DNA of 57,919 nt from Basidiobolus meristosporus CBS 931.73 (taxonomy: Eukaryota > Fungi > Basidiobolomycota), in contig MCFE01000560.1 of assembly GCA_002104905.1 (NCBI GenBank), positions 1-57,919 on the forward strand, written 5' to 3'. Position 1 is the first letter of the stretch; every line of letters begins with the position of its first letter. The position numbers were made by a program, and so were the translations under genes. Below, piece by piece: positions 1-57,919 of this stretch. The notes under the pieces are model-generated. The model was given only the letters and a program-made list of their open reading frames with translations. It did not search any database and was not told the origin of the DNA.

Positions 1-158
1 AAAGCCTTGGCATATCACCCCAGAACTAATGGAGTCACTGAATGCTTTAATGGATTATTTGGAAAAATGCTGATCAAGTATGCAAATGGAGCTGTCAGTA
101 GATGGGATGAGTGTATAGATCAAGCACTTTTTGCCTGCAGAGTCAGAGTGCACAACAC
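1..158 (+). pseudogene. pol: Ty3/gypsy (family H) integrase core fragment, interrupted by G1
   Basis: Frame 1 reads KALAYHPRTNGVTECFNGLFGKMLIKY...ALFACRVRVHNT. It continues after G1 at 6497 as (N)TT*QSPFYLVYGCEPRIP. Confidence 0.9.
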
Positions 159-546
159 TGTGGGTTATTACTGACTGTACTTGGTGAGTGGGAGAGCTTG
201 TAGGTCAAGTCAGTACCACTTGGTTCAGAATAGCTTCCTATAGAAGGTAGCAAGGTAATAAAGACTTCTGTTTATTTCGTCCAAATCTTGTTGTTCTTCC
301 TGGTTCAATTGGGTAGATATATATATCACTTGGGGGGGGCTTAGACAATATACAATGTGTTATAAAATAGGGGTGTGAACACCTTCCTGTTATGGTAAGT
401 GTTCTAACTAGATAAGGGCAGGGATAGGAGGGGAGGACGCGTGGGGGAATCATAGGGAGGGTACTGGAGGACTTTGGGTAGGACTCTGGAGGGAACTCTT
501 GGGAGAACTCTTGGGCGAAGAGTGGGTACTACATTGAGTACTCACA
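159..546 (-). repeat. G1 3' LTR (388 bp)
   Basis: Direct repeat of 6110-6496, 34662-35049 and 37778-38165. On the minus strand a TATATATAT run is followed by AATAAA. Confidence 0.97.
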
Positions 547-590
547 TATCCCGGGGGTTAAGTGGGAGCTTTGTCCTCGAAGTTCTTTGA

Positions 591-1760
591 CTAACTCGCT
601 TCTCCAGGATCAATTTTGTTTACGGGGCATGGGGAGTCACCGTAGTACCATTGCTGGTTGTCACTTGCGAGGGGATCGTGGGCAAGTACCTGATACCATT
701 TGGCAGCAGAGTGGGGTGCGGCCTGTGTTGCTCGAGGGATGTTTTCCACAGAGCCAAATAGTTGGCGAACCATAGGGTTCTGGGTAAGTTCCTCGGGAGG
801 GTCGGAGAACGAGAAAAGGTGCAGTAGCGCGATAAAGTCTTGCTTCTTTATCTTGCAAACGTTATTGGGGCTTGTCCTTTTTGTGTTCAATATGATGGCG
901 GGGGACCTTTTGAAGAGGGTGTACACTTGGTCGGCAGTCACCCGTTGTTGATAACAAGTTTTTGCTTCTTCCGAGACGTATTGTAGTTCTTCCGTAGAAA
1001 CTGTGGCGTGATCAAGGTGCTTTCATACTTGCCTCATGGTTTCTACAGGATCCGTGGCGGTTTCTTCGGCTTCTTGGAGTTGGACTTTGTACTGATTCCT
1101 GAGTTGTCCTATGGTAAACCACTGTAATAGTTGTAACACAGCAACTCGGTGGATTGCATGGGTTAACTGGCCGGTGTATTTAATCCGTTTGCGTATCTTC
1201 TCTAGGATGGTTCCTTCTTGGAAATGTGGTTCAAGATGTTCACAAATTTCTTGGAGGAGTGCTTCAATTGGGAGTCCTACTTCTGGTGCTCTTGCAGCTT
1301 GTACCAGGTCTGCGTATACCTCAACAACTGTGGTACCTATTAATGGCAAGTATGCAACAAAACAGGCGGGCTCTTGAGGTCTTGTGAGGGCGCGACAGTT
1401 GATTCCTTGTGTCCTCTGTCTGACTGTGTCCAGTATGGATACGGGAATCAGCGCAGCGTCCTTCTCCTTAATGATCAAGGAACCTCCTCTTAGGTGGTAC
1501 ACGGTCTTCTTGGGTAGTATCTCCATGCTTTGTATCAGCGTGGGTAACTTGTCTTGTCCCTCTCTGATTGTGTCTTGTATTAGCGTGACTGCTCCGGCAA
1601 ACAACTCTTCATAGGTGGCTCTTGTTGCACGTAACGCTCGTACCATATCTCTTAACACTTGCAGGTCGGTTTCGTTTTCAATATCATCTTGGTTCTTGCT
1701 AGTGGGAGGGGTATTGCCAGTTTTGGGTGAACTGTTTCCTTTGGCGCTTTCCATATGCAT
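591..1760 (-). pseudogene. G1 extra ORF3 of unknown function (~389 codons, one internal TGA)
   Basis: Track ORFs 1023..1760 and 591..941 are in the same frame. The bridge after the TGA at 1023-1025 is open (RQV*KHLDHATVSTEELQYVSEEAKTCYQQRVTADQ). It fills the integrase-to-LTR interval in the sense orientation. Confidence 0.7.
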
Positions 1761-1889
1761 TCTTTTGTTCTCCCCTTTGGGCGAACTCCCTCGCGCATAT
1801 TATTTGTACCTATATCAACTAAAATCTCCTCTAATAAACTTCAAATGTATCCCATGTCTTCCTCTATCCTTGTCCTGATAATTGTTTAA

Positions 1890-4800
1890 TCACACTTCAG
1901 TCTCAGTGATGATTGGTGGATCATCATGAAACGGTTTCAGATGGGCTGGCGCTACGTTGCTGATTGTCTTATTATTCAGGGTGATGGTGTACTTTGGTCC
2001 GTGGTCCGAACTGATAACAGTGCATGGGCCAATCCATTGCGGTGTAAATTGTGGGCGGAACTTGAGGCCTGCAATGGTTTGGTTGTACCACACCTTATTG
2101 CCTGGTTTCCACTTTTGTCTTGTTAGTTTCTCATTTTTGGGTGGAGGGGGAAGGTGCTTGTCAACATTTTCAAATACTTTTATGTATAGGTAGGCGATAC
2201 GGTGTATCAACCTTTCTATATAGTTGTTATGTGTCATCAGTGGGACACCTTCCATCGTCAATCCAGCTTCCTCCCGCCACTTGGGTCTTTGTCCATATAG
2301 GATTTCATATGGGGAGAAACCCATCGTTTTACTCAGTGTGGTGCGCATTGCTAGGAGTGTCAGTGGGAGCAACTTGGCCCATGATTGGGGAAGTTCCCAG
2401 TGAAGCTTCTCCAGTATGCAGCAACACGTCTGGTTCATCCTCTTGGTTAATCCGTTAGTCTGGGGGTGATACGCAGCCGTGAAGACTTGTTTCACGCCCA
2501 TCATTTTGCACAGGTGGGCCACGGTGTTGTTCAGGAAGGAACCACCATTGCCGGACAGGAGTATCTGAGGATATCCGTGTCAGCAGATGAGGTGTTCTAG
2601 AATGAATCGGGCGGTTGTCTTCTGATCTTTATTGCGGATGGCTTGGGCTTCTACCCACTTTGAGAAATAATCGGTAGCGATTATTATGTATCGTTCTCCT
2701 TTCTTTGTTTTCATAAAGGGGCCTACAAAGTCAATCCCTACTTGGTGGAAGGGCAGGTCAACCGGTATTGGTGCGGTTGTCCCTATCTTCTGACTCCGGT
2801 TGAATCTTTTGCAAGTGGTGCATCTTCGTAACGTATTTGTAATGTTGGTCATCATTTTTTGCCAATAAAACGTTTTTCTTAACATCTTATATGTTGTTAG
2901 GGGGTTAGCATGTCCTAATGACATATGTCTTTCTTGTATGATGTCTTCACGGGCTGCTAGTGGGGGTACCTTGGCTCTGGACTGTCCTTGGAGGAACCAT
3001 AGTCGATTTTCTTGTACTTTGTACTGACACCATTTCCTTCAAAATTCTCTCTTCTGTTTGTTTGTAACAACGTGTTTGGGATACCTCCCTTTCTTTTTAA
3101 AGCAGATTACGTCCTTGTACTCATCACTGACACATATTTGGCAAACGGGATAGCAACTGAGGAAGTCTGCATCCTGGTGTTTCTTGCCAGCGTGGTGAAT
3201 TATTTCAAAGTTGTATTGCTGTAGTCGTAGGGCCCAACGTGCTAGTTGGCCGGTAAAGTCTTTAGTTTTCATCAGCCAGACCAGTGCGCTGTGGTCCGTT
3301 ACTATTGTGAATCGGCAACCATGTATGTATGTATGGAATTGTTTAATTGAATAAACAACAGCCAGACATTCTATCTTGGTAACGGGGTAGTGGCATTTGT
3401 GTTTGTTTAGCAAACAGCTCACGTAACCGATTGGGTGGAATTTGCCGGGTTGGTGGTATTGTCCCAGTACGGCGCCTATACCGGTGAGGCTTCCATCACA
3501 GTTAATAAAAAATCTCGCATCCCAATTGGGAAATCGTAACACTGGCGGTGACGTCAGGGAATGTTTCAGCTGATTGAATGCTCTCTTTTGAGGCTCCGAC
3601 CATACAAAACACTGGCCCTTTTGCGTCAATTTGTATAGGGGGGCTGCTATTGTCGCAAAGTTTTTGACAAAGCGGCGATAGTAGCCAGCTAATCCTAGGA
3701 ATCCCAACACTGCATTAATGTCCTTTGGTGCAGGTGCATTTTGAACGGCTTTCAGGAGTGACATAGATGGGTATATTCCATCTGCTGAGATCTCGTGGCC
3801 CAGGAACAACAATTTTGTATACAGGAAATGGCACTTCTTGGGATGTAGTTTGAGTTGGTTCTTGAGGAGGGATGTCAGGATACATTGCACGTTGTGTATA
3901 TGTTCTTCTACATTGGGGGAATATATTGTGATGTTGTCCAGATACACAAGGGCGCATTCCCATTGTAGATTTCCTAGCACCTTGTCAATCATCCTTTGGA
4001 ACGTAGCAGGGGCATTGCACAAGCCAAAGGGTAGTTGGTTCCATTTGTATAATCCAAACAATGTTTTAAAAGCGGTTTTGGGTCAATCTTCCGGGGCTAC
4101 TTCTACTTGCCAATACCCGGAGATTAAGTCAAGAGAGCTAAAATATTTAGCTCCAATTAATTTGTCCAAGAGGTTGTCTATTTGCGGTAGCGGATACACG
4201 TCCTTCCGGGTGACGGCGTTCAATTTCCGGTAGTCAATGCAAAAGCGTTGCTTTCCGTCTTTCTTTGGGACTATCACCACGGGGGAGGCCCACGGAGACT
4301 GGCTCTCTGTAATGATGTCATCTTTTAATAAGGTTTCAATCATCTCTTTGATATAGTCTGTGTCAATTTTCGAATTCCTATAGGCTTTTTGCTTGATGGG
4401 GTATTTGTCGGCAAGGTGGATTTGGTGATATACCCCAGGTATATGACCAATTACTTGGTTCTTAGAGAATACTTGGGCAAGCGGACGTATTCCTTCTAGG
4501 AATTTGTCTTGTAATGTAGGCAGTAGACCGGGGTCCACATCTAGTTTGGGGAGTTCTTCTTCTGGTTCTTCATTTGGAGGTGGTCCTTGGTCGTTTCCGT
4601 CAACTTCCTCTAAGTTTAACAATGGCACTCCTCTAGGCAATGTCACCGTGTGTCGCCTGTTGTTAACCACTAAGCATTTCAGGCTTTGCGTTTCAAATTT
4701 CGGTGGTATCCATACTTTAGGGATCAAGATTTCTTCCAGTTGCTCGGATGCTTTTGCTGTGGTTATCATTCTTCCGCTTGTTGAATAAGCTATTGGTGTT

Positions 4801-5429
4801 TCTAATGAGATCACCGTCTCACTGGCGGGTGGTATTTTTATCACCTTTTGTGTGATGATCGGAGACTGCGACGGTTTCACCTCTTCAATCGTCACACTGT
4901 TGCTACGCGCCTTGCTCTCATTGGTGATATGAAACAGTGGGATACTCTCGGTATCCCACCTGAGTTCAGATGCACTGTAAAGTATATCCATCTTATGTTG
5001 GATAAACCAACTCTTGCCAATGAGTAAGTCGTTGGCTACGACGGGTAGGACCACAACATCTTGGCGTATTATCAAGTTGCCTAGCTGAATGGGGCAATTA
5101 GGCACCACACCTACTGTTGTATCCAGTTGGTCATTTGCTAGCTGTACTTGAATGGTGTTGTTGGGGACTATATTTAGTTTTAGACATTTCGCTAATGACT
5201 CTGACATGATCAACGTAGAGGATCCTGTGTTGATAAGGGCAAGAATCTCCTTATTCTCTATATGTACCTTTACGTATGTACCTTTATTCGGTTTTTGCAG
5301 GACCGTCTGGTTGACATGGAGGGTTGTTATCTCCTTCAATCCCTCTATCAGTTCCTTGACTAGAGCCGGGGCCAGTCCCAGTAAATTGGTTATTGGGAGG
5401 GTTGCCTTGGTTTGCTCTAGTACCTTCAT
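1890..5429 (-). pseudogene. pol: G1 pol (protease, RT, RNase H, integrase) with in-frame stops
   Basis: Motifs LINTGSS (DTG>NTG), SPWASPVVIVPKKDGKQRFCIDYRKLN, YLDN, CDGS, TDHSAL, HH-CC zinc finger, VGIDFVGP, YHPQTNG, GPY/F-like WIGP. In-frame TGA stops at 4083, 3039 and 2580. Confidence 0.95.
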
Positions 5430-6068
5430 TATGGGGAATAGGCCATGGACATTGTTGATTGAGAGTTCTTGGACCTTTCGCTGTAATTCCTCTAACTAAC
5501 GGTCTTTTGGGGAGGCAATTTTTCCTTTCTTACGGGGGATCCCTGTCCTTTGATCATTCGTATCACTATAGGGTAGCCCCCATAGCAAGATGACCCCTTG
5601 TACTTGTTTGACCAACTCTTGCAACGTTTTACATCCCTGTTGTTCTTTGGACGCCCTACGTCTTATTTCATTGTCTAAGCCCATGATGTAATACCTCATG
5701 AGCTGTTGTTCGGCAATTTCATCCTTTGGGAGACATCAAACTTGTTGGAGAAACAGTTCAGTGTAGGCTTCATAGCTTTCACTGCTTTTCTTCCGTGAGG
5801 ACAGTAGAAGGGCTTTGTAGTGGTATCCTTTGGCATATAGAAAGCGTGTCTTGTAGGCTTCTTCTAGTGCATCCCAGTTGTCTTTGACTGCGTCTTCCAA
5901 CCCATAATGCCATCGCCATGCTGATCCTTCTATATGTCTTGCAAACTCTCTTACTTTCTTATTGTTGTCCCATCCTGCATCAACCGCAACTCTCTCAAAC
6001 TTATCGAACCACTCAAGGGCTTTCTCTCTCTTTCCCTTGTATGTTTTTAGTTTGATTGTAGTAGTCAT
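5430..6068 (-). pseudogene. gag: G1 gag, with stops and a 436-bp internal deletion
   Basis: MTTTIKLKTYKG...WFDKFERVA...WDALEEAYKTRF; TGA at 5736 and TAG at 5496. The zinc-knuckle segment present in G2 (36678-37113) is absent. Confidence 0.85.
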
Positions 6069-6093
6069 TACCTCACTTGTGCCTATTTCCGCA

Positions 6094-6105
6094 GAGACGG
6101 CACCA
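6094..6105 (-). promoter_or_regulatory. Primer-binding site, tRNA-His-like
   Basis: TGGTGCCGTCTC lies 4 nt after the 5' LTR and is complementary to a ...GGCA-CCA 3' end typical of tRNA-His. Identical in G2 (37762-37773). Confidence 0.65.
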
Positions 6106-6109
6106 AATA

Positions 6110-6496
6110 TGTGGGTTATTACTGACTGTACTTGGTGAGTGGGAGAGCTTGTAGGTCAAGTCAGTACCACTTGGCTCAGAATAGCTTCCGATAGAAGGTA
6201 GCAAGGTAATAAAGACTTCTGTTTATTTTGTCCAAATCTTGTTGTTCTTCCTGGTTCAATTGGGTAGATATATATATCACTTGGGGGGGCTTAGACAATA
6301 GACAATTTGTTATAAAATAGGGGTGTGAACACCTTCCTGTTATGGTAAGTGTTCTAACTAGATAAGGGCAGGGATAGGAGGGGAGGACGTGTGGGGGAAT
6401 CATAGGGAGGGTACTGGAGGACTTCGGGTAGGACTCTGGAGGGAACTCTTGGGAGAACTCTTGGGCAAAGAGTGGGTACTACATTGAGTACTCACA
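6110..6496 (-). repeat. G1 5' LTR (387 bp)
   Basis: Repeat of 159-546; adjacent to the PBS and gag. Confidence 0.97.
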
Positions 6497-6955
6497 AACA
6501 CTACCTAACAATCACCATTTTACTTAGTGTATGGATGTGAACCAAGGATTCCAGGAGATCTCACACAACCCAAGCTTACAGATGCCATAGAAGATGAACT
6601 TAGTCAGCCCAGTAGACACCAGCAATTGGAACAAAGACAACAAGAGGCACAGGCCAAAGTATCTCAAAGTGCACAAAAGATGAAGCAGAGATTGGATAAG
6701 ACTATAGCACCAGAAGCATTGACAGTTGGGAACTTTGTATTGCTAAGAAACAACACTTGGAAGAAGTTTGAGCCACAATGGACAGGACCATTCAAGATCA
6801 TCAGAGAATGTCCATTTGCAACTTACCAACTAGTGGATAAACAAGGGAATATCTGGGAAGATTTAGTTCACAGAGACAGGCTCAAGCTTGCAAGACTTGT
6901 TGACAATACTGAACCATCAAGATATTGGTATCACAAGAAAAGAGATTCAGGATAA
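6497..6955 (+). pseudogene. pol: Family H gypsy integrase C-terminus
   Basis: SPFYLVYGCEPRIP...KFEPQWTGPFKI...YQL...VHRDRLK (GPY/F domain). Confidence 0.9.
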
Positions 6956-6980
6956 CCCTCTCAACTTTAGTGGGGGAGAA

Positions 6981-7349
6981 TGTTATGATCTGCCGCTTGA
7001 ATGTCTAAGTTACATCAGCTTTTAGTCAAATCAATTAGTTAAATGTTTAGGTTATCAGTATATCAATATTATCTATCATATCAGTAACATTAGTCAGCAA
7101 GTGAATCAGCAGATCCTTATCAGACAGAAATAGATATATTAAGTAGGATCTTATTGTGTGATGATGATGCAATCAAATGAGTCATCAGCCACAACCTACA
7201 TTAGGAAATACAATTAGTCAGCAATTGATCTGGCAAAATGTATATAAGGAGCTGCTGGAACCTCAATAAAGATTAGTTCAAGTTTTAGTGAATACAATAC
7301 TATCTAAACTCCCTATTCCTCTACAACTCTTATACCAAGACTAGTAACA
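6981..7349 (+). repeat. Family H 3' LTR (369 bp) preceded by PPT
   Basis: PPT AGTGGGGGAGAA at 6969-6980, then TGTTATG...AGTAACA; contains TATATAAGG and AATAAA. Homologous to 11692-12058. Confidence 0.92.
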
Positions 7350-9238
7350 TTATCTTCCTATGTCCCCACACATCTGCTCCATAGGAAACTTGCAAAAAGA
7401 GAAGCAAGGTCCAATATTCTAGACACTCCACACAAGACAGAGAAGCAAATGGATACAGTAGCAGCTGAGATCAATGTGCTCAGCTATATATTTATATTAT
7501 AGCCACTCCAATCCTGTCACAAACTCCTTGCACAAGAGCAGCAGATGCGCCAAGTTGGCATTGGTGATCTGCATCTGGATAAATATTCCTACAATGTCCA
7601 CATATGACTCCCAGTGCTTCCAATTTACTCTTGATGGAAGTGGCTTCAGAAGGCCTTTTGAACAAACAAGTATCCAGTTCATCTAGTCCTTACACTTGTA
7701 TTGTTGCCTATGTGTATTAATGTTGATTGGTGCCTGTGAGAGGTACTTAGTGAGCAGTACTTAGGGTAGCAGATACTCTTTAATATCTTGCCAATTCTTT
7801 CAAATTTCTCCGGTTTCTCAAAGGGCCTATTTAGCTTCAAATGCCCCATATATAACTTGGTCATCAGTATAGGGATGTTGTTGAAAAGCATATTTGTTGC
7901 TCACAGTGGAAAGCTTTTGCTCCAACAGATACCCTCTATCTTAAGCATCTCCAGTTTCCAATTGATTCCACATTCTGGCTAATGGCTTAGAGCTTGCCAA
8001 CTTTGGTGCCATTGCATACTGACTTCTGTACATTCTCTCAGCAGAAAGCTGATGTTCTTAGTGTTGGTGTTTTGGTAATAATAATATGTGTTATCTATGT
8101 AGTAAGCCCCTTGGTTCTTGCATATTTGACAGTCATACCACGCATTGTGCCCAGAAAAGCCAGCTGTCTTGCTGATGGCTGGGGTATCTCCAATGCAGAT
8201 AATGATATGCACTTATACACAACAGCCATTTACTGTTATTGTGCTGGAAAGCATATAAAGCTCATCCAACAATGGATACAGGTAGCTATCCAGGTTAGAT
8301 GGTGATTTAGGACCAGATACCAGTAAGACTAGCATCAGATTTCTGCTTGGATACCATGAGATAGGCAGCATATTCAGGTTGATAGGAACCAGTTGCCAGC
8401 AGAACTTGCTGGTAGAATACCAGCCTAATTAGAATCTTTCATGTGCCAAGGTAAAGGCTTGGTCATATGTACCTTCAAGATAGCCTGCACTTCTTAGTTG
8501 TTTGCAATGTTTGCCATCAAATATGTTAGTTATGTTTGCACTTGATTGCTACAGAGTGCAATACTTTATAGCTTCACAACATATGTTGGACTGCATAAGC
8601 TTCTCTAAACAGGGTATTACTGGAATATATCCAGAATGCTAACAATGTTTTCCCCCAAAGGTGGTGAATTTCTTACAAGTTGGACACCTTGCAATGATGG
8701 CATTTCCTAGTGCAAATGCCATGCTACTGTTAACACATACTGGTATCAGGACAGTCTCTGGGTCATATGTTGTCAGCCACATGACAGTTTTCCATTGACA
8801 CCATATATATGGCAAGTTGCATCCCAGGATGAAATTGTTGAGAAGTAGTAGTAAATCTTCAAAGCCCCCATTACTGATACAAGTGGTAACATGTCACTTC
8901 TCTAGCCACAACATTACATCATTCACCAGAGGATGAAATATTGGGCTCACTTGACTCCATAAAGTTTTAATGGCATTTTTGTCCATGCTTGTTGTCTTGT
9001 TGCATAATGCGATTTTGCCAGACAAATGCAGAGTACTGTTGTTAGGGGAGATAGGCTCACAATCTATCAGTGAGGCTGCTTTTTCAGAGGCATCACTCTG
9101 CCTGCCATATTGCACACACTGGGGTGAGCCTAAAGGCATCACAAACTCTCCTGAATTGGTTTGCAAAGTGACAAGTATGGCCAGAGGCTGCTATAGAAGT
9201 ACTAAGTGGTTGGTAAGATATTATTAGTATAGTAGTGA
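7350..9238 (-). pseudogene. CACTA/EnSpm-like (Tnp2-type) transposase relic, unit U1
   Basis: Collinear with 53750-55600. Motifs DGKHCKQL, SGPKSPSNLDSYLYPL, IICIGDTPAISKTAGFSGHN, FPMEQMCG. Confidence 0.8.
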
Positions 9239-10690
9239 CCAAAAAATGAAGCAAAGTTTGCTGGTTCCCAACCAAACCTCACTGCTGACAGTAGTAGAAG
9301 AGCAGTTGGACAACAGCTTGCTTTGACATGCAGAGCAACAAGCTGTGCCACAACCCAAAAAGACCCTGTGGACAGTGTGCCCACTGAAGGTAATAATGCA
9401 GACTCCTCAGGCTCCCAGTCAAGTAGCCAATTGGGAATCTCTGCAAAGTCACAAGCTGACCATATAGCCAAGGCAGATGTGAATGTAGCCAAAGCAGTAC
9501 CTTCAGTTAAAGACTAGCAAGTGGCCATCATGACATCACCACTACCTGTATTAGCAAGTATGTTGTCAGCTTGTACCAAAGCATTAATGAGATAATTATG
9601 TGCAGTGGCTGATAGCATAGATGCAATGGCCAAGAGAAATAAACAAATAGTCTAGAAACAAGATTAGTGAATAAATGGTGTAGAGCAATCAATATGCCAA
9701 ATAGAGAAAGCAGTATTTTTGCTGCAAAGTAGGAAGTCAAGTACCTCAATGTCACAGCCAACAATTGGGCCATTTCCCAATGTAACAGCAGAGGAACACT
9801 GTACAGTCTTTAAAGCACAACAAATGTGCACAAAGATAAAGCCCAAAGGAATACATGTCACAGCTTGGGAGGGAGATAATGCAGTATAATATCAAAGCCT
9901 AAAAGTCAAAAGCAATTGAAGATCCATCAAGCTGTTGAGTGCAAAGATGAAGATTGGGCTAATATTCAAGAGTCTGTTAGAAGTCTAGCATGCCAACACC
10001 TTGAGGCTGGCATGCTATGGGACCATCAGGAACTCAAGGCCAACCAGAATGCACTTGACTTGCTCCATGAGCATTATCCTGGATTCAAACAAGCAAATGG
10101 ATTTTGGGCCAGCATTGGTATGCCAAGAGAGTATTTTAAGAATAGCAGAAACTCTCAAAGGCAGAAGAACAAGGATGCAATGGCTAAAAACCAGCAGCTT
10201 CCTCAAGAGCCCTTTACAAGCAAGACTCAAAGCTCCCAACAAGAGTCAAACAGGCATATAGTAGATGGAAGAGTGCCAATAAGGGAAAGCAGGCAGACAC
10301 AGATGCACTAGCACAGCATTTACCAAGGAAAGAGTGTATTTCTACTCAAGAGGCACTCAGTCAAAATAGCAGTGAAGGACCTGGCAGTGATAAAAACAAG
10401 GAGCTACCTAAGGATCCCATCACAGCAATGGTTGAGAGCTTGAAATAAGCAGGAAAGAAATATCAGGTTGCCCACACAGTGTCAGCAATGAACAAGCAGG
10501 CCAAAACAGATGCATCAGAGCAGCCATTATCCAGAAGAAATGTAGTGTATTACAAGATGCATTCAGGAAAAGTAGCAGTCAAAGACCAGGCAGTAATAAT
10601 GGCAAGGGTAAAGGGGAAAGAATACACCAAAACCAGAGACAGGGAAGCATGCAAAAAAAGCTGCAGTTAAGCTGCAACATCACATCACTT
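9239..10690 (+). pseudogene. ORF2 relic, unit U1
   Basis: Collinear with 55985-57415. Includes WANIQESVRSLACQHL...WDHQELK...YPGFKQANGFWASIG and two 207-bp-type repeats. Confidence 0.8.
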
Positions 10691-10694
10691 ACCA

Positions 10695-11144
10695 GCAGCT
10701 GGATTACTAGGCACACTTGACCTCATAAAGTATCCCAGGCATCTTTTCCATGTGTGTTGTCTCATTGCACATTGGGATTTTGTCAAGCTCATGCAGGGTA
10801 CTGTTGTCTGAAGATATAGACTCACAATCCATCAGTGAGCCTGCTCTTTCATAGTTATCACTCTGCATGCCATATTCAGAAGGCTGGGGTAAGCCTATAG
10901 GCTTCACAAACTCACCTGACTCAGCATGTGCAATATCACAAGTAAGGTCAGGTGCTGTCACAGAAGTATCAGGTAGCCAGCAAGATATTGTTAGAATGTT
11001 GGTGACTGATGAATGGTCAAATTTGACCTGTGTGGTAAAACACTGGCCATGATTCTTGTAATACTTCCTGTGCTGTCTGCATGCCATAGCCATATGGTCT
11101 TTTTCACTTCTCTCATGGTGTTGAATCAATGTAGTCTTGTGCAT
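10695..11144 (-). pseudogene. Transposase 5' fragment, unit U2
   Basis: Track ORF 10707..11144 is homologous to 55247..55756 (ACRQHRKYYK..QCF). Confidence 0.75.
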
Positions 11145-11691
11145 GGAGCATACAGTTTGACACTCAACAATGTAATGCTGCTACATCATAGTTTTGTGAA
11201 TACTCATATGAATTTAAGACAGCCTTATTTCTGAGACATTGCACCTATATGAATGTAAAATTCAATGAAAACCAGCCACAGTAAGCATTATCAATAAAAT
11301 TGTGGCACTATATAAACACTTATATATAACAACATTTCCACTTTGGTTTGACTTGCTTCCAGTTATGTGCTGCCAAAAATAAAGCAAAGTTGTCTGGTTC
11401 CCATACAAGCCCCATCAGTGACAGCAGTAGAGGAACAGTTGGACAACAGCTTGCTCTGACATTCAGTGTAACAAGCAGGGCTACAACCAAAAATAGCCCT
11501 GTTGACAGTGAGCTCACTGAAGGGAATATTGCAAACTCCTCAGGCTCTCAGTCAAGTAGGCATTTGGAAATCTCTGCAGAGCTGCATGCTGAGCATAATG
11601 CTGGGGCAAATAGGATTGTTGCAAAAGCAGTACCTTTGGTTGAAGGTTAGCAAGTGGCTTTTGTAGCATCAGCACCACCTGTATTAACAAG

Positions 11692-12058
11692 TGTTATGAT
11701 CTGCCGCTTGAATGTTTCAGTTAGATCAGTTTTTAGTCAAATCCATTAGTTATATGTGTAGGTTATCAGTATATCAGTATTATCTATGAAATCAGTAGCA
11801 TTAGTCAGCAAATGAATCAGCAGATCCTGATCAGACAGAAATAGATATATTAAGTAAGATCTTACTGGGTGATGATGATGCAATCAAGTGAGTCATCAGC
11901 CACAACCTACATTGGGAAATACAGTTAGTCAGCAGTTGATCTGGTAAAATGTATATAAGGAGCTGCTGGAACCTCAATAAAAATCACTTCAAGTTTTAGT
12001 GAATACAATACTAGCTAAACTCCCTATTCCTCTACAACTCTTATACCAAGACTTGTAT
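11692..12058 (+). repeat. Solo LTR, family H
   Basis: Close match to 6981-7349. TSD ACAAG at 11687-11691 and 12059-12063; the 3' terminal CA is altered. Confidence 0.88.
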
Positions 12059-13245
12059 ACAAGTATGTTGACAGCTGGTACTAAACATATATGAGGCAAC
12101 TGGATACAGTGGCTGATAGACTAGATTCAATGGCCCAGAGAAATTAGAAAATAGTGCAGAAGCAGGATGAGCAGATAGGATGTGTAGAGGAATCAATATT
12201 TCAGGTAAAGAAAGCAGTTTCTTTGCTGCAAAGAAGGAACTCAAGTTGCTCAATGTATAGCCAAGGATTGAGACACTTCACAATGGCACAGCAGAAGAAC
12301 ACTGTAAAGTCTCTGAAGCACAACAATGGTACTCAAGGATAAAACTCACAGAAAACCTATCACAGCATGGGAGAGAGAAGCTGCAGTGTCTATACTAAAG
12401 CCTGAAAATCAAAAGACATTGGGGATCCATGTAGTTGTTAAGTGCATGATGAACAGTGGGCTAATATTCAAGAGGCTGTTAGAAGTCAAGTGTGCCAGCA
12501 CCTTAAGGCCAGCATATCACAGCACTATCAGGAGCTCATGGTCAAGCAGAATGTACTTGACTTGTTCCATGTACACTAACCTGGATTCATATAAGCAAAC
12601 AGATACTGGGCCAGCATTGGTATGCTGTGAAAGTGTTCACGCCTAGCAGAAACTTTCAAAGGTAGAAAACAAGGGTGCAATGGCTAAAAACCAGCAGCTT
12701 CTTCAACAGTTAGTTACAAGCAGGGCCAATAACTCAAAACAGGCATCAAAGAAACATCAGGTAGCTGGAAGAGTGCTTATAAGGGACAAGCAGGCCAATA
12801 CAGATGCAATGGCATATCCTTTATTGGGGAGAAAGTGTAGTTCCACTCCAGAAGCACTAATTTAAGGCAGCAGTGAAGGACCTGTTGCAATTTTAGAAGT
12901 GATTTGGATATAAGGAACTTATCAAGAAATAGTGATAATAGTTGAACTGTTGTTTATTCATAAAGAAGCTCAGTATTTATACCTTTGTAGAAGTAATACA
13001 GCTGCAACACTAAGTAGGGAGGGTTTCTCAATATTCAGGAGCATTCTGTAACAGTTTCAGGGTTAGTACATAATGTTTGGTAATAGTGCTAATATGATCC
13101 TGACTATAGGGGAATAATCATAAGATCATATATCTGAAGAAAGTGGCGAAGTTAAGGCAGTAAATGAGTCCTACAGTGACTAAGACTAGCCTAGAATTGT
13201 TAAGTAAATTTTTAGCTGCTGAATGATACCAAATAGTCCAATATT

Positions 13246-16200
13246 TCAACACTCCCCCTCAACTAAATAATTTCTTAATCCCAATTTCTCTCTAAGGATC
13301 TCAAACTGTGGCCTAGCTAGTGGTTTTGTCCATATGTCTGCTACCATTTTGTCAGTTGGGCAGTAAACCAGCTCTACTAAGTTATTTTCTACAGCTGCCC
13401 TCACAAAGTGATGCTGTATATCAATGTGCTTAGTTCTGGCATGATTAGTAGGATTTCTAGCTAATGAAATACAACTTTGATTATCCTTGTAAATACATGT
13501 TGGTTCACCTGAATTAAAACCTAAGTCTTTGAATAATTTTTGTAGCCATATAGCCTCCTTAGTTGCTTGACATGCAGCCATATATTTGGCTTCAGTTGTA
13601 GATAGTGCCACAGTTGGTTGTTTCTTGCAATTCCAAGTAATAGCTGCACCAGCATAAAGAAATACATAGCCTGTGGTAGAGCATCTGTCAATCAAATCCC
13701 TACCCCAATCTGAATCACTATAACCATCAAATTTTCGCCTATTTGCTGCTCCAGAGTATTCCAGTACCATATTTATGGTACCTTGTAGATATCTGAAAAT
13801 CCGCTTAACTGCTGCAATTTGATCTGATCCATAATTCTGCATGAATTGACTGACTATTCCAACTGCTACTGCAATATCTGGACGTGTAGACACCATCAAG
13901 TACATTAGGCTACCAACCATTGACTGATAGGGAAAGTTTTGGTCCATATTTGAGCTGTTTTCATCTATAACCGGCTGAGATTTGCTTAATTTCAGGTTAT
14001 TGTCCATAGGGGTTGCTGCAGGTTTGCAATTTTCCATTTTGAAGCGTCTAAGAATGTCCCTGATGTACTTAGACTGATTCAGCACAATTTTCTGCGTAGG
14101 TATGTCAAATTTGACCTCAATTCCAAGAAAATAGCTCAATTTTCCAAGATCTTTCATCTCAAACTTGCTGAAGAGATCTGATTTCGTCTGTTTAAGTGCC
14201 TCTTGATCACTTGTAGCTATAATTAGGTCGTCCACATAAAGAACTAGGATGATCACACCCTTTTTGAGCTGTTTCACATATATACTGTGATCTGCAGTGC
14301 TACGAGAGAACCCAATTTCCTCTAGATATGTGTCAATCTTGTTATACCATGCTCTGGGTGCCTGCTTAAGCCCATACTACAATTTTCTAAGTTTGCACAC
14401 CTTATGGGGGCTTTTTGGATCGGTAAAACCTTCTGGTTGCTCCATATATATAGTTTCTTGCAAATCCCCATTTAGAAAAGCTGTTTTGATGTCCATTTGG
14501 TGTAGATCTAGACTGTGTACAGCTGCCAGGGCTAGAACTGTCCTAATAGAGTTGGACTTGGCAACCGGAGCAAATGTTTCCTTAAAGTCTAGTCCCTGGA
14601 TCTGGGAATAGCCTTTAGCTACCAATCTAGCCTTGTACTTATCAACGGCACCATTTGAGGTTATCTTGATCTTGTAGACCCATGTACATCCTATTGGCTT
14701 TCTCCCATTTGGTAAATCTACCAGTTCCCACGTTTTTGCCTTGATCAGTGATTGGTACTCCTCCTGCATGGCTTGTTGCCACTTAGTAGCATCTGGACCT
14801 TGCATTGCCTGTTCCAGATTCTGAGGTTTGGCACATAAGGCAAGATAAGCTTCTTCACGATCATTGGATGTCTGCCACCAGGATCCAGGGGCATTTCTTA
14901 TTCTGGTAGATCTCCTAACTGGGATAATCTGTTCTGATCTGGAACTGATAGAAGTATCTTCCATCTCTGGCTGGATTTGGAACTGGTAGAAGTATCTTCC
15001 ATCTCTGGCTGGATTTGGTACGTATCTTCTTCATTTGTGTTGATTGCATCATCAGGCAGCTGGCCAATGATTTCTGTGGCTTTCTGATCTGAATTCTCCT
15101 CAAATACAACGTCCCTGCTCTTGATCAGCTTCTGAATTTTGCCATCATACACTCTATACCCTTTGGTATTTTCACAATACCCAAGAAAGATCCCTTTTCT
15201 ACTCTTTGGTTCCAACTTTGAGCGTTTTTTGTCAGGGATGTGATAAAAAACATCACTGCCAAAGATCCTGAGGTGCTGGAGATCTAGTTTTTTGCCTGTA
15301 TATGCTTCAAAGGGTGTAGAATCACGTAGTGCTGTTGTTGGGCGTCTGTTCTTGATGTATACAGCGGTAGCAACAGATTCAGCCCAAAACTTGTAATCCA
15401 TTCCCTTATCATGTAGCATAGATTTTCCCATCTCTACTATTGTTCTATTTGCACGTTCTGCTACTCCATTTTGCTGTGGAGTATGAGGAACTGTGGTCTG
15501 TTAAAGTATACCAGTAGACAAGCAGTATTTTGCAAACTCCTTTGAGCAGTATTCTCCTCCATTGTCACTTTGTAGTACCTTCAATTTACACCCGGTGTGT
15601 TTCTGCCATGTTCTTGAAGTGCTTAAACGTCTCTAAAGCTTCATCCTTTGTTTTGAGGAAGTACACCCATGTATATCTTGTCTTGTAATCAATAAACGTC
15701 ATAGAGTATCTCTTGGCTCCAAAGGACAGTGTTCTCATGGGGCCACATATGTCTGAGTGTACAATAGCCAATATTTTGGTGGTATTGATGCCTTCTGAGC
15801 TGTTGAAATGTTGCCTAGCTTGTTTGCCATACGAACATCCCTTACAAACATTCAATTTGATCGGAATTGAGTATTTTAGGCCCAAAACAAGCTGATTTTT
15901 CACCAATTGGCTCATTTTCTGTTCCCCTATGTGTCCTAGCCTCCTATGCCACATCTCCCAGTTGGTTTCATCAGTTTCAGCAATGTTGACATACTCAGGT
16001 ACAATGATCTTGCATTGTAACTTGTATATATTGTGATCTCTGATTCCCGAAGCTAATTTTTGTCCATTTTCACTCAATATTGAGCAGCTCAGCTTAGTAA
16101 AAACGAATTTCAGTCCCTGAGTAGTTGCTTTACTGACTGAGAGTAGGTTCTTAGCTATTCCAGGTACATAGAGTACGTCAGTCAGTTTTGCTGTTGTTGC

Positions 16201-17199
16201 CCCTGAGTTATCACTCATATTTAGTTGTATAGACCCACTGGCGGTTGCTTTCAATGCAGAGTTATCTCCCAGATAAACCTTTCTTACGGGAATAGTCTTT
16301 AAGTTGCTGAACCAATCCTTTATACCACAAATATGCTGTGATGCTCCAGAGTCAATATACCATTCATTACTTTGGTTACTTGCACTCTCTTGTACAGTGA
16401 CAAATAGATGTTCATCAGTAGCTATATGGTTTGCCTGCTCTAGTTTCTGTTTTTTGTCTGCTTGTTTCTTCTTGCATTCTCTTGCCCAGTGTCCTGGCTT
16501 CTTACAGTAGTTACAGCAGCCAGGTTTTCTTCGGTTTTGTTGCTTTCCCTTCTTTTCTGTATGCCTTTCTGAACTGAATAAAGCATTATCTTCAATTTTC
16601 TCTGCTTGGTCATTACGTCTGAGTTCTTCATGGAGAAGTCTTCCTTTGACATAGTCTAAAGTCAAGTTGTCTTCTCTGCTTTCAAAAGAAAGTATGAGTG
16701 GCTCATACTCATCTGGTAGGCTGCAAAGCAGACAGAGTATCTTTTCTTCATCATCTACACCAGCATTAATACTGTAAAGCTCTTCTGCAAGTGTCTCCAT
16801 TCTGGTAATGAGTTGTAGCATGTCATCATCTGGCTTTTTTCTCATGTTGAAGAACTTTTGTTTCAAATAAAGCTTGCTTGATACTGACTTTGCTCTAAAG
16901 ATCTTCTCTAAGCATTCCCATGCTGCTTTGGCAGTATTTGAGGCATGGATTTGTCCAATGAAGGAGTCTTGCACATTGATGCATATTGCATTGAAGGCCT
17001 TTCTCTCCTTCTCTTGAAACTTCTCCACATCTTCTGCTGTTCCTTTGGGCTCAACTTCCTTTCCTGTTACTATGTTCCAAAGCTTTCTTTCCTCAAGGTG
17101 GATCTGCATCTTGATTCTCCAAAGTCTGTAGTTCTTCCCATCAAACCTCTCCTTTACAGGGAAGATGTTGGTATTGCTTTGTTTGCTGGTAGAAGTCAT
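13246..17199 (-). pseudogene. gag-pol: A1 gag-pol (gag, zinc knuckle, PR, IN, RT, RH) with frameshifts and stops
   Basis: Motifs FDGKNY, CNYCKKPGHWAREC, WYIDSGAS, WHRRLGH, VHSDICGP, QQNGVAER, YKARLVAKG, YVDD, SDSDWG, ADIWTKPL. The copia order IN-before-RT is kept. Confidence 0.95.
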
Positions 17200-17223
17200 C
17201 TTTAGAATAGATTAAGGCAATTG

Positions 17224-17235
17224 GGGCTCATAACC
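17224..17235 (-). promoter_or_regulatory. PBS complementary to the tRNA-iMet anticodon arm (half-tRNA priming)
   Basis: GGTTATGAGCCC abuts the LTR. Also at 30653-30664, 52444-52455 and, degenerate, 22248-22259 (+). Confidence 0.85.
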
Positions 17236-18439
17236 TGTTGCAATTTAAGAAGTGATTTGGACATAAGGAACTTATCAAGAAATAGTGATAATAGTTGAAC
17301 TGTTGTTTATTCATAAAGGAGCTCAGTATTTATACCTTTGTAGAAGTAATACAGCTGCAACACTAATTAGGGAGGGTTTCTCAATATTCAGGAGCATTCT
17401 GTAACAGTTTCAGGGTTAGTACATAATGTTTGGTAATAGTGCTAATATGATCCTGACTATAGGGGAATAATCATAAGATCATATATCTGAAGAAAGTGGC
17501 AAAGTTAAGGCAGTAAATGAGTCCTACAGTGACTAAGACTAGCCTAGAATTGTTAAGTAAATTTTTAGCTGCTGAATGATACCAAATAGTCCAATATTTC
17601 AACAGGACTTACAATTGACAAGGAGGCATGAAAAAAAGCTGCAATCCTCACCAATTAGAGCCATCAGCCTTGAATAGGCTGAATCCCATAATAGCCACAA
17701 AGTATTAATAAAAAGAAAAGAGCTATTTTCTCAACAGTTGGAAGCACTGCCAGGTGGGCTACACTCCAGAGAGGCAGATGAGTCTGGAGAGAAAGGCAAC
17801 TTGTCTGACACAGACTCCACATACTCCATTGAAGACAGAGTGGAGATCCCACTGACAGACAAAGCAATAACATCAAGAGCTCACAAGACTGTCACAACAC
17901 CTATGGTGAGATTCTGGGCAATATAGGAGAAAGGGCATTACAGCAGCAGCAATTTTTATTTCAAGGTGGATTTTAATGGAGTTACCACTGAAGTGAGAGG
18001 CTGGGACTGATGCTGGTGTTGGGTATAGAGAGAAGTATAGGTCAGTACAAATTGAAATTGGGTTAGAACCTAAGATTGAAAGGAACCAAACCAAATTGCA
18101 TGCATGAGAAGAGCATCATTTGAGTCAGGAAGTAAGGAGTAAGAAAGATTCAATGGGCAATCAATGTACACAAACATAAGAGGTGGTTGAGTGTCTGGGA
18201 TCAAGAGTGCAAGGATTGGCTGAGTCCTAATCAAAAGCAACCTATGTATTGTTGCAATAAAATATTTTGAGCAAGTTTTTTTGTGAAATCTGGAGTACAA
18301 TTTTTTGGATGGTCTTTGCATAGTTGCCTCATTGTATTAATACCACTTAGTCATAGTACTTAAATCTTGTTACAGCCTTTCAATGGGATCATTACAATTA
18401 CTTTTCATGAGGGTCAGTGGTATGGTGAATTGACTGAAG

Positions 18440-21400
18440 GAATTGCTTGTGCCTACTAATATCAGGTATGGGGACTTTAGGGATTAATCAATAATTCATG
18501 GCAAAATTGTTCCAGGATTCAACTTAATATCTACATGGTTCAAATCACTCATCATAATGCAACTGGCAAGATATGACCCAGACACCAATCCAATACTGGA
18601 ATGATTTAATTAATATATGACATTTATATCAGATATTGCCACAATTCCAAAGTGTCAAATGTGCCAGGAGTCAGTGACCTATTTCAAGCTCAGGCAGTCT
18701 CACAAATATGGTGATCCTATAAAGTACCGTACTCAGTAATAATAATGCAAAAATTTACAGCCTATTCAATAACAAGCATAACCAACAAAAAAGAAGCAAG
18801 GGCTACATAGAAGACATGTACAATGCTGCCTTTACTTTGGGACTAGCTGGTTTCTCAATAAACTATTACCCTGCCAGCAAATTCTGCTAGCCACCAATTC
18901 TTAATGAGCTGAGTCTGTTGCCTATCTTACAATATTGGAGCAAAAATCTGATGGTAGTCTCCTTGGTATGTGGCCTAATCTACCATCTGACCTGGACAGC
19001 TACCTGTATTCAGTGCTGGATGATTATTGTATACTTTCCAGCTGGATACCACTAGATGGCTGTCATATCAAAGTGCTTGTGGCTATCTGGATAAGTGATA
19101 CATTAGCCATCAGCAAGATAGCAGGCTTTTCTGGGCAGAATGGACAGTAATGCTGTTGAATGTGATAGATCCCAGGGATTTATTTAATAACTCACAAACA
19201 TTATTATTAGACTTGTTCCATTGGATAGTGCCACATTGAGCCATGAGTGCCAAATGATGCCATAGTATGCCAGAGAGGTCAAGTGAGCCTACACTTGGCC
19301 ACAGAGTGTGAAACATAGCACTGCATCTTCATGTAAAGCAGCCCCTGTGTTTCACCCATTGCACAGGAGAAAATCCATTTTTTGACCTTTTTTTGTGGAT
19401 CAATGTAGCTTGGGATGTGTAAGAGCACAGGAGAACTGAAGATATGCATCTGGTACTCAATACCCATGGCACTCTGAATCTAGCTCCTGTAGCTTGTATC
19501 ATGTCACAAAAATGAATGGCACTCTCTTTGTCCACTGGTACTATCTGGCACTATATTTAAATATTAGCCCTAAAGTAAGATCTATACAAAGCACTTATAG
19601 TGCCAGATAGTTCCAGTGGACCAAGATAGTGCCATTCATTTTTGTGACTTGATACAAGCTACAGGAGCTAGATTCAGAGTGCCATGGGTATTGAGTACCA
19701 GATGCATATCTTCAATCTGCTTGTGCTCTAACATATCCTGCACAACATTGATCCAAAAAAAAGGCCAAAAAATGGATTTTCTCCAACATAATGGGTGAAA
19801 CACAGAGGCTGCTTTGCATGAAGATGCGGAGCTATGTTTCACACCCTGTGGCCAGGTAGAGGCTCATTTGGCCTCTCTGGCACACTATGGCATCATTTGG
19901 CACTCATGGCTCAATGTGGCACTATCCAACCAAACAAGTCTATTATCTAAGCATGCGCACCAGGAACATTGTCTTTCCACAGGGAGAGCATACAGAAGTC
20001 TGCATGCACTACAACAAAGTTAGCAAGCTATCAGCCAATAACCAGATTACAGAGTAAATTGGAATCCAGTGATACTCAAGGTACAGGGTATTTGTTGGGT
20101 AAAAGTTTTTCACTGGGAGCAATGCATTTGCTTATCAATAATATCCCTATACTGATTACCAAGTTATCAATGAGGTATTCAAGATGAATGAACCCTTCAA
20201 GATACCAAAGGAATTTGTGAGAATTGGCAAGATATTACAGAATATCTGCCTCCTAAAGCACTTCTCACAGGCTCCAATTTATATTCAAACACATACATGA
20301 CAGTTCATATTCAAGGATTGGATGAACTGGTAATATATTTATTCAAGTAGCCTTACAAAGCCATTTCTACCAAGATTACATTGGACACATTGGGATTTGT
20401 GTGTTGGTATTGTAGGAATATTTATACAGAAGGGGATCACCAATGCCAACGGGACACATCTATTGCTTCTATGCAAGGATTTTGTGTTGGATATGAATAG
20501 CGATACTATAAGCACAAAGCTCAATGCATATATATCTGCTGCTACTGTTTCATCTTCCACTCCATTGTGCATATGTGCGTAAAATAATGGTCCTTGCTTC
20601 ACCTATTTGGGGTTCCCTACAGAGCAAATGTGTGGGGAAATAAGTAGACAAGTCTAGTTGCAGGCACTGTTATATCCCATTCTCATCAAGAACAGTACCT
20701 GTAAGTTGATCATGGATTTGATTAGTTGGCGCATAGAGGACTGCCCAGAATAGTTAGAAAATAGTGCGGACCAATGTACACATAGAGACACCTCTGCCTT
20801 TGGCATTGAGAAGATAAGCAGCCCCAAAGTATAGGTTAGCAGTCAAGTATTGTAAGTAGGGTTGGGCGCAACAAGCACTGTCTGTTATTAACACATCTTT
20901 ACTAAAGTGTGCAGGGTTTCTGCTGACTAGCAGCCACTCAATACACCATTCCATAGAGAATTTATACTAACAACAGCCAGAGTGTACTTCTAGTGCGGAC
21001 CAGAACTCAACAGGGAGAAGGAATTTATTGGGAAAATACCAAGAAATTCTTTGCAGATATTCAGGATGTACTCATGGCATAAGTGGTGGCAACCAAGCAT
21101 ATGTTTACAAGATGCAGATGTCACAAGCAATACAAGGTATAAAATAACTTAGCAATTATTACAGTGAAAAGCTGGAATGTTGACATGATAGAAGTATGTA
21201 ATTTGCAGCTGGTGTGCATGTTTGTAGAGGTTAGTCAGCAGGCAGCCATAGGTTTTTTTGATTCAGACTATGTTTGAAATACTCAAGGTAGCGGTGTGTA
21301 AGCTAATAAAGAGGGGGACTCTACAGTGGAATACACAAATGGCACAAGGAGGGGTGAAAAAGAAAAAGCTTTTGGTAAACTTGTACAGTGGCAATATACA

Positions 21401-21530
21401 GAGCAAGCTGTAGGCTGCTAATCTGTCATTACAATGACAGTAAAGGTTTGCAATTGGGCTGTCAGAACACCATCAATTTTTTGCCATACTATGCAAATAG
21501 ATAAATTTGGCAGCTAGATCTGCTCAAACA
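18440..21530 (+). pseudogene. Tnp2-type transposase relic U3, interrupted by a MITE
   Basis: Reverse-complement collinear with 52850-55240 (DLDSYLYSVL, ISDTLAISKIAGFSGQN, LGAMHLLINNIPIL). Confidence 0.75.
19209..19941. mobile_element. Fold-back/MITE element (733 bp) with ~347-bp inverted arms
   Basis: Arms 19209-19555 and 19596-19941, 40-bp spacer, ends AGACTTG...CAAGTCT. TSD ATT (or TATTA if the ends are G..C). The host transposase sequence rejoins on removal. Confidence 0.9.
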
Positions 21531-21559
21531 AATATAGAGTGCTTAAAGATCACTGGAAT

Positions 21560-21890
21560 GCATTACCATCTTGTCAAAAGCCAGATTAAGCACTGTCAAG
21601 TTTGTATTTTACTTGCCAGTAAAATAAGCATAATGCCATACAACCCCACAAATTACACATATTGTCATTATCCCTACACTAACACCAATAACATCATCTT
21701 CCCACAGAGAGACCCCACAGAAGTCAGCTTTTAATTGTGGTAAAGCTGGCAAGCTCTAGGCCATTGGCCAGAATATGGAATTAATCATAATCTAGAGATA
21801 ATTGAGATGGAGCAAATCTGTCAGCGCAAAAGCTTTCCATTTGGAACACTGTTTATGCTCTTCAACTGTATTTCCATACTAATGCCCAAT
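21560..21890 (+). pseudogene. Older Tnp2-type transposase fragment
   Basis: NTNNIIFPQRDPTEVSF...WQALGHWPEYGI matches 54330-54480. Confidence 0.6.
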
Positions 21891-21898
21891 GTTGTACA

Positions 21899-22870
21899 AG
21901 TTGTGAAAATACATGATTCCACCTATATATTCACCTATCTTAGTCACTTAGATCATGACCTTCATATGTCAGGGAATACTGACCAAAATCCTTGTTAGGA
22001 TTTACTTAAAATATTTTCACCAAAACATCAGGCACCCAGAACATGAAAAATTCTCAAAGTTGTGCAAACAGCCTCAAACTTTGCACACATGTACTTGGGG
22101 CCATCTTAAACCTATTATATGTACTTGTTATGCCAAGACCTTGTAAAAGTGTAAATACTACTCTTACATTCAATAAATCATTAAGTGCAAACCACCTAAT
22201 CTACTTGTCCTCCTATATCACTTCTGGTATCTCCAAACCTTACAATAGGTTGTGAGCCCCAAGCTGTCACTTGCTGCAATTTCTACTACTGCAATTGCAG
22301 ATATTTTTCCCTTTGCTGGAAAGCCTATGAGAATTTTCATCTTGGAATTCTGCGCATTAGATAATAATTGAGATATTGAGAGTTGTCAATTTTGAGAAAC
22401 TTGGAATTCAGCTGATATTATGATGGTATTTTGCTGGCTTTTTCTTATGTTTTTTCTTATGGAGAAGTTGAATGAATATACCTATTAAGTGTGGAAGGTG
22501 AAGATGGAGATGCTGCTACAAGAAAGATCCCTTTTGGATGTTGTTGTGGGACAAGAATGCCCTCCTAAGAATGTGGGTGAGGAATCCATTATGCACTGGA
22601 AGCAAGAACAAAGTGCCTTTGACTTCATGGCCTTAATGTCAAGGACAAATTGCTAATTTAATGCCCAAGATCCAAAACAGTAGAGAATGCCTGGAGAGTA
22701 TTAAGAAACACCTACTAGTCATCTTCAGCTGCTAAGAGAACGCATCTTAGACAAAAATTCTTGACTACAAAGATGCTGCCAGGAGAAGAAATAAAAAATC
22801 TAATTATCAGAACTGCCCTGCTGGTGGGTGTGATGAAATCTGTGGGAAATACTGATTACTGATAAGGATT
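21899..22870 (+). mobile_element. Degenerate copia B 5' end (LTR, PBS, gag start)
   Basis: 21899-22247 resembles the reverse complement of the B LTR, followed by GGTTGTGAGCCCCAAGCTGTCAC and gag-like sequence homologous to 52000-52440. Confidence 0.7.
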
Positions 22871-23429
22871 TGATAGTACATATAGTTGAGATGATAGGAG
22901 GGTGTTAATTGCAGCATGAATACATGTATGTAGAAGTTAGTAAGCAGGATGTCATGGTTTTTTCTGATCTGAAATATATGTGGACTACCTATGGTAGCAG
23001 TAGGTAAGCAAGAAAACTGGTGGGTGAACCTACAATGTATGTACAAGTGGTACAAGGCAAGGAAGAAAAAGCAAATAGCATTTTATAATTGCTACTGTAG
23101 CATAATACCCAACTGGCTGGGGACTGTTTGATGCCATTATAATGCCTACAAATTTCCACATTAAGTCCATCAAAATACTATCAAGCTCTTTTCATATATG
23201 GCAGCTGCATATACCAGATGGTGGGATTGGCTCAAACAAGTGTGGACTGCATTATGACTGTGTCACTGCCATGCAAATACCAACCAAGGACTGCCTACAC
23301 ACCATCATGTTCAATCAGCAGTAAAATCAACAAAAACTGTCACAACCCTGCCATATATAGCAAAGTGGTTCAAGAGTTCCAAGCCTCTGGCTTTATGATG
23401 GCCTTATAGCAGGTTCCTTATGGCTGATC

Positions 23430-24560
23430 CAGATTAGATCCACCAGCAGGACAAGATTATTTGTATCATGGAGCATTGTTTGTGGTTATCCTGATCTTGT
23501 AGACCTATCTGCAGTTGAGATCCAGTCTGGCAGGTGAGAACTCATAAGTCTGGTTGTCTTTTTGGATCTATGTGGCATGGGTTCTCCAGTATTATCATGG
23601 ATTACAACTGATTAGCCATGTATTCTCAAATATAAGGTCAAACTTGCAGTTCCCAAATATATAGACCTGTAGGTCTTCTTCATAGTCATTGATCTTCATT
23701 CTTACTGGCTGGGTAATATGATTGATTATGTGAGAGTTCCCATCAGCTATGTAGACTGAAGTTGATTTGGTAGGTTCCAAGTTGATTCCAGCTTTCAAGG
23801 CAAATTGCTGGCTGAGTGATTTGGTTGATTAAGTGAGAGTTCTCATCAATTGCTGAGGCTGAAGTTGATTTGGTGGGATCAGAGCTGATTTCAGCTTTCA
23901 AGGCAAATTGCCCAACATGTACTCATGTGGTGCTCCTGAGTCAAATTAAGTGTAATTGGGGCAAGTACTCCAGTGATTACTCCATTCAAGTATGATAGCT
24001 TTCCTGGGTTTGAGGTCATTTTGGATAAGTATTGTTCTATCATATGGATGGTAAAATCTGGCTCTTCTTTGAGTTCATCTTCCATGTAACATGCTTAAGG
24101 GCTTCATTGTTGTAGAAGGCTCCAGCTGACCAGTGTCCATTTCTTCTCTAAGGGTAATACTTTGCAATATGCCCTTGCCAGTGGCAATCAAAGTAAAGAC
24201 ATTTGTTCTTACATTTCTCTGAGTTGAGATTCTTGTGCATAGTGTCTATTTCCATTGACACTGCTTCATATTGACTTCTTTCATAGCAATCACAGCTGCT
24301 CTGATTATTCATTTTGGGCTTCCCAACTCCAAGCATAGTTGAGTTACACTCAACAGCAATCTTAGTGGCTTCTTCTGTAGTCTGAGGTCTTTGATAATTC
24401 ATTTCCTTGCAAGGTCTTTCTTTCAACCCATTAATAAAGTATTCAACTTGATCTTGGGGGCCAATTCTTTCAATTTGTCCAAATAGACATCTATATTCAT
24501 AGATGTACTCTTGAACCATTCCTTTCTCTCTGAGTGTGTTCAGCTTCCTTCTTATTAATG
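23430..24560 (-). pseudogene. Degenerate Ty3/gypsy gag-protease relic
   Basis: QVEYFINGLK...MEID...C-x2-C-x4-H-like knuckle, and VYIADGNS...FDLIFENTWL. A ~102-bp old tandem duplication lies at about 23710-23912. Confidence 0.65.
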
Positions 24561-25974
24561 TTTGCTGGTGTAGGGGTTGTAGTTAGGCATCAATTACTTC
24601 ATGGTATACCTGTAGTGTAACATTGGGAATTAGCTCAATTGTTGGCAGTGACATTGAGCTGACTATGTTCCTTCTTTGCAGCAAAGATACTGAGCTCTGT
24701 ACCTGGGATTTTGATTGCTCTACACATCTTATTGCCTTGTCCTGACTCCGGACACCTTGCTATTCACTCAGGTCATTGCATTTATTCTTTTAGCCACTGT
24801 ATCTGATTGTCACATTAATGCTTTTGTACAAACTAACAATATACTTGCTGATACTGATGGATGTGATGTTATGATGGTTGCGTGTTGGTCTCCAACTGCA
24901 ATATTGTGTTTGCGGCATTTGTACCTGCCTAAGCATTATAGTCAGCTTGCAATTCTGCAGATATTCTGTTAAAATATAAGAAGTGATTTGGATATAAGGA
25001 ACTTATCAAGATATAGTGATAATAGTTGAATTGTTGTTTATTAATAAAGAAGCTCAGTATTTATACTTTTGTAGAAGTAATACATCTGTAACACTAAGTA
25101 AAGAGGGTTTCTCAATATTCAGGAGCATTATGTAGCAGCTTCAGTGTTAGTAAATAATAGTTAGTATTAGGGCTAATTTGATCCTGACTATGAGGAATAA
25201 TCATAAGATCATAGATCTGAAGAAAGTGGCAAATCTGGAACTGTAAGTTAGTTCCACAGTGACCAATACTAGTCTGGAACTGTCAAGTAAATTTTCAGCT
25301 GCAGAATGATACCAAGTAGTTCAATATTTCAACACTCCCCCTCAACTGAATATTTTCTTAATCCTAATTCCTCCCTGAGGTTTTCAAATTGTGGCCTAGC
25401 TAGTGGTTTTGTCAATATATCTGCCATCATTTTGTTAGTTGGGCAGTACACCAACTCTACCAAGTTATTTTCTACAGCTTCCCTCACAAAGTGATGCTGT
25501 ATATCAATGTGATTAGTACTGGCATGATTAGTAGAATTTCTAGCTAATAAAATATAACTTTGATTATTCTTGTGATTACATGTTTGTTAATCTGAATTAA
25601 AACCTAAGTCTTTGAATAATATTTGTAGCCATACAGCCTCCTTAGTTGCTTAACATGCAGTCATATATTCTGCTTCAGTTGTAGATAGGGTGACAGTTGG
25701 TTGTTTCTTGCAATTCCAAGTAATAGCTGCACCAGCATAAAGAAATACATAGCCTGTGGTAGAGCATCTGTCAGTCACATCCCTACCCCAGTCTGAATCA
25801 CTATAACCATCAAATATTTACCTATTAGCTGCTCCAGAGTATTCCAGTACCATATTTATAGTACCTTGTAGATATCTGAAAATCCACTTAACTGCTGCAA
25901 TATGACATGATTCATAATTCTGCATGAATCAACTGACTATTCCAACTGCCACTGCAATATCTGGATGTGTAGAC

Positions 25975-26343
25975 TGTTGCAATTCAAGAAGTGATTTGGA
26001 TATAAGGAACTTATCAAGAAATAGTGATAATAGTTGAACTGTTGTTTATTCATAAAGAAGCTCAGGATTTATACCTTTGTAGAAGTAATACAGCTGCAAC
26101 ACTAAGCAGGGAGGGTTTCTCAATATTCAGGAGCATTCTGTAACAGTTTCAGGGTTAGTACATAATGTTTGGTAATAGTGCTAATTTGATCCTGACTATA
26201 GGGGAATAATCATAAGATCATATATCTGGAGAAAGTGGCAAAGTTAAGGCAGTAAATGAGTCCTACAGTGACTAAGACTAGGCTAGAATTGTTAAGTAAA
26301 TTTTTAGCTGCTGAGTGATACCATATAGTCCAATTTTCCAACA
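25975..26343 (-). repeat. Internal young family-A 3' LTR (A2) with PPT
   Basis: Near-identical to the A1 LTRs and followed by CTCCCCCTC. It interrupts the A3 RT at ...GTGTAGAC. Confidence 0.92.
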
Positions 26344-29300
26344 CTCCCCCTCAACTAAATAATTTCTTAATCCCAACTTCTCTCTAAGGACCTCAAACTG
26401 TGGCCTAGCTAGTGGTTTTGTCAATATGTCTGCCACCATTTTGTCAGTTGGGCAGTAAACCAGCTCCACTAAGTTATTTTCTACAGCTTCCCTCACAAAG
26501 TGATCCTGTATATCAATGTGCTTAGTTCTGGCATGATTAGTAGGATTTCTAGCTAATGAAATAGGACTTTGATTATCCTTGTAAATACATGTTGGTTCAC
26601 CTGAATTAAAACCTAAGTCTTTGAATAATTTTTGTAGCCATATAGCCTCCTTAGTTGCTTGACATGCAGCCATATATTTGGCTTCAGTTGTAGATAGTGC
26701 CACAGTTGGTTATTTCTTGCAGTTCCAAGTAATAGCTGCACCAGCATAAAGAAATACATAGCCTGTAGTAGAGCGTCTGTCAATCAGATCCCTACCCCAA
26801 TCTGATTCACTATGACCATCAAACTTTTGCCTATTAGCTGCTCCAGAGTATTCCAGTACCTTATTTATAGTACCTTGTAGATACCTGAAAATCTGCTTAA
26901 CTGCTGCAATTTGATCTGATCCATAATTCTGCATGAATTGACTGACTATTCCAACTGCTACTGCAATATCTGGACATGTAGAAACCATCAAGTATATTAG
27001 GCTACCAACCATTGATTGATAGGGAAAGTTTTGGTCCATATTTGAGCTGTTTTCATCTATAACTGGCTGAGATATGCTTAATTTCAGGTTGTTGTCCATA
27101 GGGGTTGCTGCAGGTTTGCAATTTTCCATTTTGAAGCGTCTAAGAATGTCCCTGATGTACTTGGACTGATTGAGCACAATTTTCTGCGTAGGTATGTTAA
27201 ATTTGACCTCAATTCCAAGAAAGTAGCTCAATTTTCCAAGATCTTTCATCTGAAACTTGCAGAAGATATCTGATTTTGTCTGTTTAAGTGCCTCTTGATC
27301 ACTTGTAGCTATAATTAGGTTGTCCACATATAGAACTAGGATGATTACACCCTTTTTGAGCTGTTTCACATATATACTGTGATCTGCAGTGCTATGAGAG
27401 AACCCAATTTCCTCTAGATAGGTGTCAATCTTGTTATACCATGCTCTGGGTGCCTGCTTAAGCCCGTACAACAATTTTCTAAGCTTGCACACCTTATGGG
27501 GGCCTTTTGGATTGGTAAAACCTTCTGGTGGCTCCATATATATAGTTTCTTGCAAATCCCCATTTAGAAAGGCTGTTTTGACGTCCATTTGGTGTAGATC
27601 TAGACTGTGTACAGCTGCCAGGGCTAGAACTGTCCTAATAGAGTTAAACTTGGCAACCAGAGCAAATGTTTCCTTAAAGTCTAGTCCCTGGATCTGGGAA
27701 TAGCCTTTAGCTACCAATCTAGCCTTGTACTTATCAACGGCACCATTTGAGGTTATCTTGTTCTTGTAGACCCATCTACATCCTATTGGCTTTCTCCCAT
27801 TTGGTAAATCTACCAGTTCCCACATTTTTGCCTTGATCAGTGATTGGTACTCCTCCTGCATGGCTTGTTACCACTTAGTAGCATCTGGACCTTGCATTGC
27901 CTGTTCCAGATTCTGAGGTTTGGCACATAAGGCAAGATAAGCTTCTTCATGATCATTGGATGTCTGCCACCAGGATCCAGGGGCATTTCTTATTCTGGTA
28001 GATCTCCTAACTGGGATAATCTGTTCTGATCTGGAACTGGTAGAAGTATCTTCCATCTCTGGCTGGATTTGGTACGTATCTTCTTCATTTGTGTTGATTG
28101 CATCATCAGGCAGCTGGCCAATGATTTCTGTGGCTTTCTGATCTGAATTCTCCTCCAATACAACGTCCCTGCTCTTGATCAGCTTCTGAGTTTTGCCATC
28201 ATACACTCTATACCCTTTAGTGTCTTCACAATACTCAAGAAAGATCCCTTCTCTACTCTTTGGTTCCAACTTTGAGCATTTTCTGTCAGGGATGAGATAA
28301 AAAACATCACTGCCAAAGATCCTGAGGTGCTGGAGATCTGGTTTTTGCCTGTATATGCTTCAAATGGTGTAGAATCATGTAGTGCTGTTGTTGGGCATCT
28401 GTTGTTGATGTATACAGCGGTAGCAACAGATTCAGCCCAAAACTTGTAGTCCATTCCCTTATCATGTAGCATAGATCTTCCCATCTCTATTATTGTTCTA
28501 TTTGCACGTTCTGCTACTCCATTTTGCTGCGGAGTATGAGGAACTGTGGTCTGTTGAAGTATACCAGTAGACAAGCAGTATTTTGCAAACTCCTTTGAGC
28601 AGTATTCTCCTCCATTGTCACTTTGTCGTACCTTCAATTTACACCCAGTTTGTGTTCCCTGCCATGTTCTTGAAGTGCTTAAACATCTCTAAAGCTTCAT
28701 TCTTTGTTTTGAGGAAGTACACCCATGTATATCTTGTCTTGTCATCAATAAACGTCATAAAGTATCTCTTGGCTCCAAAGGACAGTGTTCTCATGGGGCA
28801 ACATATGTCTGAGTGTACAATAGCCAATATTTTGGTGGTATTGATGCCTTCTGAGCTCTTGAAATGTTGCCTAGCCTGTTTGCCATACAAACATCCCTTA
28901 CAAACATTCAATTTGATTGGAATTGAGTATTTTAGGCCCAAAACAAGCTGATTTTTCACCAATTGGCTCATTTTCTGTTCCCTGATGTGTCCTAGCCTCC
29001 TTTGCCAAGTCTCCCAGTTGGTTTCATCAGTTTCAGCAATGTTGACATACTTGGGTACAATGATCTTGTATTGTAACTTGTATATATTGTGATCTCTGAT
29101 TCCCAAAGCTAATTTTTGTCCATTTTCACTCAATATTGAGCAGCTAAGCTTAGTAAAAACAAATTTCAGTCCCTGAGTAGTTGCTTTACTGACTGAGAGT
29201 AGGTTCTTAGCTATTCCAGGTACATAGAGTACGTCAGTCAGTTTTGCTGTTGTTGCCCCTGAGTTATCACTCATATTTAGTTGTATAGACCCACTGGCAG

Positions 29301-30628
29301 TAGCTTCCAATGCAGAGTTATCTCCCAGATAAACCTTTCTTACAGGAACAGTTTTTAAGTTGCTGAACCAATCCTTTATACCACAAATATGCTGTGATGC
29401 TCCAGAGTCAATATACCATTCATTACTTTGGTTACTTGCACTCTCTTGTACAGTTACAAATAACTGTACATCAGTAGTTGTATGGTTTGCCGGCTCTAGT
29501 TTCTGTTTTTTGTCTGCTTGTTACTGCTTTCATTTTCTTGCCCAGTGTCCTGGCTTTTTACAATAGTTCTAGCAGCCAGGTTTTCTTTGGTTTTGTTGTT
29601 TTACCATTTTTTCTGAGTGCCCTTCTGAACTGAATAGAGCATTATCTTTGACTTTCTCTGCTTGATTATTACATCTGAGTTCTGTTGAAATATTGGACTA
29701 TTTGGTATCATTCAGCAGCTAAAAATTTACTCAACAATTCTAGGCTAGTCTTAGTCACTGTAGGACTCATTTACTGCCTTAACTTTGCCACTTTCTCCAG
29801 ATATATGATCTTATGATTATTCCCCTATAGTCAGGATCAAATTAGCACTATTACCAAGCATTATGTACTAACCCTGAAACTGTTACAGAATGCTCCTGAA
29901 TAGTGAGAAACCCTCCCTAATTAGTGTTGCAGCTGTATTACTTCTACAAAGGTATAAATACTGAGCTTCTTTATGAATAAACAACAGTTCAACTATTATC
30001 ACTATTTCTTGATATGTTCCTTATATCCAAATCACTTCTTAAATTGCAACAAGTTCTTCATGGAGAAGTCTTCCTTTGACATAGTCTAAAGTCAAATTGT
30101 CTTGTCTGCTTTCAAAAGAAAGTATGAGTGGTTCTTACTTGTCTGGTAGGCTACAAAGCAGACAAAGTATCTTTTCTTCACCATCTATACCAGCGTTAAT
30201 ACTGTAAAGTTCATCTGCAAGTGTTTCCATTTTGGTAATGAGTTGTAGCATGTCATCATCTGGCTTCTTCCTCATGTTGAAGAACTTTAGTTTTAAATAT
30301 AGCTTGCTTGATACTGACTTTGCTCTAAAGATCTTCTCTAAGGATTCCCATGCTGCTTTGGCAGTATTTGAGGCATGTATTTGTCCAATGAAGGAATCTT
30401 GCACATTGGTACATATGGCATTAAAGGCCTTTCTCTCCTTTGCTTGAGACTTCTCCACTTCTTCTGCTGTTCCTTTGGGCTCAGCTTCTTTTCCGGTTAC
30501 TATATTCCAAAGCTTCCTTTCCTCAAGGTGGATCTGCATCTTGATTCTCCAAATCTGTAGTTCTTTCCATTAAACCTCTCCTTTACAGGGAAGATGTTTA
30601 TGTTGTTCTGTTTGCTGGTAGAAGTCAT
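26344..30628 (-). pseudogene. gag-pol: A2/A3 gag-pol, defective
   Basis: Track ORFs 26278..26703, 26710..27861, 27868..28269, 28179..28637, 28639..29310 and 30135..30539; YVDN, TEAKY. Confidence 0.92.
29683..30051 (+). repeat. Solo LTR of family A, inverted, inserted in family-A gag
   Basis: 369 bp TGTTGAAAT...GCAACA with exact TSD AGTTC (29678-29682, 30052-30056). Confidence 0.95.
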
Positions 30629-30742
30629 CTTTAGATTAGATTAAGGCAATTGGGGCTCATAACCTGTTGAAATTTAATAAGTGTTTTGGATATAAGGAAT
30701 TTATCAAGAAGTAGTGTTATTAATTGAACTGTTGTTTATTAA

Positions 30743-33236
30743 CAAGTAGAGATTTGGCCAGACCATTTGGTTTAATTTGGACCAAATGGTCTAATTTAAT
30801 ACAATTGTTTTTTCTGGATGGGTGTCTTACTTTGTTTATTTCATATCATATTCTGATAAACAAGAATCTGAATATTATTTTTTGGAGTTGTTTTGATAAT
30901 TTGTCATATTTGTTTTATCTTTTCTTAAGACTTGAACCATGCCTCCTGCCAGTAAATATCTTGATGTTAATGTGCGTGTATCAGTATCCAAGCGATTTAT
31001 CAAACATAAGGAAGTCAAACAACTTTTATCTCTGCGTTTTGACTGGAATACACCTGGTTTGAGCTTCAAGGGAGTTACCACTGCACGCTCAACAGTCAAT
31101 GGCAATTTGAAATATGATGTCATTTTGGATCTGGTACTGGTGATTACATTGACTCTTTCACAAAACTGTTTAAAGTACATCAAGACTAACGGTAATGATA
31201 CCTAGGGAAACATTGAACCTGCAACTGGTAATACTACCAAGAGTATTGTTACTGAAGACTTATTGGAGGATGCAATCCAAGATGAGGAGCAGGAGGAAGA
31301 TGAAATTGACCTTACTGCAGCAGACACCTGGATAACTGGGGAAGTATATATTGATTCCCGTACAAGTGGGCCAGCTGATGGTATTGCCTCCTTGAAAGCT
31401 TGGTTAAATATGAAAAATGCTAGAAATGCCTCACCACTGGATTATTTCTTGTTCTTCCTTCCTTTAGATCACTTTTGCACTATTGTTTGGAGGATTAATG
31501 CTTATGCAACTAGCATTGGCCCCTGGACTGACATTACATTTGCCAAGTACATGATGTGGATTGCATTAATCAACCATTCCAACAAAAAAGCTTACTGGAA
31601 GCAAGGCTCTTCACATTTCTTAATGAACATTGACTTTACGGAATATATGTTGTATAGAAGATTTAAAGAGATTCTGAAAATGCACGTTCTTGAAATCCCT
31701 TCCCAAGAACATCAAGAAATTGATGCTCTTTATCAAATTAGATCAACTACTGACGCCTTTAATGAACACATGAAAACTTGTTTAGAGCCCTGCAAGTATT
31801 TAGTCATTGACAAATCAATGATTCAATGGTTAGGAGCTGGTTTGCCCAATGTTAAGAAAGTTCCAAGGAAGCCGCATCCCATCAGACAGGAGTTCAAGAC
31901 TTTAGCAGACCATCACACTGCTTGTATCCTGAGAATAGATACAGTGAATGATTGGTTACAGAAGGAATAAGACAATGATCCTGGTATGTCCAAGTTGACT
32001 TCCACTGTGAAGCGATTAGTCAAGCCTTGGTTTGGTACTGGCCATACCATTATTGCTGACTCTTGGTTTGGATCCCTAAATATGACAATGATGCTGGCTG
32101 AACTTGGTCTGTATTCCATTATGCAAGTGACTAAGCGCTGCTACTGGCCATGTGGTATGCCCACCACCAATATTGTTGCCAGTGTTGGCAGCTTGTATGG
32201 TGCTCACTTTACTATGAACAAGACAACAAGGAGCGGGAGAATCTTTGTCTGCGCCTACCATGATTGCAAGATCAAAGCATTTATTTCTTCTTGCAGCACA
32301 ACAAGGCTCACTGGATGGAGAACTTTTGTAGGGGACAATGGTGAGGTGATAACCTTTCAGCAACCGGAAGTGGTTGAAGAATATGAGACCCATAAAAGTA
32401 AGTAGAATCCTGTCTTGAAGAAACAACATGTGCTCCATTTACTATATTTGTAGGTTTGGTTGATGCTGCCAATAACCTTTGAGATACTTTGACATCTTAT
32501 CATGATGTTATATCTACAGAAAGATGGGAGATGCGTTTCTACGGCTTCATTCTGGGTATCTGCGAAGCCAATGCCTATAGCTCTTATCGTACATTTTCTT
32601 ACCAAAAGCGTGGTGTATCTCATTTCTCTTTCAAGGATATTCTAGCATACAATTTCTTGCAATATTGTAAGAATTTGGCTGGTTCAGACATCAAGGGGCC
32701 CTTGGGTAGTCAGAGGCAACTCAGAAGTGATGAAAATCACACTTACCTGTTGATGAGTAAAGGTTATGGCTCAAAGCACTGTAGATTAGCTTGCAAAACT
32801 TGTACTGCCGCTCATGTTACAGGCACTAAGGTTGAGTTTTCATGCAGTTGCAACCCTGGCCACCCAATGTGTAAAGACTGCTATACCAGGCACTTGAAGG
32901 TGGTATATGAAAAAACAAATTATGCTCAATAATTCTTTGCAGTTAGTAGGATTGGCTATTAAATGTTTGAAATATAATTGCTTAAAGCCATACCCATTAT
33001 TCATCAATGAAGTGTTAGACCATTTGGTCCGATTAAAACTTGCCAAAAGTTGCTTCAGTAAAGGCAATATAAGACAAGGTATTTGCAACCATTTTGAAAA
33101 AATCAAAATACCAGCACAAAGTGCATACCAGAGAGATTTCATAAACTTCATTTAGACTTCATATATCCTTGCTATGAGGTCAAAATAATTTAAATACAAT
33201 TGGACCATTTGGTCCAATTGGGCTAATCTCTACTTG
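30743..33236 (+). mobile_element. piggyBac-like DNA transposon, complete ends
   Basis: TTAA at 30739-30742 and 33237-33240. Perfect 12-bp TIR CAAGTAGAGATT plus subterminal GACCATTTGGTC palindromes. The copia LTR rejoins on removal. Confidence 0.93.
30939..32932 (+). pseudogene. piggyBac (DDD) transposase with C-terminal Cys-rich domain, one intron and 3 nonsense codons
   Basis: ORFs 30939, 31263 and 31986 share one frame. VIDKSM, IADSWFGS, and after splicing 32398-32453 HKSLVDAANNL*; then CRLACKTC...CSCNPGHPMCKDCYTRH. Stops at 31203, 31968 and 32480. Confidence 0.85.
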
Positions 33237-34661
33237 TTAATAAATAAGCTCAGTATTTATACTTTTGTAGAAGTAATACAGCTGTAGCACTAAGTAAGGA
33301 GGGTGTCTCAATAATCAGGAGCATTCTGTAATAGTATCAGGGTTAGTACATAATAGTTAGTATTAGTGCTAATTTGCTTCTGATTAAAGGGGAATAATCA
33401 TAAGATTGTAGATCTGAAGAAAGTGGCAAAGTAAGATCTGTAAACTAGTCCCACAGAGACCAATATTAGTCCAGAATTGTTAAGTAAATATTTAGCTGCA
33501 GAATGATACCAAATAGTTCAATATTTCAACATATTCTCCATTGTTCACTTGACTGCAAGCCTAAGAAGTCTGCACTGTTACCTAAGTAGGCACACTGCTC
33601 ACATGGACTTTTTTGGATGTAGCCCTGATTGTTCCACTGAATGTCAAAGCAAGCAGCTATCCAAATATTGAGACAATATCATGTACAATGCATGCTATGA
33701 TGGGTTAATACTAAATCATACTTGTATGCAGGCAAAATATCTCATATAGAAGACTATGCTGAGCTCATACAAATATTGTTAATACAGTGCAGTAACAGTA
33801 TTGCTTTGTTGAATGTCTATCTTTTTGCCACATAGACATCACTACTTTGATTCAACACCAAGGGCAATAAGAAAAGGCACCATGTGGCTAGTATAATAGC
33901 CTCTCAGCCAAGATGCTTCTAGATAGCATAGGGATTATAACAAGGATTATGGCCAGTGTTTGCCACAGAAGTCATATTTGAGTATTTGTCACTCACAACT
34001 CTACCTGCTATATCTCACCAGCATTGTAAGATTTGTAACAATGCCAAGGTAGTTACCAAACATTGCCGCTTGGATCACAGTTTGCAAACCACAAAGAACT
34101 CTGACTAGTTTGTTTAGTTTAAACCAAAACTATTGAAGTGCCCCATTGGCTACCCTTTACCCCAGCCCCTCAACCAGAATTTGTCTTGTTAGGGGCAATG
34201 GTTTAATCCTTACTCCAAGAGGCTGCAGCCAATTGCCTCCAGTCATCAATAATGTAGAATAGTCCCATCACTCTGCTTGCCAGGCTTGGACCTTTTTCAA
34301 CCTCCCATAAATGATATTATATGTGTCTGATTGACTGATAAATGCTCAATTAAGACTTGTTTTGGGAAACACTTGGCATAATATCTGAACCAAGTTATGA
34401 GCTTTCTCTTGAATGTCCAAGCTAGATCAGCTTTTAACTTAATCTGCAGATATCAATGTTTAGCCTGGCAGAATATGAGTGTGTCTATCAAAGCAGTAGC
34501 ATTAGTTAGCAGATGAAGCCAGAGATCCTTAACAGACATATATATAATTGTATCTAGTAAGGATGTATTGGATGAAGATGCTACAATACAATGTGAGTGC
34601 CCATTTACTATTTGCCAGTTGATGGACAAACAATGGAATATTGAAGAACAAATGTTTAATG

Positions 34662-37600
34662 TGTGGGTTATTACTGACTGTACTTGGTGAGTAGGAGAGC
34701 TTGTAGGTCAAGTCAGTACCACTTGGTTCAGAATAGCTTCCAATAGAAGGTAGCAAGGTAATAAAGACTTTTGTTTATTTTGTCCAAATCTTGTTGTTCT
34801 TCCTGGTTCAATTGGGTAGATATATATATCACTTGGGGGGGGCTTAGACAATAGACAATGTGTTATAAAATAGGGGTGTGAACACCTTCCTGTTATGGTA
34901 AGTGCTCTAACTAGATAAGGGCAGGGATAGGAGGGGAGGACGCGTGGGGGAATCATAGGGAGGGTACTGGAGGACTTTGGGTAGGACTCTGGAGGGAACT
35001 CTTGGGAGAACTCTTGGGCAAAGAGTGGGTACTACATTGAGTACTCACATAATGGAGGCTGATCAAACTTTTGCCATTTACGCCTTAGCTTGGGAGATAG
35101 TTATGACCTGCATACGTTGCACGTCGTGTATATGTTCTTCTACATTGGGGGAATATATCGTGATGTTGTCCAGATACACAAGGGCGCATTCCCAATGTAG
35201 ATTTCCTAGCACCTTGTTGATCATCCTTTGGAACGTAGCGAGGGCATTGCACAAGCCAATGGGTAGTTGGTTCCATTTGTATAATCCAAACAATGTTATA
35301 AAAGCGGTTTTGGGTTGATCTTCTGGGGCTACTTCTACTTGCCAAAACCCGGAGATTAAGTCAAGAGAGCTAAAATATTTAGCTCCAATTAATCTGTCCA
35401 AGAGGTCGTCTATTCGCGGTAGCGGATACACGTCCTTCCGGGTGACGGCGTTCAATTTCCGGTAGTCAATGCAAAAGCGTTGCTTTCCGTCTTTCTTTGG
35501 GACTATCACTACGGGGGAGGCCCACAGAGATTGGCTCTCTGTAATGATGTCGTCTTTTAATAAAGTTTCAATTGTCTCTTTGATATAGTCTGTGTCAATT
35601 TTTGAATTCCTATAGGCTTTTTGCTTGATGGGGTATTTGTTGGCAAGGTGGATTTGGTGATATACCCCAGGTATATGACCAATTACTTGGTTCTTAGAGA
35701 ATACTCGGGCAAGCGGACGTATTCCTTCTAGAAATTTGTCTCGTAACGTAGGCGGTAGACCGGGGTCCACATCTAGTTTGGGGAATTCTTCTTCTGGTTC
35801 TTTGTTTGGAGGTGGTCCTTTGTCGTTTCCGTCGACTTCCTCTAAGTTTAACAATGGCACTCCTCTAGGCAATGTCACCATGTGTCGCCCGTTGTTAACC
35901 ACTAAGCATTTCAGGCTTTGCGTTTCAAATTTTGGTGGTATCCATACTTTAGGGATTGAGATTCCTTCTAGTTGCTTGGATGCTTTTGCTGCGGTTATCA
36001 TTCTTCCGCTTGTTGAATAAGCTATTGGTGTTTCTAATGAGATCACCGTCTCACTGGCGGGTGGTATTTTTATCACCTTTTGTGTGATGATCGGAGACGG
36101 CAACGGTTTCACCTCTTCAATCGTCACACTGTTGCTACGCGCCTCGCTCTCATTGGTGATATGAATCAGTGGGATACTGTTGGTATCCCACCTGAGTTCA
36201 GATGCACTGTAAAGTATATCCATCTTATGTTGGATAAACCAACTCTTGCCAATGAGTAAGTCGTTGGCTGCGACGGGTAGGACCACGACATCTTGGTGTA
36301 TTATCAAGTTGCCTAGCCGAATAGGGCAATTAGGCACCACACCTACCGTTGTATCCAGTTGGTCATTCGCTAGCCGTACTCGAATGGTGTAGTTGGGGAC
36401 TATATTTAGTTTTAGACGTTTCGCTAATGACTCTGACATGATTAACATAGAGGATCCTGTGTCGATAAGGGCAAGAATCTCCTTATTCTCTATATGTACC
36501 TTTACGTATGTACCTTAATTCGGTTTTTGCAGGACCGTCTGGTTGACATGGAGGGTCGTTATCTCCTTCAATCCCTCTATCAGTTCCTTGACTAGAGCTG
36601 GGGCCAGTCCCAGTAAATTGGTTATTGGGAGGGTTGCCTTGGTTTGCTCTAGTACCTTCATTATGGGGAATAGGCCATGGGAAGACGTGCTAGCGTTCTT
36701 CGTTTGCTTTAACACTTCTTCCCAAGGTTCATTCCGTACTTCTTCACCTAATTCCGCGCTCTTTCCTTTTGACAGAACCTCTACTACAGGTTCCTTCACC
36801 TCCTCTCTAGAAGCATCATGTCGACGCTTCTTCTTCCGCACTTCAATTGTCCTGACCGGAGGGCTTAGATTGACTGAGTCCCGTTGGCCTCCTGGCGAGG
36901 GACTCTGTCTTTTGACGTCTTCTTCTCTTTTGTGTCCGGTATGGCTTCTCTTCCGTACCGTTTTTCACATTCTTGGGCCCGGTGACCTACTTCTCCACAC
37001 ACATAACACAGATACTGTCGTTGCGGTCGTTCCATCTGTTGGGTCAGGACTTGACCTGGGCCTTTAGATCTACGACAGCTTCCCAGAGTTTATCACCTTC
37101 TTTGGGGACTTCTTGGACATTGTTGATTGAGAGTTCTTGGACCTTTCGCCGTAATTCCTCTAACTCACGGTCTTTTGGGGAGGCAATTTTTCCTTTCTTA
37201 CGGGGGATCCCTGTCCTTCGATCATTTGTATCACTATAGGGTAGCCCCCATAGCAAGATGACCCCTCGTACTTGTTTGACCAACTCTTGCAACGTTTTAC
37301 ATCCCTGTTGTTCTTTGGACACCTTACGTCTTATTTTGTCGTCTAAGCCCATGATGTAATACCTCATGAGCTGTCGTTTGGCAATTTTGTCCTTTGGGAG
37401 ACATCAAACTTGTTGGAGAAACAGTTCAGTGTAGGCTTCATAGCTTTCACTGCTTTTCTTCCGCGAGGACAGTAGAAGGGCTTCGTAGTGGTATCCTTTG
37501 GCATATAGAAAGCGTGTCTTGTAGGCTTCTTCTAGTGCATCCCAGTTGTCTTTGACTGCGTCTTCCAACCCATAATGCCATCGCCATGCTGATCCTTCCA

Positions 37601-38165
37601 TATGTCTTGCGAACTCTCTTACTTTCTTATCATTGTCCCATCCTGCATCAACCGCAACTCTCTCAAACTTATCAAACCACTCAAGGGCTTTCTCTCTCTT
37701 TCCCTTGTATGTTTTTAGTTTGATTGTAGTAGTCATTACCTCACTTGTGCTTATTTCCGCAGAGACGGCACCAAATATGTGGGTTATTACTGACTGTACT
37801 TGGTGAGTGGGAGAGCTTGTAGGTCAAGTCAGTACCACTTGGTTCAGAATAGCTTCCGATAGAAGGTAGCAAGGTAATAAAGACTTCTGTTTATTTTGTC
37901 CAAATCTTGTTGTTCTTCCTGGTTCAATTGGGTAGATATATATATCACTTGGGGGGGGCTTAGACAATAGACAATGTGTTATAAAATAGGGGTGTGAACA
38001 CCTTCCTGTTATGGTAAGTGTTCTAACTAGATAAGGGCAGGGATAGGAGGGGAGGACGCGTGGGGGAATCATAGGGAGGGTACTGGAGGACTTCGGGTAG
38101 GACTCTTGAGGGAACTCTTGGGAGAACTCTTGGGCAAAGAGTGGGTACTACATTGAGTACTCACA
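34662..38165 (-). mobile_element. Ty3/gypsy G2 (same family as G1), 3'-truncated and rearranged
   Basis: 388-bp LTRs 34662-35049 and 37778-38165; TSD TAATG. gag with CYVCGEVGHRAQEC, LIDTG protease, and RT ending just after YLDN. Confidence 0.95.
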
Positions 38166-38214
38166 TAATGGAGGCTGATCAAACTTTTGCCATTTACGCC
38201 TTAGCTTGGGAGAT

Positions 38215-38558
38215 AGTTATGACCTGCTGCTCAAATGCTCAAATTAGAACAGTATAAGCTGTGTAAACTAGTAGGTATATTTTGCCTATCGGTACATTGG
38301 TGTTTTATCTGAAATCTATAGCATTAGTCAGCGGATGAATCAGCAGATTCTAGTACAACAGAAATTGATATCTCAAGTGGGGTGTTTTTGGGTTATGATA
38401 ATTCAAGGGAATAAGTCATCCCCCACAGCCTACATTGAAAAGTACAAATAGTTCATGCTTGATGTTGAATATTATACATGAGGAATGGGTAGAGCCTCAA
38501 TAAAAGTCAGTTCAAGTTTCAATGGACACAAGATTAGCTAAGGTCCCTATTTTTAACA
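38215..38558 (+). repeat. Old family-H-related LTR
   Basis: AGTTATGACCTG...TTTTAACA after GGGAGAT; shares blocks (GCATTAGTCAGC, GAATCAGCAGAT, CCTCAATAAA) with 6981-7349. Confidence 0.6.
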
Positions 38559-39229
38559 TTGAAAGCAGCAGTAATCAGAATCCTCCCTACTGGAGAATTA
38601 GTAGTCTCCTTCAAGATGTCAGAAAATAATGAATGGAAGAATGCTATGCAGCAAATGCTGGCCCAACCACAATGTTACTACAAATTCTCAGCCAGCTGCA
38701 ACAAGTGGTGATTACTAAGGCATAGAACCATGAAAGTCCTGTCAAGAGCAATCTTAGTCTGGGGGTAAATCAGTACTCTGGTAAAGTCAGTGAGGCCTTA
38801 GCTCTTTCATGCAGAAGAAGCATTCAGGAAAGAAAGAACTACACTACAAAGCCAAATGCACTGTTCAGCTTCCTACTTGGCAGATGCAGCTTTTCAATGG
38901 TACCCATAAAGGATCAGGTCAGCAGGCTTGATGGGATGCTCTATTATTGGTATCTGGGATGTGCTTACATTGCAACTCTGGATGCTTCTAAACCTCCTTA
39001 TCAGTTAAAGGGAGCTGAATACACTTGGTCAGGACAGAATGGCTTGGGAATACATAAATGAGTATAGGTGTTTACTCAGCAAAGCTGAAAGAATGAATGC
39101 TCTTGCCCTATAAAAAACTATTGAGATGATCCCATCAAAAGGCCATCAAAAGTTAAAGTCATGTGACTAATGGTTACTGATTTTATCAGGACACCATACC
39201 AAGACCATTGAAAAATTATTGCACCTCAG

Positions 39230-40140
39230 AAGCAGATCACCAATGCCAGCTTGACGCATCTACAGCTGTTGTGGGAGAAGTTTGTGATGGGATTTGAGTG
39301 GCTATACTACAGGCATGAAGCTGAATGTGTAGATCTCTGCGCTACTGTATCCATTCTGTTCTCCATCTTGCACAGTGTGTGGAGAATGTTGGGCCTAGCT
39401 ACAACTTTTGGGAGTTTCCTATGGAGCAGATGTGTGGGGAGATAGGAAGACAAGTTAAGTCGCAGTTACTAACATATTCCAATCTAATCAAGAATATTAC
39501 CTTCAAGTCTGTCATGGATGGAATGAGTTGGCACATAGAGGACAGCCAGGAAGAGTTGGAAAATACTGAGGACAAATGTGCACATGGTGATACCTATGCC
39601 TATGGCATTAAGAAGCTAAGCAGCCCCAATGCATGGGTAATCAGTTAAGTAATTCAAAGTTGGGTTGGGTGCAACAAGTAACTGATTTTTATCAGGAAAC
39701 TCTGCTAAGGTATGCCAGTGTAGTGGGGTGACAGTGACACCCACTGACAGATGTGCTCACTCCCATATTTACTACTAAGGTTATTGCACCCAGTGAACAC
39801 CCCACACACAAAACACTTGAGAGGTGTTGGACATATCTCTCCCTTGGACTTATACACCACAACACTGGATGTCTCATTGTCACAAGACAACTTCTACACC
39901 ATTCAATATGGAATTCACACAAACAAAAGCCAGAGCGCACCTATAAGAGGACTAGAATCCAGCAGGGAGAAGAAATATATTGGCTAAATACCAAGAAGTT
40001 CTTTGCAGATATTCCGGAGGTAGTCATGTCAGAAGTGGCAACAGCCAAGCATTTGTTTGCAAGATATATATGTTACTAGCAGTACCAGGTGTATGGCAAC
40101 TTTGCAAGTATCACACTAAAAAGCCATAAAGTTGAGGTGA
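39230..40140 (+). pseudogene. Tnp2-type transposase 3' relic U5
   Basis: NFWEFPMEQMCGEIGRQVK...IYWLNTKKFF matches 53200-53950. Confidence 0.8.
39719..39864. repeat. 146-bp mini solo LTR-like insertion
   Basis: TGTAGTGG...CCACAACA, absent from U7 (ATGCCGGAT). Flanked by CCAG and CTGG, consistent with a duplicated CCGG. Confidence 0.75.
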
Positions 40141-40319
40141 TAAAAGACCACAACAATACCATGCAAATATCATCACAGCACCAATAAAGTATTGTCAAGC
40201 TTTATTCCTTTATTTGGTTGTAAAATTAGCAAATCACCATCATGATCCCATCATAAGATCATCAGGAGGGTCTCTAATTCCAAGCTGCTGGTATTATGAT
40301 GGTCTCTAAGTAAGATCCT

Positions 40320-41560
40320 GATGGCTAATCCAGACTGGATCCACCTGTGGGACGAAATTATTTTTCATAGGGTTGATCAAGTCAAATACTTTACTGGTAG
40401 GTTGAAGCAAAGAATTTGGATGACAGTATTTTACTGTAGACCTCAGGCTATTGAAGAAGCAATTAAGATTGTCATCAGGAAGAACATATTTCAAATTACT
40501 GCCCTCAGAAAAGAAAAGGACCTCACTCAACAATATCCTCAGCCAAATCAAAGCCCTGCATCTTAGTATTATGGGCAAAGACCTTGAGGAAGACTCAGAG
40601 CTTATCTTTTGCAGCACAGAAGTATACTTATTGCAGATGGCTTCCAACTGAGGAAAGCAAGACATACTTCTACAGAGCAACTAGGAAGAGTATCCTTATG
40701 ACTTTGATGACAGTACAGATGAATTCTTCTGCTACTCATCTCCAAGAGGATTAAATTCATTTGAAAACTACTTAGATGAGTTTCCAATTGCACCTGTGAG
40801 CTTATCACCAGTCAGAGAAGTTGATCATGCCATTGACACAAAGGATAGCCCTCATAAGCACAAGTGAGCTTACATAATGAGTTCATTGTAAATGGTAAAT
40901 GTGATTGGACAAATCAACCATTATTGGAGCAAGGATAGGGCAGACCTGGCAAGTCTATATGAGGGCACTAGTGCTGTTTGTGATGAGTGGTAGCACTTCA
41001 AAATATGCATTGACTACAGAGTTTCAGCTTCAGTTACTTTGAAGAATAAGTACACCAAACCTTAGATGATAGGGCTCCCATACCATCCTATTGTTGCCAC
41101 CATATTTGGCAAGATTGTCCTCATTTGGGTATAGAGTCAGATTAGGGTGAAACTAAATCATATTCCCAAGACAGCATTTAGGATCAGATATACCTGATAT
41201 AAGAAAAGAGCTTATTCTCTGCACAGACACTTCAGCTTGTGCAACTGGTAGCATACTGAGCCAAGGACATGTAGAAAAGGAATACCTAGTTGCATTAGAA
41301 TTCAGGAAATAAACTCAGTTCAGCAAAACTATCCCATATATGAAAAGGAGATGCTATATCAATGGAGTCAAAAGCACTCTGAAGACCTATCATTGTACAC
41401 TTGAACATATATGGCCGCCAAAAGTACTGTGCAGATGAATGACTAGAAGGAATGAAGGCTTTCATCAGCCTAGCTTGGAGATAATCTGATGCCTTGGGAA
41501 AAAACATATTTGCAGATGCCTTTAATGGCAAAAACATGTTGCATACCCAAGTAGTCCATG
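40320..41560 (+). pseudogene. Highly degenerate Ty3/gypsy gag-RT-RNase H relic
   Basis: Remnants EVDHAI, CIDYR, IPKTAF, NIFADA in broken frames. Confidence 0.55.
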
Positions 41561-42012
41561 CATCAGATTGGCCCATCTCATTACCAAGGTTTTTTGAGGC
41601 TCTGTCTTGTCTCCAACCCAAATTTTCTTAATGTTGTGGATGAGGACATTGAAGGCCAATCCAGAATGAAGCTAGCATACTTGTGGTATAGATTGAGACA
41701 CATTACCAATTTGTTAGCTGGCTACTATCCTGTTGCCTTTTTCCTGGACTAAATATATAAGCTGAGCAATGGATATAAATATTGTTAAACTGAAGGGATC
41801 TATAGCCTAGCAAAACCAGAGCTTAGTGGCCCAGAATAAGGAAGCAGTTGACCTGTTGGTGAGAACATGCCTATGCTGATAATTTAGTCAGATCCAACAT
41901 CTCATAATTGCCAAACATTTCACTTTGGAACATACATTACCATTGGTGTGAAGGAGGGTGAACTCTGTCAGAAGACAACCTGCTACTATGAAAAGTAAGC
42001 AGTGGTTTATAG

Positions 42013-42247
42013 TGTTATGATCTGCCTATCAAGAGCTTAAGTCAATTCAGCTTTTAGTCAGAACAGTGAGTACTTATGTTTGGCTTATTGGTATATTAGT
42101 GTAATCTGTCAGGTTAGTAATACTGGTCAGCAGGTGACTTAGCAAAGCTTTGTCCAACAGAAATAGATTTATTAAGTCTGGTCTTGTTGAAAGTTAAAAA
42201 TGCAATCAAATGAGTCATCTGCCACAAGTTACATCAGGTAATACTAT
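42013..42247 (+). repeat. Family-H-like LTR 5' part, cut by the MITE
   Basis: TGTTATGATCTGCC start; homologous to 6981-7205. Confidence 0.7.
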
Positions 42248-42795
42248 AGATTTGTTCTGTTGAATAGTGCCCAATTGAGTCATGAGTGTCAAATAATGAC
42301 ATAGTGAGCCAGGGAGGCCAGGAAGACCTAAAGTTGGTTGCAGCATGTGTAACCAAGCTCTTTATCTTTGTGCAAAGTAGTACCTGTAACTCGCACATAA
42401 TGCAGGAGAAAATCCATTGTTTGACCTTTTTCTTGGGATCAATGTTGTGACTTATGTCAAAGAGCACTGAAACACTGAAGACATGTATCAAATATTCAAT
42501 ACTATAGCATACTGAATCTAGCTCCTGTGGGTTGTAACATGTCACAAAAAGGTATGGCACATTCTAGCACTGTAGCAGAGTATTAGCCCAAAAGTAAACC
42601 TATATAGAGCACTTATAGTGCTAAATGGTGCCAGTGGACCAAGTTCATGCCAAGCATTTTTGTGATATGATACAAGCCACAGGAGCTGGATTCAGTGTGC
42701 CATGGATATTGAGTACCAGATGCATGTTGTCAGACCATGTGTGCTCTGACCCTTGATATGAAATATTAATCCCAAAAAAAGGTCAGATTTTGTTC
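42248..42795. mobile_element. Second fold-back MITE copy, right arm truncated
   Basis: AGATTTGTTCTGTTGAATAGTGCC start; arms and central spacer (TATTAGCCC.AAAGTAA...AGCACTTATAGTGC) match 19209-19941. Confidence 0.8.
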
Positions 42796-42796
42796 C

Positions 42797-44290
42797 AGAC
42801 TAGTCTTGGTCACTGTAGGACTAATTTACAGCCCTAACTTTGCTAGTTTCTTCAGATCTATGATCCTATGATTATTCCACTATAGTCAAGATCAAATTAA
42901 CACTTTTGACCTAATATTATGTGCTGACCCTGAAGCTATTACAGAATGCTCCTGAATGTTGAGAAACCCACCTGATTCAGTGTTACAGCTGTATTACCTC
43001 TACAAAGGTATAAATGCTGACCCTCTTTATGAGTGAACAACAGTTCAACTATTATCACTATTTCTTTATAAGCTCCTTTTATTCAAATCACTTCTTAAAT
43101 TACTACATTCTCTACTCAAGTTCTTGTTGCAACTTAAGAAGTGATTTGGATATAGGAAGCTAATCAAGAAATAGTGACAATAGTTGGACTATGGCTTATT
43201 CATAAAGAAGCTCAGTATTTATACCTTTGTAGATGTAATACAACTGTGACACTAAGTAAGGAGAGCTTTGCAATGGATTCATAAATTGGCATAAACTGAA
43301 TGACTTTTCCAACTGCCACTGTAATATCTGGATGTTAAGACACCATCAGGTACATCAGTCTGTCAATCATTGACTAATAGGGGGAGACTTGGTCCATGTT
43401 TGAGCCTTTTTTACCTAAGACCGGTGGAGATTTGCTTAATTTCAGGTAATTATCCATGAGGGTAGCTGCAGGCTTGCAATTCTTCATTCTGAAGTGTCTA
43501 AAATGTACTTGATGTACCTAGACTGATTTAGCACAATTTTATGTGTAGGTATGTCAGATTTGACTTCAGTCCCAAGAAAATAGCTCTATTTTCCAAGATC
43601 TTTGATCTCAAACCTGCTGAAGAGATCTAATTTCTTCTGTTTAAGAGCTTACTAGTCACTTGTAGCTATTATCAGGTTTTCCATGTAAAGAACTAGGATG
43701 ATCACACCCTTTTTGAGTTGCTTCACATATATGCTGTGATCCCCTAGTGCTATAAATGAACCCAATCTTCTATAGATATGTGATAGTCTTGTTACGTCAT
43801 ACTCTGGGTGCCTGCTTAAGTCCATACAGCAATTTCCTAAGTCTGCGCATCTTATGGGAGCCTTTTGAATCTGTAAAACTTTCTGGTTGCTCCATATATA
43901 TATTTTCTTGCAGATCCCCATTTAGAAAGGCTGTTTTCCCATCCACAGTGTGTATATCTAGACTGTATACAGCTGCCAGGCCAGTTCCCATATTTGGGCT
44001 TGATCTGTGATTGATACTTCTGCTGCATGGCTTGTTGCCACATAGTAGTAGCCACCAGTATCCAGGGGCATTTCTCATTCTGGTAGATTTCCTAACTGGG
44101 ATATTCTGCTTTGAAGTGGAACTGGTAGAATTCTCTTCCATATCTGGCTGAATTAGGTACATATCCTCTTCATTAGTGTTGAATGCATTATCAGACAGCT
44201 GGCCAATAATTTCTGCAGCTTTCTGATCTGAATTATCTTCAAATACAACATCCCTGCTCTTGATCAGCTACTGAACTTTGCCTTCATACA
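42797..44290. mobile_element. Older copia A relics: inverted LTR part, second LTR part and RT/IN fragments
   Basis: 42797-43107 is a reverse-orientation LTR-A part. 43125-43265 is an LTR-A start. 43280-44290 is homologous to the A1 RT/IN region. Confidence 0.75.
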
Positions 44291-44559
44291 CTAGACTTGC
44301 TCTATTATATTGTGCCAGGGTGTGCAGCGCAATTGGCAGTCTCTAAGAACAACTGGGTGCAATACTATAGCTATCAGTAGGCATGATTGAACTTGGACAA
44401 TTCTGCACCATGGGCAACAATCTTGCACACTATCACACAATCTGACACAATGAGGTTGGCACAGATGATTGCACCAACTTGTAATGTTTGCATCACATGC
44501 GCAATTGGTTACCTCTATTATGGTAGGTAAAATCTAGTATTTGGATATGTTTCTATAAT

Positions 44560-45190
44560 GTTAACATCTACTGGTAAATGATGTAATGTTGTAGCTAGAG
44601 AAGTGGCATGCTTCTACTAATATCAGTAATGGGGTCTTTGAAGCTTTATTACTACTTCTTGCCTAAATCATACTGGGATGCAACTTACCATATACATGGT
44701 ACAAGTGGACAACTGTCATGTGGCTGGCAACATATGATCCAGAGATTGTCCTGATTCCAGCATGTGTTAACAGTTGCATGGTATTCACATCAAAAAATGC
44801 TACCATTGCAATGTGCTCAGATTGTCAGGAATCCACCACCATTGAGGGAAAACATTTTTCACACTCCAGATATATTCCGGTCGTACCCTGTCTGAGGAAG
44901 CTGATGCAGTCCAACAAATATTGCAAAGCTATACAGTACTGCACTCAGTATAAATCAAGTACAAACATATCTGATATATTTGATGGCAAACATTACAAAC
45001 AGCTAAGAAGCAAGGGCTACCTTGAAGGTATGTATGACCATGCCTTTTCCTTAGCACTTGGTTGATTCTCATCAAACAAGTACTCTACCAGCAAATCCTG
45101 CTGGCCACTGATTCCCATCAATCTGAATCTGCCACCCAGCTTACAGTATCCAAGCAATAATTTGATTGTAGACTCACTGGTATCTGGAGG
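44560..45190 (+). pseudogene. Tnp2-type transposase fragment U6
   Basis: MWLATYDPEIVLIPACVNSC...FDGKHYKQLRSKGYLEGMYDHAFSLAL. Confidence 0.8.
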
Positions 45191-46290
45191 TAGCTCCTTG
45201 TTTTTATCACTTCCAGGTCCTTCACTGCTACTTTGGCCAAGTACTTGTTAAGTGGAGCTACACTATTTGCTTGGTAAATGTTGTACTGGTGCATCTGTGT
45301 CTGCCTGCTTGTCCCCAATTGGCATTCTTCCAGCTACCTGATGTATCTGTTGTATCCATGAGAAAAGTGTAATAAAACTCTTGAATGAGTTAACTGATCC
45401 TAAGTAATGACTAAGCGCAGAATCTTAGAATTGTTAAGAGTGACAGAAATATTAGCAGAGAAGTTCTGGTCTAATATTGGTGTTGTATATAGTTGAGTTG
45501 GGCTACAAAGGTAACAGAGTTGGTTTGCTATACAGGCTAGGCTTGGTGTTCTTAGGAATGCTAGATATGCTAGGCTTGGGTGGAAACTAGAATGGAATTG
45601 TTGAATTCTTAATTTTGCTGAGGCACAATCTTAATTTTGCTGAGACACACACTAAACCAAAAGGTTCAGTAATCTTTACTAATATTTTTCTGACCAAGTT
45701 GAATTAGTAAGCACCAAGAGACTGGACTAATTGAAATCTGTTTGGGTGCTGATATGTGCATAAGATAAATGAAAATTGTGTCATTAATTAGCTGATGTCT
45801 TGGCAACTACTAAGTGGTTGGATGGATCTCAGATGACTAATCCTTTGGAAAGGCTTAGCAGATCAGTTGAGGACATAATGACCACTTGAAAATTGATCAG
45901 GTGTGACAGCTAAAAATAGACTCTGAGAAGTGATAAAAGAAACCATTACAGGGATAAGTTTTGTTTGGGTTAGGGAAAATCAGTTAGGGTACTAGATTTT
46001 CTAATGGAGTAAATTGGCTAAGTTTTAAATGTTGATGCACAACAGTATCTTTGATGCTTGTCTGGAGCTTTCAGCCCTGCTTGTAATGCGCTCTTGAGGA
46101 AGATACTCATTTTTAGCCATGACACCCTTGTTCTCCTGTCTTTGTTAGCTTCTGCTATTCTTGAAACACTTTCTAAGCAAACTAATACAGGCCCAAAATC
46201 TGTTTGCTTGCTCAAATCCAGGATAATGCTTATGGAACAGGTCAATCACATTCTGCTTGGCCTTGAGTTCCCAATGGTCTCAGCAATACT
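45190..46290 (-). pseudogene. ORF2 fragment (minus), split by a solo LTR
   Basis: Reverse complement matches 56770-57150 and rejoins across TSD GTATC. Confidence 0.7.
45348..46044. repeat. 697-bp solo LTR of a third family (C)
   Basis: TGTTG...CAACA with exact TSD GTATC (45343-45347, 46045-46049). Non-coding and AT-rich. Confidence 0.88.
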
Positions 46291-48123
46291 TGGAAATAGT
46301 CTAAAATCTAGATGAGGAGATAATATATGTAGAGCAAACAATTTCCCAGGCAAAGAATGCAGTATCTTTGCTGCAATAAAGGAACTCAAGTTACTCAATT
46401 TCACAGCCAATAATTGAGCCACTCCCCAATGTAACAGCATAGGAGTACTGTAGAGTATCTGAAGCACAACAACAGTACCCAAAGATAAAGCCTGCGGAAA
46501 AACCTATCACATCATTGGAGGGAGAGAATGTTGTGTTTGTGCTCAAGCCTAAAAATCAAAAGACATTGAAGATTCATGAAGTCATTGTGTGCAATAATGA
46601 AGAGTGGGCTAAAATTCAAGAGGCTGTTAGGAGTCTAGCACAGTATCACCCTAAGGCCTGCATACCATGGGACCATCAGGAACTCAAGGCCAGTCCAATG
46701 CACTTAACATATTGCATAGGCATTCTCTTGGATTCAAGTAAGCAAACAGAGTTTGGTCCTGTGTTAGTATGCTTACAAAGTATCTCATGAATAGCAAAAA
46801 CTATAAAAAGCAGAAGAACTATGGTGCTATGTCTAAAAATTAGCATCCTCCTCAAGAGCTTCCCACAAGCAGGGCTGAAAGCTTCAAACAAGCAGCAAAG
46901 AAACATCAGGTAGCTGGGAGCATGCCTGTTAGGGAAAGCAGGCAGAAGCAGAAGCATCTGTGCAGCATTTATCAAGGAGAAAATGTAGTTTAATACAAAA
47001 AGCACTCAGTTACAACAGCAGTGAAGGACTTGACAGTGATAGGAGCCTGCAGCTTTCTCAGGAACCTGTCACAAGCAGGGCTGGAAGGTCCAAACAAGCA
47101 GCAAAGAAATGTTTGGTTGCCAAGAAAGTGGCAGCAACAGACAAGTAGACAAAAATGGATGCACCATTTCAGCATTCATTAAGGAGAAGGCAAAGTACTA
47201 TATAAGAAGCACTTGGCCACAGTAGCAGTGAAGGACTTGACAGTGATAAAAGCCTGCAGCTATCTCAGGAGCCTGTCAGAAGCGGGGCCATTATTTCCAA
47301 GCAAGCAGCTAAGAACTTTCAGGTTGCGGGAGTAGTGCTGGCAAGGGACAAGCAGACATAAGCAGATTGACCAGTGCAGCATTCATCAAGGAGAAACAGA
47401 GCATAATACAAGAAGCTCTCAGCAAAGGTAGCAGTGAAAGACCAAGCAGCAATAGCAGTAAAGGTAAAGTGAATAAGGTGTACCCAAGCCAGAAGCAGGG
47501 CAGAGTGAGAAAAAAGCTGCAGTTCTCACCATATTACACTGTCTGCCCAGAACAGGCTGAATCCTATAATAACCAAGAAGAATCATCAACAAGACATCAG
47601 CTGCTTTCTCAAGTGTTGCAAGTGCAGCCAGCTGAGCTGCACCCCAGTGAGGTAGATGTGTTTGCAGAGAAAAGCAGTTTGTCTATCACTGCCTCCGCAT
47701 CCTCCATTATTGACAGAGTGGAGACTATGCTGTCTACATGCTGCATGGATGAGAGGCTTGCTACAATGACAACATGGTCTTTTTTCTCTTCTCTTGCAGT
47801 GTTCAATCACTGTAGTCTTGCCAATGGATCATATGTCTTGATGTTTACATCATAATTCTATTGTAACAATTTTTTGTCAATATTCATGCCAGCTTAAGAC
47901 CGTCTTCTATAGAGATCTTTGCACCTGCATGAATGTAAAATTAAATGATGGCCCACCATAGTAAGCATTATAAATACAGTGGTGGCACAATATGTACACA
48001 TATTTTTAACACTATATCCCCTTTGGTTTGGCCCACCTCTATATAAACACCACCAGAAAATATAGTAAAGTTGTCTAGTCTCAAGCAAACCCACTGCAGA
48101 CAGCAGCAGAAGAATGGCCAAGC
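46290..48123 (+). pseudogene. ORF2 relic with three 207-bp repeats, fused to the 5' transposase/intergenic/ORF2-start block of the next unit
   Basis: 46290-47715 matches 56370-57615; 47716-48123 matches about 55655-56050. Confidence 0.75.
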
Positions 48124-51100
48124 TGTTGTAAGAGTCTTGGAGATATTGGAAGTGATTTGGGGAACAAGTAGATTATGTGGTTCTCACTTAATGATTTATT
48201 GAATGTAAAAGCAGTATTTATACTTTTACCTGGTCTTGGCATTACAAACATGTAGAATAGGCTAAGGAAGGTCCCAAGAACATGTGTGCAAAGTTTGGGG
48301 CTGTTTGGACAACTTTGAGAATTTTCATGTGCTAGGTACCTGGTATTTTGATGAAAATATTCTAGGTAAATCCCAACAAGGAATTTGGTCAGTATTCTCT
48401 AGGATTTAAGGGCAATAATCTAAATGACTAAGTTAGGTGAGTATTTAGGTGGAATTACAAATTTTTACAACACTCCCACTCAGCTGAATGTTCATACTGA
48501 CTAGTCCTAATTTTGACCTAAGATATTCAAACTTGTCTCTAGCTAATGGTTTGGTAAATATGTCTGCAATCATTTCATCTGTAGGGCAGTAAACTAAGCT
48601 CACTAAGTTATTCTCTATAGCTTCACATATGAAATGATGTCTAATATCTATGTGCTTGGTTCTAGCATGAAAAGTTGGATTTCTATCTAATTGTATACAT
48701 CCTTGATTACGTTGAAATAAAGTAATAGGTGTTTTTTGACATAGGCCTAAATCTGTAAAAAGTTTTCTTAACCATGTTGCTTCTTTTGTAGCTCCACAGG
48801 CTGCCATATACTCTGCCTCTGTGGTGGAAAGTGCTATGGTTGGTTGCTTTCTCAAATTCCATGAAATTACTCCTTTACAGTAAAGAAAAGTGTATCCTGT
48901 GGTGGATCTTCTGTCTTCCAAATTTTGTCCCCAATCAGCATCAGAGTATCCCACAAGATCCTGTTCTGAGTCCTCATAAGTGTATCTTAAGCAGATATCA
49001 GCAGTTCCTTTTAGGTATCTAAAAATCCGCTTGACTGCTGCAATATGATCTGATCCATAGTTCTGATTATGTTGGCTGACAACTCCCACTGAAGATGAGA
49101 TATCTGGACATGTTCCAAGCATGATATACATCAGACTGCCAACCATAGATTGATAAGGAAAGTCAGGGCTTTCAGATGGCACCAAGCTCTCTTGATTTGG
49201 TTGAGTTTTGACCAAGTTAAGGTTTGTCTCCATTGGGGTAGCTGCTGGTTTACAGTCTTCCATTTGGTACTTCTTTAGTATATCTTGAATATACTTGGAT
49301 TGACTTAGGGTGATAGTCTGGGTACTTCTGTCTATGGAGAACTTAATCCCTAAGTAGTAACTAAGTTCTCCTAGATTGGACATCTTGAGCTCCTTGGATA
49401 GGCGGGATTTAGTCTCTTCCAATGTTTCTAGGTTATTGCCAGCTATAATAAGATCATCCACATATAGAGCTAATAGAGCTGGATTTGCTCTATCTGGCTT
49501 ATAGTATATACTATAGTAAGCATTACTTCTTTTGAAACTCAAAGATTCCAAATAAGAATCTATCTTGCAATTCCAGGCTCTTGGTGATTGTTTAAGACCA
49601 TATAGTGACTTTTTAAGCCTGCAGACCAAATGGGGGTTATCTTGGTCAACAAACCCATCAGGCTGGTCCATATACATGTCCTCATCAAGTTCTCCACTCA
49701 AAAATGCAGTTTTTACATCCATTTGATGAATAAAAAACTTATATTTGGCTGCATTAGCCAAAATTAATCTGATGGAATTAAACTTGGCTACCAGTGCAAA
49801 GGTCTTGGTATAGTCAAGTCCTTTTGTTTGAGAGTATCCTTTGGCTACAAGTCTGGCTTTGTATCTTTCAATTGTACCATCAGCTTTGTATTTTGTCTTG
49901 AAGACCCATCTGCATCCAATTGATTTTTGGTTGATTGGTAAATTGACTAAGTTCCAAGTTTGATTTTCCAATAGGGCCTGATATTCCTCAGTCATTGCAG
50001 ATCTCCAAAACTTTGTCTGAGGGCTATTTAGGGCCTCTTTTACAGTCTGGGGCTCATCAATATGGACTGAATAGGCATAGGCTAAGTTTGTACCCTCATT
50101 GATATTGTAATTAGGGCTATTTCTTGTGCAATTGGATCTCCGGGCATTTGATACTGGAATGATCACTTCAGGGATATTCCTGGGCACTGATTCTGGCTGA
50201 ACCATGGTTGTAGAGTCCTCTGGAGTGAAAAGATTCTCATTGTATTGCTCTGATTCAAACCTGACAATTGGTGGACTTGAGATCAAATTTGTGTCATCAT
50301 CTGATGCCATTTTTGGTGAAAATTTGAATTTTCATCAAACAACACATCCCTGGACTTGATCAGCTTTTTGCTTTGGTATTGTAGAGTCTGTATGCCTTAC
50401 TCTCATTGCAGTAGCCCAAAAATATGCATTTTACATTTTTTGGCTCAAATTTTGACTGATTTCCAACCAGTTTTTTGGCATATGCTGTACGCCCAAATAT
50501 TCTTATATGTTCTGCACTTGGTCTGTATCCATGCCATGCTTCAAATGGAGTAGAATTACAAAGTATTCTTTTATAACTCCTATTTTTAAGGTATACAGCA
50601 GTGGCAACTGATTCCGCCCAAAAATATAGGATAATTTTTGATCATGGATCATAGATCTTGCCATATCAATTATTGATCTGTTAGCTTGTTCTGCTACTTC
50701 ATTTTGCTGTGGGGAGTATGGTACAGTAGTCTCTTGCTCTATCCCTTGATTTTTGCAGAAGTGGATGAAGAGTTTTGAGGTATATTCTCCATCATTGTCA
50801 GTGCATATTTTCTTGATTTTTTCACCAGTTTCTCTCTCCACCATGGCTTTAAACTCCCTGAACTTAGACAGAGCTTCTTCCTTTCTCTCCATGAAGTAGA
50901 CCCATGTGTATCTTGTATAATCATCAATAAAAGTAATTAAATACTTCATCCTGCCTAAGGATAAATTTTGCATAGGTCCACACAGATCTGAGTGAATTAG
51001 ATCTAATTTGTTCTAAGTTTTGATTACCCAGAGCTCTTGAATGGTTGTCTGGCTTGTTTCCCATATATGCAGGCTTCACAGTGCTCCAAATTAGCTGGGG

Positions 51101-52803
51101 GATCAATTTTCACTCCAGCAATTAGCTGATCTTTGATCATTTTGTGCAAATAATCAAAATTAATGTGTCCAAATCTCCTGTGACAAAGCATTGGTGTTTC
51201 TTCATTTAAGTTACTTATATTGGCTTCCAAATATGATAGAATATAAGTCAACTTGTATAGATTCTGATCAATGATGCCCAAAGCAATATGGGCACCATTT
51301 TGATCAGTGATCCTGCATCCAGAATTGTCAAAACTGAAACTGAGTCCTTCTGCTGTGGCCTTGCTTACAGAGAGTAGGTTCTGGGCTATTTCTGGTACAT
51401 AGAGTACTTCTTTAAAGGTCAGTGTATGGCTTCCTTCACTGCTTCTAAGGTTTACTTGGATGGTTCCTTCTTGCACTGCATCAAGTGTTCTATTGTCACC
51501 CACAAAAACCTTCTTAATTAGAATTTCTTGATATTGGGTAAAAAGTTCTTTTTGGTGTTTAAAGTGTTGAGATGCTCCAGAGTCAATATACCACGCCTGA
51601 TAATCCTTGTTTGTGGTCATATTTAGTTCAGATATGAACAGTCTATCTTCAGTTGTTGCAGCATTTCCATATTCAGGCTTCTTTTGCTGATAATCTCTCT
51701 TTTTGAGACACTGGTCTGATGTGTGTCCTTTCCTTTTGCAGTAGTTACAAAACAGGTTGCTGTTGCCTTTGTAGGGTCTTGGGTACCTCCTTTGTTGGTT
51801 ATCATTGCTTATTAAAGCGTATTCTTCTTCCTTCTTATTGGCGCTTGTTTTTCTTAATTCTTTGTCCAGGAGCCTTCCATATACATAATTTAAGGTCAAA
51901 TCTTCAGTTCTGGACTCTAGGGCTGATACAAGGCTTTGAAAATTGTCTTTCAGGCTATTCAGGATGGTAACTATCACATCCTCATCAGTAGTTGGTACGC
52001 CCACAGATTCCATCTCATCTACCAGCAGGGTAATTCTGTTAATTAGATTTTTCATTTCTTCTCCTGGCAGCATCTTTGTAGTAAAGAATTTTTGTCTCAG
52101 ATACATTTTCTTGGCAGCTGAACATGACTGGTAGGTGTCTTCCAATGCTTTCCAGGCATTCTTTGCTGTTTTTGCTCTTGAGCATTGAATTAGCAATTTG
52201 TCCTTGACATTAAGGCAAATGCAGTCAAAGGCACTTTGTTCTTTCTTCTGGTACTTTAAGGCTTCCTCTCCCACTTTTTTAGGAGGGCATTTTTCTCCCA
52301 TGGCAATATCCCAAAGGCCTCTTTCTTGTAGCAGCATCTTCATCTTCACCTTCCACACTTGGTAGTTAGATCCATCCAACTTTTCAGCAGAGGAAAAAAT
52401 TCCAGTAATAGTAGTAGTAGAAATTGCAGAGAGTGACAGCTTGGGGCTCATAACCTGTTGTAAGAGTCTTGGAGATATTGGAAGTGATTTGGAGAACAAG
52501 TAGATTATGTGGTTTTCACTCAATGATTTATTGAATGTAAAAGTAGTATTATACTTTTACCTGGTCTTGGCATTATAAACATGTAGAATAGGCTTAGGAA
52601 GGTCCCAAGAACATGTATGCAAAGTTTGGGGCTGTTTGGACAATTTTGAGAATTTTCATGTTCTGGGTACCTGGTATTTTGGTGAAAATATTCTAAGTAA
52701 ATCCCAACAAGGAATTTGATAAGTATTCCCTAGGATTTGAAGGTGATGATCTAAGCGACTAAGTCAGGTGAATATTTAGGTGGAAATACAAATTTTTACA
52801 ACA
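48124..52803 (-). mobile_element. Ty1/copia B, full-length, defective, no matching TSD
   Basis: LTRs 48124-48472 and 52456-52803 (about 7% divergent by eye), PBS 52444-52455, PPT at 48473. Flanks are CAAGC versus ATTAT. Confidence 0.93.
48445..52440 (-). pseudogene. gag-pol: Copia B gag-pol
   Basis: LDGSNY, CNYCKRKGHTSDQC, WYIDSGAS, RRFGH, YVDD, DADWG, TEAEY, ADIFTKPL; the integrase region is frameshifted. Confidence 0.93.
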
Positions 52804-52831
52804 ATTATTGCAGTCTTTCAGCGCTCTATTA

Positions 52832-55756
52832 CTATTTTAAGTGGATCCAGTTGGCCAGGACTTCCAATTGCCTTATATGGCAAGAAACTTGATGGTATTT
52901 TGACGGCCTCACAGCGGGACTCTGGTGGCTTTTTTTTGGCAGTATGACGGCCTGCTGCTGGTTATGTATAATGCTACCATACCAATTTACTAAATGGTAT
53001 TTCCCTTTTCTACCTCCCCTTGTGCAGTTCATATATTCCACTGTAGAATCACCTTTCTTTATTTGCTTACCCACTACTTCCTTGGGTACTCCACATATAG
53101 TTCAAATCAAAAAAAATTATGGCCTCCTGCTTACTAACCTCTACAAACGCACACACCTGCCGCAATTGACATACTTCTATCACCTCAACTTTATGGCTTT
53201 TTAATGTGATACTTGCAAAGTTGCCATATACCTTGTACTGCTGGTAGCATATACATCTTGCAAACATATGCTTGGTTGTTGCCACTTCTGCCATGAATAC
53301 CTCCTGAATATTGGCAAAGAACTTCTTGGTATTTAGCCAATATATTCCTTCTCCCTGCTGGATTCTAGTCCCCCTTATAGGTGCGCTCTGGCTTTTGTTT
53401 GTGTGAATTCTGTATTGAATGGTGTAGAAGTTGGCTTGTGACCACAAGAAATCCGGCATATCTTGGTGGAGTTTTCCTGATCAAAATTAGTTGCTTGTTG
53501 CACCCAACCCAACTTTGCATTACTTAACTGATTACCCATGCATTGGGGCTGCTTAGCTTCTTAATGCCATAGGCATAGGTGTCTCCATGTGCGCATTTGT
53601 CCTCAGTATATTCCAACTCTTTCTGGCTGTCCTCCATGTGCCAACTCATCACATCTATGACAGACTTGAAGGTAATATTCTTGATGAGATGGGGATATGG
53701 TAGTACCTGCAACTTGACTTGTCTTCCTATCTCCCCACACATCCGCTCCATAGGAAACTCCCAAAGGTGAAGCAAGGCCCAATATTCTCCACACACCATG
53801 CAAGATGGAGTTGAGAATGGATACAGTAGTGGCAGAGATCTACACGTTCAGCTTTATGTTTGTAGTATAGCCACTCAAATCCCATCACAAACTCCTCACA
53901 CAACAGCTGTAGATGCGTCAAGTTGGCATTGGTGATCTGCTTCTGGATAAATATTCCTACAATGTCCACATATGACTCCCAATGCTTCCAATGTACTCTT
54001 GGTAGGAATGGCTTCAGAACACCACTTGAATAAATACATATCCAGATCATCCAGTCTTTGCATTTGTATTGTTGCATATGCGTATGAATATTAATTGGAG
54101 CCTTTGAGAAGTACTTAGGGTAGCGGATACTCTGTAATATCTTGCCAATTTTTTCAAATTTCTCCGGTATCTCAAAGGGCTCATTTAGCTTGAAATGCCC
54201 CATGTACAACTTAGTCATCAGTATAGGGATATTGTTGAAGAGCAAATGCATTGCTCCCAGTGGAATGCTTTTGCTCCAACAGATACCCTCTATCTTAAGT
54301 ATCTCTGGTTTCCAACTGATTCCATATTCTGGCCAATGGCTTATAGCTTGCCAACTTTGCTGCAATTGCATGCTTACCTCTGTACATTCTCTCTGTGGAA
54401 AGATGATGTTCTTAGTGCTGGTGTTTGGGTAATAATAATGTGTGTGAGTTATGGAGTAAATCCCTTGGATCTCACGCATTTGACAGTAATACCGTCCATT
54501 GTGCCCGGAAAAACCTGCTATCTTGCTGATGGCTGGGGTATCTCCAATGCAGATAATAATATGCGCTTTTACATGACGGCCATTCACCGTTATCCTGCTG
54601 GAAAGCATACAAAGTTCATTCGCAATGGATACAGGTAGCTATCCAGGTTGGGTGGTGATTTAGGCCCAGATACCAGTGAGACTACCATCAGATTATTGCT
54701 CTGATACCGTAAGATGGGCGGCAGATTCAGATTGATGAGAATCAGTGGCCAGCAGGATTTGCCGGTAGAGTACTTGTTTAATGAGAATCCATCAAGTGCT
54801 AAAGCAAAGGCATGGTCATACATACCTTCAAAGTAGCCCTTGCTTCTTAGCTGTTTGTAATGTTTGCCATTGAATATATTGGATATGTTTGCGCTTGATT
54901 GATACTGAGTGCAATACTGTATAGCTTTGCAATATCTGTCAGACTGCATCAGCTTCCTCAGATGGGGTATGACCAAAATATATATGGAGTGTGAACAATG
55001 CTTTCCCTCAATGGTGGTGGATTCCTGACAATTTGGACATGTTGCAATGGTAGCATTTTTGGATGTGAATGCCATGCAACTGTTAACACATGCTGGAATC
55101 AGGACAGTCTCTGGATCATATGTTGCCAGCTGCATGATGGCTGTCCACTTGTACCATGTACATGGTAAGTTGCATCCCAGTATGATTTTGGCAAGAAGTA
55201 GTAATAAATCCTCAAAGCCCCCATTACTGATATTAGTGGAAATGCGCTACTTCTCTAGCCACAACATCACATCATTCACCAGTAGATGGATTACTGGGCT
55301 CACTTGGCTCCATAAAGTATCCTTGGCATTTGTCTCAATGGGTGTTGTCTCATTGCATACAGGGATTTGACTGGGCTCATATGTGGTACTGTTGTTAGGC
55401 AAGATAGGCTCAAAATCCATTAGTGAACCTTCTTTGTCAGAGTTATCACTCTGCATGCCATATTCAGAAGGCTGAGGTGAGCCTAAAGGCATCACAAACT
55501 CACCTGACTCAGTTTGCGCAAGGTGACAAAGACAGCCAGGTGCCAATATAGAAGTATCAACTGGCCAGCAAGATAATGTTGGTACAGTAGTGACCAATGA
55601 ATGGTCAAATATGACTTGGGTGGCAAAACACTGGTGGTGATCCTTGTAATATTTCCTATGCTGTCTGCATGCTTCATGGCTGAGAGACTTGCCACAATAG
55701 CCACATGGTCTTTTTTCTCTTCTCTTACAGCATTGAGTCAAAGTAGTCTTGTCCAT
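52832..55756 (-). pseudogene. Most complete Tnp2-type (CACTA/EnSpm-like) transposase, unit U7
   Basis: N-terminal CGYC...C..H zinc finger, ALALDGFS, CWPLILINLNLPP, GPKSPPNLDSYLYP, CIGDTPA, GAMHLLFNN, WEFPMERMCG. About 6 stops/frameshifts. Confidence 0.85.
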
Positions 55757-55978
55757 GGGGCAAACAGTTTGACCTTCAACAATGTAATGCTATTATATCA
55801 CTTTTTGGTCAATAGTCATGTGAACTTAAGACAGTCTTGTACTTGAGACATTGCACCTACATGAATGTAAGATTCAATGGTGACCTGCCATAGTAAGCAT
55901 TATAAATAAAGTTGTGGCACCACATACACACGTATATGTAACACTATTTCCCCTTTGGTTTGACTCACTTCCATATAT
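55757..55978. promoter_or_regulatory. Putative bidirectional promoter between transposase and ORF2
   Basis: 222 bp between divergent ATGs. TATAAATAAA at 55901; the block is conserved in U2 (about 11145-11365) and at about 47830-48045. Confidence 0.45.
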
Positions 55979-57919
55979 ATGCCGCCAAAAAATAAAGCAA
56001 AGTTGTCTGGTTCTCAACCAAACCCCACTGCTGACAGCAACAGAAGAATGGTAGGACATCAGCTTGCTTTGACATTCATTGCAACAAGCAGGGCTACATC
56101 CAAAAAAGGCCCTGTGGACAGTGTGCTCATTGAAGGTAATAATGCGGACTCCTCAGGCTCTCAGTCAAGTAGGCAATTGAGAACCTCTGTGGAGCCACAA
56201 GCTGACTGTTATGCTCAGGCAGATGAGAATTTAGCAAACACAGTACCCTCTGTTGAAGATCAGCAAGTGGCCATGATAACGTCACCACCACCCATATTAG
56301 CAAGTATGTTCTCAGCTCATACCAAAGCATTAATGAAGCAATTAGGTGCAGTGGCTGATAGGATAGATGTAATGGCCCAGAGAAATCAGGAAGTAGTCCA
56401 GAAACAGGATGAGCCAATAATATGTGTAGAGCAATCAATATCCCAGGTAGAGAAAGCAGTATCTTTGCTGCAAAGAAGGAACTCAAGTAGCTCAATGTCA
56501 CAGCCAAGAATTGAGCCATTTCCTGATGTAACAGCAGAGAAACACCATACAGTCTTTAAAGCACAACAACAGTGCACAAAGATAAAGCCCACAGAAAAAC
56601 CTATCACAGCATGGGAGGGAGACAATGTGGTGTTTATACCAAAGCCTAAAAATCAAAAGACATTGAAGATCCGTGAAGCTGTTGAGTGCAATAATGAAGA
56701 GTGGGCTAATATACAAGAGGCAGTCAGAAGTCTAGCATGCCATCACCTTAAGGCCGGCATACCATGGGACCATCAGGAACTCAAGTCCAAGCAGAATGCA
56801 CTTGACTTGTTCCATGAGCATTATCCTGGATTCAAATGGGCAAACAGATTTTGGGCCAGCATTGGTATGCTAAGAAAGTATCTTGAGAATAGCAGAAACT
56901 ATCAAAGGCAGAAGAACAAGGGTGCCATGGCTAAAAACCAGCAGCTTCCTCAAGAACCTGTTACAAGCAGGGCCAAAAGCTCCAGACAAGCGTCAAAGAG
57001 ATGTCAGGCAGCTGGAAGAGTGCCAATTAAGGACAAGCAGGCAGACATGGATGCACCAGCACAACATTTATCAAAAAAAAAGCGTAGTACCACTCAAGAA
57101 GCACCCAGTCAAAGTAGTAGTGAAGGACCTGGCAGTGATAAAAACCAGCCACTTTTACAGGAGCCCATCACAACTACAGTTGAGAGCTCAAAACAAGCTG
57201 AAAAGAAATGTCAGGTTGCCAGAAGAGAGCCAGCAAGGGACAAGCAGGCCAAAACAGATGTGTCAGAGCAGAATTTATCCAGGAGAAAATGTAGTTGTTT
57301 ACAAGAAGCACTCAGACAAAGTAGCAGTGAAAGACCTGGCAGTGATAAAGGAAAAGGTAAAGGGAAAAATGTCTACCCAAGCCTGAGACAGGGAGGCATG
57401 CCAAAAAAACTGCAGTTCTTGCCAATTAATGCTGCAAGCCAGGAACAAACTGAATCCCATCATAGCCAAGAAGAATTACCAACAAGAAAACAGCTGTTTT
57501 CACAAGACTTGGAAGCGCACCCAGTTGAGCTACACTCCAGCAAGGTAGATGAGTTTGCTGAAAAAGGCAATTTGTCTACCACAGCCTCCACAGCCTCCAT
57601 TGTTGACAGAGTGGAGATCCCACTGACAGACAAGGCTACAACGTCAAGAGCTCAAAAGACTATCACAATGCCTTCAGTGGAGTTTTGGAACATTAATAGG
57701 CACACCAAGAGGTTGCAGCACTTCTTCAAGAGCAGTGCTCAAGAAAATGTACTGGAATATTGCAAGGATTTATTGCAAAGACTGGCAGATGAGGAGCTAG
57801 ACCTTGCAGTGCCAGCTGAAGACCAGGACATGTGGGAACCAGTGAATGAACAGTGGCATAAAGCCGTTGGGTTCCTGCTAAAGTCATGGAACCAGAGCGT
57901 TACAGCAGAAATACATATT
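55979..57919 (+). CDS. Intact ORF2 (at least 647 aa, 3' end beyond the window), uncharacterised transposon-associated protein
   Basis: Translated codon by codon: MPPKNKAKLSGSQPNP...coiled-coil-like segment...EEWANIQEAVRSLACHHLKAGIPWDHQELKSKQNALDLFHEHYPGFKWANRFWASIGMLRKYLENSRNYQRQK...two 69-aa repeats...WHKAVGFLLKSWNQSVTAEIHI. No stop; an in-frame TGA lies just upstream. Confidence 0.85.
   Translation, partial: MPPKNKAKLSGSQPNPTADSNRRMVGHQLALTFIATSRATSKKGPVDSVLIEGNNADSSGSQSSRQLRTSVEPQADCYAQADENLANTVPSVEDQQVAMITSPPPILASMFSAHTKALMKQLGAVADRIDVMAQRNQEVVQKQDEPIICVEQSISQVEKAVSLLQRRNSSSSMSQPRIEPFPDVTAEKHHTVFKAQQQCTKIKPTEKPITAWEGDNVVFIPKPKNQKTLKIREAVECNNEEWANIQEAVRSLACHHLKAGIPWDHQELKSKQNALDLFHEHYPGFKWANRFWASIGMLRKYLENSRNYQRQKNKGAMAKNQQLPQEPVTSRAKSSRQASKRCQAAGRVPIKDKQADMDAPAQHLSKKKRSTTQEAPSQSSSEGPGSDKNQPLLQEPITTTVESSKQAEKKCQVARREPARDKQAKTDVSEQNLSRRKCSCLQEALRQSSSERPGSDKGKGKGKNVYPSLRQGGMPKKLQFLPINAASQEQTESHHSQEELPTRKQLFSQDLEAHPVELHSSKVDEFAEKGNLSTTASTASIVDRVEIPLTDKATTSRAQKTITMPSVEFWNINRHTKRLQHFFKSSAQENVLEYCKDLLQRLADEELDLAVPAEDQDMWEPVNEQWHKAVGFLLKSWNQSVTAEIHI

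What the first reader, a model, noticed from the sequence alone, without database searches (positions are those of the whole stretch)
55979..57919. Hidden intact ORF of at least 647 codons beside a dead transposase
Seen: the only large undisrupted non-retroelement frame in the window, absent from the track. Its partner transposase has about 6 lesions in 2.9 kb (about 4 would be expected in 1.94 kb at that rate), the other ORF2 copies here are broken, and it is strongly CpG-depleted yet has no nonsense codon. It has a coiled-coil-like segment and a compact W-rich helical domain. Established: TE accessory proteins can bind termini (TnpA) or counter methylation silencing (VANC of VANDAL elements). 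Inference: ORF2 is under selection, either domesticated or acting in trans as a DNA-binding or anti-silencing factor.
Basis: partly seen in the sequence, partly recalled or inferred. Interest (0 to 1): 0.8.

Follow-up and report, generated by a model that had tools for sequence, protein, structure and literature searches.

The report
Orphan accessory gene of fungal CACTA-like transposon
The open 647-codon frame is real: it is the best-kept copy of an unnamed second gene of a two-gene CACTA-like jumping element of the fungus Basidiobolus. Its intactness beside a broken transposase is within what chance allows, so there is no good evidence that the host has adopted it.

Summary
The frame 55979-57919 (+) is open for 647 codons and runs off the window; relatives suggest about 42 more codons. 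It starts 222 bp from a Transposase_21 (CACTA/EnSpm-type) gene on the other strand, head to head. That layout is kept in three related loci whose proteins are only 30-55% identical, so ORF2 is a long-standing transposon gene.

Only a handful of relatives exist in 1.84 billion representative proteins. All are Basidiobolus proteins or unnamed metagenome contigs. There is no Pfam, PDB-sequence or fold match.

The neighbour is less dead than reported. It has three real lesions: one Trp-to-stop and two 1-bp deletions. The other "breaks" are a conserved 52-nt intron and the natural stop codon. Given three lesions, the chance that all fall in the transposase is 0.19.

Both genes of this copy have the shortest branch and show past purifying selection. 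This fits a fairly recent insertion from a long-active lineage. Selection on the family is supported; selection on this copy, or domestication, is not.

The function is inferred only: a TnpA-like oligomeric DNA-binding or regulatory partner. First readers flagged the same family in at least ten other windows of this genome.

The parts
55979..57919 (+). ORF2, the accessory gene: 647 open codons cut by the window end, about 94% of an estimated ~690-codon gene
   Evidence: Translation has no stop. The N-terminus MPPK.K matches P0003. L003 and P0004 show about 42 further conserved codons beyond the window.
56291..56488 (+). Predicted long helix (residues 105-170), a candidate coiled coil
   Evidence: AlphaFold2 helix 11-76 of the fragment, with pLDDT 84-95 over most of it. 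Only coiled-coil noise in PDB and Pfam searches.
56651..56968 (+). Conserved Trp-containing helical domain (residues 225-330), the family's signature
   Evidence: Consensus KPxNQKTLK..C..WA.I.E.VR..A..L..W..Q..H..PGF..A..W across A, P0001, P0002, L002 and L003. Best phmmer hit P0001 has E = 2e-26 over residues 171-327. Four helices, pLDDT 56-82.
56932..57349 (+). Two in-frame tandem units of 207 nt (69 codons) in the basic, Ser/Gln-rich disordered middle
   Evidence: blastn self-match 56932-57142 against 57139-57349, 71% identity. Copy C carries an extra 206-nt unit at the same place.
57695..57919 (+). Start of a second conserved, Trp-containing C-terminal domain (residues 573-647), cut by the window end
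   Evidence: phmmer hit P0004, E = 2e-5, residues 573-640. The domain continues in L003 and P0004.
55757..55978 (.). 222-bp spacer between the two divergent start codons; likely bidirectional promoter with TATA-like boxes facing each gene
   Evidence: Sequence read. TATAAATA lies about 85 nt upstream of the ORF2 ATG. The head-to-head layout recurs in L001, L002 and L003.
53067..55756 (-). Transposase gene (Transposase_21 / tnp2 type), dead: one nonsense codon and two frameshifts
   Evidence: PF02992, 41 bits, E = 1.6e-10. Frame map. Lesions against copies B, E, F, G and L003. Natural stop at 53069-53067.
55247..55249 (-). Lesion 1: Trp codon TGG changed to TAG
   Evidence: F and L003 keep TGG. 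B has an independent TGA at the same codon.
54621..54622 (-). Lesion 2: 1-bp deletion specific to this copy
   Evidence: The base is present in B, E and L003. L003 reads through in one frame.
53765..53766 (-). Lesion 3: 1-bp deletion specific to this copy
   Evidence: The base is present in B, E, G and L003. The L003 ORF 6034-6480 reads through this point.
53477..53528 (-). Conserved 52-nt GT-AG intron of the transposase gene; not a lesion
   Evidence: GTTAAG...ACTAAT...CAG is shared by A, G and L003, and its removal joins the two frames (read by hand from that alignment).
52804..53066 (-). 3' non-coding end of the element, cut by a copia LTR at 52803
   Evidence: Lower conservation and no frame. 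LTR boundary.
48124..52803 (-). Copia retrotransposon abutting the element; not part of it
   Evidence: gag, integrase and RVT_2 domains. LTRs 91.8% identical, with no target-site duplication.

Best explanation
This is the least-decayed copy in the window of the second gene of a Basidiobolus-restricted, two-gene CACTA/EnSpm-type (CMC) DNA transposon. The transposase and ORF2 are transcribed away from each other from a shared spacer of about 200 bp.

ORF2 encodes an orphan protein. In order it has a basic N-terminus, a long helix that probably drives self-association, a conserved Trp-containing helical domain, a disordered basic repeat region, and a second conserved C-terminal domain.

Shown: it is a real, conserved transposon gene; its lineage was under purifying selection; the copy here is open while its transposase carries three point lesions.

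Inferred: the copy is a fairly recent insertion from a long-active lineage, and ORF2 escaped lesions by chance. Its role is probably like that of En/Spm TnpA, an oligomeric partner that binds the element's ends or promoter and helps or regulates transposition.
For: - The ORF is open for 647 codons.
- The transposase neighbour matches PF02992.
- The head-to-head layout recurs in L003 (B. meristosporus contig MCFE01000403.1) and in metagenome contigs L001 and L002, at 30-55% ORF2 identity.
- Relatives are only Basidiobolus proteins (ORX90044.1, KAK9738516.1) or ENA contigs: 5 hits in 1.84 billion representatives and 1 more by profile.
- Copy A has the shortest branch to all other copies in both genes.
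- On the A branch the transposase has N:S 52:42, against 482:171 pooled for decayed copies (p = 4e-4). ORF2 structured regions changed at 3.5% of sites against 11.5% in the disordered region (p = 1e-5).
- There are only 3 true transposase lesions. The chance that ORF2 has none is 0.11-0.19.
- Simulation with the empirical mutation spectrum gives 1.1 stops in ORF2 and 1.45 in the transposase per 1% neutral divergence. One observed transposase stop therefore fits about 0.7% post-insertion decay.
Against: - If the neutral phase is estimated from the transposase's N:S ratio (about 1.7-3.3% divergence, my own rough calculation) instead of from lesions, the chance of an unbroken ORF2 falls to about 0.07-0.005. 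A modest excess of preservation is therefore not excluded.
- All six other copies examined are broken.
- The last ~42 codons are unseen.
- The TnpA-like role rests on architecture and analogy only. There is no family, PDB-sequence or fold match, and the structure models are of low to moderate confidence.
Confidence: 0.7

Rival explanations
1. This particular copy is kept by selection after its transposase died. It either supplies ORF2 protein in trans to other family members, or it has been taken over by the host as a DNA-binding or anti-silencing factor.
For: - ORF2 has 0 lesions against 3 in the adjoining transposase.
- All conserved residues of the Trp domain are retained in A while other copies have lost some.
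- The spacer with its TATA-like box is intact.
- All six other copies seen are broken.
Against: - The contrast is not significant (0.11-0.19), and the locus was picked because it is open.
- The constraint on A's branch is shared by the transposase, as expected for a recently active element.
- The gene sits in a transposon nest, is multi-copy, and has no annotated full-length counterpart in public proteomes.
- First readers describe complete elements of this family elsewhere in the genome, so active sources of ORF2 probably exist.
Confidence: 0.12
2. The copy is already a pseudogene whose break lies in the unseen 3' end, or it carries inactivating missense changes. The open frame then has no present function.
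For: - About 6% of the gene lies beyond the window.
- 54 copy-specific non-synonymous changes were counted at informative sites.
- The partner gene is dead and a copia element cuts the element's end.
Against: The structured domains carry few copy-specific changes (9 non-synonymous in 402 informative sites), and all family-conserved residues are kept.
Confidence: 0.15
3. The open frame is a chance or non-coding feature, not a protein gene.
For: No Pfam family, and much of the protein is low-complexity.
Against: - 647 stop-free codons at about 40% GC.
- Homologues at E = 2e-26 with conserved motifs.
- A conserved start and a conserved position next to the transposase.
- Domain-specific constraint on this copy's branch.
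Confidence: 0.01

Closest known systems
TnpA of maize En/Spm and TnpA-like proteins of plant CACTA elements
   Same: It is a second, fast-evolving protein encoded by a Transposase_21-type element beside the transposase. TnpA binds element DNA, interacts with TnpD and reactivates the methylated promoter (as summarised in PMC1636069). Like TnpA, ORF2 has helical domains plus a likely self-association region.
   Different: There is no sequence similarity (Pfam scan). It is a separate gene on the opposite strand rather than an alternative splice form. The preprint 10.64898/2026.08.24.746577 reports TnpA-like proteins as restricted to flowering plants, with a DNA-binding domain of two tri-helical HTH motifs about 45 residues apart; that layout was not recovered here.
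TRC elements (animal and fungal CACTA-like transposons, SmTRC1 of Schistosoma mansoni; PMC1636069)
   Same: They have a Transposase_21 domain and CCC-starting termini; first readers report CCCTA termini for this family in other windows. They also have a rapidly evolving second protein (SmTRC-PrA) with no detectable relatives, proposed to play the TnpA role.
   Different: SmTRC1 products arise by alternative splicing of one transcription unit. Here there are two divergent genes with a shared spacer. The termini could not be seen in this window.
Fungal CMCT transposons carrying accessory TET/JBP dioxygenase genes (EnSpm, Plavaka, ESTA; PMC12730594)
   Same: They are fungal CACTA-related DNA transposons with an extra gene thought to help the element escape methylation-based silencing, in hosts that methylate or mutate repeats.
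   Different: ORF2 has no TET/JBP or any other enzymatic signature. It looks like a helical, partly disordered protein. Those elements are from Dikarya, not Basidiobolus.
VANC anti-silencing proteins of Arabidopsis VANDAL (Mutator-type) elements
   Same: A transposon-encoded accessory protein with sequence-specific action on its own family.
   Different: It belongs to a different superfamily.

Membership tests
CACTA/EnSpm (CMC) DNA transposon | DDE transposase with a Transposase_21 (tnp2, PF02992) domain | tested here: met
   Piece 54590-55135 (-) scores 41 bits, E = 1.6e-10, above the 28.6-bit cut-off. A metagenome relative, P0007, also carries PF02992.
CACTA/EnSpm (CMC) DNA transposon | Terminal inverted repeats starting CACTA/CCC, with 2-5 bp target-site duplications | not testable with these tools
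   The left end is cut by a copia LTR at 52803 and the right end lies beyond the window. Searches for ends in other copies were uninformative. CCCTA termini are reported only in unchecked first-reader notes.
TnpA-like accessory protein (plant En/Spm) | Sequence membership in a known TnpA or plant CACTA accessory family | tested here: not met
   No Pfam family at E <= 1 apart from noise. No PDB-sequence hit beyond coiled-coil noise.
TnpA-like accessory protein (plant En/Spm) | DNA-binding domain of two tandem tri-helical HTH motifs (10.64898/2026.08.24.746577) | tested here: inconclusive
   The model of residues 215-335 has four helices but a mean pLDDT of only 64.5. The best VIA-align Z is 5.0 and Foldseek finds nothing at E <= 0.001. 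The C-terminal domain was not folded.
TnpA-like accessory protein (plant En/Spm) | Self-association (dimerisation) | tested here: inconclusive
   A long confident helix is predicted. The two-copy complex job gave no verdict (score 0.01).
Domesticated transposon gene | Single-copy, syntenic orthologues without element ends, and purifying selection after the element died | not testable with these tools
   No eukaryotic genome collection could be scanned. What can be seen argues against it: multi-copy, inside a transposon nest, with constraint shared by the transposase branch.

The most novel reading that the evidence does not exclude
ORF2 founds an unrecognised, Basidiobolus-specific class of transposon regulators, unrelated in sequence to TnpA or VANC. 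It would bind its own family's ends or promoter, or counter 5mC-linked silencing and mutation. This copy would still be kept because it supplies the factor in trans after its own transposase died.
Probability: 0.1. Interest if true: 0.55.

Novelty: new variant of a known kind. Interest (0 to 1): 0.3.

Why it matters
Two-gene CACTA-type elements are best known from plants. A recent survey reports TnpA-like regulators as restricted to flowering plants, and in fungi and animals the DNA-binding domain is usually fused to the transposase. A separate, divergently transcribed orphan partner gene, conserved in an early-diverging fungus, shows that such elements acquired helper genes independently. It also gives a concrete protein to test for end-binding or anti-silencing activity in a genome that strips CpG from repeats.

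For this locus the practical message is more modest. It is an ordinary, fairly young transposon copy, and two of the transposase "lesions" are in fact a normal intron and the natural stop codon.

Tried and rejected
- **Database searches on ORF2.** The word search of 5.8 billion proteins with the whole ORF found nothing. A profile search added only P0008. The Pfam scans of ORF2, its parts and its relatives gave only noise. The PDB sequence profile search gave only coiled-coil noise.
- **Fold searches.** Foldseek and VIA-align on two AlphaFold2 models gave nothing above background: best Z 5.0, best Foldseek E 0.87. The structure library 'atlas' was not available. The ESM Atlas feature search returned only unnamed Basidiomycota clusters at the 0.90 chance-prone level.
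- **Self-association.** The two-copy complex prediction of residues 95-345 gave no verdict, with a score of 0.01. It counts neither for nor against.
- **Origin of ORF2.** It is not a duplicate of the transposase N-terminus, and its two domains are not detectably alike.
- **Copia LTR divergence as a clock.** The LTRs differ by 8.2%, but I rejected this as a clock for the element's age. There is no target-site duplication, and the two flanks belong to two different CACTA copies, so the pair is probably recombinant.
- **Element termini.** The search for them was uninformative.
- **Sampling more genomic copies.** A search with a transposase piece, meant to find annotated proteins, returned only two metagenome fragments.
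- **The scan's own notes.** Look-ups by place and by sequence gave nothing.

Full report
**What is there**

The + strand frame from the ATG at 55979 to the last base of the window has 647 codons and no stop. The nearest upstream in-frame stop is at 55961-55963, and 55979 is the only in-frame ATG after it. It is the longest ORF in the window. Nearly all other ORFs of 150 aa or more that were scanned are pieces of copia and gypsy retroelements, one is a piggyBac-like transposase fragment and two gave no Pfam hit.

The window is a nest of decayed transposons. GC is about 40% and CpG observed/expected is 0.20; in the ORF it is 0.11.

**The neighbour**

On the minus strand, starting at the ATG at 55756, lies a gene with a Transposase_21 (tnp2, PF02992) domain (41 bits). 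The two start codons face away from each other across 222 bp. The spacer carries TATA-like boxes for both directions.

I aligned this transposase with five other copies: B 7350-9248, E 18455-21549, F 44565-45187, G 39227-40146 and L003. Copy A carries three private lesions.
- A Trp codon is changed to TAG at 55249-55247. F and L003 keep TGG, and B has an independent TGA.
- There is a 1-bp deletion at 54621.
- There is a 1-bp deletion at 53765.

- 53528-53477 is a 52-nt GT-AG intron with an ACTAAT branch site. It is conserved in G and L003, and its removal joins the frames.
- The TAA at 53069-53067, shared with E, is most likely the natural stop. Conservation and coding character end there.

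The coding sequence is therefore 2,638 nt with three lesions. A copia LTR cuts the element's non-coding 3' end at 52803.

**ORF2 is a transposon gene of long standing**

tblastn finds four other ORF2 copies or fragments in the window (9239-10669, 11375-12883, 46278-47789, 17633-17965). All are broken.

A full HMMER scan of 1.84 billion representative proteins gave five hits. Two are Basidiobolus proteins: ORX90044.1 from B. meristosporus CBS 931.73 and KAK9738516.1 from B. ranarum. Three are from ENA metagenome contigs. A profile search added one more ENA protein. This agrees with earlier notes of the scan that the genome is Basidiobolus meristosporus.

The head-to-head layout recurs in every locus with enough sequence.
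- On the B. meristosporus contig L003 the transposase lies at 8138-5584 (-) and ORF2 at 8389-10528 (+). ORF2 is 55% identical to copy A.
- On the short contigs L001 and L002 the transposase N-terminus lies upstream on the opposite strand. There ORF2 is only 30-39% identical.

A layout kept over that much divergence marks ORF2 as an integral gene of the element family.

L003 and P0004 also show that the C-terminal domain continues for about 42 codons beyond the window. The full gene is therefore about 690 codons.

**The protein**

There is no Pfam family and no PDB-sequence relative beyond coiled-coil noise.

AlphaFold2 with a 12-row alignment predicts one long helix at residues 105-170 (pLDDT 84-95). 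It also predicts a helical domain around residues 239-322 at moderate confidence. A second run on the domain alone reached a mean pLDDT of 64.5. Foldseek and VIA-align found nothing above background.

The conserved core carries the motif KPxNQKTLK..C..WA.I.E.VR..W..Q..H..PGF..A..W. After it comes a basic, Ser/Gln-rich disordered stretch with two 69-codon tandem units; copy C has a third unit. A second conserved Trp-containing domain starts near residue 573.

ORF2 shows no similarity to the transposase. A two-copy complex prediction gave no verdict.

**Is this copy under selection?**

Copy A is closer to every other copy than they are to each other, in both genes. I counted changes private to each copy at sites where at least two other copies agree.

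| Gene, branch | Private changes / informative sites | N:S |
|---|---|---|
| ORF2, copy A | 80 / 1,055 | 54:26 |
| ORF2, four decayed copies pooled | 460 / 3,594 | 351:105 |
| Transposase, copy A | 94 / 1,583 | 52:42 |
| Transposase, decayed copies pooled | 653 / 4,554 | 482:171 |

The ORF2 contrast gives p = 0.09 and the transposase contrast p = 4e-4.

Within ORF2, A's private changes are unevenly spread. They affect 3.5% of sites in the helix, linker and Trp domain, against 11.5% in the disordered region (p = 1e-5). The decayed copies change evenly (p = 0.14).

So A's lineage spent most of its branch under purifying selection on both genes. That is the mark of an element lineage that stayed active, not of a host gene.

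The only argument for selection on this copy is the contrast between 0 and 3 lesions.
- Given three lesions spread over 2,638 + 1,941 nt, all three fall in the transposase with probability 0.19.
- A Poisson estimate gives 0.11.
- Simulation with the mutation spectrum taken from the decayed copies gives nearly equal stop risk per base in the two genes: 1.1 stops in ORF2 and 1.45 in the transposase per 1% divergence.

A rougher estimate of the neutral phase from the transposase's N:S ratio would give lower probabilities (about 0.07 to 0.005, my own calculation). It depends on an unknown baseline, so I give it little weight.

The locus was also chosen because it is open. First readers have noted this family, including apparently complete elements, in at least ten other windows of the genome (unchecked notes). 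CpG depletion adds nothing: 33 of 35 Arg codons are AGA/AGG and none is CGA.

**The copia clock**

The LTRs at 48124-48472 and 52458-52803 are 91.8% identical, which would imply great age. However, there is no target-site duplication. The left flank is the start of another CACTA copy, while the right flank is A's 3' end. The pair therefore probably comes from recombination between two copia insertions and cannot date copy A.

**Verdict**

The neighbour is dead, but by three lesions rather than six.

It is not supported at the level of this copy.

The most likely account is a fairly recent insertion of a two-gene CMC transposon in which chance hit one gene first.

By position, architecture and analogy with En/Spm TnpA and with SmTRC-PrA (PMC1636069), ORF2 most likely acts as an oligomeric DNA-binding or regulatory partner of the transposase. 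This step is inferred, not shown.

It is not a member of any known accessory family. A recent preprint reports TnpA-like proteins as restricted to flowering plants (10.64898/2026.08.24.746577). Fungal CMCT elements are otherwise known to carry TET/JBP genes (PMC12730594). The gene family itself is therefore a modestly new variant of a known kind.

Noticed in passing
window 55247-55249 and 8852-8854 (copy B): Two copies about 80% identical carry independent nonsense mutations (TAG and TGA) at the same ancestral Trp codon of the transposase. Copies F and L003 keep TGG. It could be mistaken for a conserved stop or a read-through site.
   Followed up: yes
window 9238/9239 (copy B) against 55604-55984 (copy A): Copy B has one clean deletion of about 380 bp. 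It removes both start codons and the whole spacer, joining the two genes back to back.
   Followed up: partly
window 48124-52803: The copia element's LTRs are 91.8% identical and there is no target-site duplication. Its left flank is the 5' end of another CACTA copy (47725-48117) and its right flank is the 3' end of copy A, which suggests recombination between two copia insertions.
   Followed up: partly
window 31263-31970 (+): A piggyBac-type transposase fragment (DDE_Tnp_1_7, E = 1e-20) lies among the retroelements.
   Followed up: no
window 55690-55756 (-) and L002 181-456 (-): The transposase N-terminus carries a conserved Cys-x2-Cys ... His ... His motif (KRPCGYCGK.LSHE..R.HRKY) shared with a relative of deep divergence. 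It is a likely zinc-finger DNA-binding module of the transposase itself.
   Followed up: no
window 57350 against 46.9-47.3 kb (copy C): The number of 69-codon units in the disordered middle of ORF2 varies between copies: copy C has an extra 206-nt unit and copy D has deletions.
   Followed up: partly
L001, L002, L004 (ENA assemblies ERZ27270915 and ERZ27236668): The only non-Basidiobolus-labelled relatives of both genes come from two metagenome assemblies. Their source was not determined; they may hold Basidiobolus-like fungi.
   Followed up: no
window 21900-22203 and 52501-52802: A copia LTR of the same family lies beyond the 3' end of the transposase in copy E as well as in copy A, about 350 bp downstream in E. 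This could reflect an insertion preference or an old segmental duplication.
   Followed up: no
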